A DNA stretch of 61,382 bases, counting the filler. It is 5 parts of 5 records of this genome, joined end to end, with 100 filler letters (N's around TTAATTAATTAA, not from the genome) between each part and the next. Parts side by side here need not be neighbours in the genome. Positions count along the whole stretch, not along the records: positions 28,149 to 45,675 come from DRR723986_9105; 4 more parts are not named here. The stretch is one strand, 5' to 3'. The notes beneath the pieces were generated by a model, which had not been told where the DNA came from, ran no database searches, and worked only from the letters and a program-made list of their open reading frames with translations. Shown here piece after piece: positions 1 to 61,382 of this stretch (the stretch's first letter is position 1; each line of letters starts with the position of its first letter). The position numbers and the translations under genes are program-made.

Positions 1-29
1 CGGAGGTTCGAATCCTCTCACTCCGACCA
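1..29 (+). tRNA. tRNA-Pro, 3' part only (T-arm and acceptor strand), truncated by the window start
   Basis: GGAGGTTCGAATCCTCT T-arm followed by CACTCCG-A-CCA. G72/A73 and this T-arm match bacterial tRNA-Pro. The anticodon is not visible. Confidence 0.8.
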
Positions 30-108
30 TGATCCCCACATCATCGGCACCGGACCGTTCGGGCGGACAAGGCTGGATGCCCCTTGCGCGGCGCATCCCG
101 GCGCGGCG

Positions 109-1611
109 TCACTCGGCCGCCACGTCCCCCTTGGCACCAAGGCTTTCGTCGAATCCCGCCATCTGATCCTCGGCCCAGAAGCGCACGTCCTGCCGGGCGA
201 CGATCTCGCGATTCTCGGCCATGCGACCGCGCCGCTCTTCCTCGGGCAGGTCGAGCGCGAACAGCAACGCGCTGTCCATCGACTTGTGCGAGAAGGGATT
301 CGTGGGAACCGCCGCGCCCAGCTCGACCGCCGCCCCGGCGAATTCCGACAGAACCAGCACGCCGTCGCCATCGGTGCGGGCCGCGCAGTATTCCTTGCAG
401 ACGAGGTTCATCCCGTCCGCCAGAGGCGTGATCCATGCGACCTCGGCGGCGCGGTAGTAGGCCACGAGGTCCTTGAAGGGAACGGGACGCGAGATCAGGG
501 CCACGGGCTGCCATTCGAAGGTGCCGTATCGCCCGTTGATGCGCCCGGCGATGGCCTCCAGCGCCTCCTGGATCTCGACATAGGCGGTCATGTTCGCGTT
601 GGCGGCGACCGAGACGTGCATCAGGCGCACCGTGCCGCGCAGATCGGGGCGCGATTCGAGGATGCGCTCGAAGCTTTCGAGCTGTTCGATCCCGCCCTTG
701 GTGTAATCGGTCCGCCCGACCGAGAGGATCAGCTTGGCCTCGCCCTTCTCGGCGCGGATCGCCTTCACGCGGGTCTCGGTCTCTTCGCTGGTGGCCAGTG
801 TCTCGATATAGCCCACGTCGACGCCCACCGGGCTGGCCAAGAGGCGAACCGTCCGGCCCTGATAGCCAAGGTCCGTGACCACCGATTGCTCGGACAGGGC
901 AGAGGTCTCCGTCGTCATCTCGGGCTTCACCTTCTGGCGCTTGAGGGTGTCCACCTCCAGCAGGGACCGCGCGGCGGAGACGAAGTTGTTCACGTAGCGC
1001 GGGATGTGGAAGCCCACGACATCGCAGCACAGCAGCGATTCGAGGATTTCCTTGCGCCACGGCAGCACGTTGAAGATGTCGGCGCCCGGGAAGGGCGTGT
1101 GGTGGAAGAAGCTGATCTTCACGTCGGGCCGCAGGGTGCGCAGGTAGCCCGGCACCAGCCACAGGTTGTAGTCGTGGACCCAGACCACCGCGCCCTGCGC
1201 GGCCTCGGCGGCGGCGGCCTCGGCGAAGGCCCAGTTCACCTCGCGGAAGGTCGGCCAGTCGACGGGGTCGTAATTGTAGCGCTCCTTGAAGCCGTGCAGG
1301 ATCGGCCAGAAGGCCTCTTTCGACGAGACGTGATAGAAGCTGCTCACCTGCTCCTTGGTCAGCGGCAGGCGCGAAACGGTGTAGGTGCCGTGCTGGTCGT
1401 CGATCTCGATCACGCGCTCGAAGCCCGGATTGGCCGGGTCGGCGGCCTCTTTCCACGCCACCCAGGCGCCCTTGTCGACGCGGCCGAAGAAGCTTTTGAG
1501 CGTCGGCACGATGCCGTTGGGGCTTTTGTTCTCGCGGTATTCCGTTTTGCCGTTCACCTCCACCTCTTCGTAGGGCTGGCGGTGATAGACGATGACGAGA
1601 TCGGACGGCAT
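109..1611 (-). CDS. ggpS: Glucosylglycerol-phosphate synthase (GT20 family)
   Basis: N-terminus 'LVIVYHRQPYEE...KSPNGIVPTLKSFF' is typical of GgpS rather than OtsA. GT20 motifs WVHDYNLWLVP, FFHHTPFP, GRTDYTKG, DGMNLVCKEY, LSEFAGAA. Start moved to MPSDL (1611), downstream of AAAGGAG. Confidence 0.9.
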   Translation of the reverse strand: MPSDLVIVYHRQPYEEVEVNGKTEYRENKSPNGIVPTLKSFFGRVDKGAWVAWKEAADPANPGFERVIEIDDQHGTYTVSRLPLTKEQVSSFYHVSSKEAFWPILHGFKERYNYDPVDWPTFREVNWAFAEAAAAEAAQGAVVWVHDYNLWLVPGYLRTLRPDVKISFFHHTPFPGADIFNVLPWRKEILESLLCCDVVGFHIPRYVNNFVSAARSLLEVDTLKRQKVKPEMTTETSALSEQSVVTDLGYQGRTVRLLASPVGVDVGYIETLATSEETETRVKAIRAEKGEAKLILSVGRTDYTKGGIEQLESFERILESRPDLRGTVRLMHVSVAANANMTAYVEIQEALEAIAGRINGRYGTFEWQPVALISRPVPFKDLVAYYRAAEVAWITPLADGMNLVCKEYCAARTDGDGVLVLSEFAGAAVELGAAVPTNPFSHKSMDSALLFALDLPEEERRGRMAENREIVARQDVRFWAEDQMAGFDESLGAKGDVAAE

Positions 1612-1615
1612 GGGA

Positions 1616-2398
1616 TCAGGCTCCTTTCGGGATGTCGTGAAGGTCGAGGGCGTCGATGGCCTCCAAGATGCCGGCGGCCCCATGGGCCTCGGCGCGGTAG
1701 ACGGTGCTGCACTCGGCCAGTTCGGCGACCAGCGCCGGTTCGGAATTGCCCACCGCGACGGCGGGCAGGCCGGACACCAGCATCGACAGGTCGTTCAACG
1801 TGTCCCCGGCGCAAAGCACGCGCGCCTCGGGGATGTTCAGGTGCTGCACGAGACGGCGGATCGACGGACCCTTGGACACCCCCTTGGGCAGCACGTCGAA
1901 GTAGCGGTTGTCCGAGATCAGCCAGTCGTGGCCCAGTTCGGCCACGAGATCCTTGGCGGTCGGATCGAAGGCTTCGGCATCGAGGTCGTAGCTGACGCGG
2001 TAGCGGAAGGCGGTCGGTTGAAGCGACAGCCCGGGGTGCCCGTCCAGAACGGCGCGGACATGCGGCCCGGCTTCGCCCCAAAGCGCGGCGATGTCCTCTT
2101 CCAGCGCCGGGATCGGGTCGACATGGCCATCGGCGCGCACCTCGGCGATGGTGGTGCCCACGTCGCCCACCACGTATTCCGGCCAGGGCAGGCCCTCTTC
2201 GCGGCACATCTGCATGATGAACCCGGGGTCGCGCCCGGTGACGAAGATCAGCCCGATGCTGTCGCGGTTCCCCTCGATCCAGCGGTACAGCCGGTCGCGG
2301 TCGGCCTCGGAGCCGCCAAGGAAGGTCCCGTCGAGATCGGTGGCCAGCGTAAAGCGGCGGTCGGCGATGGCGGGGCGCGGCGTGCTGTGGACGGTCAT
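1616..2398 (-). CDS. HAD-IIB (sucrose-phosphatase-like) phosphatase, probable glucosylglycerol-phosphate phosphatase
   Basis: Motifs ATDLDGT, VTGR, DVLPKGVSKG, AGDTLND. ATGA overlap with gpsA and 4 bp upstream of ggpS. Substrate is inferred from context. Confidence 0.8.
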   Translation of the reverse strand: MTVHSTPRPAIADRRFTLATDLDGTFLGGSEADRDRLYRWIEGNRDSIGLIFVTGRDPGFIMQMCREEGLPWPEYVVGDVGTTIAEVRADGHVDPIPALEEDIAALWGEAGPHVRAVLDGHPGLSLQPTAFRYRVSYDLDAEAFDPTAKDLVAELGHDWLISDNRYFDVLPKGVSKGPSIRRLVQHLNIPEARVLCAGDTLNDLSMLVSGLPAVAVGNSEPALVAELAECSTVYRAEAHGAAGILEAIDALDLHDIPKGA

Positions 2399-3528
2399 CG
2401 GCTTTCTCCGAACTGAAGCGGCATGTTGGGGGAGGGGTGCGCTAGCGAGAGGTCGAGCGCATAGGGCTCTGCCTCGATGGGGCGCGCCCAAAGGGCAGTG
2501 AAGGCCTCGCGCAGGTCGGCGCCCTTATGCAACACCGCGTTCACGGTCTCGCAGATCGGCATGGGCACGCGGATGCGATGGGCCAGATCGGTGACGGAGA
2601 TGGCGTTGACCTCGCCCTCGACCACCACGGGGCGCCCGTCGAAGCAGGAGGGGCGCGGCGTCCCCTGCCCCAGTTGATGCCCCAGCGACATGTTGCGCGA
2701 GGTGGTGGAGGAGCAGGTCAGCGTCAGGTCGCCCGCGCCGGACAGGCCGGTGACCGTCTCGCGGCGCCCGCCCAGCGCCTGCGCCAGCAGCTTCATCTCG
2801 TCCGTGCCCCGGGTGATGAGCGCGGCGCGGGTGTTCTCGGCAAAGCCCGCGCCCGACATCATCCCGCAGGCGATGGCGATGACGTTCTTGACCGCGCCGC
2901 CCACCTCGACGCCCACGAGGTCGTCCGAGACATAGGGGCGGAAGCCGCCGCCCGAGAGCGACAGGGCCAACCGCGCGGCGGGGCTTCGTTCCGGGTTCAG
3001 GCGGTCTTCGTAGGAAAAGGGAAAGGCCACGGTCGCGGCGGTCGGGTGGTCCAGCGCCGCCTCGCGCGCGAAGGTCGGGCCCGACACGGCGCCGACCGGG
3101 TGGCCGGGCAGTTCATCCGCGACGACTTCGGACAGCAGGTAGCCGGTGCGCCGCTCGACGCCCTTACAGGCCAGCGCGATGGGGACGCCCGCGGGGATGT
3201 GGTCACGCATCGCCTGACACATCTGCCGCAGGGTCGAGGAGGGCGTGACCATCAGCACCGCCTGCGCGCCTGCCAGCGCGGCTGAAAGGTCTCCGGTCGC
3301 GGCAAGGCCGGCGGGCAGGGGGATGTCGGGCAGGTAGTCGGGGTTCTCGCGCGTGGCGTTGATCGCCTCGGCAAGGTCGGCGCGGCGAGCCCAGAGGCGG
3401 ACATCATGGCCGTTGCGCGCAAGGATGCAAGCCAGCGCGGTGCCCCAACTGCCCGCGCCCAGAACGGCGATGCGCGCGTAGGGGCTGGATGGATCGGGCA
3501 TTGCGGAATCCGGGGCGGAATCCTTCAT
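2395..3528 (-). CDS. gpsA: NAD(P)H-dependent glycerol-3-phosphate dehydrogenase
   Basis: GAGSWGTALA, CKG, SGPTFA, GGAVKNVIAIACG, GLSGAGDLTLTC, SRN. Start MKDS (3528) has GAAAGGAG upstream. Confidence 0.92.
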   Translation of the reverse strand: MKDSAPDSAMPDPSSPYARIAVLGAGSWGTALACILARNGHDVRLWARRADLAEAINATRENPDYLPDIPLPAGLAATGDLSAALAGAQAVLMVTPSSTLRQMCQAMRDHIPAGVPIALACKGVERRTGYLLSEVVADELPGHPVGAVSGPTFAREAALDHPTAATVAFPFSYEDRLNPERSPAARLALSLSGGGFRPYVSDDLVGVEVGGAVKNVIAIACGMMSGAGFAENTRAALITRGTDEMKLLAQALGGRRETVTGLSGAGDLTLTCSSTTSRNMSLGHQLGQGTPRPSCFDGRPVVVEGEVNAISVTDLAHRIRVPMPICETVNAVLHKGADLREAFTALWARPIEAEPYALDLSLAHPSPNMPLQFGESR

Positions 3529-3700
3529 GGGCAGAGCTCCTTTCGGGGGCTCGGGACGGGATGCTTTGACGAATGACGCGCGCCCCGTCGGAAGGTTCCG
3601 ACCCGTGATCGGGGCATGGGCGCGACTGGCGCCCGGCGCGGCGAGGGCCCGGGGCCGTGTCTTGCCCCGAGGCGGGTCAGTGCGTCTGACCCATGACGAA

Positions 3701-3728
3701 AGGGTAAGGCCGCCGCCCCGAGGGTCAA
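3701..3728 (-). promoter_or_regulatory. Candidate sigma70-type promoter for gpsA-HAD-ggpS
   Basis: Minus strand TTGACC-16 nt-TACCCT, about 170 bp upstream of the gpsA start. Confidence 0.35.
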
Positions 3729-3836
3729 GGAAAAAATGCCGCAGCGCAGCGAAGCCCTTGACCGGACCGGCCTTTTCGCCTGCCGGAACGGGTGTTAGGG
3801 ATAACACGGTCGACGGGCGGCGCGGAGGAAACGGGC

Positions 3837-5288
3837 ATGAGTTATCTGGGGCTGGATCTTGGCACCTCGGGCCTGCGCGCGCTGCTGACCGACGAACGCG
3901 GTGCGCCTCTGGCCTCTGTCGAGCGGCATTACGGCGTCGCCCATCCGCACCCCGGCTGGTCCGAACAGGACCCCGCCGCATGGATCGCGGCGCTGGAAGG
4001 CGCGATCGACGAGCTGCGCGCCACCCAGCCCGCCTTTTCGGGACTGCGCGGGATCGGCGTGGCGGGCCACATGCACGGCGCCACGCTGCTGGATGCCTCG
4101 GACACGGTGCTGCGGCCCTGCATCCTGTGGAACGACACCCGGTCCTACGCAGAGGCGGCGGCGCTGGACGGCGCGCCCGGCGTACGCGACCTGTCGGGAA
4201 ATATCGTCTTTCCGGGCTTCACCGCGCCCAAACTGGCCTGGGTGGCGAAGCACGAGCCCGAGATCTTCGGGCGTGTCGCCAAGGTGCTGCTGCCCGCCGC
4301 CTATCTGAACTTCTACCTCACCGGCACCCATGTGGCGGATCTGTCCGACAGCGCCGGCACCGCTTGGCTGGACACCGGCGCGCGGAACTGGTCCGACGCG
4401 CTGCTGGATGCGGGCGGGATGCACCGCGCGCAGATGCCCCGGCTGGTCGAAGGCTCCGAGGCCGCCGGCCCCCTGCGCGAGACGCTGCGCCGCAACTGGG
4501 GGATCGACGGCCCCGTCACCGTGGCGGGCGGCGCGGGCGACAATGCTGCCGCCGCCTGCGGGATCGGCGCACTGCGCGAGGGGCAGGGCTTCGTCTCTCT
4601 CGGCACCTCGGGCGTACTGCTGGCGGCGCGCGACGGCTATGCGCCCGACCCGGCCAGCGCCGTCCACACCTTCTGCCACGCGGTGCCGGGGCGCTGGTAC
4701 CAGATGGGCGTCATGCTGTCGGCCACCGACAGCCTCAACTGGCTTTCCGCGATCACCGGCGCCACGCCTGCCGAGCTGACCGCGCCCCTTGGCGACGAGG
4801 TCGTGGCCCCCGGCGACGTGCGCTTCCTGCCCTACCTCAGCGGAGAGCGCACGCCCCACAATGACGCCGCCATCCGGGGCAGCTTTACCGGCCTCGGCTC
4901 CGGCACCACGCGCGACGACCTGACCCGCGCCGTGCTGGAGGGCGTGGCCTTCGGCCTGCGCGATTCGCTCGACGCGCTCAGGGGCACGGGCGCGCGGTTC
5001 GACACCTTGTTTGCCATCGGCGGTGGCGCGCGGTCGCGGTACTGGCTGAAGCTCATCGCCAGCACCTTCGGCCTGCCGCTGCACCTGCCGCAGGATGGAG
5101 AGTTCGGCGCCGCGCTGGGGGCCGCTCGGCTGGCGCGTTGTGCCGAGACCGGCGCCGCGCCCGAGGACGTCATGACCGCCCCCGCCGTGGCCACCCGGAT
5201 CGACCCCGATCCCGCGCTGCAAGAGGCCTGCGCAGCGGCATACGAGCGCTTTCGCGCAGCCTATCCCGCGATCCGGGCGATCCAGTAA
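3837..5288 (+). CDS. xylB: Xylulokinase (FGGY family)
   Basis: YLGLDLGTSG, WSEQDP, GHMHG, ILWNDTR, GFTAPKL, GDNAAAA, SLGTSG, LPYLSGERTPHND. GGAGG upstream of ATG 3837. Confidence 0.92.
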   Translation: MSYLGLDLGTSGLRALLTDERGAPLASVERHYGVAHPHPGWSEQDPAAWIAALEGAIDELRATQPAFSGLRGIGVAGHMHGATLLDASDTVLRPCILWNDTRSYAEAAALDGAPGVRDLSGNIVFPGFTAPKLAWVAKHEPEIFGRVAKVLLPAAYLNFYLTGTHVADLSDSAGTAWLDTGARNWSDALLDAGGMHRAQMPRLVEGSEAAGPLRETLRRNWGIDGPVTVAGGAGDNAAAACGIGALREGQGFVSLGTSGVLLAARDGYAPDPASAVHTFCHAVPGRWYQMGVMLSATDSLNWLSAITGATPAELTAPLGDEVVAPGDVRFLPYLSGERTPHNDAAIRGSFTGLGSGTTRDDLTRAVLEGVAFGLRDSLDALRGTGARFDTLFAIGGGARSRYWLKLIASTFGLPLHLPQDGEFGAALGAARLARCAETGAAPEDVMTAPAVATRIDPDPALQEACAAAYERFRAAYPAIRAIQ

Positions 5289-5300
5289 GGCGGGCGGACG

Positions 5301-6110
5301 GTGCGACTGGTCATCCACGCAGGCTTTCACAAGACCGGGACGACCAGCGTCCAGAAGACCCTGCACGACAACGCTGCCCTGTTGGCGCCGCATCTGCGGA
5401 TGCTGCTGCGCGACGATGTGGAGCGGTTGATCGACCGGGCGCGCGGCTACGCGCTCTGGCCCCGCCCGCGTCGCCGCCAAAGCGTTTACGATGCCGCCGC
5501 GGCTCTGTTCGGCGACCTCGCCGGGGAAACGCGCCCGGTGCTGATCTCTGCCGAGGACCTTTCGGGCTACATGCCCGGGCGGCGCGGGGTGAAGGATTAC
5601 GGCGCGGTGCCCGTCATCGTGGCAGAGATCGAACGCGCCGCCGAAGCGGCCTTCGGCGAGGCCCTGTCGCTGACGGTCTTCTTCTCCACCCGCATGCCGC
5701 GCGCATGGCTGGAAAGTCTGTGGTGGCAGAACCTGCGCACCACGCGGCTGGACGTGGACCTGAAGAAATACCGGCGGCAGAACGAGGCCGTGGCCGATCT
5801 GGATGCCGTGGCCTTGGCCACCGCCGCCGGGCTGCGGCGCGCGACGGTCGAGGCGGTCTCTCTCGACATCACGCGCACCCTGCCCGAGGGACCGATGACG
5901 CCCCTGCTGGAACTGATCGACCTGCCCCGGGCGGTGCGGGCCGCGATGATCTACGGTCCGCCCGCCAATGTCCGCCCCGACGCAGGGCTGGAACCGATAT
6001 TTCTGGAGTTGAACCGGTCGGGTCTCTCCGATGACCTTGTGACCCGGACCAAAGCCATGCTGCTGCGCGAAGCGCGCCTCGAAAGCGGTAGAGAAGAGGA
6101 CGACACATGA
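5301..6110 (+). CDS. Hypothetical protein, sulfotransferase-like (P-loop) family
   Basis: N-terminal HAGFHKTGTTSVQ and LISAED motifs. GTG start; overlaps the dgoK start. Confidence 0.6.
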   Translation: MRLVIHAGFHKTGTTSVQKTLHDNAALLAPHLRMLLRDDVERLIDRARGYALWPRPRRRQSVYDAAAALFGDLAGETRPVLISAEDLSGYMPGRRGVKDYGAVPVIVAEIERAAEAAFGEALSLTVFFSTRMPRAWLESLWWQNLRTTRLDVDLKKYRRQNEAVADLDAVALATAAGLRRATVEAVSLDITRTLPEGPMTPLLELIDLPRAVRAAMIYGPPANVRPDAGLEPIFLELNRSGLSDDLVTRTKAMLLREARLESGREEDDT

Positions 6111-7012
6111 CGGTTGAGACGCCGGTGGCCTGGATTGCCGCCGATTGGGGGACCTCGCACCTGCGGGTCTGGCTGATGGACGCGGAGGACCGGGTGATCC
6201 GCCGCCTGACCTCCGACAAGGGCATGGGCGGGCTGGCCCCCGACGCCTTCGAGCCGGCGCTGCTGGACCTCGTCGGCGACGCCCTGGGCGAGGGTGTGAC
6301 GGACGTGCTGATCTGCGGCATGGCGGGCGCGCGGCAGGGCTGGGCCGAGGTGCCCTATGCCAAGGTGCCCTGCCCCGCGCCCACCGCCGCCATGACCATC
6401 CTGACCGCCGACCCGCGCCTGTCGGTGCGCATCCTGCCGGGTCTGTCGCAGGCGCAACCGCCCGACGTGATGCGCGGCGAGGAAACGCAGATCGGCGGCT
6501 TCCTCGCGCAGGAGCCGGGCTTCGACGGGGTGCTCTGCCTGCCCGGGACGCATTGCAAATGGGCGCATGTCAGCGCCTCCGAGATCGTCTCCTTCCGCAC
6601 CTTCATGACCGGCGAGGTCTTCGCCCTGCTGACGAAACACTCGGTCCTGCGCCATTCCACCGGCGGCGACGGCTGGGATCAGGCGGCCTTCGACGAGGCC
6701 GTGTCGGACGCGCTGTCCAAGCCCGGGCGGCTGTTGTCCGACCTCTTCACCCTGCGCGCCGACGGGCTGCTGAACGGCACCGGCGCGGGGGTGTCGCGGG
6801 CGCGGCTCTCGGGCCTGCTGATCGGCGCGGAACTGGCGGCGGCGCGGCCCTACTGGCTGGGGCAGCCGGTGGTGATCCTCGGAGAGGATGCGCTGGCCCG
6901 GACCTACCTCGCGGGGCTGACCGCACAGGGCGCGGAGGCGCGCACCGTCGCCACCGAAGAGATCACGCTTGCGGGGCTGAAGGCCGCGCGCACCGGAAAG
7001 GACAAGACATGA
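6107..7012 (+). CDS. dgoK: 2-dehydro-3-deoxygalactonokinase
   Basis: [48 protein letters not shown]. Confidence 0.93.
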
Positions 7013-7614
7013 CACGGGACATCATCGCCATCCTGCGCGGGCTGACGCCCGACGAGGCAGAGCCCATGGCCGAGGCGCTGATCGCCGCCGGCATCACCCG
7101 GATCGAGGTGCCGCTGAACTCTCCGCAGCCCTTCGACAGCATCGCGCGGATGGTCGCGGTCGCGGGCACCGATGCGGTGATCGGCGCGGGCACGGTGCTC
7201 GACCCGGCGGACGTGCTGCGGCTGGCGCAGATCGGCGCGAAGATGGTCGTCTCGCCCGATTGCAACCCGCGCGTGATCGTCGCCACCAAGGGCGCGGGCC
7301 TGCTGTCCTACCCCGGCGTCTTCACCGCCACAGAGGCCTTCACCGCGCTGCGCAACGGCGCCGACGGGCTGAAGTTCTTTCCGGCCTTCAAGCTGGGGCT
7401 GGACGGGTTCTCGGCGCTGAAGGCGGTGCTGCCCGCCGAGGCGCCGACCTATGCGGTGGGCGGCGTCGGGCCGGAAAACTTCGCCGACTGGCGCAAGGCC
7501 GGGATTACCGGCTTCGGCATCGGGTCGAACCTCTACAAGCCGGGCCGCTCGATCGGGGAGGTCGCCACGCGGACGGCCGAGATGGTTGCGGCCTACGACG
7601 CCGCCTTCGGCTGA
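7009..7614 (+). CDS. dgoA: 2-dehydro-3-deoxy-6-phosphogalactonate aldolase
   Basis: [36 protein letters not shown] overlap with dgoK. Confidence 0.92.
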
Positions 7615-7622
7615 GGCTTGAC

Positions 7623-7669
7623 CCCTTTGCATACGGCTTGCATTCTGAATGCAGGCCGTATGCAGGGGG
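7623..7669. repeat. Long near-perfect inverted repeat between dgoA and gntR
   Basis: TGCATACGGCTTGCATTC-T-GAATGCAGGCCGTATGCA (17 of 18 positions pair), extendable by CCCTT/GGGGG. Confidence 0.85.
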
Positions 7670-7673
7670 AGCC

Positions 7674-8354
7674 ATGGACCGCAAGACAGAAGCCCACGAG
7701 GCCTTGAAGGCGCGTATCCTGACGCAGGCGCTGCTGCCCGGCGCCGATCTGGACGAAACGCGGCTGGCGCAGGAGTTCGGCCTGTCCCGCACGCCCCTGC
7801 GCGAAGTGCTGCAAGCGCTCGCCGCCGAAGGCTACGCGACCGCGCAGAAGCATCGCGGCGCCCGCGTCGCGGGCATGGAGGCGGCGGCGCTGCGCGCCTT
7901 CTTCCAGACCGCACCGGGGATCCTCGTGACCGTGGCGCGGCTGGCCAGCACCGAGGGCACGGCCGAGCAGGCCACCCGCCTGCACGGCGCCCTGTCGGCG
8001 ATCGGAGAGGCCACCGAAAGCGACGATGCCTCTGCGGCGGCGCTGGCCACCCATGCGCTGCTGCACCGGATCGCAGAGATGGCGGCGAACCCCTACCTGC
8101 GCCCCGCGCTGAACCGCGTGGCGATCGACTACACCCGGCTGTCGGCCCCGGTCTTCGAGACCTCGGGCAAGAAGGACCGCAAGCAGCTGCGCAAGCTGTT
8201 GACGCAGAAAGAGGTTCTGGTTCAGGCGATCACCGCGCAAGAGCCGGAGCAGGCGGCAGAAGCGATGCGCGCACTTTGGCAGATGGCGCAGGCCCGCATG
8301 ATGGCCCGCCTGCAACCGGAGCCGCTGCCCGAAGAGCCGCTGGCCGAGGCCTAG
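7674..8354 (+). CDS. GntR family transcriptional regulator (FCD C-terminal domain)
   Basis: wHTH 'LLPGADLDETRLAQEFGLSRTPLREVLQALAAEG...RGARV'. ATG 7674 follows GGGGGAG. Confidence 0.88.
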   Translation: MDRKTEAHEALKARILTQALLPGADLDETRLAQEFGLSRTPLREVLQALAAEGYATAQKHRGARVAGMEAAALRAFFQTAPGILVTVARLASTEGTAEQATRLHGALSAIGEATESDDASAAALATHALLHRIAEMAANPYLRPALNRVAIDYTRLSAPVFETSGKKDRKQLRKLLTQKEVLVQAITAQEPEQAAEAMRALWQMAQARMMARLQPEPLPEEPLAEA

Positions 8355-8400
8355 GGCCGCAACGCGGGGCGGACCGGGTTACGGCCCGCGCCAGAGGGCC

Positions 8401-9004
8401 TTAGAGCCCGGCCTCTTGCGCGATCTGGGCGCGCGACTTGCGGGCGCGTTCGGTTGCGGACTTCAACTGACCGCAGGCGGCCATGATGTCCTCGCCCCGG
8501 GGCGTGCGGATCGGCGAGGCGTAGCCCGCCTTGTGCACGATATCGGCAAAACGCTCGATCCGCTCCCAGTCCGAACGCTGATAGGGTGCGCCGGGCCATT
8601 CGTTGAAGGGGATCAGGTTGATCTTGGCCGGAATGCCCTGGATCAGCTTGACCAACCGCCGCGCGTCGGCGTCGGTGTCGTTCACGTCCTTGAGCATCAC
8701 GTACTCGAAGGTGATCCGCTCGGAGTTCGACAGGCGCGGGTATTCGCGCAGGGCGTTCAGCAGGGTCTCGATGTTCCAGCGCTTGTTGATCGGCACCAAC
8801 TTGTCGCGCACCTCGTCCGTGGTGGCGTGGAAGCTGACCGCCATCAGGCAGCCGATTTCCTCGGCACATTTCGCGATCTCGGGCACGACGCCGGAGGTCG
8901 AGAGCGTGATGCGGCGGCGCGACAGGGCAATGCCCTCGCCGTCCATGGCGATCTTCATCGCGTCGCGCACGTTGTCGAAGTTGTAGAGCGGCTCGCCCAT
9001 GCCC
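8401..9004 (-). CDS. rlmN: Dual-specificity RNA methyltransferase RlmN, 5' truncated
   Basis: [37 protein letters not shown]. Confidence 0.93.
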
Positions 9005-9104
9005 NNNNNNNNNNNNNNNNNNNNNNNNNNNNNNNNNNNNNNNNNNNNTTAATTAATTAANNNNNNNNNNNNNNNNNNNNNNNNNNNNNNNNNNNNNNNN
9101 NNNN
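9005..9104. other. Artificial contig spacer
   Basis: 44 N + TTAATTAATTAA (stops in all six frames) + 44 N. Confidence 0.98.
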
Positions 9105-9658
9105 GCGGTATCACGGCTGTCGGCCAGGAAGCGATAAGCTTGCAACAGACCAGACGGACCGATGAACTTGTCCGGATTCCACCAGAAAGACGGGCAAGCG
9201 GTAGAGCAGCAGGCACAGAGAATACACTCGTACAGGCCGTCCAGCTTCTCACGATCTTCCGGAGACTGCAGACGCTCGATGGCTGGCGCGGGGTTGTCAT
9301 TCACAAGGTACGGCATCACTTTTTCGTACTGCTTGTAGAACAGGCCCATATCAACCACCAAATCACGAATGACCGGAAGACCAGGCAGCGGGCGCAAAAC
9401 CAGCTTGTTGTTCTTGACCACATCGGAAACCGGTGTGATGCAAGCCAGGCCGTTCTTGCCATTCATGTTCATACCATCTGAGCCGCAAACGCCCTCACGA
9501 CAGGAACGGCGAAATGCGACAGTCGGGTCCTTTTCCTTGGCCAGCGCCAAAACATCCAGAACCATCAGATCTTTGCCTTCCGGCAACTCAATCTCAACGT
9601 CCTGCATGTAAGGGGCGTTGTCAGTTTCCGGGTTATAACGGTACAGACTTACCAACAT
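9105..9658 (-). CDS. sdhB: Succinate dehydrogenase iron-sulfur subunit, 3' truncated
   Basis: FRRSCREGVCGSDG, CILCACCSTACP. Confidence 0.96.
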
Positions 9659-9673
9659 TTTCAGGATACCCCC

Positions 9674-11446
9674 TTAGTAGGTCCGGATCTTCGGCTCGAA
9701 GGTCGGAACCGTTTTCGGTGCAAAGTTCACGTCACGCTTGCCAACGCGCTTGTCCAGCGGGAAGTACATGGAGTGCTTCAGCCAGTTCTCGTCGTCACGC
9801 TCGGTGAAATCGTTACGGGCATGGGCACCGCGACTTTCTTTACGCTCAATCGCAGACTTGGCGGTCGCATAGGCAACTTCGTACAGGTTGTCCAGCTCCA
9901 GTGCTTCGATACGGGCGGTGTTGAATGCCTTGCTGGTATCGGTCAGCTTGGTCTTACGAACCCGCTCACCGATTTCTTCCAGCAGCTTCAGACCCTTCTC
10001 CATACTTTCGCCGTCACGGAACACGCCGAAGTAGAGCTGCATGCAGTTCTGCAGGTCTTTACGAACCTGAGCCACATCCTCACCCTCACTTGCACTGTCC
10101 AGACGCTCCAGACGAGCCATGGCACGCTTGATGTCTTCGTCGCTTGCGCCGTCGACCTCGAAACCACCACGCAGCTGCTCCTCAATGTGCAGGCCAGCCG
10201 CACGACCAAAGACCACCAGATCCAGCAGAGAGTTGCCTCCCAGACGGTTAGCACCGTGCACAGACACACAAGCAGCTTCACCGCAGGCAAACAGGCCCGG
10301 AATCGGCTTGTCATTGCCGTTTTCATCCTGAGTCAACGCCTGACCACCAACGTTGGTCGGAATGCCGCCCATCATGTAGTGACAGGTCGGAACCACTGGC
10401 ACGGGCTCTTTGACCGGATCAACGTGAGCAAAGGTACGGGACAACTCACAGATACCCGGCAGACGCAGGTTCAGGGTTTCTTCGCCCAGGTGATCCAGCT
10501 TCAGCAGTACGTGATCCTTGTCGGGACCACAGCCGCGGCCTTCCAGAATTTCCAGAACCATGGAGCGGGCAACAACGTCACGACCAGCGAGATCTTTGGC
10601 GTTCGGAGCATAACGCTCCATGAAACGCTCACCTTCGGAGTTGATCAGATAACCCCCCTCACCCCGGCAACCCTCAGTTACCAGCACCCCGGCACCGTGG
10701 ATACCGGTCGGGTGGAACTGCCACATTTCCATGTCCTGAACCGGGAAGCCGGCACGCAGGGCCATACCGATACCGTCACCGGTGTTGATCAGGGCATTGG
10801 TGGTTGACGCATAGATACGACCGGCGCCACCGGTTGCCAGAACGGTCGCCTTGGCCTTGATGTAGCAGACTTCACCGGTCTCAATTTCGATACCGACAAC
10901 ACCGACCACTTCATCTTTACTGTTCTTGACCAGGTCCACGGCGTACCACTCGTTCAGGAACGAAGTGCCGCCTTTGAGGTTAGCCTGGTATAGCGTGTGC
11001 AGCAGAGCATGACCGGTACGGTCGGCTGCGGCACAGGTACGGGCAGCCTGACCGCCCTTACCGTAGTCCTTGGACTGACCACCGAACGGACGCTGATAGA
11101 TACGACCCTGCTCGGTACGGGAGAACGGGAGGCCCATGTGCTCGAGCTCGAACACTGCCTGCGGACCGACGGAGCACATATACTCAATCGCGTCCTGGTC
11201 ACCGATGTAGTCAGAACCTTTCACAGTGTCGTACATGTGCCAGCGCCAATCGTCGTTGGGATCAGCGCTTGCGATCGCACAGGTAATACCGCCCTGGGCG
11301 GATACCGTGTGCGAACGGGTCGGAAATACTTTCGTGATACACGCGGTATCGAGACCGGATTCGGTCAGCTGGAGGGCGGCTCGCATACCGGCACCGCCAC
11401 CACCGATAACAATCGCGTCGAACGACATGGTCTTGATGTTAGCCAT
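9674..11446 (-). CDS. sdhA: Succinate dehydrogenase flavoprotein subunit
   Basis: [39 protein letters not shown]. Confidence 0.97.
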
Positions 11447-11449
11447 CGA

Positions 11450-11797
11450 TTAAAGCCCCCAAAGAATCTGAATGCCCCACACGACATATACAAACATTAC
11501 GAGCACACAGGCTGCCTGAAGCAGAAAACGCGGCATCGCGGATTTGATGTAGTCGGTAGAAACTGTCCACAAGCCAACCCACGCGTGCCCGGCAATGGAC
11601 AGCAGCGCAAGCAGACTGAAGATCTTGAACCATCCCTGAGCAAACAATGCAGACCACGCCTGGTAGTCAACATCGGTGGTCACAAAGAAGCCAAGCAGGA
11701 ACAGCGTGTACAGAGCTAATACGTAGGCTGTTACGCGCTGGATGATCCAGTCCTGAATACCGTTACGACCAATATTCGTTACACTGTTCATGCCCAT
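11450..11797 (-). CDS. sdhD: Succinate dehydrogenase hydrophobic anchor subunit
   Basis: DWIIQRVTA, HAWVGLW, DYIK and operon position. Start may be 11791. Confidence 0.92.
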   Translation of the reverse strand: MGMNSVTNIGRNGIQDWIIQRVTAYVLALYTLFLLGFFVTTDVDYQAWSALFAQGWFKIFSLLALLSIAGHAWVGLWTVSTDYIKSAMPRFLLQAACVLVMFVYVVWGIQILWGL

Positions 11798-12165
11798 ACC
11801 CAGACTCCTGCCAGAACGATGAGAACAACGGAAACCGCAATCGTGGCTTTCGCGGCGAGGCGCCCGCTTTCAAGCTCTTCGCCAATACCAGCGTCCATCA
11901 ACAGGTGTTTGATACCTGCAACCAGGTGGTACAGCAGAGCAGACAGGATGCCCCAGATGATCAGCTTCGCCAGGAAGCTGTCCAGCAGCTCATTCACCCG
12001 GTTAAAGCCATCTTCTCCGGAAAGGGAGAGATCCAGGCCGTACATCAGGAAGGCAACACCTACGAAGATGATGATGCCGCTGATGCGATGCAGGATCGAA
12101 GTAATGGCTGGCAGCGGGAAATGAAACTTGCCGAGATCGAGATTTACTGGTCGTTTGCTATTCAC
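11788..12165 (-). CDS. sdhC: Succinate dehydrogenase cytochrome b556 subunit
   Basis: KRPVNLDL, SILHRISG, YHLVAGIKHL. GTG start at 12165. Confidence 0.93.
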   Translation of the reverse strand: MNSKRPVNLDLGKFHFPLPAITSILHRISGIIIFVGVAFLMYGLDLSLSGEDGFNRVNELLDSFLAKLIIWGILSALLYHLVAGIKHLLMDAGIGEELESGRLAAKATIAVSVVLIVLAGVWVWA

Positions 12166-12526
12166 AGCGCTCTCACACTCTCTCTTGGTTCCGCGGGACC
12201 GCAAAACGGTGGCGGATGGTTGGTATGTTGGGACCGGAGAATCGGTACGATACCGATAACCGATTGGTTCAGGAGGGCGGATGACTACCCGGTAGCTTGC
12301 TATACTCAAGCCAATAAGCCGGTGCATCCCCGATTCCGGGCTACGGATTATAAGGAGACACCCCGGTAATTACAAACTTGCAATCGCCCTCCAGGCCTTG
12401 CAGCTTGCAGCCTCTACCCATCTATAAGGCTTATTGACAAAACCAATTTCCGCCCCAGGGGCCCGATATTCCGGATATCCCTCATTTACAAACGGGAAGA
12501 AATTTGCCGTTTTCTCCGCCAGTGCA

Positions 12527-12554
12527 TTGACAAAAAAAGCTGACGCCCTATATT
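12527..12554 (+). promoter_or_regulatory. Candidate sigma70 promoter for gltA
   Basis: TTGACA-16 nt-TATATT upstream of gltA. Confidence 0.45.
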
Positions 12555-12641
12555 TTGCCGCCAGTTTTGCGATAATACGCGCTTTCTGGCGCATCTACAC
12601 ATGCAGAAAAGCTGTTATAGCTAATCAGACAGGAGAGCACC

Positions 12642-13916
12642 ATGACCGACAGGAAAGCCACGCTCTCGGTGGGAGATAAGTCCATTGAGCTACCGGTTTA
12701 TTCCGGCACCGTCGGCCCTGACGTTATTGACGTACGCGGCCTGGTACAGGAAGGCGTTTTCACTTACGACCCCGGATTTGTATCCACCGCAGCCTGCGAA
12801 TCGGCCATCACATACATCGATGGCGCCAACGGTGTGCTGCTGCACCGCGGCTACCCCATTGACCAGCTGGCCGAGCACTCCGACTTCCTGGAAGTCTGCT
12901 ACCTGCTGCTGAACGGCGAACTGCCCAGCGAAGAAGAAAACAAGCGGTTCCACGACACCATCAAAAACCACACCATGCTGCACGACCAGATGCGCAACTT
13001 CTTCAACGGCTTCCGCCGTGACGCGCATCCAATGGCCATCATGTGTGGCGTTGTGGGCGCGCTGTCTGCGTTCTATCACGACCAGATGGACGTTTCCGAT
13101 CCCAAGCAACGTGAAATTACCGGCCATCGCCTGATCGCGAAAATGCCGACCATTGCGGCATGGTGCTACAAGTATTCCATGGGACAGCCGTTCATGTATC
13201 CACGGAACGACCTGTCCTACGCAGAGAACTTCCTGCACATGATGTTTGGCACTCCGTGCGAAGAGTACAAGCCAAATCCTGTTCTGGCCAACGCCATGGA
13301 CAAGATCTTCATTCTGCACGCTGACCACGAACAGAACGCGTCCACCTCCACCGTTCGCCTTGCAGGCTCTACCGGCGCCAACCCATACGCCTGTATTGCG
13401 TCCGGCATTGCCGCACTCTGGGGCCCGGCTCACGGCGGCGCGAACGAAGCGGTACTGGACATGCTGGCCGAGATCGGCGACGAGTCCAACATCGAGAAGT
13501 TCATTGCCAAGGCAAAAGACAAGGACGATCCGTTCCGCCTGATGGGCTTCGGCCACCGGGTTTACAAGAACTTCGATCCACGCGCCAAGGTCATGGCTCA
13601 GACTGCCCACGAAGTATTGAGCGAACTCGGCCTGGAAAACGATCCGCTGCTGAAAATTGCCCAGCGCCTGGAAAAGATCGCCCTGGAAGACGAGTACTTC
13701 GTTCAGCGCCAGCTGTATCCGAACGTCGACTTCTACTCAGGCATCATCCTGAAGGCCATCGGTATTCCGACCTCCATGTTTACCGTTATCTTCGCCATGT
13801 CCCGTACCATCGGCTGGTTCTCCCACTGGAACGAAATGGTCAGCGGTGCCAACCGTATCGGCCGTCCGCGCCAGTTGTATACCGGCTCGCCGAAGCGGGA
13901 TTACCCGAAGAAGTAA
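12642..13916 (+). CDS. gltA: Citrate synthase (type II)
   Basis: [40 protein letters not shown]. Divergent from sdhC. Confidence 0.97.
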
Positions 13917-13939
13917 GCACACCGCTTGCCTTCAACCAG

Positions 13940-13970
13940 AAAAAAGCCGCTGACTTCAGCGGCTTTTTTT
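13940..13970. terminator. Bidirectional rho-independent terminator
   Basis: AAAAAAGCCGCTGA-CT-TCAGCGGCTTTTTTT between convergent genes. Confidence 0.88.
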
Positions 13971-13995
13971 ATTTCCCGGTCAGTCTTTCGCCATG

Positions 13996-15201
13996 CTAAC
14001 GACAGTCCGCCGGCAGTAGTTTTTCAACAGCGTTCTGACCATAGCAACTCCAGAATAACCCGTTATCGGTGACCTCCGGCTCCAGAACGATGTATTCCGA
14101 CTCTCCGGTTTCATCAACCCCCATCTCAATGCCGATCACACCACCGTCATAGACATCGATAGTATAGTTTTCGCCAGAGCCCCCGAAGGTACCGCCATAA
14201 CCAAGCTCCGCCATCGAGCTCGGCCAGGCCTGGTGTTCACTGACATAGGCATCGACAGAATCCGTAACCCCCAAGCCTTCCAGGTAGGCATCCTGATAGC
14301 GACCTCTCTCTACGTATTCCTGATACTGAGGAATCGCAACAGCGGCCAGTATGCCGACAATGGCCACCATCACGAGCAAGGACGCAGCCCCTCCCCCAAC
14401 CCCGAGCCTCGGGACGAACAGAGCGAAAAACCAGGCTAACTTGCTCCGCCCCGGGTGAGATACTTCACGCCCTTCCGACAGGGCAATGGCAGCTGCCATC
14501 CGCTTGGTGAGCCAGGGATAATCTCCCGTTATTTCGTTGAAGGACATCCAGAAGCCGTTGGTCACAGCCACTTGCCCTACAAATGCGTCCACGTTGATGG
14601 TTTGCCAACGGGTATCGCCTGCAGCAATTGCGGCCAGCGCTGCCTTGATGTCGTCCGGTGACTGACAGCAGGCTACACCGTAGCGATCACACGTGTATTC
14701 TTCGGCACGCCGCAACGCCGGCCCGATTACAGGCAGCCAGGCAGCGGGTGCCAGCACCGGCCCCCAGGAAAGATGGCGCCGGTGAATATGACCCAACTCA
14801 TGACCGATGTAGAAATCAATAGCGTCCGGGCGCTCTTCCAACGCATCAACGACATCCGTGAACAGCACAACAAAATGCCGCCCAAGAAACTTGGTCGCAA
14901 GTGCATTGAAAAAGTCTGTCCGCAGGAGGTAGGCTTCCGGCACCTCCTTTACCCCAACCTTTTCGCAACAACGAATAAGCCGGTCATAGAGGTCCGGATA
15001 TTGCTCGCGACTGATTCGCACCCCAGACCCCTTCAGGTGTGAGATGAAAGCCGAATGGGCAAAGAGGAAGAACACGTACCCCACCAACAGATACAGCAAG
15101 ACTATACCAAGCGTCCCCAGTATCAGAGCCAGCCAGATGGCCACAGCAAGCACCGCCGTCACCAGCAACAACGGTTTTTCATGTTTGTATACCAGATTCA
15201 T
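13996..15201 (-). CDS. M48-family zinc metallopeptidase fused to a C-terminal type IV pilin-like domain
   Basis: N-terminal TM segments, NALA, HELGH, EYTCDRYG, YPWLTKR, then 'LLVMVAIVGILAAVAIPQYQEY...WPSS...WSC...PADCR'. Confidence 0.85.
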   Translation of the reverse strand: MNLVYKHEKPLLLVTAVLAVAIWLALILGTLGIVLLYLLVGYVFFLFAHSAFISHLKGSGVRISREQYPDLYDRLIRCCEKVGVKEVPEAYLLRTDFFNALATKFLGRHFVVLFTDVVDALEERPDAIDFYIGHELGHIHRRHLSWGPVLAPAAWLPVIGPALRRAEEYTCDRYGVACCQSPDDIKAALAAIAAGDTRWQTINVDAFVGQVAVTNGFWMSFNEITGDYPWLTKRMAAAIALSEGREVSHPGRSKLAWFFALFVPRLGVGGGAASLLVMVAIVGILAAVAIPQYQEYVERGRYQDAYLEGLGVTDSVDAYVSEHQAWPSSMAELGYGGTFGGSGENYTIDVYDGGVIGIEMGVDETGESEYIVLEPEVTDNGLFWSCYGQNAVEKLLPADCR

Positions 15202-15542
15202 TTACATCCCTCACGAATAAACTACAGGCGGCATCAAGGCCTCCCCCATTCGCTGAACAACAAGGATTAGAAGTACCGAGAGACCCAAAAACTGGTTTCC
15301 CACGGCCTGTACGCATCCATGCGGCTAGCCTGCTAAGTATAAGAATGCCTGGAAGCGCCTGCTATCGTATGCGCCTGAAATATGCGGATAGTTTACCGGT
15401 CTGTGATTGGCGTCATGCCTGAGTTGACCATTCAGCGAGCCCAGACCAATGGATACCCCGCGAACGGTCGAAAAGGGTTTCAATCCTTTCGGCACGATTT
15501 CATAATCAAAGCACACTGACACTCACCGACTGGAGTAAATCA

Positions 15543-16418
15543 ATGACAACAACGGTAGCGTTTATTGGCCTGGGCGTAATGGGTTATCCCATGGCGGGGC
15601 ATTTGGCCAACGCAGGACTTTCTGTCCGTGTCTGGAACCGGTCTGGCGAGAAGGCAACACAATGGGCGTCAGAACATCCAGGGACCGCCTGTGATTCGAT
15701 CGCGCTCGCTGTCAGAGACGCAGATTTTGTCATGACCTGTGTTGGCGCTGACAAAGATCTGATCGAAGTATTTGAGGGCGACGGGGGAATCATCGCAAAC
15801 GCTCCAGAGGGCGCCATCCTGATTGACCACACGACGGCATCTGCGGGGATTGCCGAACGCCTGGCCGAGTCCGCTGGCGCCCGCAAACTTGCTTTTATCG
15901 ATGCGCCGGTTTCGGGCGGTCAGCAAGGCGCCCAGAATGGCGCACTCACCATCATGTGTGGCGGTCCCGAGCAGGCATTCGAAAAAGCCAGGCCAGTCAT
16001 GGCGCACTACGCCCGTGCACTCAACCTGATGGGGCCAGCGGGTAGCGGCCAGAAAACCAAGATGGTCAACCAGATTGCCATTGCCGGGCTGGTTCAGGGG
16101 CTTTCAGAGGCACTGCACTTTGCTGAGCAGGCAGAATTGGATGTACGCAAAGTGGTGGATGTCATTTCCAAAGGCGCGGCGCAGTCCTGGCAGATGGAAA
16201 ACCGTTCAGGAACCATGATTGACGGTGAGTTCGATCACGGGTTTGCGGTTGACTGGATGCGGAAGGATCTGGGGATCTGCCTGGAGGAGGCGAGAAAAGT
16301 GAATGCGTCGCTGCCGGTTACCGCGCTGGTAGACCAGTTCTACGCAGACGTGCAATCCATGGGCGGGCGGCGCTGGGACACATCGTCTCTCATACAGAGA
16401 CTACGCAAGTTCCGTTAA
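15543..16418 (+). CDS. NAD(P)-dependent beta-hydroxyacid dehydrogenase (MmsB/GlxR family)
   Basis: FIGLGVMG, DAPVSGG, KMVNQ, KDL. Confidence 0.9.
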   Translation: MTTTVAFIGLGVMGYPMAGHLANAGLSVRVWNRSGEKATQWASEHPGTACDSIALAVRDADFVMTCVGADKDLIEVFEGDGGIIANAPEGAILIDHTTASAGIAERLAESAGARKLAFIDAPVSGGQQGAQNGALTIMCGGPEQAFEKARPVMAHYARALNLMGPAGSGQKTKMVNQIAIAGLVQGLSEALHFAEQAELDVRKVVDVISKGAAQSWQMENRSGTMIDGEFDHGFAVDWMRKDLGICLEEARKVNASLPVTALVDQFYADVQSMGGRRWDTSSLIQRLRKFR

Positions 16419-16485
16419 CGCGCCAGCGTATACGAGAATAACACACCCTCGCCTTCTCAAAGGCGGGGGTGCGCCCCCATCTGGC

Positions 16486-19125
16486 CTACTTTTTCTTGTC
16501 TCGCGGTACCCAGCGACCATTTTCATACCACGCTGACCACCCCGTCGCCTTGCCGTCTTTCTCCGACATGACGTACTGCTCTTTTGATTTTCGGCTGTAA
16601 CGGATCACCGTCGGATTGCCTTCGGGGTCCTTTTCCGGGGCATCCATCAGATAATCGTATTTCGGGTCGACTTCCTTTCGGTGCGGTTTGATCTCCATCA
16701 CCAGTGGCGGCCGGGTTTCCCGATTTTTCGGGAATTTACTGGCCGCCAGAAACAGGCCGGAAGCGCCATCACGCAGTACGTAGGTATCGTCCACCTTATC
16801 GCACTTGAGCTCTGGCATCGGTACCGGGTCCATCTTGGGGGGTGCCGGCTCACCATTTTTCAGCAACTTACGGGTATTCTTGCATTCGCTGTTGGTACAA
16901 CCGAAGTACTTGCCGAATCGGCCGGTCTTGAGCTGCATCTCGGAGCCACATTTGTCACACTCCAGCGTCGGCCCATCATAACCTTTGATACGGAACGTAC
17001 CCTCTTCAACCTCGTATCCTGAGCAGTCCGGATTGTTACCACACACGTGTAGCTTGCGCTTCTCGTCGATCAGGTAGCTGTCCATGGCCGTTCCGCATTT
17101 CGGACAGCGGCGCTTTTTCCGGAGCAGTCGGGTTTCGCCTTCCCCTTCCACGTCGTCGTCAGCGCTCACCACTTCGTCACCAGACACCAGGTTAATGGTG
17201 GTCTTACAGCGCTCCTTGGGTGGCAGCGAATAGCCGGAGCAGCCCAGGAACACCCCGGTACTGGCCACCCGGATCTGCATATTCCGGCCACAGCTCGGGC
17301 ACGGTATATCGGTTTCCGTGGGAGTATTCGCGCGCATACCGCCATCCGTCTTTTCAGCGCTTTCCAGCTGATTACGGAATTTGTCGTAGAAGTCATTCAG
17401 CACTTTTTTCCACTGAACCTCGCCCTCGGCGATCTCGTCCAGCTCATCTTCGAGGCGCGCGGTGAAATCGTAATCCATCAGATTCGGGAAGGATTCCGCC
17501 AGTCGCTCGGTAACGATTTCGCCCATCTTCTCCGCGTAGAAGCGGCGATTCTGAAGCTTTACGTAGCCCCGATCCTGAATAGTAGAAATGATGGACGCAT
17601 AAGTGGACGGCCGGCCGATCCCCTGCTTTTCGAGCTCTTTGACCAGGCTGGCTTCGGTGTACCGGGGCGCCGGCTTGGTAAAATGCTGGGTCGGATCCAG
17701 TTTCTTGAGATCCAGGGGCTGATCCACCTTGATATCCGGCAATGCCACGTCTTCATCTTTCTTGGAGGACTGCGGCGCAGCCTTCAGGAAGCCGTCAAAC
17801 TTGACGATTCGACCCCGGGTGCGCAGCTCGTAGTCGCCGTTGGCCACCACAATAGAGGTACTCAGGAATTCGGCATCTGCCATCTGACAGGCAATAAACT
17901 GGCGCCAGATCAGGTCGTAGAGCTTCTCTGCGTCTTTTTCCAGGCCGGTAATATCCGTTGGCCTGCGAGCAACATCGGTCGGGCGAATCGCTTCGTGAGC
18001 TTCCTGGGCGCCCTCCTTGCTGCCATAGACCCGCGGCTTCTCAGGCAGATAACGTTCGCCAAACTGCTTCTGGACGAAGTCACGACAGCTGGATACGGCA
18101 TCCTGGCTCAGATTGGTGGAATCCGTACGCATGTAGGTAATGAAACCGGCCTCGTACAATCGCTGGGCCAGCATCATGGTTTTCTTGACGCTGAAACCCA
18201 TGCGGTTACTGGCCGCCTGCTGCAGCGTGGAGGTAATAAAGGGTGCAGACGGACGGGATCGGGTCGGCTTGTCTTCGCGCTTGGCCACCTTGAAGCCGCC
18301 AGCCTTGAGCCGCTCAACGTGCTCCTTGCTCTGAGCTTCGTTGACAGGGCGGTAGGGCTTGTCGTTATAGCGGGTTACTTCGAACCGGACCGGGTCTTTG
18401 GTGCCTTCTGCAGCCAGGTCTGCATGCAATTGCCAGAACTCTTCCGGCACAAACTTACGGATCTCCCGCTCCCGTTCCACTATCAGTCGTACGGCGACGG
18501 ATTGCACACGGCCCGCAGACAGACCGCGGGCAATCTTTGCCCACAACAGCGGCGAGACCATATAACCCACAACGCGGTCCAGGAACCGGCGGGCTTGCTG
18601 AGCGTTCACCCGGTTGTTATCCAGGTTGCCCGGATCCTTGAAGGCTTCCTGAATTGCCCGTTTGGTGATCTCGTTGAACACCACACGACGGTATTTGTCC
18701 GGCTCGCCGCCAATGGTCTCCTGAAGGTGCCAGGCAATCGCCTCCCCCTCTCTATCCAAATCCGTTGCCAGATAGATGTGGTCGGCAGACTTGGCCAAAC
18801 GCTTGAGCTCGCTGACCACCTTTTCCTTACCGGGCAGAATCTCGTAACGGGCGCTCCAGTCATGGTCGGGATCAACACCCATGCGGGCTACCAATTGCTC
18901 CCGGGCCTTACGCTTCTTATGCTCGGCTTTCTCGTCCGGGCTCATCTTGCGCGTGGCCGCCGCCTGTTTCGCCCGTTCTTTCGGGTCTGACTGGCTGCCG
19001 CTGCCACTTACGGGCAGGTCACGGATGTGGCCAACACTGGACTTCACGATAAAATCCGAGCCCAGGTACTTGTTGATGGTCTTCGCTTTCGCTGGCGACT
19101 CGACAATAACGAGACTTTTACCCAT
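16486..19125 (-). CDS. topA: DNA topoisomerase I
   Basis: [36 protein letters not shown]-terminal Zn ribbons. Confidence 0.97.
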
Positions 19126-19328
19126 ATCGGAGATCTGTATCCTTGGCGATCAATCGGTCAATATCTGAACAGAACCGTAAACTCGCATAAAAATCAGGCA
19201 ACTGGAAAACACAAAGGCTGCCATTCTGTATAGGCTCACTGTTTTACAGGGTCAAGATTGGCAAGACAACCCATTCTTTGATTTCAATCAGCCTTTTTTC
19301 CGGGTTCCGTCGCATTTTGCGCGTCCGG

Positions 19329-19358
19329 AAACAGGAAGGCCCGGCATATGCCGGGCCT
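19329..19358 (-). terminator. Probable terminator of fadBA
   Basis: AGGCCCGGCA-TA-TGCCGGGCCT hairpin followed on the minus strand by TCCTGTTT. Confidence 0.6.
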
Positions 19359-19390
19359 CCTGACTGAGCTCACTAATCAGATACTCCTGA

Positions 19391-22749
<3,359 letters not shown>

Positions 22750-22859
22750 CTGATCTCCAGTCTGTGTTTGGAACTGCTGACAACCGGCGGGCGTTGGTCA
22801 CCATGCCGGCTGTTTGTGCAGCGAGATTTCGGTCACTGCCCGATCTTCCGATCCAAAAA

Positions 22860-22877
22860 TTCATACAGTCGTTTGAA
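22860..22877. promoter_or_regulatory. Putative PsrA (TetR-family) operator upstream of fadBA
   Basis: TTCATAC-AGTC-GTTTGAA, one mismatch from the TTCAAAC-N4-GTTTGAA palindrome. PsrA represses fadBA in Pseudomonas and Shewanella. Confidence 0.6.
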
Positions 22878-23061
22878 TCGTGAGGGCACACGATGAAAAA
22901 AAAAGACGCGTTTGTCAATTTGTTTCTGAATGAAACCTGCAGAAAAAAGGGAGCTGACTCTGTAAGCGCCGGAAACTACTTGATTAGCCGGCAGACTTAC
23001 TTTAACTTCGGGTTACGACTTTAGTCCACAATAATAAAACAGCATTACGGAGACTCATCCG

Positions 23062-23880
23062 ATGAAAGACGCCCGCCTGCGGATCCAGTCGTTGATTGCC
23101 GCGTTCATTCTTCTCGCCCTGACGGCTTTGAGCGCCAAAGCCCAGGAAACCGGAGCAGAGTTTCTGTCTGACCTCCACGATTTCCGGGTCAACAATTACC
23201 TTGCCCTCGATGCCTTTTACAACTTCAGTGCGACCGGCGATACCGAAACGCTGAACCGGATCGTTGTCGGAATTAACAACTCCAACGATGCCATGAATTC
23301 CGTGGTGGCCAGTACCAGCGGCGTTCTTTCTGAACAGCAGATTGAGGAACTGAACCAGGCCTTCGACCAGTTCAAGAACCTGATGCGCGGCAACATCAAT
23401 GAAGTACGTGACCGGGGCTACCCGGATCTTCGTCTGATGGCCGACCTGGCAAACCAGGCCCTGAACATGAACAACCTGGCCACCGAACTGTACTCAGTGG
23501 CGCAGGAAGGCAGCGGCATCAAGGCGGACACGCGCATCGAGTCGGCGCGCTCAGCCGCTGTTGTCATGGCCCAGATGATGGCCCGTTATGCGGCCAGAAC
23601 GCACTCTTCCGTCTCTCAGACCTTCCAGGGCGCCTCCAGCGAAGTGCCTCTGGACGAACAGGCAAAGACATTCGATCAACTGCTGTCGTCGCTTCGGGCC
23701 GGCTCAACAAACGGCGAGCTCAAGGCTGCCCTGGACGATGTCGCCTCCAAATGGCAGTTCATCCGCGGCTCCTACATCAACTACAACGAAAACAACGTGG
23801 GCTTTGTGATTGATCGCTACTCCAAAGGCATCATTGAAGGCCTGACCAACGCCATTGACCTGCTACGCGCCAGCGCCTGA
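23062..23880 (+). CDS. Exported all-alpha hypothetical protein
   Basis: Signal peptide ending AKA-Q, GGAG RBS, host-like codon usage. Confidence 0.75.
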   Translation: MKDARLRIQSLIAAFILLALTALSAKAQETGAEFLSDLHDFRVNNYLALDAFYNFSATGDTETLNRIVVGINNSNDAMNSVVASTSGVLSEQQIEELNQAFDQFKNLMRGNINEVRDRGYPDLRLMADLANQALNMNNLATELYSVAQEGSGIKADTRIESARSAAVVMAQMMARYAARTHSSVSQTFQGASSEVPLDEQAKTFDQLLSSLRAGSTNGELKAALDDVASKWQFIRGSYINYNENNVGFVIDRYSKGIIEGLTNAIDLLRASA

Positions 23881-24022
23881 CGCTCTTCCGGGGTGAGCGC
23901 CCAGCTCACCCCCAGCCAAACCCCTCCCCGGTTGATACCGGTCAGCATGACAAAACACTTTCCCCGGTATACTCTCGGTACTATTCTGAACATATTCCCC
24001 AAGTACGAAGGAGCGCTAACCT

Positions 24023-24454
24023 ATGTCCACCTATAAGAAAATGCTGGTTGCCATTGATCTGACCGAAGAGGCACCACAGGTTCTGAACAAAGCCAAAGCA
24101 ATATGTGACGCCCAGGGAGCGGAGTTGCTGCTGGTTCACGTTGTAGAGCCGGTTGGTTACGCCTATGGTGGCGATATTCCGATGGATCTTTCTGAACTGC
24201 AGGATCAGTTGGACAAAGCTGCCCGAGAACAGCTGGGCAAGTATGGGGATGAATATGGTATTGCGGCGGCCAACCAGGTGGTAACCGTCGGCCGGCCAGA
24301 ATCGGAAATCCACCGGCTGGCCAAGGAGCACAACGTTGACCTGGTGATCGTGGGAAGCCATGGCCGTAAAGGCTTCCAGTTACTGCTTGGCTCAACTGCC
24401 AACGGCGTTCTTCACGGCACGGAGTGCGATGTACTGGCCATTCGTATTCATTGA
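24023..24454 (+). CDS. Universal stress protein (UspA family)
   Basis: YKKMLVAIDL, DLVIVGSHGR...LLGSTA..VLH...CDVL. Confidence 0.93.
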   Translation: MSTYKKMLVAIDLTEEAPQVLNKAKAICDAQGAELLLVHVVEPVGYAYGGDIPMDLSELQDQLDKAAREQLGKYGDEYGIAAANQVVTVGRPESEIHRLAKEHNVDLVIVGSHGRKGFQLLLGSTANGVLHGTECDVLAIRIH

Positions 24455-24479
24455 GACTCGTGATGGAAGGGGGACGGCC

Positions 24480-25151
24480 CTAGCCCTCCCCCTTCATCCT
24501 GGCCTGAAGCTTCCTGAGCTGGCTTTCCAGAGAAACGCTGACACTCGAGGCCATTGAGAAAAAGTTGAGCAGTGCCTTCAGATTACTGTCGCCCTTGCAA
24601 ACAGCATGTATCCGCTGCCAGAGCGCCTGATTCACCAGCTGTAATCGCTGATTACGCTCCACCAGACCTTTCAGTTCCCAGTCCGCTTCCTGCTGATTCC
24701 GCTTTGCGAAAAGCTGTTGAAGCAGATAATACCCCACACTGCGCATCACAAATTCATCGCTGTTGGCAAACGGCAGGTGGTGGAGCGCCATCGGCTTGAG
24801 CTCCGAAAGCACAGGGCAGCCACTGGTAGCCATCTTGAGCCCCAGCAGAGAACGCAACGCCTCTTCCAGCGTCGTCTGCTTGAAATAGGAGCGGCGCTCA
24901 TCCGTCACGGTTACATCCACTTTCTGATACGCGTCTTCCGCCTGAAACGCCTCTACGACCGGCAGAATCTCGGTTGCCGCCGGGCAATACGGGGTCTCGC
25001 CAGGCTTCAGCGGGCAGTTCGAACACTGACAGTGTTCGAGACGAACCCAGGCCGGCAGTGACTGACCCTGCGGCGGCGAGGAGGACTCCCCAGTTACCTT
25101 GAACTCGATATCACGGCCATCCTGAAATTTGAAATTGTAATTTATGTTCAT
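24480..25151 (-). CDS. Cys-rich hypothetical protein (DUF6901-like)
   Basis: HCQCSNCPL...CPAA, MATSGCP, HLPFA. Start overlaps the uup stop. Confidence 0.65.
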   Translation of the reverse strand: MNINYNFKFQDGRDIEFKVTGESSSPPQGQSLPAWVRLEHCQCSNCPLKPGETPYCPAATEILPVVEAFQAEDAYQKVDVTVTDERRSYFKQTTLEEALRSLLGLKMATSGCPVLSELKPMALHHLPFANSDEFVMRSVGYYLLQQLFAKRNQQEADWELKGLVERNQRLQLVNQALWQRIHAVCKGDSNLKALLNFFSMASSVSVSLESQLRKLQARMKGEG

Positions 25152-27085
25152 TGGTTCGCCTGTTCTTCCAGCTCCATCCACCGTTCAATCACCGACTCCA
25201 GGCGAGACTCCGTTTCCGCCAGCTGTTCCAGAGTGGCCGATACATCTTCCGGTGGGCCTGAATAAAAATCCGGTGCAGAAATTTTATCCTGAAGCTCAGC
25301 TACCTGCTGCTCCAGTTGTTCGATTTTGCCGGGCAATTGTTCCAGCTCAAGTTTAAGCTTGTAGCTCAGTTTGACGGGCTTTGATTTTGCCGACTGCCCC
25401 ACAGTACCGCCATCCTGACCTGGCTTTTTAGCGGAACTGTCGGGTTTATCACGCTTATCCTGTTTGTCCAGTCGGCTTCCCGATGTTTCAGAGGGAAAAC
25501 GACCGCCTTGCCGACGCCAATCGGTGTATCCACCCACGTATTCCATCACCGCCCCGGAACCGTCCAGGAAGATGGTATCGGTCACCACGTTATCGAGAAA
25601 TTCCCGATCGTGACTGATAACAATCACGGTACCCTTGAACTCTGAAAGCTGTTCTTCCAGCAATTCCAGGGTTTCGACGTCAAGATCGTTGGTAGGTTCG
25701 TCCAGTACCAGAATATTGGCTGGCTTACTGAACAATTTGGCCAGCAACAGTCTCGCCCGCTCACCACCGGAGAACACACGCACAGGAGAGCGTGCCCGTT
25801 CCGGGGTAAACAGAAATTCCTGCAAATAACCCAAAACATGCTTGCTCTGACCATTGATATCGATGAATTCCCGGCCCTCAGCCAGGTTATCCAACGCATT
25901 TCTCTGGAGATCCAGCTCTCCCCGAAGCTGGTCAAAGTAGGCGACCTGAAGATTCGTTCCCAGCCGAATACTTCCCTCAGTGGGTGTCAGCTCACCTAAC
26001 AACAGGCGCACGAGGGTCGTCTTGCCCGTGCCGTTCTCACCAACCAGTCCGATCTTGTCGCCCCGGAGAATGGTGAGATCCATATTGCGAACCACTGGCT
26101 CGCCATCGACATAAGAGAATCCGGCATTGCTCGCTTCCGCAACCAGCTTGCCCGAAATATCCGCCTGCTCTACGGCAAAACTGGCGGTGCCACCCCTCAC
26201 CCGGCGTTGCCTGTGCTCTTCCCGCATCGCTTTGAGCGCTCTCACCCGCCCCATATTCCGGGTGCGGCGAGCCTTGATACCCTGGCGGATCCAGGCCTCT
26301 TCCTGTTTCAGGCGCTTGTCGAAAAGCGCGTTCTGGCGCTCCTCTTCCTCCAGCGCTTTTTCCTTAAGCTCCAGATATCTGTCATAACTGGCCGCAAAAC
26401 TCACCAGCTGCCCCCGGTCCAGCTCCACGACGCGAGTGGCCATTCGCCGGATAAAGGCACGGTCATGACTGACAAACAACATGGCCCCCCGGAACTGCGA
26501 TAACGCCTCTTCCAGCCAGGCAATGGCGGGCACATCCAGATGGTTGGTTGGCTCATCCAGCAACAGAATATCCGGGTCTGCCACCAACGCCCTGGCCAGA
26601 AGCACTCGCCGCTGCCACCCCCCGGAAAGCGTATTCAGTACCCGATCCGGATCCACTCCATACTGCCCCAGAATCGTGGTTACCTTCTGGTCAAGCCGCC
26701 AGCCATCCAGAGATTCCAGCCGTTCCTGAACCTTCATCAAACGCTCAAGACTGGATTCGTCCGCCCTTTGAGACAGCCGGTGGAATTCCGCCAACAGGTC
26801 ACCGGTTTCCGGAAATGCGGAAGCCACCACATCATAGGCCGTACGAGTGTCGTCCGATGGCAAACTCTGAGGCAACACCGACAGCACTGAGCCATCTTCC
26901 ATGCGCACCACACCGCCGTCCGGCGTCACTTCCCCGCTGACGATCTTCAGCAGCGTGGATTTCCCCTCACCGTTTCGCCCCAACAGACACACCCGTTCAC
27001 CGGGCTCGATGGTCAGGCTGGCCTCATCCAGCAATGGATGCATGCCATAGGCGAGCGAAATCCTGTCTAGCGATAACAGTGGCAC
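25148..27085 (-). CDS. uup: ABC-F ATPase Uup
   Basis: Two ABC cassettes (GRNGEGKST/LSGGW; GENGTGKTT/FSGGE), WIRQGIKARRTRN linker, C-terminal KLSYK coiled coil. Confidence 0.92.
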   Translation of the reverse strand: MPLLSLDRISLAYGMHPLLDEASLTIEPGERVCLLGRNGEGKSTLLKIVSGEVTPDGGVVRMEDGSVLSVLPQSLPSDDTRTAYDVVASAFPETGDLLAEFHRLSQRADESSLERLMKVQERLESLDGWRLDQKVTTILGQYGVDPDRVLNTLSGGWQRRVLLARALVADPDILLLDEPTNHLDVPAIAWLEEALSQFRGAMLFVSHDRAFIRRMATRVVELDRGQLVSFAASYDRYLELKEKALEEEERQNALFDKRLKQEEAWIRQGIKARRTRNMGRVRALKAMREEHRQRRVRGGTASFAVEQADISGKLVAEASNAGFSYVDGEPVVRNMDLTILRGDKIGLVGENGTGKTTLVRLLLGELTPTEGSIRLGTNLQVAYFDQLRGELDLQRNALDNLAEGREFIDINGQSKHVLGYLQEFLFTPERARSPVRVFSGGERARLLLAKLFSKPANILVLDEPTNDLDVETLELLEEQLSEFKGTVIVISHDREFLDNVVTDTIFLDGSGAVMEYVGGYTDWRRQGGRFPSETSGSRLDKQDKRDKPDSSAKKPGQDGGTVGQSAKSKPVKLSYKLKLELEQLPGKIEQLEQQVAELQDKISAPDFYSGPPEDVSATLEQLAETESRLESVIERWMELEEQANQ

Positions 27086-27089
27086 TGTA

Positions 27090-27887
27090 TCAATTCTCCT
27101 GATTCAAAACGGTTACCTCATCGCCCACAGATATCTCGCCGGGCTTCTGGTGCACGGCATTTTGCCCAAAAATAACGCCGTCCCGGGTCTTTCGATAGCT
27201 GGCCAGAGTCTTGAGGGGCTGAGTGGCGGAATCTTTCTCGCCAGTATCCGGGTTGACCGTGGTCATCACACAACGGGAGCAGGGTTTGACAAGATCCAGC
27301 CGGCTTTCACCAACGCTGACGCTCCGCCAGGTGTCTTCCGCCCAGGCCCCCGCCCCCTCAACCACAATGTTCGGCCTGAAGCGACGCATATCGACCGGGG
27401 ATTCGAGACGGGAATTGAGCTCATCCAGAGACGACTGGTTAACCACCAGCAACGGGAAGCCATCGGCAAAACCCACTCGGCGTTCAGCACTGACACGACC
27501 AGGATCCACCCGCCGGAAACAGCTATCAGGCATATAAACCAGCCTGAGCGTTTCTCCGCAATAGCGGCTCAAGGCCTCGGCAGCACGATCAGCTCCTGCA
27601 GTGGCAACCACCTGATCTCTCCAAACCGTTACTTCCACGGCGTCTGTGCCGGCCGTAAGCGGGAAAAGCCCCTCGCCAGGCACATCAATAACCACCACGC
27701 CCTCCTGCAGAGCAGTGTAAACATTGGCGAGCTGAGGCAACCGACGCTGAGTGACGAAGCGGTTATCCCCATCAACAATCATCCAGCGGCGATCACCTTG
27801 CGGGCCGAAATCATCCAAGCTGAAACGGGACACTTCGATTCCAGCCAACGATTTGACCGGGTAGATATAGAGGGTTTTCACCTTCAT
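27090..27887 (-). CDS. MOSC domain protein (YcbX-like)
   Basis: IYPVKS, DRRWM, FADGFP, RRFRPN, KPCSRC, FGQN. Confidence 0.92.
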   Translation of the reverse strand: MKVKTLYIYPVKSLAGIEVSRFSLDDFGPQGDRRWMIVDGDNRFVTQRRLPQLANVYTALQEGVVVIDVPGEGLFPLTAGTDAVEVTVWRDQVVATAGADRAAEALSRYCGETLRLVYMPDSCFRRVDPGRVSAERRVGFADGFPLLVVNQSSLDELNSRLESPVDMRRFRPNIVVEGAGAWAEDTWRSVSVGESRLDLVKPCSRCVMTTVNPDTGEKDSATQPLKTLASYRKTRDGVIFGQNAVHQKPGEISVGDEVTVLNQEN

Positions 27888-27986
27888 GGCTTCGCCTTCC
27901 TCAGTTGCCGGATTATTCAGGAAATGGCTGCCGAGTATAACTGACGAGACAGAGGTAGTGAGTGATTTTGCGAGGCTATAAACGAA

Positions 27987-28011
27987 GAAACCCGGCCTTA
28001 GGCCGGGTTTC
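27987..28011 (-). terminator. Terminator downstream of tRNA-Gly
   Basis: GAAACCCGGCC-TTA-GGCCGGGTTTC hairpin followed by TTCGTTT on the minus strand. Confidence 0.75.
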
Positions 28012-28018
28012 CGAATTC

Positions 28019-28048
28019 TGGAGCGGGAAACGAGATTCGAACTCGCGA
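28019..28048 (-). tRNA. tRNA-Gly (GCC-type), 3' part only
   Basis: Minus strand TCGCGAGTTCGAATCTCGTTTCCCGCTCCA, truncated by the contig end. Confidence 0.85.
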
Positions 28049-28148
28049 NNNNNNNNNNNNNNNNNNNNNNNNNNNNNNNNNNNNNNNNNNNNTTAATTAA
28101 TTAANNNNNNNNNNNNNNNNNNNNNNNNNNNNNNNNNNNNNNNNNNNN
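28049..28148. other. Artificial contig spacer
   Basis: 44 N + TTAATTAATTAA + 44 N. Confidence 0.98.
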
Positions 28149-28280
28149 GCTTGAAGCTAAGAAGGGGAAGTTTACAATACCACTCAGATTGCCATATCAA
28201 TAAATATTCTTATGTGAAGCAGGTTAAGACAAATGGTGCATTTGTGTCTGTCGTTTTGATTTCAATTGCAGGAGTAATGA

Positions 28281-28763
28281 ATGAATTTTAGAGATTGGTT
28301 GAACAGATGGAATGTCGGACCTCTTAAGGTCAATCTTCAATTTCTTCAAATGGAATGGGATCCTACCGATGCGGACAAAGATGCCGCTTGGGAAATGTAC
28401 ATTGAATTAATTACCCGGATTACAACACAATATCTCGATCCGGAACACGGAGATGAAAAAACAGCACTGGACAGTGTCCACAAGATATTCGACTTGACTC
28501 GTGAGATAATAAAAAGAAAAGGACGGCAAACAATTTCTTTTGCGAAGGTTGCAGTTCTCATTCTAAATCAAAAAATACGTCCATTCACAGCAAAATGGCA
28601 CAAGCTAAGCCTAGAGGGAGGTTTTGATGATGCCGACAGGTGCATTCAATTTCGTGAGGAATTATCGGTACTGCAAGGGGTCCTGCGTGAATACACGCGC
28701 ATGCTCGCGGACCTTGCAGGAGTCGAAGATTTGACGTCTCTGGAAAATGATTCGAAAGATTGA
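28281..28763 (+). CDS. Conserved-looking hypothetical protein (160 aa)
   Basis: AGGAG RBS. Motifs AAWEMYIELITR, GDEKTALDS, LNQKIRPFTAKWH. Function unknown. Confidence 0.75.
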   Translation: MNFRDWLNRWNVGPLKVNLQFLQMEWDPTDADKDAAWEMYIELITRITTQYLDPEHGDEKTALDSVHKIFDLTREIIKRKGRQTISFAKVAVLILNQKIRPFTAKWHKLSLEGGFDDADRCIQFREELSVLQGVLREYTRMLADLAGVEDLTSLENDSKD

Positions 28764-28803
28764 TCTGCATTCTGTCTTAACTGAATCATCGTCTGAACTC
28801 GAT

Positions 28804-30504
28804 TTAAATAGACACTGGCAACAAGTCTGCGACTGTGCGACCGGCATGGGTAAATTTCAATGCCAATTTCTCATTTGAATTTTGCTGGTAGTATTCTATG
28901 AATGCCTGATATGTATTTACGGGCAACAAGCTATATGAGTAGCCTCGAAGTTTTGATATCACTTTTCCAGATAGCAAGTATTCAATGTCACTGGCAGGTG
29001 GATTTCCATTCTGCAATCGTATTCTGATTTCAAGAAGCTTTTCTTGCAACTTGAATTCTTCAACAGAATGCAGTTCGTCAGAGTATGCTTCAAATTTCGT
29101 CTGGTAAGTATGCAGGTTTTTGCTTGAATATTCGTGACTCAGGCAAGAAAGAATTAGGTGGTAGTATGTATGGCTTGTGCGTCGAATTTCTTCGCTTTTC
29201 ACAAAATACTCGAGTGCTTCGACTAAATGTTGTTCCCTCTGCTTATGATCACCAGAAAAGTAGCACAACTGTGCCTTGGCAAATGCAAGGAATCCTTTGC
29301 CCTTCCAGTTAATTTTGGCAGAATCTCCAGAATCAATAGATTCTTCCTCATAGCTCAGAAGTAATTTTTCCGATTCTTCAAAAAGTCTCTGTGACTGTTC
29401 GAACTCTCCAATCTGCACGTAAGAAAGAGCACAGTTATATGTGATGAAATCAAGTTTGATCCTTTGACCGGAAGCTTGGGCCAAGTTGATTCCTTTTTCA
29501 AAAATCTTGATCGAGTCATCAAACCTTCTAATTTGCTGCAAAATTAACCCGTTAATGTCAAACGCCCGGACGTAGTATTTTGTCCACGCAGAATCATGTT
29601 CAGTAAGCTTACGCAACTTGTCACGTGTTTCAGCCACCTCGCTAAGCAATTTAATCCTGGTGTCGAAACTTTTTGCAGTTTTCCGTTCAACATCAGCACT
29701 CTCAAGATATAATAAAGTTCGAACTTGATCATTGTTGCATTGTTCAACATGCCTTCTGAAGATATCGATTGCTAATGTAGCCTTTCTGGTCTCACCCTTT
29801 CGATTGTGATAGGTTAGCAATTTGTACAAGTGCTCAAAATATGAAACATCAAGATAGTTGTTGTTGGTCACCCAGTCTTGCAGTGATTCATAAACAAATC
29901 CCGCAAGTGGGGCATATTTAACAATATCGATAGCTTCCGACTTAGGTTCAACACCTCTGGCGAGTTCTAAAGCATTACTGAAACGTCTAATGATCGAAAT
30001 CTGAAATCGGCCATCTTTGTGCAGAGTATTGATTTTCGCGAGAATTTGATCTATTTGTTTTTCGTAAGCATGTTTGACGTCCAAATCTATTCGGTGTTTG
30101 GCGACGAATTCTGGCTCAATCTCCAACATCTGATTCTTGGTAAGTCCAAGATTAATCGGGATGACTGGATATTTACCTCTTACTTCTTCAGTCGCATACA
30201 TTGCTCTAAGTTCAGTTTTTAGCCAATTAACCCTGCTCTTCAAAAGTTTGTCATAGTAGAATGGTGTCAATAGAATAATGGCACTTCTTGCTTTTGTGAT
30301 ACCGCGATTTATCTCATCACGCAAATAGTCACCTACTCCAATGTGGCTCTCATCATGCCAAACCAGATAATCGGCATTCCTGAGTGCACCAACAATTTTT
30401 CTGGCAAAGTCAACATCTTCACTTGAGTAGGATAAAAAATAGTCGTTTTCAAAACTGAATGACTGGAAAATCGAGTCAGTATTTGGCGTAGAGTCAGTGG
30501 GCAT
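28804..30504 (-). CDS. TIR-domain protein with C-terminal TPR-like repeats
   Basis: YFLSYSSED...VWHDE...GDYLRDEINRGI...IILLTP...WLKTEL (catalytic Glu present), then helical TPR-like repeats (NGLILQQIRRFDDSIKIFEKG; NCALSYVQIGEFEQSQRLFEES). No Walker A seen. Start uncertain. Confidence 0.82.
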   Translation of the reverse strand: MPTDSTPNTDSIFQSFSFENDYFLSYSSEDVDFARKIVGALRNADYLVWHDESHIGVGDYLRDEINRGITKARSAIILLTPFYYDKLLKSRVNWLKTELRAMYATEEVRGKYPVIPINLGLTKNQMLEIEPEFVAKHRIDLDVKHAYEKQIDQILAKINTLHKDGRFQISIIRRFSNALELARGVEPKSEAIDIVKYAPLAGFVYESLQDWVTNNNYLDVSYFEHLYKLLTYHNRKGETRKATLAIDIFRRHVEQCNNDQVRTLLYLESADVERKTAKSFDTRIKLLSEVAETRDKLRKLTEHDSAWTKYYVRAFDINGLILQQIRRFDDSIKIFEKGINLAQASGQRIKLDFITYNCALSYVQIGEFEQSQRLFEESEKLLLSYEEESIDSGDSAKINWKGKGFLAFAKAQLCYFSGDHKQREQHLVEALEYFVKSEEIRRTSHTYYHLILSCLSHEYSSKNLHTYQTKFEAYSDELHSVEEFKLQEKLLEIRIRLQNGNPPASDIEYLLSGKVISKLRGYSYSLLPVNTYQAFIEYYQQNSNEKLALKFTHAGRTVADLLPVSI

Positions 30505-30739
30505 GTTGATAAATGTTGGATTTGGGAATCGATGAAAATGAGTTATCGGTACAACGCTAGGCAAATAACAGACCGACTCAATTATATGGTAAATTGAAGA
30601 TACTCAATATCCATAGCCTGGCAAATACCCAAAATAAATGTATTGTTGATATGTAGATTTCCCCACGCTATCTCAATTCGCCCGTTCCGTCAGCATCTGC
30701 ATTATACCGGCAAAGATTCGTTCTTGTTACTCGCTTGAA

Positions 30740-31174
30740 TCAAGTCCCAAGACATAAGATTTGTTCTTCGAATTGACGCCGCTCCTTTCGCTCCAGTTCA
30801 CGTTCGATCCGCCCGACCAGACAGGCGAGCCAGTTCGGCGGTTCTGACGGCATTTCCGTCAAATTTTGAGGCATCGGGAGATGTTTCCAATCAGGCAATT
30901 CTAATTTTGCCGCTCCGCCGCCAAGACCGGCGCATGTATGCACTTCGCGGAATGGTTCAAACGCGGACGAATTCATATAGGCTAACGCAGCTCGTGCAAT
31001 TGCGGGACAGTTAAACCTGTAGGTGAACAAGTTGTGATCGATTAGTGCTCCTTTGGGTGATTCAAAGATTGCAAAGCGATTGCCGGTACTCATAGGCAAA
31101 AGCATGTCACCGCAGCCAGTCTCCGGCAGGCACCACTAATTGCGATATCCTTGTGCAGATGGAACCAATCGCCA
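30740..31174 (-). pseudogene. Decayed copy of the 3' end of 34782-36266 (MTase C-terminal half/TRD)
   Basis: WRLVPSAQGYRN*WCLPE...LLPMSTGNRFAIFESPKGALIDHNLFT...GLGGGAAKLE. In-frame TAG at 31136-31138; N-terminal two-thirds missing. Confidence 0.85.
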
Positions 31175-31568
31175 GGATCTATCTCTACCAGATCTCACTG
31201 AAAAGGACCGGCCAATTTCACGATCATGACCGCGCAATCCCAGGAAAATGACCGACTGCATCAGTTAGTGATGCCATCGAGGAGCGTCGTGGTGTTCGGA
31301 CATTATCTTCTCACGATTACGGTTCTTCTTTTGCGTATTCTGCCAAGGTAACCGTGAAGTAAGGCCGTCGAATAGGAAGATTCCATTGCGCGGCATACAC
31401 GTGATGCTACGGCTTCATTAATTTAATCACTCCATGACTACCTGATCGTTGCGCCAATAATTGATTCGAAAGTCAGCATTCACAAGATGCTCAAATGATA
31501 TGCCGCAATTGGTCGAAGATAGCTTTAGCCGCTTTTCGTGATGTTTTTGCGTTTGCTCCAATTCATAT

Positions 31569-32227
31569 TTATTCCTTATCGGCCGGAATCATTCGTAGCA
31601 TTCCAGGCGCTGTAAACCCCACCTCATAAGCCACCCTAAACTCGCACTCACTCAACGGCCCCGGCTGAATATCAAAGATATCTCCGCAAATAATTAGGCC
31701 ACGCATTCCAAACAGTGCCAAATTGATAACGCTCATCTTAGCCATGGTACAATCAATGTCTATCCCGTACAATAAGACATTTGGCACAAGACGCCCTGCA
31801 GCTAGCAATAAACGTCCAGAACCACAGCATGGATCACAAATGGTCGGAGACTCCTCGCCTTCTTGAATGTCCAATGTTTGGGCAACAACCATGTCAGCCA
31901 GATCCTGGCGTGTCATTGTCTGGCCAAGGTGTTTTTGGCCGAAATTGGCGTTTGCAAAGTAGTTGTCCAAGATTTCGGCCGTTACAGTTTAAGTAAATGA
32001 TGCAAAAACGCAACTTTTGATGCGCAAGCAATGTTTGGAAATCTTCGTCAATGCCAAGTCATTTTCTTAGGTCCTCCATTGATTCACTTGAGATATATGT
32101 GTGAATTACACAAATTATAACAGTTCAGGTACGTGTCAATCACTTCTTTCAACTTGACTTCATCACTCATGAAGTTACTGAAAATGGGATGTAAAAGTCT
32201 GGCTGATTGGGTTAGAAAGTTAAACAT
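31569..32227 (-). pseudogene. Frameshifted copy of the N-6 DNA methylase N-terminal half (36250-36942)
   Basis: Begins MFNFLTQSARLLHPIF (vs MFKFQTKTAHQLHSIF), loses frame, resumes as 31569-31970 with ICDPCCGSGRLL...LYGIDID..MAKMS. Confidence 0.85.
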
Positions 32228-32532
32228 CTTGATTTAGTTGTGTCAAACCAGTTCCTTCAGCTTTTTCGCCGGGTTCTCCATGAGATGGATAATCCGTAAA
32301 GTCTTCCAGCATTTGAATTAAGTAAAAGAGATTTCCGGTAGCATTAATGTCGGTGACTCGATGTAGTTGCTCAAAGATGTCGTCTGCATTCACTAACTTC
32401 AATTCGAATGGAAATATTTCATTGAACCAGCGGTTGTCGACTACCAAACCGTAGCGTGAAATGTAGCGGACGAGTGGACTGCAAAGGTTCGATCACGTGA
32501 TACGACTCCGGCAGCAGTGCCCGCATATAACG
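32220..32532 (-). pseudogene. Decayed copy of the 3' part of 36953-37570
   Basis: RWFNEIFPFEL...DDIFEQLHRVT...GNLFYLIQMLEDFTDYP. Nucleotide similarity to about 36960-37245. Confidence 0.85.
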
Positions 32533-32739
32533 AATTACTTCGTGACTGCCTCATTTCGCACAAATGACCGTTGTATCTCACGAAATTTTGTGTCGTCAGT
32601 CACTACATGTTGGCAATTTGGGGACTAACGCTCGTGAAATAAACCGTAATCCGAAGCAACAACTTTTCTAATAGTTACGGAAACTCTAACAAGGAAGTAA
32701 CACTGTGATTATTTAAAGGTTTGTATCCGCTTTGCGTTC

Positions 32740-33300
32740 TTACAGCTCTTCTCTACCCTCAAACCATGCTACCAAAGGATCGATTCTGTGGTCATCGATT
32801 AAGCTTTCGTGCCAAGAATAATCGTTCGAAGAAGCAAGGGTAAACCAGCCGATGAACTTCGAGATGTGTACCCATGATGGCGGAGCAGAATCTTGCCCTA
32901 AAGATCGAGTATGGTAGTTGGTCTTTCCATCCTGTACCGTGACAATAGCAATTCCATGTTCGGTTGCGAATTTGATGGCCCCGCTTTGAAAGCCAGATGT
33001 CGAGAAGATCATGCCCTTGTGGGCTCCTAATTCCTGTAATTTCTGATTCAAAAGCATGAGCATGTCTCGCTTAATTGGATCTTTATGACGTTTGCATTCT
33101 ACCAGAACTACGATTTCGGCACCACCAAAGATTTCAAACCGGGCCACTGCATCTATCTCATACTCTCCGCTTCGCCCTTGAAGATGTTCACGATGAGTTA
33201 CAGTGAAACTCTTGAGGTCATTACGCGACTGTGCGAGCCAAGCTTTGACTTGCTGCTCGAATTTTTTTGGAGTGATGTCGACGGGTTCAAATTCTCTCAT
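32740..33300 (-). CDS. Stand-alone Mrr-like (PD-(D/E)xK) restriction endonuclease
   Basis: PKKFEQQV...EIDAV...LVECKRH...KGMIFSTSGFQSGA..FA..HGI. Start may extend to 33342. Confidence 0.85.
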   Translation of the reverse strand: MREFEPVDITPKKFEQQVKAWLAQSRNDLKSFTVTHREHLQGRSGEYEIDAVARFEIFGGAEIVVLVECKRHKDPIKRDMLMLLNQKLQELGAHKGMIFSTSGFQSGAIKFATEHGIAIVTVQDGKTNYHTRSLGQDSAPPSWVHISKFIGWFTLASSNDYSWHESLIDDHRIDPLVAWFEGREEL

Positions 33301-33717
33301 AAGGTAACTACAAGTTTTGGAAGAATGATCCGCGTATAGCAACGGTAATGATTCAGCCTAGTACAGAGATAACGACAGCGCAAGCCGTTAAAAAAGTACG
33401 GATTTTTTCGGCTTGCTTCCAAGGTAGTCGAGCATAGTACTACAACTCGGCACCTTCCGGAACGAGTCGGACGGTGCCTATACCGGCGACTATGTCTTCT
33501 GTAGAGTTCTTGTCTTGTTTTCTAACGGTCAGGACTACCTCGTCTGTTACTTCATTCTGCCAGTTTTAAAGAGAATTAACAGATTGACTCTGTGGTACTA
33601 GGTCTGTGCTGGCTCGACTCCAAAAATCATTGACTAGTTGCGGCGGATGCAACAAGGGCATAAAACGAACAGTAAAGACATGAATCCACTGAATTGCATG
33701 TTAATATGTCGTTTGAC

Positions 33718-34668
33718 CTACTTGACCAGAATCAGTCGCCGAGTAGCTTTAAAATGTTCTCCTTTGACTTGGATATCGTAGCTACCACTACCATTGTGAA
33801 ATTTACTAGCGCTGAAGGTGAAGACGTGTTCTGTAGCTTCCAGTAACCCTTCATATAATAGCGCAACCCTACTCCCCAATACATTGAATACCTCAACTCT
33901 CGCATGTTGGGCACGGCCCAAGGTCAGATTGATACTTGCATCCGTAGCACATGGGTTTGGATAGACCAACGACAGACTATAGCCTTGAGGACTCACGAGG
34001 TCAACCTCACTGGAGCCCAGAATCTCCAACGAATAAACCAAATCATCAATCAAGACCCCGTCTATGCTCGATCCCGTCGCGAAATGGATTTCAACTTCTT
34101 TGAACGCTGTTTCGCTAACAAAGCCAAGAAAGGAGAAAACACCTTGCCCCTGGCCACTCGAAAATGACACGCTTGGAAGTGCAGCGCCTATATCTGTGCC
34201 AAAACCTGTCGAGTTGAAGTCCGCTTCAACATCCACAAACGTTGCACCAAAAGCTTTGACGGGTTTATTGAAACTTATCTTGAGGATCCCTTCTATAGAG
34301 CCTGAACTTGCTGGTCCCAGCATATTTGTGCCACTAGGTGGGACAGGTATCTGGCCAGGCGCAGGGTTACCGACAAACACTCCTTCTCCAGTTACTAAGG
34401 AAATGAAAGGAGAACCTGGGCTGCTCGAAAACTCATCGCCTGCTATAGGAGCCTCGATCGATCCTTCTATGCTGTCGAAGTCAATAATTATAGGACTCGT
34501 CCCAATTTTATCAATCCAGGCGTCAAAGTTATTTTCAAATGTAGCTACCTGAGCATAGCTGCTTGCGCTGGCAGCGAATACCACGCTCAGTGCCATTATG
34601 AAACTTATCCCATTCATAGCATCGAATCCAAGAAAAAGGGTGGAATTTGTGTGCATTGGGTTGAGCAC
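33718..34668 (-). CDS. Secreted protein with T9SS type A C-terminal sorting domain
   Basis: Signal peptide ending SYA-Q. C-terminal YPNP...VEVFNVLGSRV...GSY...TRRLILVK. Real start probably near 34620. Confidence 0.82.
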   Translation of the reverse strand: MLNPMHTNSTLFLGFDAMNGISFIMALSVVFAASASSYAQVATFENNFDAWIDKIGTSPIIIDFDSIEGSIEAPIAGDEFSSSPGSPFISLVTGEGVFVGNPAPGQIPVPPSGTNMLGPASSGSIEGILKISFNKPVKAFGATFVDVEADFNSTGFGTDIGAALPSVSFSSGQGQGVFSFLGFVSETAFKEVEIHFATGSSIDGVLIDDLVYSLEILGSSEVDLVSPQGYSLSLVYPNPCATDASINLTLGRAQHARVEVFNVLGSRVALLYEGLLEATEHVFTFSASKFHNGSGSYDIQVKGEHFKATRRLILVK

Positions 34669-34781
34669 ATTACATACATACTACCTTAAAATCCAACAAA
34701 ATGAACTAAATATTTTTGTTATTAATCGTGAAAATCCGAAAAACTTCAATAGAAATAAGTCAATGAAAAGTCCTATTCAAT

Positions 34782-36266
34782 CTAATTTACTCGACCGTTC
34801 GACCGCTCAGCCACCATCTTCACGATGCCTTCGGCAATCCACTCCAAATACCTGTCCGGATCAAGCCCCAGTAACCGCAAAACCAAGGCATCAATCTCAC
34901 CCCGTTCCGGTTGCTCTAGTTCACGTTCAATCGTCTCAACCGGCCTGGCAAACCAGTCAGGCGGTACTGGCGGCACTTTCGATAAATCTCTTGGCACCGG
35001 TACATGCTTCCAATCCGACATTTCCAATTTGGCCGCTCCACCACCAAGACCGACACGTGCATGAACTTCACGGAACAGCGCAAACACGGACGAATTCATA
35101 TAGGCCAACGCAGCTTTCGCTTTTGCGGAACTATCAAACGTGCAGGTGAAGAGATTGTGATCGATGAGTGCGCCCTTGGGTGATTCAAAAACAGCAAAGC
35201 GATTGCCGGTACTCATTGGCAAAAGTACGTCACCGCTCGCAGCCTCAGGCAAGCACCACCAGCGGCGACGTCCTCTTACTGACGGAACCAATGGCCAAGC
35301 CGTGCCTGTTTTGTTGACCTTCGACTCGCCCCACTTGATGTATTTCAATGCGCCGAAACACTTTCGTTTTCGCAGAGTACCTTGGTATTCCTGACACACA
35401 AACGCTCGATACTCCAGAGCATGTGCATTGGGTGCTGCAACTGTTAACAAGTCGCGTGGGCTACGCACCAGTGATTTAAGGAATTCTGCTTCTATGTAAA
35501 AGCGATTTTTGCATGGAGTCTCAATCAGCAATTTGTCTTTTTTACGTGCACCCGGATTATCACGTACTAGTCGCACGTAGAAAAATGCATTTATTCCAGA
35601 CTTAACTCCGGGCTTAATCCTAGCAATTTTTTGTAACTCCGTTAAACGATCTCCGCAGGAATGCAGTATCTCAAAGTATACTTCAGGAGCACGCAGATAG
35701 CGATTCCAAATACTAGGTGCTCTTGCTACTCTTGTGGTGCATCGCAGTTCTTTTTGCGGCACAAGACGTTCGTAGTTATTGATGTTATTATCATTGCATT
35801 GCTCAGCTCCTTGTTCCTTGGAATTCAGCAAAGGTTTAAGCAGAGTAACAAATCGGCAAGGGCTGTTAACTACGGAAGGTCTTTTCGTATTCTCAAAAAT
35901 GAGGATAACTGCTCTGACATCAATTTCTGCACTAAACCATTTCTCGACCCACGAAGTTTTAACAGAGTGAATTGTATAATTCTCAATCAGGAACAACTGG
36001 AGTTGCATCGCGTAGCCCGCGCACAGCCACGAATATGGACCAATAACTCCAATACGAGCAGCCTTTGCCAGCAGCTTGGCCAGGTATACCTGAATGTAGA
36101 CCGAACTGTCCGCATTGCCTGGAATTGAAAATTGGGACACTTTGGTTTTGTGGCATTGTTTAATAGCCTTAAAACCGGAGCGAATAAAGGGCAGGTTGCT
36201 CACAAGCACTTGCATTCGTGGAATCACAAGTACGTCTTGTCTGACTATGTTAACTGCTTTTGGCAC
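34782..36266 (-). CDS. C-terminal portion of an Eco57I/type IIG-like N6-adenine MTase (variant motif IV onward plus TRD), lacking motif I
   Basis: VSNLPFIR (NPPY-like), RIGVI..YSWL..GYA..LQ.FL, EKWF, W.RYLRAP..YF.IL, GVKSG.NAFFY, ALKYIKWGE, GLGGGAAKLE. Confidence 0.75.
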   Translation of the reverse strand: MPKAVNIVRQDVLVIPRMQVLVSNLPFIRSGFKAIKQCHKTKVSQFSIPGNADSSVYIQVYLAKLLAKAARIGVIGPYSWLCAGYAMQLQLFLIENYTIHSVKTSWVEKWFSAEIDVRAVILIFENTKRPSVVNSPCRFVTLLKPLLNSKEQGAEQCNDNNINNYERLVPQKELRCTTRVARAPSIWNRYLRAPEVYFEILHSCGDRLTELQKIARIKPGVKSGINAFFYVRLVRDNPGARKKDKLLIETPCKNRFYIEAEFLKSLVRSPRDLLTVAAPNAHALEYRAFVCQEYQGTLRKRKCFGALKYIKWGESKVNKTGTAWPLVPSVRGRRRWWCLPEAASGDVLLPMSTGNRFAVFESPKGALIDHNLFTCTFDSSAKAKAALAYMNSSVFALFREVHARVGLGGGAAKLEMSDWKHVPVPRDLSKVPPVPPDWFARPVETIERELEQPERGEIDALVLRLLGLDPDRYLEWIAEGIVKMVAERSNGRVN

Positions 36267-36942
36267 AGTTGTTTACCTTTTTGTAGTCCGGCGTGTTGAT
36301 TATCCGCAGTTCGCCCAACTTGATACGACCAATTTCGTATGCACGTTCGAACTGATGTGAATCCAGCCCACCAGGTTCAAAGTCAAACACATCTGCACAG
36401 ACCAGCAGGCCACGTAGTTGGAAGACAGTTAAATTGACTGCACTCATTTTAGCCATACATTGATCAACGTCGACGCCATATAATGTTGCATTTGCTGCAT
36501 ATCGTCCTGCGGCTAAGAGAAAGCGACCATTACCACAACAAGGATCGCATATGTTAAGCGCTAAATTTCGCTGGTCAGGTTTAATCATCTCGCGAACAAT
36601 ATAGTCTGCTAACTCTTGCGGCGTCAGCGTTTGGCCTTTGGATTTGTCTCCGAATCCCGCGTGCTCAAAATAGTCACCCAAAACGTCGGCCTGTTCGCGG
36701 AGCATACCTTGTTTACAGATATCTATTGCAGAGTTCAATGCTGGTGATCTTTTCAAATCTGCAGTAACTTGACCAGATGTTTTCAGCAGTTCGCCATTAT
36801 TTGCTAAGCCATTATCACAACAGCTTTGTATCATCAACTCCAGAAATGCATCGAATACGCTTTTGAGGCCTACATTTTGCGAGACCATATTCATAAAAAT
36901 GGAGTGCAATTGATGAGCTGTTTTGGTTTGAAACTTAAACAT
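36250..36942 (-). CDS. Short N-6 DNA methylase-like protein (motif X and motif I, no NPPY motif IV)
   Basis: DVLGDYFE...KGQTLTP, ICDPCCGNGRFL, YGVDVD..MAKMS. Overlaps the downstream ORF by 17 bp. Start MFKF (36942). Confidence 0.8.
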   Translation of the reverse strand: MFKFQTKTAHQLHSIFMNMVSQNVGLKSVFDAFLELMIQSCCDNGLANNGELLKTSGQVTADLKRSPALNSAIDICKQGMLREQADVLGDYFEHAGFGDKSKGQTLTPQELADYIVREMIKPDQRNLALNICDPCCGNGRFLLAAGRYAANATLYGVDVDQCMAKMSAVNLTVFQLRGLLVCADVFDFEPGGLDSHQFERAYEIGRIKLGELRIINTPDYKKVNNCAKSS

Positions 36943-36952
36943 CTTAATTAAA

Positions 36953-37570
36953 CTATTCCTGGCCAGTGCTTTGAGAAGGCTCACTGGAGTCCTTACGAAA
37001 GGGGTAATCCGCAAAGTCTTCCAGCAACTGAATTAGATACAAGAGGTTTCCAGCGGCATAAATAGCAGTTACACGATGCTGCGGCTCAAGAATGTCATCT
37101 GCGTAGACTTTCATCAATTCGAATGAAATTATTTCATTGAACCAGCGGCTATCATCGACCAAGCCGTAGCGTGAGATGTAGCGGAAGAATGGCTTCCAGA
37201 GTTCGATCATACGCCAGGACTCCGGCGGCAGTGCCCGTGCATACCGCTCTTGATCCGTGAATGCAATGAAGTTAAACAAGGTCTGCGCGTAGGCTATCGG
37301 AACTGCAATCGGAGTCAATTCCTGACTGAACTTTGCACCTACCAGAGCACGTAATTCAGGATGCAGCAGTTTTACACCACGGATTGCGGGTGTGCTCTGC
37401 ATACGAGCGAGTACTGATTGAATCGACATATGGTCAAGACCCATTTCACCGAATTTATTACACGATTCGCAATGATATTTCTGTTTGCAGGATTCTGTCG
37501 TTCCGTTCAGTAGAATGTCGGTTGAGCCGCAGTGCGGACAACTCCAGTTCGATTGAGCACGCGTACTCAT
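36953..37570 (-). CDS. Hypothetical protein: IS1/InsA-like zinc ribbon plus unknown helical domain
   Basis: CPHCGSTDILLNG....KQKYHCESC. C-terminal AIYAAGNLLYLIQLLEDFA. Confidence 0.75.
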   Translation of the reverse strand: MSTRAQSNWSCPHCGSTDILLNGTTESCKQKYHCESCNKFGEMGLDHMSIQSVLARMQSTPAIRGVKLLHPELRALVGAKFSQELTPIAVPIAYAQTLFNFIAFTDQERYARALPPESWRMIELWKPFFRYISRYGLVDDSRWFNEIISFELMKVYADDILEPQHRVTAIYAAGNLLYLIQLLEDFADYPFRKDSSEPSQSTGQE

Positions 37571-37573
37571 TGT

Positions 37574-37981
37574 TTAAGCACCCATCCCATCTATGTCGTC
37601 CCCAACACGATGCAATGCATTGGCAATGTCGATCAGAATGCGATTCATCTCGAAGAGATTGCCGCAAGCATAGAGAATGCGGGCTTTTTGTTCCCTGTTC
37701 AGATTCTCACTCTCAATGACCGGCGCTATTTGCAGAATCAGACCATCGATAAAGCTGGCCTGGCGTGGATCGTATTCGCCGACGGCGGCATCGAAGAATT
37801 GCCCAAAGCAGTCCAGGTAAATGTCTGCGTCGCTATTCCGCGATCTATTAACATGCTTAACAATGTAGGCATGTATGGCACGCGCTGTAGCATAGCTTTG
37901 TTCGTTGATAAGTCGCATATGTCCGGTTTCGTCAAGGATCACCCTGCGCAACTCGGGATCGTCAATCTCGAATTTCGACAT
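37574..37981 (-). CDS. Hypothetical helical protein, paralog of the C-terminal domain of 36953-37570
   Basis: ILYACGNLFEMNRILIDIA. Ends 3 bp before the next gene starts. Confidence 0.72.
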   Translation of the reverse strand: MSKFEIDDPELRRVILDETGHMRLINEQSYATARAIHAYIVKHVNRSRNSDADIYLDCFGQFFDAAVGEYDPRQASFIDGLILQIAPVIESENLNREQKARILYACGNLFEMNRILIDIANALHRVGDDIDGMGA

Positions 37982-38200
37982 AATTTCTTCAGTTTTAGAA
38001 AATGAATCAGCTACGCGTTGTGTGCTCTTCCAGATGAAGTATAAACGCGTTCAGGCAAAAACTCCCCTGCCAAAGCAGCTCAAAAGCATGCTCCAGATTG
38101 AGATGATTGATTTTGGTTTAATTATTCCAGAATTGCCGTTGGGCTGATAGTCTACCATTTCCCAAAATGGAGACTGACAGACATTCTGACGTGGGCAACT

Positions 38201-39859
38201 CTAATCTTCAACCGGCGCTTTCACACTGGAATCTTTCGTGTTAACAGTATTCGGCAGTGCCTCCTTTGAAGCAGTGCGATACTGTTTGACAAAAACACCT
38301 TCTTGCTCGATCTGTTCGAGTTCATGAAGCACACGTTCCCAGATGTGTTCGTAGGGGACAATTTCTTCGATTTGCATACTTCCAAAAGTATCAGGACAAT
38401 GATGCGTACTAAGTTGCTGAAAAGTGGCTTCGGTACGCTCCCTGATTTGCCTCATGTCGTATTGACATTGGACGACGGCAATGAAAAATTTGAAAAGAGT
38501 TTCAGTGCGCCAAAAGCGGCCATATCCATCATTGTGGAGGTTTTTGTATATGTAGTTATCCAGCGCCTTGATTCTGGATTCAAACAAGTCGAATTGGCGC
38601 TCTCGTAGTCTGTACAAGACCTGAAATATCAGGATGGAAATATTCAGACCGGCTTTATCTTTACGAACAACATCAACTTCTTGCAATAAGCGATTAATGT
38701 GGAACGAAGCTCCATGAACAGTGACGTTAAGCGCCATCACATTTTCAGCCGAACTGAACAACCTCAAATAACCTTCCAACACAGTCCAAACTTCAACGCG
38801 TAGCGGATCTTTCTTGAAGCCTTTTTGTGCTAGCCCCCATCGGAAGAGTTCAAATGCGTTTGTCCACTCTTTAAGATGTAAATTGAGAATTATGTGCAAT
38901 GTTTGATGCATGAACCAACTCAGCGTGCCAATTTGCTGATGTTTTATGCCCAAATCAGCTAAGTACTGCGCACGCGAATAATCTCGCATAATTAAACAGC
39001 ATCTCAAGGCCGAGTAGCAAATCTGGGCAACTTCGCTATTATACCGGAGATGTGTGTTCTCATCCAAGAAATTCAAATAGTCTTCATATATCTGAAATGC
39101 TTTATCGAAATCCCCACTGTGCCGATAAACCAAGCTGCCAACAACACTAAGGTCATGCCATAAACTTCTGGACTGATATTTGTTAACATCATCCTGGAGT
39201 TGTACTACTTCGCCAACCATAGCTTTAATGTTCGCGGGATCAATTGCAAGCTGTTCTGTTAACTCCGCTCTGATACGCGTTTTCAGATTCGATGCTTTGA
39301 CTTCTGCATTTAGGATTTCCAACAAATCTTCGACCCTGTTAGCATAGGCCAGGCAATCCTGCTTTGGTCCGTGAATCGACGCATGATACTTCAGAATTTC
39401 AATGCTACGAAGCTCCTCACGCGTAAGGTGGTACCTGGCCGCTTTCTTTTGCACGCGTAAGGCAATTGTTCGCATGGCAGAATGGCTTTGAAACCACATT
39501 AACAGTTCCGCTACCACAAGCTCCTTCTTCGTTGAATACATATTGACCAGATATTCGGAGTATGAACGATGGCAGATGTTCAAAAACAACAGCGCATTCA
39601 TCAAACGATTAAATAACTTGTACTTACTTGATCGTAGTGAGTTTAGTCGTTTTGAGTTATCGGCTTGCCCAGAATGAAGAAGGTCGGCGGCATCCTGATC
39701 GCTTATATCCTGATCTTTGACAATTAACTTGAGCAGCTTCCCCTGGGGGCTTTTTTGTTCCATTGCATGAGAATAAGTCGGATTTCGGCGGCTCATTAGC
39801 CTCTTTATCAGATCATGCATTTCTTTTATTGCTTGCATATTTTCGCCTGTTTTGGGCAT
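38201..39859 (-). CDS. Large all-alpha (TPR-like) hypothetical protein
   Basis: 552-aa ORF with helical repeats and motifs KDKAGLNISILI, EIVPYEHIW. Start may be 39838. Confidence 0.75.
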   Translation of the reverse strand: MPKTGENMQAIKEMHDLIKRLMSRRNPTYSHAMEQKSPQGKLLKLIVKDQDISDQDAADLLHSGQADNSKRLNSLRSSKYKLFNRLMNALLFLNICHRSYSEYLVNMYSTKKELVVAELLMWFQSHSAMRTIALRVQKKAARYHLTREELRSIEILKYHASIHGPKQDCLAYANRVEDLLEILNAEVKASNLKTRIRAELTEQLAIDPANIKAMVGEVVQLQDDVNKYQSRSLWHDLSVVGSLVYRHSGDFDKAFQIYEDYLNFLDENTHLRYNSEVAQICYSALRCCLIMRDYSRAQYLADLGIKHQQIGTLSWFMHQTLHIILNLHLKEWTNAFELFRWGLAQKGFKKDPLRVEVWTVLEGYLRLFSSAENVMALNVTVHGASFHINRLLQEVDVVRKDKAGLNISILIFQVLYRLRERQFDLFESRIKALDNYIYKNLHNDGYGRFWRTETLFKFFIAVVQCQYDMRQIRERTEATFQQLSTHHCPDTFGSMQIEEIVPYEHIWERVLHELEQIEQEGVFVKQYRTASKEALPNTVNTKDSSVKAPVED

Positions 39860-40015
39860 AAATCGCCGTTATTTGAAGCGGTTGTGTAAATTGAGCGGTT
39901 TTTGCAGCAGTCATGGAAACCGGTAATTCGGGAGGCACCGAGAAATTGACCAGAGTATACTTGCCCAATAATAGAAACATTGCGACAAGTGTACCTTGCA
40001 TCGGAAATAGCTCTT

Positions 40016-40231
40016 ATGGTATTTGAAACCCTACTCTGCATACTATTGTACCTCGGTGCAATAATCAGCCCCGGCTCCTACAGCTACACGTTCATAGATG
40101 AGCAAACTGTAGCCAACCAAGCTGCTATCGACCAAATTCACAACGATCCAGTCCAGGAGCAAGCGATTGTCCAGCAATACACTCCCCAATTGGAATTCCT
40201 GGATCTGTATCCGGACGAAGCGGTAGACTAG
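40016..40231 (+). CDS. Small (71 aa) acidic protein with hydrophobic N-terminus
   Basis: MVFETLLCILLYLGAIISPG...NQAAIDQIHNDPVQEQAIVQQYTPQLEFL. Coding status is supported by a paralog at 40666. A hairpin follows at 40245-40260. Confidence 0.7.
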   Translation: MVFETLLCILLYLGAIISPGSYSYTFIDEQTVANQAAIDQIHNDPVQEQAIVQQYTPQLEFLDLYPDEAVD

Positions 40232-40665
40232 AGTCATCTTTGGTTCGCACCACGGTGCGATCGGTGTTCTGATGAACTAAGAAAGAAATGACTGCAACCG
40301 GTCCATGCTTGCCGATTTGGTGACTGAAGCTAATAAAGCTAGATATATCCGGCAAATGATATATGAGTTGTTGGTCCGTTTCGTAATGATGTAATTTCCG
40401 AGACTGTATGAGTCACTCTTGGACCGAACTATGTAAAAACGTCGATTTTCAGGCAAAATGCGTGCATTCTGGTTTTTTATCTTATCGTGGCTGCTTTGTT
40501 TGCATAAAAGTGATCAGTCATGATATCTGATTGAATCACGCTGCAGACGAACAATTTTTAGGAATGTGGCCACGGCAATCTACCGAGCGATTTCGGCTGG
40601 CAAACACATTGCTCTCGTCCAGGTTTTTTTAGCCATTACAAGATCCAATCTACAGATACCTGATA

Positions 40666-40876
40666 GTGGAAGATTTGTGCAGCACCCTCTTATGCCATTC
40701 CGTTGTAGATAGGCCCCGCTCATACAAATACCAGCAGATAGTGTTATTGTGGCGCAACCAACCAAACAGAGGTGGATTTGGTTCACAGCAATCCCAAGCG
40801 GGAACAGGTGATTATTGCCGAATTTTCCACTCAGTTAGAGTTTCTCCGTCTCTGCGAACCCGATGCAGAGAATTGA
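40666..40876 (+). pseudogene. Frameshifted paralog of 40016-40231
   Basis: Frame A EDLCSTLLCHSVVDRPRSYKY; shifted frame from about 40760 NQTEVDLVHSNPKREQVIIAEFSTQLEFLRL..., stop 40874-40876. Confidence 0.72.
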
Positions 40877-41160
40877 GTCTCTAATATTATGCGCTGTGGG
40901 AGAAATATATCCGAAAGCTGTCGTATTTTGTAATCTAGCCATTGGAACGCACAGCGGAGCGGGTGCAGAGTAGAGGGTTATATAGCAATCAAATACGACT
41001 GCAATACAAATTCCAGACCCTTGCTAGAAGTCAGGATACTTAGTCCTTGATGATATGAACGAAGTTCAGATAGCACAATCTATAACACGGATGTCCTGGA
41101 CGCTGCTGCAAAGGCACTTGACCAAAAAATATCTTCACACAAGTATCGAATTACAAAACT

Positions 41161-44100
41161 ATGGATATCGACTTTAATCATATCGTTGAACGAAATGGAA
41201 GCAAGAATAATTCTTTCGAAGAGATGTGCTGTCAACTAGCAAATCTGCACTATGGTGAAAGTAGTCGATATACAAGAATTGACGGTAAAGGTGGAGACGG
41301 TGGTGTTGAAGCCATCATTGAAATTGACTCGGGTAAGAAAGTAGGAATTCAAGCAAAATATGTATTTGACGTCACGAACTTAGTTAAACAGCTCAAGAAA
41401 TCAATAGATGCAGCTCTCAATGTGTACACTAAATTTGAAAAGTACATAGTTTGCATTCCGTTTGACCTCTCTGGGCCTACTGGTAGGAAAGGAAAGAGTG
41501 CGATACAGAAGGTACAGGATCTGCTAGACAGCTACAAAGTTCAAGTACAAGAGAAGCGCATAAGTTTTGAAATATGGTCAAAATCCGTGTTGACTCAGCG
41601 CATACTGAGACTCGATGTAAACGGAGGGATGCGTCAATTCTTTTTTAACGGCAATGTGTTGTCAGAAGAGTGGTTTTCAAATAAACTGGCTTCTGCAGAA
41701 CAAACTGCTGGACCTAGATACTCCCGTGAACTTAACGTTGAGACCGAGCTTTATTGGTGGATGCAGGCATTTGGAAAAACAGATGAATGGAAGAGCAGTA
41801 TTGAATCGAAAATTTCGAGCATCCGTGATCTTTGCGGTCAAATAAGCGAGGGCTGCCAGGTCGTCAAACCGAATCCATTTCAGCCGCTGTGGCCTGAACA
41901 GCATAAGGCCACAGCCCTTGTTGTTGTGGACAGATTGGAAACGTGGACTTCACAGATTCAGTTAGCACATGTAGAATGGTCTGCATCAGGACTTGACGAA
42001 TTGAGAAACATTGCGAAACTAGTTTCAACAACTGAAAACGGTCTGCTGGAAGAACTGAAGCGTGAATTTGGTGATGAATTTCACGATACTGTGCGGTTCA
42101 GAGAGTTTCATTCAGAATTTAACGCGGCATTTCCGGCGGCAAATTTGGATTCAGTTCGCGAGCTTAAAACTCTTATCGACAGCATTGACCTTTGGATTGA
42201 GTCGCCACAGTTCTATTTGTCAACACAAAAATGTTTTGTGTTAACTGGAGATGCCGGAGTCGGAAAAACTCACGGAATCTGTGATACAGTAAAAGCTCGA
42301 CTATCAAGCGGATCACTATCTTGCCTAGTTTTTGGTCATCAGTTTGGCGCACAAGGAGACCCCTGGCTTCAAATCGCGGATTTGCTAGGTTTACATAGTG
42401 ACAATGGAACAGACGGAATTTTAGATCAACTGGATGCTGCGGGGAGAGCTGCTGGAAAGATATTAATTGTTTTTGTTGATGCTCTGAATGAAACCAAGCC
42501 CAATTCATTCTGGAGGAATAACCTGGCTTCTTTCATTCATGCCTCTAGCACACGTGATTTTGTAAAAGTATGTGTTTCCTGTAGATCGTCGTACTTAAGC
42601 TATTGCCTTCCACGCAATCATGATTACGAAATCGTTTGCCATCAGGGATTCAAAGGCGTGGAACAAGGTGCAGTAAACAAGCACTTCGAGCATTTCGGAT
42701 TACTTCCTCCAATCTCACCAATTTTGCACCCCGAATTTTCAAACCCTCTTTTCTTGCGTCTTGTTTGCAAATCACTTGAACTCAAAGGCTTGGATCAGAT
42801 GCCAGTTGGGTGGAAAAGTATGTTTGCAGTTATTAAAACTTACTTAGAAGAACTTGAGATTCAATTCAGCACTGATTTCGGAGTATCAGAACGACATAAA
42901 CTTGTATCGAAGTGCTTAAGTGCTCTGGCAAAAACTCTAATTATTTCAGAAAGCAAACAACTAACCCTTTCAAGTTCAGTGAGGTGTCTTGAAGAGATTT
43001 CAACCGGAATTGACCCTCTTCGCGTAATTGACTGGCTATTGAGTTCTAATTTGTTAATCGACGATGTCTTGCCAAATCCGGAAAGCTTAACCGAGGACTC
43101 GCTCATCAATTTTGCGTTTGAGAGGCTTGGAGATTTCCTAATTGCTTTTAGTTTATCAGGTGGGTTGTCACATGAGAATGTCCTCGCCTCATGTGAAGTC
43201 GGAGGAGCAGTCCATGAGTTTATACATCAAAGAGAAAACTATGAAAATTATCCTGGAGTAATCCAATCACTATCTATTCTAGTGCCTGAAGTGGTGGAGG
43301 GATGCGAAGCAGTTGACTTACTTGAAGATAGTTCCCTCAAACACATTCTGCATCAACAAATCGTTGAATCAATACCATTCAGAGATCCGGGGGCATTTAG
43401 CGAGTCGACCGAAAAGATTATTTGGGCCGCTATCAGAACCAATGAACTATGTGAACTAGCATTCAAGAACTTACTTGCCTTGTGCTGGTTTCCTTCGAGA
43501 CTAGACTCCTTATGGATCGACTGGTTTTTAAATCGCCTCTCAATGGTTGAACGTGACCGAGTTTGGTGTTTTATATTGTATAAGAGTTACTCTGAGAATG
43601 CATCGAACCTTAAGACATTAATTGAGAGAGCGGCAGGTGACAATGTTACAGTAATCGACAAGGATATGGCTTTTAGGTGGGCTGTGGGCTTGCTATGGTT
43701 TACGGCGTCACCCGACTTAAGAATCAGGCATGGGTCGGCAAGAGGGGCGACAAATCTGATGTCGCATCACCCTTCAATTGTCAAAGACATACTTCGAATA
43801 TTTTTGCACACTCGTGATCACTCCGTTTGTGAGATGGCATTGCTAGGTGCTTATGGTGCTCTACTAACTGGCGGTGATCATCAGGCTTTAAAGGATTCTG
43901 CATCTGTCATTTGTGAAATGATTGATTCGGATTCGGTAACCAAGCTTCAACACGCGCAAATTCGCGACTTATGCACCAGCATTCTCTACTATGCAAAAGA
44001 TCAAAAAGCCCTGAATGAGAATTGTAATATTGACAGGTTAATGCAACCAATAGAGGTTCATGAAGAGTTTGAGATTGCAACAGAAGAAGAGATTGAAGAA

Positions 44101-45375
44101 TGGGAGAGCTTACCCGGGCTTGTAGCCAGTTGCCTTCACATGGACTTCGCCAAATACACGTTAAATATGTTAACTGGTTGGTCAAATAGTAACTTGAGAG
44201 GGTACTTTGGACATTGGATTTTGAATCGAGTGATTACTGAATTTGGGTACGCTGATCCGGGAATAATAGAATACGACAAACATGTTATGTGGAAATACGG
44301 AGCGGGTAGAGGTAAAGAAGTTTGGGCAGAGAGAATTGGCAAAAAGTACCAATGGATTAGTTTAAATCATCTAGCATCTTGGCTGCATGACTCTGTAGAG
44401 CGCGTGGATGATAATTTATATTGGAATGAGTTTACTATCCCACAAATACTGACTCGACTTCGAAAATTCGATCCTACAATGCCAACTTCAATTGCACTGA
44501 AGGAAAGAGAAAAAAGTGTCTGGTGGATTCCTGACCATAAAATACCAATGGTTCGGACACGCAAAGCCTCTGAGAGATGGGTCGAGGGGGTTGACAATGT
44601 TCTGACACTTGGGCACTTGACAAGCATTGTCACACATGGCGATAGCAAATGGAGAATTCTTACAACGTTCCCAGAATGGAGAGAAGAAGTAAACATAGAT
44701 GATGAAGGTACATCAACGCTTGAAAATTGGGCACATGTCAAGGGCTATGTAGTACCTCTATCTATGGTCGATCAGATATTCGGGGCCTTGGAAGGTCGAA
44801 ATTTCTTTAATAATTGGATGCCTCAGGGAATTTCATATCATGAAATATTCATGGGAGAATATCCTTGGGGCACTAATCTTCACCCAGAAGACGAATCAGA
44901 AGAGTATGATACAATTATTTCAAATTGCATCCCCACATGGAATGATGTTTCAGGAGCATGGGAATATGACAAAACTTTGCCAGATAGCTACTCTATACTT
45001 GCTCCAGGTTCGAGTATGATGGAAGGTGTTAAGCTGCAATGGAATCGGAGTGGAGGGTTCAATGATTCACAGAGTGTTACTATTTTTCAAGATCCATCAC
45101 TCTTGGAGGGTGGTCCCAGTACACTTTTAGTTAGTAGTAAGTTTCTAAATGATTATCTGGCAAAAAATCAACTCTCTATTATTTGGACCCTGTTAGGAGA
45201 GAAAATGGTTATTCCTTCAGACAGGACAAAAGAACATTCAATAGTTTATTACAGCCAGGTTGGGGCATTAACCGCTAATGAGAACTTGAGAGTTGGAAAG
45301 GTTTATTTCTTTAGAAATTCACAAGAGAACGTTGGACTTGCCGAAAAGTACAAGAATGGTGACAAGGACATTTGA
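41161..45375 (+). CDS. AVAST-like anti-phage STAND NTPase with N-terminal Mrr-like nuclease domain
   Basis: N-terminal FEEMC...GDGGVE...GIQAKY nuclease motif, Walker A GDAGVGKT, Walker B IVFVDALNE, NPLFL, FAFERLGDFL, long sensor region with ERIGKKYQWI. Confidence 0.8.
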   Translation: MDIDFNHIVERNGSKNNSFEEMCCQLANLHYGESSRYTRIDGKGGDGGVEAIIEIDSGKKVGIQAKYVFDVTNLVKQLKKSIDAALNVYTKFEKYIVCIPFDLSGPTGRKGKSAIQKVQDLLDSYKVQVQEKRISFEIWSKSVLTQRILRLDVNGGMRQFFFNGNVLSEEWFSNKLASAEQTAGPRYSRELNVETELYWWMQAFGKTDEWKSSIESKISSIRDLCGQISEGCQVVKPNPFQPLWPEQHKATALVVVDRLETWTSQIQLAHVEWSASGLDELRNIAKLVSTTENGLLEELKREFGDEFHDTVRFREFHSEFNAAFPAANLDSVRELKTLIDSIDLWIESPQFYLSTQKCFVLTGDAGVGKTHGICDTVKARLSSGSLSCLVFGHQFGAQGDPWLQIADLLGLHSDNGTDGILDQLDAAGRAAGKILIVFVDALNETKPNSFWRNNLASFIHASSTRDFVKVCVSCRSSYLSYCLPRNHDYEIVCHQGFKGVEQGAVNKHFEHFGLLPPISPILHPEFSNPLFLRLVCKSLELKGLDQMPVGWKSMFAVIKTYLEELEIQFSTDFGVSERHKLVSKCLSALAKTLIISESKQLTLSSSVRCLEEISTGIDPLRVIDWLLSSNLLIDDVLPNPESLTEDSLINFAFERLGDFLIAFSLSGGLSHENVLASCEVGGAVHEFIHQRENYENYPGVIQSLSILVPEVVEGCEAVDLLEDSSLKHILHQQIVESIPFRDPGAFSESTEKIIWAAIRTNELCELAFKNLLALCWFPSRLDSLWIDWFLNRLSMVERDRVWCFILYKSYSENASNLKTLIERAAGDNVTVIDKDMAFRWAVGLLWFTASPDLRIRHGSARGATNLMSHHPSIVKDILRIFLHTRDHSVCEMALLGAYGALLTGGDHQALKDSASVICEMIDSDSVTKLQHAQIRDLCTSILYYAKDQKALNENCNIDRLMQPIEVHEEFEIATEEEIEEWESLPGLVASCLHMDFAKYTLNMLTGWSNSNLRGYFGHWILNRVITEFGYADPGIIEYDKHVMWKYGAGRGKEVWAERIGKKYQWISLNHLASWLHDSVERVDDNLYWNEFTIPQILTRLRKFDPTMPTSIALKEREKSVWWIPDHKIPMVRTRKASERWVEGVDNVLTLGHLTSIVTHGDSKWRILTTFPEWREEVNIDDEGTSTLENWAHVKGYVVPLSMVDQIFGALEGRNFFNNWMPQGISYHEIFMGEYPWGTNLHPEDESEEYDTIISNCIPTWNDVSGAWEYDKTLPDSYSILAPGSSMMEGVKLQWNRSGGFNDSQSVTIFQDPSLLEGGPSTLLVSSKFLNDYLAKNQLSIIWTLLGEKMVIPSDRTKEHSIVYYSQVGALTANENLRVGKVYFFRNSQENVGLAEKYKNGDKDI

Positions 45376-45550
45376 TATTAAGTAGTGTCAATTGCACATA
45401 TGTTGAAAGGTTCCATTGAACTTGTCTGCTAGGTTCTTCAAATTTTGCGGCTAGTAATTGCTTATGATGTATATCACCACCAAAACATATTTTTGCATTG
45501 GGAGGGATTCTTTGAACCATGATCTACATCTGTAGCGAGAAAGCGATTTC

Positions 45551-45675
45551 TCACCATCTCAACTCAATCACCCTGCGATTACCGCGTTGCTCATCCTCGA
45601 ACATGTCCATCACGGTCTCTTCACGCGCACCGGCAATGGCGATGAGGAAATTTTCAATGCCTATAAAGGCACGCA
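45551..45675 (-). CDS. 3' end of an unidentified CDS truncated by the contig end
   Basis: Minus-strand frame ...RAFIGIENFLIAIAGAREETVMDMFEDEQRGNRRVIELRW*. Confidence 0.4.
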
Positions 45676-45775
45676 NNNNNNNNNNNNNNNNNNNNNNNNN
45701 NNNNNNNNNNNNNNNNNNNTTAATTAATTAANNNNNNNNNNNNNNNNNNNNNNNNNNNNNNNNNNNNNNNNNNNN
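45676..45775. other. Artificial contig spacer
   Basis: 44 N + TTAATTAATTAA + 44 N. Confidence 0.98.
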
Positions 45776-45804
45776 AAAAGGCCACCTGATCAGGTGGCCT
45801 TTTT
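45776..45804. terminator. Rho-independent terminator downstream of paaK
   Basis: AAAAGGCCACCTG-AT-CAGGTGGCCTTTTT. Confidence 0.8.
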
Positions 45805-45886
45805 CTTTGGCGAAAGGTCTGGAAAGGACCGGCTGATTTTGATGTCTTGGAGAAACGTCCTCCGAACGCCTGGCCTGCGTGTTTCC

Positions 45887-47197
45887 TTATTCCTTGGGTC
45901 TGTTGTCGACGACCCGCTTTGCCTTGCCGGCGGAACGTTCCACTTTGCCGGGCTCGGCAACATCGATCCTTGCGGATACGCCGACCACGCTCTTGATGTG
46001 ATGCGAGAGTTCCTTCGCCGATGCCTGACGTGCGTCACTTGTTGCTGCTGTCGGCAGGGCTTCGACGTGCACTGTCATGACGTCCAGGCGGTCGGACCGG
46101 GAAAGCTCTATCTGGAAATGCGGCGACAGGCCTTGGCATTTCAGGATCTGTTCTTCGATCTGGGTCGGGAATACGTTGACGCCGCGCAGAATGATCATGT
46201 CGTCAGATCGGCCGGTGATCTTTTCCATTCGCCGCATGGACCGGGCTGTGCCGGGCAGGAGCCTGGTCAGGTCGCGCGTGCGGTAGCGGACCATTGGCAG
46301 GCCTTCCTTGGTAAGCGTGGTGAAGACCAGCTCTCCAATTTCACCGTCCGGCAGAACGTCGCCGGTCACCGGATCAATGATTTCCGGGTAGAAGTGGTCT
46401 TCCCAGATGTGGAGACCATCCTTCGTCTCAACGCATTCGTTGGCAACGCCTGGTCCAAGCACTTCCGACAAGCCGTAGATGTCGACGGCATGCATGTCGA
46501 ACGCGTCTTCGATTTCCTTGCGCATTGCGTTGGTCCAGGGTTCGGCGCCGAAGATCCCCGTCGCAAGCGACGTTTCCCGAGGATCTATGCCTTGCCGCCG
46601 GAATTCATCCAGAATGGACAGCAGGTAGGACGGCGTCACCATGATGATGCGCGGTTTGAAATCCTGGATAAGTGTCACCTGGCGTTCCGTCATGCCACCG
46701 GAGACCGGTACAACCGTGCAGCCTAGTTTTTCTGCGCCGTAATGGGCGCCCAGTCCGCCGGTAAAGAGACCGTAGCCATAAGCAACATGGATGATGTCAC
46801 CCGGTCGGCCACCAGAGGCTCGAATGGAGCGGGCGACGAGACCGGCCCACATGTCTATATCGTTGGCTGTGTAGCCAACCACCGTCGGTTTGCCGGTCGT
46901 GCCCGAGGAGGCGTGTACGCGTACGATCTTGTCGCGCGGGACAGCGAACAAACCGAACGGATAATTGTCCCGGAGATCGCTCTTGGTCGTAAACGGAAAT
47001 TTCGACAGGTCCGAGAGGGTTTTCAGGTCGGAAGGGTGTACGCCTTTCTCGTCGAAGCGTTGCTTGAAAAGCGGAACGTTTTCATACGAATGGGTGAGGG
47101 ACCATTGCAGTCTCTTCAGCTGCAGGGCCGACAATTCGTCCCGGCTGGCTGTTTCAATAGGCTCAAGATCTCCCGGTCGCGGAGCCAGATTTTCCAT
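45887..47197 (-). CDS. paaK: Phenylacetate-CoA ligase
   Basis: RVHASSGTTGKPT, YGLFTGGLG, GAEPW, DIYGLSE, RYRTRD, GRSDDM. GGGAGG upstream of MENL. Confidence 0.95.
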   Translation of the reverse strand: MENLAPRPGDLEPIETASRDELSALQLKRLQWSLTHSYENVPLFKQRFDEKGVHPSDLKTLSDLSKFPFTTKSDLRDNYPFGLFAVPRDKIVRVHASSGTTGKPTVVGYTANDIDMWAGLVARSIRASGGRPGDIIHVAYGYGLFTGGLGAHYGAEKLGCTVVPVSGGMTERQVTLIQDFKPRIIMVTPSYLLSILDEFRRQGIDPRETSLATGIFGAEPWTNAMRKEIEDAFDMHAVDIYGLSEVLGPGVANECVETKDGLHIWEDHFYPEIIDPVTGDVLPDGEIGELVFTTLTKEGLPMVRYRTRDLTRLLPGTARSMRRMEKITGRSDDMIILRGVNVFPTQIEEQILKCQGLSPHFQIELSRSDRLDVMTVHVEALPTAATSDARQASAKELSHHIKSVVGVSARIDVAEPGKVERSAGKAKRVVDNRPKE

Positions 47198-47235
47198 ATT
47201 TTCCTCCCTTGAGCAGCCCGCCGGGCCGCTCGCCG

Positions 47236-47673
47236 TCATTCCGGCAAGATTGTACCTTTGGTCGTTCTGGAATTGCCGCGGAATTCGGCAATGACAGTGC
47301 CATTCTGGTTGGCCACCGTCACGTCGTAGAGGCCGGATCGGCCGATACGCGATTTCTCGCTGGCCGTAGCCGTCAAGCGGTCTCCGAGATGGGCCGGTGC
47401 CAGAAACGTGATGTCGCAATGCTGGGCAACCGTAACCTGGTTGTATGTGTTGCAGGCAAAAGCGAAGGCACTGTCGGCGAGCGTGAAGATATAGCCGCCG
47501 TGGCAAATGCCGTGGCCGTTGGTCATGGCCTTCGTAACCGTCATCGCCATCGTCGAATGTCCAGCACGTACATCTTCAAGTTTCATGTCCAGGTGCTGTG
47601 TCGCCGTATCCTGCGACCACATGCGATCGGCGCAGGCGCGCGCAAATTCATCCGGTGTCATTCTGTGCCTCAT
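47236..47673 (-). CDS. paaI: Hydroxyphenylacetyl-CoA thioesterase (hotdog fold)
   Basis: NGHGICHGGYIFTLADSAFAFACN...AEFRGNS. Start possibly 47661. Confidence 0.93.
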   Translation of the reverse strand: MRHRMTPDEFARACADRMWSQDTATQHLDMKLEDVRAGHSTMAMTVTKAMTNGHGICHGGYIFTLADSAFAFACNTYNQVTVAQHCDITFLAPAHLGDRLTATASEKSRIGRSGLYDVTVANQNGTVIAEFRGNSRTTKGTILPE

Positions 47674-48468
47674 TCAAGCGCCGGTAAATCGGGCGGACCG
47701 CTTTTCGAGGAAAGCGGTGACGCCCTCCCGATAATCATTCGTTCGTCCCGCCTGGCGTTGGCTATCGCGCTCGGCGTCCAGTTGCCGATCGAGCGACTGG
47801 TCTGCTGCCGATTGTATCAGTTCCTTGGTAAGCGCAAGGCCGGTGGTTGCCCCTGCGGCCAGCTGCGTTGCCAGCGTTCCGGCCTCCGTCATGAGGTCCG
47901 TGTCCGGAACTGCCTTCCAGATGAGGCCCCAGGAGGCAGCTGTCTCGGCCCCCAACGGTTCGCCCGTCATGGCGAGTGCCTTCGCACGGGCTTCTCCAAT
48001 CAGGCGTGGCAGCAACCATGTGCCGCCCGAATCGGGCACCAGGCCGATCTTGGAGAAAGCCTGGATGAAACGGGCAGACTGGGCGGCGAGGACGATATCG
48101 CAGGCAAGCGCTACATTGGCGCCTGCACCCGCGGCAACGCCATTCACCGCACAGATGACAGGCTTTCTGAGAGCCCTGATTTGCCGAACCAGGGGATTGT
48201 AAAGTGTCTCGAGTGTTACGCCGAGATCAGGTGCCTCGCCACCTCCGCGCATGTCGCGATCGGAAAGGTCCTGACCAGCGCAGAAAGCGCGGCCGGCCCC
48301 GGTCAGCAGCACAGCCCTGATTGAGCTGTCTTCCGTTGCTGTGGTCAAATGCTTACGAAGCGCATGATGCATGGCTTCGTTGAAGGCATTGAGCCGGTCC
48401 GGTCTGTTGAGTGTTAGAAAAAGACAGCCATCCCGCTGTTCAGCGAGCACAGTATCACGGTCTGTCAT
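47674..48468 (-). CDS. paaG: 2-(1,2-epoxy-1,2-dihydrophenyl)acetyl-CoA isomerase
   Basis: LNRPDRLNAF, FCAGQDL, AGAGANVALACD, GLVPDSGG and paa context. Confidence 0.92.
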   Translation of the reverse strand: MTDRDTVLAEQRDGCLFLTLNRPDRLNAFNEAMHHALRKHLTTATEDSSIRAVLLTGAGRAFCAGQDLSDRDMRGGGEAPDLGVTLETLYNPLVRQIRALRKPVICAVNGVAAGAGANVALACDIVLAAQSARFIQAFSKIGLVPDSGGTWLLPRLIGEARAKALAMTGEPLGAETAASWGLIWKAVPDTDLMTEAGTLATQLAAGATTGLALTKELIQSAADQSLDRQLDAERDSQRQAGRTNDYREGVTAFLEKRSARFTGA

Positions 48469-48724
48469 GCACCCCTCCCAAAGCATCACACCTTTTGCAT
48501 GAAAATCGATAATGTTGTGACATTAATGCACGACGAACCGTTCTGGTCAAAGGCAGAATGCAGTTTTCCGGTACGCCAAATCACTTTGGTCGGTTCGCCA
48601 CTGGCAACGCGTCCGGTTTTCAACTCTTGTGAGAAAAGGCGCTTAAAATATGGTCAGCCCGATTCAGCTGATATTTACTTTAATCGTCAATAGTTAGCCC
48701 AGTTTCGGCCAGCGCTAGGGCAAC

Positions 48725-50044
48725 ATGTTTATCCGTAAAACCACCGCTGACAATTTTTCGTTGGACATTCCTCTTGAACTTGAGGAAGGCCCGCCGCCAG
48801 TCGCGTACCGGCGCGTTCTGCAGGTTTTGTCGCTGACTGCGGCGGCTTTTCTGGCATGGGCGGCAATCGGTCAGGTGCGTGAAGTCGCCAGTGCGACAGG
48901 GGAAATTGTTCCGGCAGGCAAGGTGCAGACTGTCGGACACCTGGAAGGTGGCATCGTTGCAGAAGTGTTGGTTCAGGAAGGCCAACTGGTTGAAATAGGC
49001 ACTCCAATCGTTCGGTTGCAGGAAACCGCGGCGTCAAGTGATCTCGAGAAGGTCCAGACCCGCTTGAAGTTTCTGGCGACCGAAGAGCAGAGGCTCGGAA
49101 ATCCGGGTCTTGGCAGTGCCGCCAATGGTCTGAGACTGGGCGCCGATGCAGGCTTCAGCGAAGCGCAACAGGCTGCCTATGACGCGCAACGCCTGGCACT
49201 GGAAAAAGAACAGCAGGCCTTGAAGGCGAGGGTGAGCGAAAAGCAGGCGGAGCTAGCCAGTATCCTTGAACGGATAGCCCTGCAGGAAACCCAGATCGAG
49301 ATCCAGCAGGAACAGTACAAGATCCAGGAAAACCTCTTCGAACAGGGTTACACATCCAAGCGGCGCTTTCTGGAAGCCAAGTCGTCTCTTCAGAATGCCC
49401 AGAGCCTTTTGAGCGAACTGAACGGTATGAGCGGCAGCGTTCGAGCACAGTTGACGGAGGCAACCGCCAGCCTGGAACGTTCGATTGCCGTAGCCGAAGA
49501 GGAGCAGGCCGTAGAGCGCAGCCGGGTTGCGCAGGAGCGCAGTGAGCTGACTTTCGAAGCCGATAAACAGAAAGACCGGTACGACCGACTGTTCGTGCGA
49601 GCTCCGGTCAGCGGGCACATCAAGGCGCTTTATCTCAAAGGTTCGGGCAGTGTACTGGCGCCTGGCGATGTGGTTGCTGAAATTGTGCCGAGCGATAGCG
49701 ATCTTGTTGCCGAGGTTCGTGTTTCACCGCGCGATATCGGCCATGTGGATGTCGGTGACGAGGCAGAAATCGCCGTTACGACCTTCGACCCGAATATCGA
49801 AGGTACCTTGAAGGGGGAAGTTTCCGTGATCTCGGCGTCAAGTTTTCGGGATGAATACGGCAACTACTATTTCAAGGCCATGATCCCGCTGAAAACCAAC
49901 ACGATCGGGCAGGGTGCGCGCGCTGAAACAATCTCGCCAGGCATGGTCGTTGACGCAAAGATCGTCACAGGGTCCAAGTCCGTGCTCCAGTACATGTTGA
50001 AGCCGGTCACCCGCGCAATCGGAGATCCGCTCAGCGAACGTTGA
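48725..50044 (+). CDS. HlyD-family type I secretion membrane fusion protein
   Basis: N-terminal TM, HLEGGIV, coiled coil, RAPVSG, PRDIG, PGM..DAKIVTG..SVLQY.LKP. Confidence 0.92.
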   Translation: MFIRKTTADNFSLDIPLELEEGPPPVAYRRVLQVLSLTAAAFLAWAAIGQVREVASATGEIVPAGKVQTVGHLEGGIVAEVLVQEGQLVEIGTPIVRLQETAASSDLEKVQTRLKFLATEEQRLGNPGLGSAANGLRLGADAGFSEAQQAAYDAQRLALEKEQQALKARVSEKQAELASILERIALQETQIEIQQEQYKIQENLFEQGYTSKRRFLEAKSSLQNAQSLLSELNGMSGSVRAQLTEATASLERSIAVAEEEQAVERSRVAQERSELTFEADKQKDRYDRLFVRAPVSGHIKALYLKGSGSVLAPGDVVAEIVPSDSDLVAEVRVSPRDIGHVDVGDEAEIAVTTFDPNIEGTLKGEVSVISASSFRDEYGNYYFKAMIPLKTNTIGQGARAETISPGMVVDAKIVTGSKSVLQYMLKPVTRAIGDPLSER

Positions 50045-50096
50045 GCCGGGTCATATCCAAATCCCATTTTCCGAATTCTGTCACTGGCAGATAAAT

Positions 50097-50128
50097 GAAA
50101 AGCCCCGCCGTTTCCGGCGGGGCTTTTC
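50097..50128. terminator. Bidirectional terminator between hlyD and the RTX adhesin
   Basis: GAAAAGCCCCGCCG-TTTC-CGGCGGGGCTTTTC. Confidence 0.88.
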
Positions 50129-50156
50129 GTCAGTCACCGCTGTCCGGTGACATCAG

Positions 50157-53100
50157 CTACCAGCGGATTTCCTCAACATCGTTGAAGTTCACACGGCTGC
50201 CGTCTGCAAAGTCGATGTAGCCGTCGGCATCCTGGGAAAGGTCGAGCCTGCCGCCTTCAAGGTCTGTTGTCTCGATCGAGCCGTTGGTGATCGTCACTGT
50301 CCAGTCCGTACCGTATTCGCCGGCGGCAGTGATCCCTGGACCACCACCCAGATCGATAACGTCTGTCCAACCGGCCCCCATGCCTGCGTTGATGGTGTCA
50401 CTGCCGTCGCCCAGGCCGTACATGAACAGGTCGGAACCGTCACCACCGCTCAGGTTGTCGTTGCCAAGACCACCGATGATCACATCATCTCCAGCGCCAC
50501 CGCTGATGTTGTCGTGCCCGTCGCCACCGAAGATAAGGTCGCGGCCGTCACCTGCCGAAATGTTGTCGTTGCCGGTGCCGCCTTCGATCCTGTCGTTGTT
50601 TGAACCGCCTTCGATAACGTCATCACCACCGGCGCCGTCAAGGTGGTACGTATAGTCGTAGCCTGCACCGCTGCCGGTATTGCTTTCGTCAGTATCGTTG
50701 TAGGTGACGTCATATTCGCCGGTAACGGCAATCGAGAAGGATTCACTCGACTGGGATCCATCCGCGGAAGTGGCAGTGATCGTCAGATCGATCGAATTTT
50801 CAATCTCGCTGTCGAAGAACGCATGGTCTGCAATCGTGACATTGCCGTCGGCATCGATCTCGAAGCGGTCGTCACTCAGAGTGTAGGTAACTGCATCGCC
50901 GTTCGGGTCGTCGGCAAAGGCGGTGATCCCAACCTGTGTGCCGGCACCATCCAGTTCGTGGATTGTGTTGGCGGACGCGTTGGTATCGGTCACATCACTA
51001 ATTGGGCGATCGATCAGATGTTCCGATTGGATTTCTCCGTCGGCAAACCTGAAGTTCTCGACGTTGGACACCGTATCGATACCGTCAGGAGCGCCGGAGC
51101 GAAGATCGGAAATCGTGTAGCTGCCATCTTCGTTCTGGACGATGTTGTAGTCTTCCCAGTTACCGGAATAGATGGCGGTATCCGTTCCAGTGCCACCGTC
51201 GAGGCTGTCGTTGCCAGCACCACCGAAAAGAGTATCGTTGCCTTCGCCACCAAGTATGGTGTCGTTGCCTGCTCCTGCCCAGATGACGTCGTTTCCAGTC
51301 CCACCGTCAATCGTCATATCGGTGGTATAAGTGTAGGTGTCGCTGGTCATGTCCAGTATGTCGTCACCGGCGCCCAGATTTACGCTTTCGATGCTGTCAA
51401 TACGTGGCCCGGAAGCTTCTGAGTGCATGCCTGAAAAAGTGTCGTCCAGGAAAATTGCATCGGAGCTTTCGGTGCCCAGCAGCGTGTCTGTACCGTCTCC
51501 ACCTTGGAAGACGTCCGAGTTCATTGTGCGACCTGCAATGGAAACAGTTTCGCCAGTAACTGTGTTGACCGCCGAATAGCCGGACCAAGTGCCGTCACCG
51601 CCCATCTGGAACGTATCATCTCCCTCGCCACCCTGAAGAAGGTCTGCGCCAGCACCACCTGTCAGCGTATCGTTTCCGGCACCACCCTGCAGCTTGTCGC
51701 TTCCAGAAGAGCCGGTGATAACGTCGTTGCCTTCTCCGCCGTCTATATTGCCACCATTGCTATGAGCGGTGATTGAATCGTCGCCCGTGCCACCAGTGAC
51801 AGAAGTTTCAGCAACGCCGGTATCGGTAAAGGTCACACCGCCATTGGCGAGTTGCAGATTCTCTGCAGCATCGGAAACTGTCAGCGTGAAGCTCTTGTTC
51901 GAAGAGGACCCGTCTGTCGACGTCGCAGTCACGGTGATGCTGATTTGCGGTTCGCTCTCGTAGTCAAAGCTGGCGCCGGACGCGACGCGTACCGTTCCGT
52001 CCGCATCTACTGTAAAACGACTGTCGTTGACAGTATAGGAAACGGTGTCGGACGCGTTTGCGTCATCTGCAAATGCCTTAATGCCAACGGTTGATCCTGC
52101 ACTTGCACTTTCGTTGACGGTATTGTTGGCAGCGTCCGTATCCGAAACCGCAGAAATATCTTTCGCGACAAGATCGCCTGCAAGAATGTCGCCATCCGCG
52201 AAGCGGAAGTTCTCAACTCCGACGACAGTGTCGGTTCCATCCGGCGAGCTGGAGCGTTTGTCGACTACCGTGTAGGTGCCGTTCGCGTTTTCGGTAACGG
52301 TATAGTCGGAACGGTTACCGGAATAGATTGCGGTGTCTGTACCGCTTCCGCCGTCGATATAGTCGTTGCCAGCCCCACCTTCGAGCGTGTCGTTTCCAGC
52401 GCCGCCGTACAGCTTGTCGCTGCCTGAGCCGCCCTGAAGGGTATCGTCGTCATTTTCGCCGGACAGGCTATCGTTGCCTGCGCCACCGATCAGTGTGTCG
52501 TTCCCGCTGCCGCCAAAGATGGTGTCGTTACCTTCGCCGCCATCCAGGTAGTTGTCACCGGTGTTCGGCTGGGTGCCACGCTCATCATCGATGAAATCGT
52601 CGCCCGCACCGCCGTAAACGACGTCGTTGCCTTCGCCGAACATGATGGTGTCATTGCCTGCGCCGCCATAGATCGTGTCGTCGCCCGCACCGCTGTATAT
52701 GGTGCTGCCGTCGTCATGAGCGGTAATCGTGTCGGCACTGTCGTTGCCGGTGATGGATGTTTCGGCGACGCCGGTGTCGGTGAAGGTCGTTTGACCTTCG
52801 GCCATCTGATAGGCTTCAGCGACGTCGGCAACCGAAAGAGCAAAGGTTTCCTGAGACGTGGAGCCGTCAGAAGAGGTCGCGGTCACCGTCAGGTTGATGG
52901 TCGGTTCGCTCTCGTAGTCAAACGTTGCTCCGGCGGCTACCGTTACCAGGCCATCGTCGCCAACGGTGAACCGGTTATCGGACACCGTATAGGTTACCGT
53001 GTCGGTCACATCACTGTCCGTTGCCTGAACAGTAATACCGACTGTGGTGCCTTCTCCGGCATTTTCCGCGAAACCATTGGCCGTCGCATCGATGTCGGTC

Positions 53101-55983
53101 ACCGCGGATACGGCAACTTCATTGACGTCGGAAACGGCGATCGTGAAGGTTTCTTCCGAGGTTGAGCCATCGGTTGAAGTTGCCGTCACGATGATGTCGA
53201 TTGACCCTTCGGTTTCCGCATCAAAGCTCGCACCTTCCGCTACCCGAACCACGCCGTTTTCGTCCACGGTGAAGCGGCTGTCGTTGACAGCATAGGAAAC
53301 CGTATCCGAGACATCGGCATCGCTTGCCGACGCCGTGATACCAACCTGTGTGCCTGCGGTCGCATCTTCTGCGATTGTGTTTGCCGAGATGTCTGCGTCA
53401 GTCACGCTGGAAACGTCGAATTCGTCGACATCAGACACCGCTACGGTAAAGGTTTCCGTTGAAGTCGAGCCGTCAGAAGACGTCGCGGTCACGGTAACGT
53501 TGATGGACCCTTCGGTCTCTGCGTCGAAGCTGGCACCATCTGCAACACGAACCACACCGTTTTCATCGATTGTGAAGCGCGTGTCATCAACGGCGTAAGA
53601 AACCGTGTCAGAGGCATCTGCATCTGTTGCCAGGGCTGTGATGCCAACCTGAGTGTCGGCAGTTGCTGCTTCCGATATCGTGTTATCAGAGGTGTCCGTA
53701 TCGGTGACGTTTGAAACGGCGCCCTCGTTGACGTCGGAAACGGCAATCGAGAAGGTCTCCTGCGACGTGGAACCGTCAGAGGAGGTGGCAGTCACGACAA
53801 TGTCGATGGATCCTTCGGTTTCTGCATCGAAGCTGGCGCCATCGGCAACACGGACGACGCCATTCGCATCGACAGTAAAGCGGCTGTCATCGACGGAATA
53901 GCTCACAGACGCGGTGATATCCGCGTCACTCGCGTGTGCTGTAATGCCAACCTGTGTCCCGGCAGATGCGTCTTCGGAAATCGTGTTCGTCGCGGCGTCG
54001 GTGTCGGAAACAGCTGAGACGTCGTATTCGTTAACGTCGGACACGGCAATCGTGAATGTCTCTTCGGAAGCCGAGCCATCTGAAGACGTGGCGGTTACAA
54101 CGATGTCGATGGAACCTTCAGTTTCCGCGTCGAAGCTGGCCCCATCCGCAACCCGGACAACGCCGTTTTCGTCCACGACAAAGCGATCGTCATCTACGGT
54201 GTAGGACACAGTATCAGACGTGTTTCCATCTTCAGCGAACGCGGTGACGCCGACAGCCGTTCCTGCAGTAGCGTCTTCCGCAACCGTGTTTGCGCTGCTG
54301 TCCTTGTCGGTAACGGCAGAAATATCCTGCGCGATCAAATCGCCCGAAAGAACATCGCCATCGGCAAACCGGAAGTTTTCAACATTCAAGACGGTGTCGG
54401 TACCATCGGGAGAACCTGGACGATTGTCCGTAACGGTAAAGATGCCTTCGTTCTCGGTAATGGTGTAGTCAGCGAAATTGCCGCTGTAGACCGCTGTGTC
54501 AGTACCTAGCCCGCCGTCGATCATATCGTCGCCGGCACCGCCCGTCAGCGTGTCGTCCCCCGGGATAACCGCGGCCGCACTGACAAAATCGGAGGTGAAC
54601 AGGTCTACTGACGTTCCGCCTGGAGGCGTTACCGTTGCATCGAGAACCTCTTGTCCCTGGTTCTCCCAGACCTTGACGACAATGGTGTAGATCTCACCCG
54701 GTTCCAGATCAACGTCCGCCCAGCGGGTGGTCGCTGATTGGTGGTAATCGTTGTCGAGATAGTCGGTCTGCGTACCGTTCTGGTTGGTGAACGTCAGTCG
54801 GTTGCCATAGGCATCGAAGATCTCGATGGTGGATCCATCGTCCGAGCGGGTGGAGAAACGATAGGTGCCGCCATCTGTGGCGGTGAAGTTGGACGTCAGA
54901 ATGACACCAAAATCTTCAGGATTATCAGTTGACCCGCGCGCACCCTGGACAATTGTGTCCAGGTCGAACGCATCCGTCGTTCCCTCGTCGATCAGCGTGC
55001 CTGAGGAGATGTCGACAGTCTGGCCGGCATCGCCGCTGAAGTTGTGATCATAAACCTGGTAGTGCCAGGTGCCGGACACAGGTGCATTTTCACCATAGAT
55101 CGTGTCATTCCCGGCGCCACCTTCAATCCTGTCGTCACCCGCACCACCTGCAAGAGTATCGGCAGCATTGTTTCCGGAAATCGTGTCGTTGCCATCTGCG
55201 CCATCGACGTTGCCACCGTCGGCGTGTGCCACAATGGTATCGTCACCGGAGCCGCCGGTGATACTGGTTTCAGCGACAGAAACGTCGGTGAAGGTCTGGC
55301 CGCCGTCTTCGAGCTGATAGTCTTCAGCAACGTCGGTTACTGAAACCGAGAATGCATCCGAAGACGTGGAGCCGTCGGAAGACGTCGCGGTCACCGTCAG
55401 AGTGATGTTGGGTTCGCTTTCAAAGTCGAAAGAAGCACCATCTGCAACGCGGACAACACCGTTTTCGTCCACCGTGAAACGGTTATCGTCTACCGAGTAG
55501 GAAACCGTGTCAGTGATGTCGCTGTCGGTCGCAAGAACCGTGATGCCAACTTGCGTTCCGGCAGCGGCATCTTCGGTAATCGAATTTGCCGTTGCGTCCG
55601 TATCAGTTACGGGAGTGATGTCACTTTCATTGATATCGGAAACAGCGATTGTGAAGGTCTCTTTAGAGCTCGATCCATCGCTTGAGGTCGCCGTCACGAT
55701 AATGGCGATGGAACCTTCGGTTTCTGCATCGAAGCTCGCCCCCTCAGCCACACGGACGACACCGTTGTCATCAACAGTGAAGCGCGTATCGTTCACCGAG
55801 TACGAGACAGTATCTGTGACGTCCTTGTCTTCGGCAAATGCGGTCACACCAACCTGGGTACCTGCCACAGCATCTTCCGCAACGGTGTTGGCAGAAGTGT
55901 CGGCATCGGTAACAGCTGAAATGTCAAACTCATCAACATCAGACACCGCGATGGTGAAGGTCTCTTCCGAGGTCGAGCCGTCG
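50157..55983 (-). CDS. Giant RTX adhesin with cadherin-like repeats and a PA14 domain, 5' truncated
   Basis: At least nine ~100-aa cadherin-like repeats (N..SE.A..GT.VGITA...DAD...F.VD..G.V.V...FD.E), many GGxGxD nonapeptides, PA14-like segment GTYRFSTRSDDGS. Confidence 0.92.
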
Positions 55984-56083
55984 NNNNNNNNNNNNNNNNN
56001 NNNNNNNNNNNNNNNNNNNNNNNNNNNTTAATTAATTAANNNNNNNNNNNNNNNNNNNNNNNNNNNNNNNNNNNNNNNNNNNN
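55984..56083. other. Artificial contig spacer
   Basis: 44 N + TTAATTAATTAA + 44 N. Confidence 0.98.
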
Positions 56084-56084
56084 G

Positions 56085-56333
<249 letters not shown>

Positions 56334-56798
56334 CATTCTCGCACGGTGCCCGACTTTAGGGAGGTAGGGCATCCCTCAACGCTACACGCAAGAGGCTTGA
56401 CAGAGATCTTCGCAGGGCTCCGACACGGCCTTTGCGCAAACAGCAGTGGCTCCCACCAAAGGCGCTCCGCACCGTAACGTTGCCGATAGGGTGAACCTTA
56501 CCTGAAAGCGGCCCATCAGCGAATTCCGGTATCCCTCCTGCCGCAGATGAACCGCCGGACGTTACTCTGGATCGTGGGCGCAACCTGATTGCCAAACCAG
56601 CAAAGACATTCTGCCAAATCGGGCGCTCTGGCACCGGTGATCCAGAAATCACCCACAAGACCAGGGCAGTCTATCGCCAAGAAAAAGGCGCTCCTTTCCG
56701 CCAGCAATACAGCCTCGCAACCACAGACGGCTGGTGACCGGGACGTGGGGGATTTCAATTCACGGCAAATTCAATCAGAAAATCAAAGTGTGGGTGGC

Positions 56799-57601
56799 GG
56801 TGCTATCAGACTAATTCGAAATCGTCTCCTCCGGGACAGTCACACTGCCCTTTATATTGCGCAGAGATTACGCCACTCGGCGAGCGCGGCGGCACGGTTG
56901 GCCTTGAAGAGAAGTTGCGTTCCTGGTTGAAGTGGTTTCAGACAGAGGCCTGAACGTCGGCGAATTTCTGAAGGCTTCGCATGCGCCGGAAACGGAGCAT
57001 CGCCCGCTCGCGTCGTCGGAGGGGAAGATGCGAATACTCCGCCCGGTTGTTGACCCACCTTCCCGTCTCCTGGCGATCGGCCGCACCCAGTTCCTTGAGA
57101 ACCGCCTCGTAGGACCGGAGCTTATCCGTCACGACCGTCACCGGCTGGCCATGCTTTCGCATTGCTTTCTTTAGGAGTTCCAACGCTGCCTTCTTGTCCC
57201 GGCTCTCCGTAACGAAGATTTCGAGCACTTCGCCTTCGTGATCCACCGCGCGCCAAAGATAGCGCAGTTCGCCATTGATCTTCACGAAGACCTCGTCAAG
57301 GTGCCACCTCCTGCGGCTGGACTGCATCCACTCGATCCGTCGCTTTTGGATCTCGGATGCAAACATCGGACCAAAACTGTGCCATCAGTAGCGCACCGTC
57401 TCATGGCTGGCATCAATGCTTCGCTCATGCAGAAAATCTTCGACGTTACGAAGCGGAAGCGGGAAACGCACGTAGAGCATCACCGCTAGACGGATAATCT
57501 CGGGACTGGTCTTGAAGTACTTGAATGGGTCGCGCTTGGTCATGCAGGAAGGCTACGAGAACGCCCTGCCCAGGCTCAAGCAAAGTTCCCCTGACAGTGC
57601 C
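56799..57601 (-). mobile_element. IS6-family insertion sequence with inactivated transposase
   Basis: Degenerate terminal IRs GGTGCTATCAG / (revcomp) GGCACTGTCAG, about 800 bp. Transposase 57543-56852 (MTKRDPFKYFKTSPEIIRLAV, WHLDEVFVKING, VTDKLRSY, NNRAE) has TGA at 57385-57387 and 56938-56940 and a distal frameshift. Confidence 0.9.
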
Positions 57602-57781
57602 GGGCCATGCACTAACGATCAAATTGGATCACTCAGGTGGGGCTGACCGATAATCTGACGGGGCCATCCGAGTATTGCATAACCCTTTGAGAAGTCTGGC
57701 ATTGCTGCAAAAGTTTGATACAGTGAATATCAAATACTTAATAAAATGCCATTTCAGTAAGTAGTTGGACAATCGTTTTTC

Positions 57782-60700
57782 ATGTTTGTGAACAACCCCA
57801 CGCCATTGCCGGCGCCCGCATTAACGCTGGAAGATGAGTTCTCGGATCCCACGATCCATAGCGTGCTCACGCAAGGCATTTGGGCCATCTGGTATCACCC
57901 GGATTTCACGACCGAAGAGCAAGCCCAGATCACGGCGGACCATCTGACCAACACGCGCACTGTTGCTGTGACGGAAGTTGGCATGCCAGAGCCGTTGGCG
58001 CCCGGCGATGGGTATTACGTGAACGTCTATATCCACAATTTGCCCGACCCCAACATACCGGACAAACCAGAGGATGGCTTTCCCAATTGGTGGGGCAATG
58101 GGGTCGGGACCAATGCCTTTGGATATCCCAACATCGGGTTTCCCGCGATTGCCTCTCAATTTGCACCCAATGTCGCGCATGAGGGTTTTCATATCTTTCA
58201 GCATGCCGCCAATTCACCCGGCTTTGAATATGCCGGGGACAGCGGCTGGTATATTGAAACAACGGCGGAATGGTTCTCACGCATTGCAGATCCCGACCAC
58301 CTGGAGCTCTACCAAACCAATGGTGCAATCGCGGGCAATCCACATCTCGCTCTGTGGCACGGGTTTGACAACGCCCGGCCCGAAGATCCGATCCACTGGA
58401 TGCTGGAGGCGCGGCAATATGGGTTGCACAGCCTGCTGGTCTACCTCGACGATATAGGCGTGGCCGATGGGGCCGACATCACAGACGGATTTTACGCTGG
58501 CACTGATCTGTTGCCACAGGAATATCTGGTCTCCCGGATCGGGAAAGAGACCTTTGCAAATTCCTGGGCGGACTATGCCGCGCTGATGACAGCAAGCTTT
58601 GCATCTGACGCGCCGATGCCGCTTTGGATCATGTCTGAAGCGCAAAGAGATTTCGCAGTGACAGCCCGCGCCGGGATTGTCCAAGGCGACCCGATTGCCG
58701 GGATCGAAAATGACATCGCCTTTTCGCTTGGCCTGACAGATGCGCCGTTTGTCGGGACATTCGCCCCACCTTTGGCCCTGCAACCGCGTCCCTGGGCCTA
58801 TAGCGTCGTTGATTTGGGCATGCCCGAAGGCGATTTGACCGTTGATCTGCTGACGGAGTTTGAGACGTCGTTTGAAATGCGATTGGCCCTGCTGGCCGAT
58901 GGCGCAGACCAATGGACCTTTACCGAGATCACATCGGGCCAGACGCAAAACCTGGACGAGATGGATCAAGCCTATCTGATCGTTGCAACCACGCCTGACA
59001 ACTATGCGGGGTCTGAGGCGTTGCCTTACGGTGTGCATATCACTTTGGGGGACATGCCAGCACCGCCGCCAGACACCACACCTCCAGAGCTTTTGCTGCT
59101 CAGCATCCCGGATCAACTGGATTTTGCGGATGGGGCCGTCACGGCTCAGATCACGGCGGCCTTGTCGGATGATATCTCGGGGCCGGGCAATGTGGTGATC
59201 TATTTTGACAAGCCGCTGCTCTATTCCGGCGACAATGGGCAGATGGCCAACGATTACCATTTCATGGGCATCTTTGGGGCGCAGCACGATTGGGATCAGC
59301 TTCACGCCACCGAACGCTATGATGTCTTTGCGACCAATGACCTTGGCACCTATGCGGTCACCGAAGTTCAGGTGACGGACGAAGCGGGCAATCTGCGCAG
59401 CTATTCCCCGACAGAGTTAGAGGCGCTAGGCGTGAACACCGAGATCGAGGTGGTGAACACGGGCGCCTATGCGGTGGTGAGCGATCCAGACGGCTTCCGC
59501 GTAGCTGAAGGGCGGACCTTGACGGCAGAACTTGACCTTTTTGGCCCAGTACAAGGGCCGATCAATGTCACTGCAGAAATTGATTTTAGCGCAGGTACCG
59601 CCGGTCCAGACGATTTTGACGTCTTCTTCATCGGTGGGACAATGTTCCCCAGCCCGGACAATGACTTTGATCGCAAGCGGCTGCTCACGTTTGAGATCCC
59701 CGAGGATGCTTTGGACGAAGGCGAAGAGACCTTTGTGCTTGAGGTCAAGCTCGAAGGGGCGACCTTTGCCAACACATCGACCACCCTGCGCATTGATGCG
59801 GTTGTCTATGACAATGCCGACCCAGTTGGCACGCCGACGATTGTCGATGACAATGGCGGAGATCTGGTGGAAGGCGACTTTGTCTCGGTCAATCTGTCTG
59901 GATTTTACGATCCGGATGGGGTCAAATCATCGACCCATGTCTGGTTCCGCGATGGCGCTGAAATTCCGAACGAGAACAACAATTTCTACCTGCTCACTTC
60001 AGAGGATATCGGTGCGCAGATAACGGCGCGTTTTGACTATGTTGACGGCAGGGGCACACCCGAAACCGTGGACGCAACAGGCATCGGGCCGGTGCTTGAG
60101 CGCCCCAATTCACCACCGGGAGGCACTTACGCGATTGTCGATCAAAACGGCGGGGAGCTTGAGGTCGGAGATACGGTCGCAGTTGATTTGTCAGGCTTCT
60201 CAGAGCCTGATGGTATTGTCGGGCTAATCGACTACACCTGGTTTCGGGACGGCGTGGAAATTCCCAATCAGACCCTGAGTTTCTACCAGCTCACGTTCGA
60301 AGATCTTGGCGCTCTGATTTCAGCTCGTTTTAGCTATACTGATGGGCTTGGCACACTTGAGGTCGTGGAAGTCGCGGCCATTGGGCCGCTGCTCCCGCCT
60401 CCCAATGCGCCGCCGGTTGGAACGCCTGTGCTCGTCGATAACAACGGCGGTGCTCTGGAAGATGGCGACTTTGTTTCCGTCGATCTCAGCGGGTTTTCGG
60501 ATCCCGACGGTATCAGCACCATAAATTATACGTGGTTCCGCAACGGGGTGGAGATCCAAGGCGAAACCGGGGCCAACTATCACGTCCGACTGACGGATTT
60601 TGCGGGGCAAATCTCTGCTCGCATCGACTATACTGACAACGGCGGCACCGCAGAAAGCGTGGACATCGCAGCCATCGGGCCGGTCCTGCTGGCTCCCAAT

Positions 60701-61382
60701 AATGCGCCCTTTGGTCTGCCAACGCTCAACAACACCTCTGGCGAGGGTCTGGCGGTTGGCGACCTGTTGGTGTTCGACACGTCAGAACTGGTGGATTTGG
60801 ATGCGCTTGGCCCGCTCAGCTATGCGTGGTTCCGTGATGGCGTTGAAATCCCCGGTGAAACGGGTGGCGGGTATCTGTTGCGTGCCGAAGATGCCGGCAA
60901 AGAGATTTCCGGGCAAGTCAGCTATTTTGACGGCCGCGGTTTCCACGAGGTGATCCCGGTGCCCGCACTGGGCGTTGTAGAGACCACGAACACGGGGCCA
61001 GAAGGCGCGATCACTTTGTTTGGTGCGCCGACCGAAGGGGAATTGCTCTCGGCTCTGACGGGGGCGCTGTCGGATGCGCAGGGATTTGGGCCAGATGGGT
61101 TCGCTTACCAATGGCTGCGCGACGGATCGCCCATTTCCGGCGCGACCGACATCAACTATCGCCTGACCCATGACGACGTTGCCGCCATCATTTCCGTGCA
61201 GGTGTCGTACACTGACGGGGCAGGCAATCCCGAAAGCCTGACAAGCAGCGGCACAGATCAGGTCGCGGCGCTGCCCAACAATCCGCCTACGGGTCTGCCG
61301 ACGCTGACAAGTAATGGCGGTGCCGCGCTCCAAATCGGGGATGTACTGTCGGTCGATACGTCGAATTTGGTCGATCTCGATA
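57782..61382 (+). CDS. Large extracellular-type protein: N-terminal zincin metalloprotease domain, Calx-beta-like domain, tandem Ig-like repeats; 3' truncated (not in the ORF track)
   Basis: Manual translation is open for 1200 codons from ATG 57782. HEGFH at 58178-58192, downstream WYIETTAEW, five W(F/L)R(D/N)G-containing repeats of ~98 aa plus the start of a sixth. Confidence 0.88.
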   Translation, partial: MFVNNPTPLPAPALTLEDEFSDPTIHSVLTQGIWAIWYHPDFTTEEQAQITADHLTNTRTVAVTEVGMPEPLAPGDGYYVNVYIHNLPDPNIPDKPEDGFPNWWGNGVGTNAFGYPNIGFPAIASQFAPNVAHEGFHIFQHAANSPGFEYAGDSGWYIETTAEWFSRIADPDHLELYQTNGAIAGNPHLALWHGFDNARPEDPIHWMLEARQYGLHSLLVYLDDIGVADGADITDGFYAGTDLLPQEYLVSRIGKETFANSWADYAALMTASFASDAPMPLWIMSEAQRDFAVTARAGIVQGDPIAGIENDIAFSLGLTDAPFVGTFAPPLALQPRPWAYSVVDLGMPEGDLTVDLLTEFETSFEMRLALLADGADQWTFTEITSGQTQNLDEMDQAYLIVATTPDNYAGSEALPYGVHITLGDMPAPPPDTTPPELLLLSIPDQLDFADGAVTAQITAALSDDISGPGNVVIYFDKPLLYSGDNGQMANDYHFMGIFGAQHDWDQLHATERYDVFATNDLGTYAVTEVQVTDEAGNLRSYSPTELEALGVNTEIEVVNTGAYAVVSDPDGFRVAEGRTLTAELDLFGPVQGPINVTAEIDFSAGTAGPDDFDVFFIGGTMFPSPDNDFDRKRLLTFEIPEDALDEGEETFVLEVKLEGATFANTSTTLRIDAVVYDNADPVGTPTIVDDNGGDLVEGDFVSVNLSGFYDPDGVKSSTHVWFRDGAEIPNENNNFYLLTSEDIGAQITARFDYVDGRGTPETVDATGIGPVLERPNSPPGGTYAIVDQNGGELEVGDTVAVDLSGFSEPDGIVGLIDYTWFRDGVEIPNQTLSFYQLTFEDLGALISARFSYTDGLGTLEVVEVAAIGPLLPPPNAPPVGTPVLVDNNGGALEDGDFVSVDLSGFSDPDGISTINYTWFRNGVEIQGETGANYHVRLTDFAGQISARIDYTDNGGTAESVDIAAIGPVLLAPNNAPFGLPTLNNTSGEGLAVGDLLVFDTSELVDLDALGPLSYAWFRDGVEIPGETGGGYLLRAEDAGKEISGQVSYFDGRGFHEVIPVPALGVVETTNTGPEGAITLFGAPTEGELLSALTGALSDAQGFGPDGFAYQWLRDGSPISGATDINYRLTHDDVAAIISVQVSYTDGAGNPESLTSSGTDQVAALPNNPPTGLPTLTSNGGAALQIGDVLSVDTSNLVDLD

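Follow-up and report, generated by a model that had tools for sequence, protein, structure and literature searches.

We describe a compact cassette of four genes that, judging from its sequence, is probably a horizontally moving operon for a heteromeric gamma-class N6-adenine DNA methyltransferase (MTase), with orfC and orfD as the predicted halves of the enzyme and orfA and orfB as putative accessory partners. The window, namely the whole stretch of DNA that was analyzed (61,382 nucleotides, filler between its five joined parts included), carries all four ORFs on the minus strand in the order orfA-orfB-orfC-orfD: orfA (37574-37981, 135 aa), orfB (36953-37570, 205 aa), orfC (36250-36942, 230 aa) and orfD (34782-36266, 494 aa, GTG start). 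The ORF listed for orfC spans 36250-37014 from a TTG; the ATG at 36942 is the start backed by homologues, as P0018 is also 230 aa long and begins alike. Given this ATG, the genes are separated by 3 nt (37571-37573) and 10 nt (36943-36952), and orfC and orfD share a 17-nt overlap (36250-36266), so that the gaps of 3, 10 and -17 bp between co-oriented genes in the first-pass annotation were reproduced from the ORF coordinates. This overlap, with its +1 frame offset, is the split point between MTase motifs III and IV. Searches of the four proteins against Pfam, PADLOC, NCBIfam and PHROGs returned no nuclease or helicase domain, in agreement with the earlier description of an operon devoid of both. 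By sequence comparison the cassette is rare but conserved and lies inside a defence island; the module is found in only about five lineages among 5.8 billion clustered proteins, a rarity that limits comparative power.

The two upstream genes had been proposed to encode a paralogous helical pair, and profile comparison confirmed this relationship for orfA and the helical domain of orfB: hhalign aligned orfA 1-125 with orfB 62-192 at a probability of 95.1% (E 3.3e-8), where plain BLASTP gave E 0.004 over 32 residues only. orfA has no match in Pfam, PADLOC, NCBIfam or PHROGs and drew 6 matches from 1.84 billion representatives, four of them true homologues of 131-142 aa, to which P0031 is added. 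Its AF2 model is a helical bundle (pLDDT 75.6) with no fold match (best Foldseek E 0.68, best VIA Z 6.0). orfB opens with a four-Cys zinc ribbon (approximately residues 10-39) of the IS1/IS1595/IS256 transposase type, recognized by the NCBIfam models IS256_N_4Cys (NF048018, 30.7 bits, cut-off 27) and IS1_IS1595_Zn (NF050000, 30.6 bits, cut-off 28) and, below cut-off, by Pfam Zn_ribbon_InsA; beyond the ribbon the protein is not transposase-like. Its homologues are P0023 (91%) and P0024 (57%), with P0033 and P0034 as cluster members. Neither orfA nor the helical part of orfB matched a known family or fold in these searches, the AF2 model of orfB being poor (pLDDT 47) and hence unreliable. Descent of orfA and orfB from the N-terminal part of fused MTases related to orfC and orfD was also considered, and was rejected at hhalign probabilities of 0.03% and 0.6%. 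These comparisons place orfA and orfB, as tandem paralogues, in a new, predicted helical family that is conserved with the rest of the unit.

Several genomic contexts support the view that the four genes travel as a unit. A 5546-nt contig, recovered in 4 of 4 runs (two studies, other samples), is collinear with window positions 34906-37981 and holds all four genes at about 87% identity. Judging from equal longest-contig sizes, homologues of all four genes are also linked on contigs of 11306 and 8177 nt, and those of orfB and orfD on one of 8783 nt. The same four-gene set thus recurs on at least three other contigs, with collinearity seen directly on the 5546-nt contig. Within the window, tblastn located the decayed second copy that had been cited in support of a unit, B'-C'-D' at 30824-32486, with gene order and (minus) strand unchanged: B' (32247-32486) is 62% identical to orfB 124-203, C' (31569-31979, match 31587-31979) 50% to orfC 85-215, and D' (30824-31177) 68% to orfD 323-440. 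The C' ORF at 31569-31970 still matches Pfam N6_Mtase (E 5e-7). The cassette itself is flanked by Avs2 (E 1e-256), a TIR-TPR protein and an Mrr-like nuclease within an island that is low in GC and strain-specific, and a genome that is 98% identical on the left flank (G001) lacks the cassette. Were this just a plain orphan MTase, the lack of any effector in a cassette located in a defence island would be surprising.

This setting brings in an alternative that we consider unlikely, namely that the cassette is a complete, unrecognized defence or counter-defence system in which the split MTase marks DNA and orfA and orfB serve as sensor or effector; they might, for example, control how the MTase halves assemble, or target unmethylated DNA by means other than a nuclease. 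The strain-specific island and its neighbors, the joint conservation of all four genes, the decayed copy in the same island, the standing of orfB as the most conserved of the four, and the absence of orfA and orfB from known families are all in its favor. However, location in an island is weak evidence, no recognizable effector domain (nuclease, NTPase, TIR or membrane protein) occurs in the four proteins, and no PADLOC system model fits, generic MTase models being the only ones to respond.

The case for a heteromeric MTase comes from orfC and orfD, which are supported as complementary halves of one gamma-class N6-adenine enzyme. The motifs GQTLTP, DPCCGNG and GVDVD reported for orfC and SNLPF reported for orfD are present in the translations. 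orfC comprises a helical N-terminal region followed by a SAM-binding half with motifs X (GQTLTP), I (DPCCGNGRFLL), II (GVDVD) and III (VCADVFD) in that order, and its C-terminus falls in the loop before motif IV. Residues 85-173 align to positions 3-99 of the 311-position Pfam model N6_Mtase (PF02384; E 4e-8, 33.3 bits, cut-off 20.4), residues 85-193 match fused relatives at an hhalign probability of 98.3%, and D133, P134, C135, C136, G137 and G139 are invariant in five aligned split-clade sequences. orfD begins 23 residues before motif IV (SNLPF, residues 23-27), of which N24, L25, P26 and F27 are invariant in the five aligned split-clade sequences, and its residues 15-418 align to positions 454-852 of the 935-position PADLOC type IIG REase-MTase model PDLC03606 (E 5e-22). 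The region from about residue 190 to 490 aligns with the C-terminal region of fused relatives and is probably a target recognition domain; the one named match of this kind is TaqI_C in the relative P0009, weak and below cut-off (E 0.0019). The two genes cover single-chain proteins consecutively, as expected if they are halves of one MTase: orfC and orfD match residues 9-108 and 130-644 of fused P0008, 41-161 and 177-760 of fused P0017, and 316-440 and 533-1007 of the fused L002 protein, in each case with no overlap, and against the fused L001 protein (1170 aa) orfD has 40% identity over residues 528-1004. Likewise, the orfC profile covers residues 13-82 of M.BseCI (PDB 7qw5_A) and the orfD profile residues 127-242, with NLPF aligned on NPPY. 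Gamma-class MTases (PF02384/PF07669) are single polypeptides, whereas here a stop codon (36250-36252) and a frame change intervene between motifs III and IV.

The general motif IV pattern is (N/D/S)PP(Y/F/W), and most DNA amino-MTases carry proline at its second position. orfD has leucine there, with Asn and Phe invariant, and the fused relatives read NFPY, NMPF or NPPY. The first-pass annotation had left room for a catalytically altered DNA-binding complex, and we judge it quite improbable that the complex binds SAM and DNA with no methylation, the altered MTase acting as a sequence reader or SAM sensor. Such a role would accord with NLPF in place of (N/D/S)PP(Y/F), with the divided fold, and with free-standing SAM-binding halves in phages that have no visible catalytic half (phrog_5696, gp27). 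Against it, the Asn and the aromatic residue are kept in 5/5 aligned split-clade sequences, NLPF lines up with the NPPY of M.BseCI, the fused relatives vary at the second position too, motifs I and II are intact, and, in the passages of PMC8463865 on DIMT1, NLPY is a working, SAM-contacting motif whose AAAA mutant abolished methylation in vitro.

We then consider how the two halves come to be made. In the assembly sequence, the orfD frame, +1 relative to orfC, becomes open at 36272, just two codons ahead of its GTG. orfD has 17 matches, and the four closest (P0001-P0004; 47-82% identity, 491-498 aa) are all split and all begin shortly before IPRxxxxxSNLPF. Four of the five orfC matches (39-74% identity, 219-231 aa) stop in the same loop as orfC, and the decayed C' ends at the same split point. 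Fused forms occur only at or below 40% identity; fused close homologues, the finding that had been named as fatal to a two-subunit enzyme, were thus not seen among these matches. The 5546-nt contig differs from the window at 170 of 1334 nt and at 219 of 1611 nt, and the only indels, one +1 and one -1 that cancel out, fall within the orfB-orfC spacer; the diverged block at the junction is of equal size (131 nt) with no net indel, and the frame offset is kept. Of about 375 differences, 38 are listed for orfD, and 22 of these fall at codon position 3 (p 0.0016), a bias that indicates purifying selection. By these comparisons the split is a maintained arrangement rather than a dead gene or a sequencing error.

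Separate translation of orfC and orfD is favored over synthesis of one polypeptide, which we regard as very unlikely; that would take programmed +1 frameshifting, or phase-variable slippage in the A run, and would yield an on/off or dosage switch. Inspection by eye shows GCC-AAA-AGC within the overlap; re-pairing of a Lys tRNA one base downstream would be conceivable there, and the resulting read-through would meet no stop. In the passages of PMC3936762 on Helicobacter pylori, homopolymer frameshifts split type IIG genes such as HP1353-HP1354, with tracts of >8 bp under discussion. The longest homopolymers here are far shorter than that, however, at 4 A in the overlap and 5 A just upstream. 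For the P0018/P0001 pair (74-82% identical), a single 17-nt overlap string is compatible with both proteins (3.5e-4 expected by chance); this string, deduced rather than read as DNA, keeps the GTG and the stop and nowhere has three A in a row. In the 40-47% clade, by similar deduction, the orfC tail is shorter and the orfD head longer, which fits only a 4-nt overlap or none; its genes end and start at shifted places, and in every split homologue called the orfD frame opens with a start codon. That a single-chain MTase gene has recently turned into a frameshifted pseudogene, or that the assembly is in error, is already largely refuted and barely credible: the frames do overlap at a short A run, the junction is known from assembly alone and the nearby decayed copy attests that the family decays in this genome, but the same split recurs at 39-82% identity, in that decayed copy and in the independent 5546-nt contig, orfD has its third-position bias, and both halves keep invariant motifs.

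On our preferred reading, a heteromeric adenine MTase with accessory partners, orfC would bring the helical N-terminus and the strands that bind SAM, with motifs X, I, II and III, whereas orfD, whose translation would start at its own GTG within the final stretch of orfC, would supply motif IV (NLPF) through motif VIII together with the DNA-recognition region. We infer that the two products must associate, because neither half alone can form the Rossmann fold. We take orfA and orfB for accessory partners that would most likely form a heteromer, DNA-binding or regulatory in nature, and act with or on the MTase; this is the weakest step of the scheme. The cassette has no nuclease and therefore, alone, would be modification-only, either as an orphan MTase or as the methylation arm for components encoded at another site. 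Its origin may lie in the type IIG-like Eco57I family, through loss of the N-terminal part and fission, or in the recruitment of a free-standing SAM-binding half. A more elaborate proposal, which we find unlikely, is a self-contained four-component system of a novel type in which the paralogous pair, one member bearing a DNA-binding zinc ribbon, governs reconstitution of the adenine MTase from half-enzymes; if true, this would be a switchable or targeted methylation device in defence or counter-defence that is free of a nuclease.

Our full-text literature search found no description of a bacterial N6-adenine MTase with a Rossmann fold naturally split between its SAM-binding and catalytic halves, and passages of PMC3404938 describe natural two-polypeptide DNA MTases for two C5-cytosine enzymes. 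A conserved natural split would show where the MTase fold tolerates fission, which is useful for engineered split methyltransferases, and would serve as a warning to annotators that such gene pairs would not be pseudogenes. orfA and orfB would define a new family tied to DNA methylation and, if they regulate or target the enzyme, a new control of a bacterial epigenetic mark inside a defence island.

Comparison with known systems bears out the earlier statement that the cassette does not match type I, IIG or BREX layouts, with partner genes or the nuclease missing and scores far below cut-offs. MADS (MAD2) and BREX (PglX) are methylation-linked defence systems whose MTases give weak generic matches to orfC and orfD: among NCBIfam models, antiphage_MADS2 reached 21.5 bits (cut-off 720) and BREX_1_MTaseX (PglX) 14.2 bits (cut-off 500), the PADLOC mad2 match (E 7e-12) covers the generic SAM-binding part only, and PglZ, BrxC and other MADS or BREX genes were not seen among the island proteins scanned. 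Similarly, the type I model hsdM scored 18.9 bits (cut-off 242.75, NCBIfam), with no HsdS or HsdR match among the operon or island proteins scanned. In the ciliate complex MTA1c, the subunits p1 and p2 help to bind DNA. This four-subunit N6-adenine DNA MTase (MTA1, MTA9, p1 and p2, as outlined in a passage of PMC9174199) resembles the proposed cassette product as an adenine MTase built from several polypeptides, but it belongs to the eukaryotic MT-A70 family, is not homologous to the cassette and has an unsplit catalytic fold.

orfC 6-187 matches phrog_5696 (E 6e-14) including the N-terminal helical part, which this phage family shares with orfC and the fused relatives do not. Flavobacterium phage vB_FspS_laban6-1 gp27 (217 aa, annotated as an N-6 DNA methylase) has motifs X, I, II and III and ends after them; its neighbor is annotated as an ssDNA-binding domain protein (PF08401), with no orfA/orfB pair, and an orfD-like catalytic half was not found in the phage collection. 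Single-chain type IIG-like/Eco57I enzymes have in common with the cassette the catalytic family and the motif order X-I-II-III-IV followed by the recognition region, and orfD shows 39-40% identity to the fused 1170-aa L001 and L002 proteins over their residues 528-1007. The cassette differs in the cut between motifs III and IV, in its motif IV (NLPF) and in lacking the approximately 300-residue N-terminal part of the fused proteins; no nuclease family was detected in orfA-orfD, and orfA and orfB are unlike that part. By eye, the N-terminal part of the fused proteins contains a candidate D...ELK nuclease-like motif. H. pylori HP1353-HP1354 and JHP1272 are, like the cassette, type IIG-family genes that read as two ORFs, according to passages of PMC3936762, but those splits involve long homopolymer switches and strain differences, whereas the cassette has no long tract and keeps its split at 39-82% identity.

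Natural precedents for the split itself are M.AquI and M.EcoHK31I; passages of PMC3404938 describe how, in these, two genes that adjoin or overlap encode a single MTase fold and their products have to come together. The arrangement of orfC and orfD, each carrying part of the motifs, is of this kind. Those two enzymes are C5-cytosine MTases divided within the variable region or beyond it, and their small subunit carries motifs IX-X or IX, whereas the cassette is predicted to encode a gamma-class N6-adenine enzyme that is cut inside the Rossmann sheet and accompanied by two extra conserved genes.

The cassette consists of four minus-strand genes, orfA (37574-37981, 135 aa), orfB (36953-37570, 205 aa), orfC (36250-36942, 230 aa) and orfD (34782-36266, 494 aa). 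orfA and orfB are separated by 3 nt and orfB and orfC by 10 nt, and orfC and orfD overlap by 17 nt; this co-oriented layout, described in the first-pass annotation, was recovered in the ORF listing. orfC starts at an ATG at 36942 that is common to its homologues, and orfD starts at a GTG in a frame that lies at +1 relative to orfC and is open from just two codons ahead of that codon. The motifs GQTLTP, DPCCGNGRFLL, GVDVD and VCADVFD were found in orfC, which matches positions 3-99 of Pfam N6_Mtase. The N-terminus of orfD reads MPKAVNIVRQDVLVIPRMQVLVSNLPF, and the protein matches positions 454-852 of the 935-position PADLOC model for type IIG REase-MTases (E 5e-22); orfD itself has no Pfam match at E 0.1, and PF07669 and PF22837 are present in its homologues. 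A scan for sigma-70 promoters and terminators returned sites no commoner than in shuffled sequence. The 219-nt spacer upstream of orfA holds two 18-nt direct repeats (38002-38019 and 38034-38051), 72% alike, 32 nt apart and with ACGCGT at one end of each, which could be a candidate operator, but such a short two-copy repeat may also be chance.

We lean towards reading these genes as a modification-only cassette, in which a heteromeric, probably active N6-adenine DNA methyltransferase is joined by two new accessory proteins, orfA and orfB, that may control it. It seems to us rather doubtful that the cassette is a new kind of defence or counter-defence system working without a nuclease, and any defence role would be a putative one.

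The relation of orfC to orfD was examined in fused proteins and in a solved structure. Fused relatives are covered first by orfC and then by orfD, with no overlap between the two matches and no motif missing: in P0008 the matches span 9-108 and 130-644, in P0017 41-161 and 177-760, and in the fused protein of locus L002 316-440 and 533-1007. Both profiles have their best solved relative in one and the same chain, the gamma-class enzyme M.BseCI (7qw5_A), on which orfC covers 13-82 and orfD 127-242, the NLPF of orfD being aligned onto NPPY. Because of these matches we place the cut within the Rossmann sheet, in the loop that links motif III to motif IV. In class I methyltransferases strand 3 ends in motif III and strand 4 in motif IV. 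On its own, neither orfC nor orfD would be expected to yield a folded, working enzyme, and it is therefore natural to infer from the sequences that the two associate into one methyltransferase.

Such a complex might in principle bind SAM and DNA without catalysis, a reading that we consider unlikely. The motif residues are invariant within the split clade, position 2 of motif IV is variable in the wider family (NFPY, NMPF, NPPY), and in the adenine dimethylase DIMT1 an NLPY serves as the SAM-contacting motif, whose AAAA mutant showed no methylation in vitro (excerpt of PMC8463865), so that we would expect the orfC/orfD methyltransferase to be active.

Searches with orfD and orfC returned 17 and five matches, respectively. 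The four closest orfD matches (P0001 at 82% and P0002-P0004 at 47-48% identity; 491-498 aa) all begin a few residues ahead of IPRxxxxxSNLPF, and four of the five orfC matches (39-74% identity, 219-231 aa) terminate in the same loop as orfC, as does the orfC-like ORF of a second, decayed copy in the window (30824-32486, minus strand). Fusion to an N6_Mtase N-half was seen in seven of the 17 orfD matches, at 24-32% identity, and in both reference-genome relatives of orfD (1170 and 1171 aa, 39-40% identity); of the remaining six matches, three span just 61-65% of orfD and three are without PF02384. The first-pass annotation had named fused close homologues as a result that would refute it, and the opposite was found, close relatives of both orfC and orfD being split. 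When the C-terminus of P0018, a split orfC homologue, was fitted to the N-terminus of P0001, exactly one compatible 17-nt string existed at a 17-nt overlap (chance expectation 3.5e-4), and none at the other tested overlaps of at least 4 nt.

The overlap also bears on whether the two frames might be joined into a single protein by programmed or phase-variable frameshifting. It contains GCC-AAA-AGC, on which a +1 slip is conceivable, yet its longest tract is just 4 A, and the deduced overlap of the relative at 74-82% identity is without a run of at least 3 A but keeps the GTG and the stop. Moreover, in the clade at 40-47% identity the orfC tail is about 10 residues shorter and the orfD head about 9 residues longer, and these ends are compatible solely with an overlap of 4 nt or with no overlap, which would be a different frame offset. 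We therefore regard frameshifting as distinctly unlikely, and separate initiation with translational coupling appears the better reading.

Direct DNA evidence came from comparing the window DNA with a relative's contigs, taken from two studies (four runs); no run contained more than 6% of the sequence words looked up, and none of the matching runs was of RNA. A contig of 5546 nt runs collinearly with window positions 34906-37981 and shows 170 differences over 1334 nt and 219 over 1611 nt; its only indels are one compensating +1/-1 pair within the 10-nt orfB-orfC spacer. At the orfC/orfD junction a 131-nt unalignably diverged block has been swapped for a block of exactly equal length. Third codon positions account for 22 of 38 printed orfD differences (p 0.0016), a small subset of about 375. 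Given the split homologues and decayed copy, this contig, the single fitting overlap string and the third-position bias, a recent frameshift, pseudogene or assembly error of a single-chain methyltransferase is therefore very unlikely. Of the two-subunit enzyme proposed in the first-pass annotation, homologues, profiles and contigs establish a conserved two-gene methyltransferase; its assembly and its activity are what we infer.

The four genes form a conserved unit, to which orfA and orfB belong. Homologues of orfB were found at 91% and 57% identity and those of orfA at 37-53%. Homologues of all four genes occur together on contigs of 11306 and 8177 nt, and those of orfB and orfD on one of 8783 nt, in each case as linked through equal longest-contig sizes; at the DNA level, the 5546-nt contig spans orfA to orfD. 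About 124 nt short of the orfD end this contig ceases to resemble the window, and its downstream neighbour is therefore a different one. In the decayed copy B', C' and D' still follow one another in the same order, and the earlier proposal of a four-gene unit, for which this copy had been cited, is thus borne out by the relatives' contigs and by that order.

orfA and orfB are paralogues (residues 1-125 against 62-192; hhalign 95.1%, E 3.3e-8) that share a conserved terminal helix, Y-A-x-G-N-L...L-x-D-x-A, and two models of transposase-type zinc-binding domains are matched by residues 10-39 of orfB above their curated cut-offs. No family in Pfam, PADLOC or PHROG explains the helical domain, and neither protein matched PDB sequence profiles. 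The orfA model (pLDDT 75.6) gave no significant fold match with Foldseek (best E 0.68) and only generic helical bundles in a VIA-wide search (best Z 6.0); the orfB model is unreliable (pLDDT 47), and orfB found nothing above 0.81 in the Atlas. Comparison with the N-terminal 300 residues of the fused enzymes led us to reject the idea that orfA and orfB are leftovers of that region. Two long matches of the orfA search, the GAF-domain protein P0029 and the mollusc saposin-domain protein P0030, were dropped as unrelated matches in multiple short stretches.

The stretch around the cassette (28-46 kb) has a GC content of 43%, against 56% for the genome; along the window, GC is about 70% over 1-9000, 56% over 9000-28000, 43% over 28000-46000 and 56% over 46000-61382. 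This stretch encodes a TIR-TPR protein (28804-30564, minus, 586 aa; N-terminal TIR_2 and TPR, PADLOC candidate PDC-S66 with ThsB-like models), an Mrr_cat PD-(D/E)xK protein (32740-33342, minus, 200 aa; PADLOC PDC-S02-like) and the antiviral STAND NTPase Avs2 (41161-45375, plus, 1404 aa; PADLOC, best E 1.4e-256), the last transcribed divergently from the cassette side. The Mrr_cat gene lies directly upstream of the truncated B' and overlaps the expected place of its missing part. A 316-aa protein (33718-34668, minus), encoded between the cassette and its decayed counterpart, has a weak, below-cut-off match (E 1e-4) to Por_Secre_tail, a sorting domain of type IX secretion. A 552-aa helical protein (38201-39859, minus), co-oriented with orfA and upstream of it, matched nothing in Pfam, PADLOC, NCBIfam or PHROG; the Atlas clusters closest to it (0.96-0.97) comprise hypotheticals of about 500 aa that occur most often in Bacteroidota, and in one of these clusters 13% of the members carry TPR_2. 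The Por_Secre_tail domain and these clusters hint that the island may be of Bacteroidota origin. The nearest genome compared, G001, matches window positions 18000-28048 at 98% identity, where the match ends; it has no orfD match and is without the 45-56 kb stretch, so we read this as strain-specific, defence-island DNA. The 45-56 kb stretch is missing from G001 despite its host-like GC, and the final 30 nt ahead of the break (28019-28048) have an exact second copy in G001 contig C1.

Looser relatives were sought more widely. Metagenome contigs gave no orfA match and two distant orfD loci, one fused with NPPY and the other, L003, broken at another point. In L003 (1-2190, 31% identity) the frame from motif IV stops past the catalytic core, at 537, and a separate 541-aa ORF (565-2190) carries the recognition region: the same family with a different break point. 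Viral contigs held no orfD or orfA match, the phage collection no orfD-like half, plasmids five matching records at 21-29% identity, and a 401-genome sample of the phylum of G001 four weak matches (E about 1e-4), none of them a real relative. The relatives P0005, P0006, P0007, P0010 and P0012 (476-718 aa) carry PF22837 with or without PF07669 and lack the N6_Mtase N-half, P0006 starting about 13 residues ahead of a GNFPF motif; judged by such architectures, further lineages may be split at or near the orfC/orfD cut.

Although the enzyme is a member of the Eco57I or type IIG-like gamma-class family, it is split over two genes and, unlike type IIG systems, has no endonuclease domain. Type I, BREX and MADS are excluded by curated scores, in agreement with the first-pass view that the layout is unlike type I, IIG and BREX. 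Residues 6-187 of orfC match the phage family phrog_5696 (about 250 aa), whose member gp27 of Flavobacterium phage vB_FspS_laban6-1 (NC_048834.1, locus L009, 3139-4136; 217 aa), annotated as an N-6 DNA methylase, contains motifs X, I, II and III only and ends after motif III. The gene of gp26, whose annotation names an ssDNA-binding domain and refers to Pfam PF08401, shares 4 nt with the gp27 gene, and free SAM-binding halves of this kind may form a separate family. A full-text literature search gave no description of such a conserved motif III/IV split adenine methyltransferase with two extra genes. The natural two-polypeptide methyltransferases M.AquI and M.EcoHK31I are C5 enzymes (excerpt of PMC3404938), and the split type IIG genes of H. 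pylori are homopolymer-driven phase variants (excerpt of PMC3936762), whereas the cassette pairs two extra conserved genes with an adenine enzyme whose conserved break falls between motif III and motif IV.
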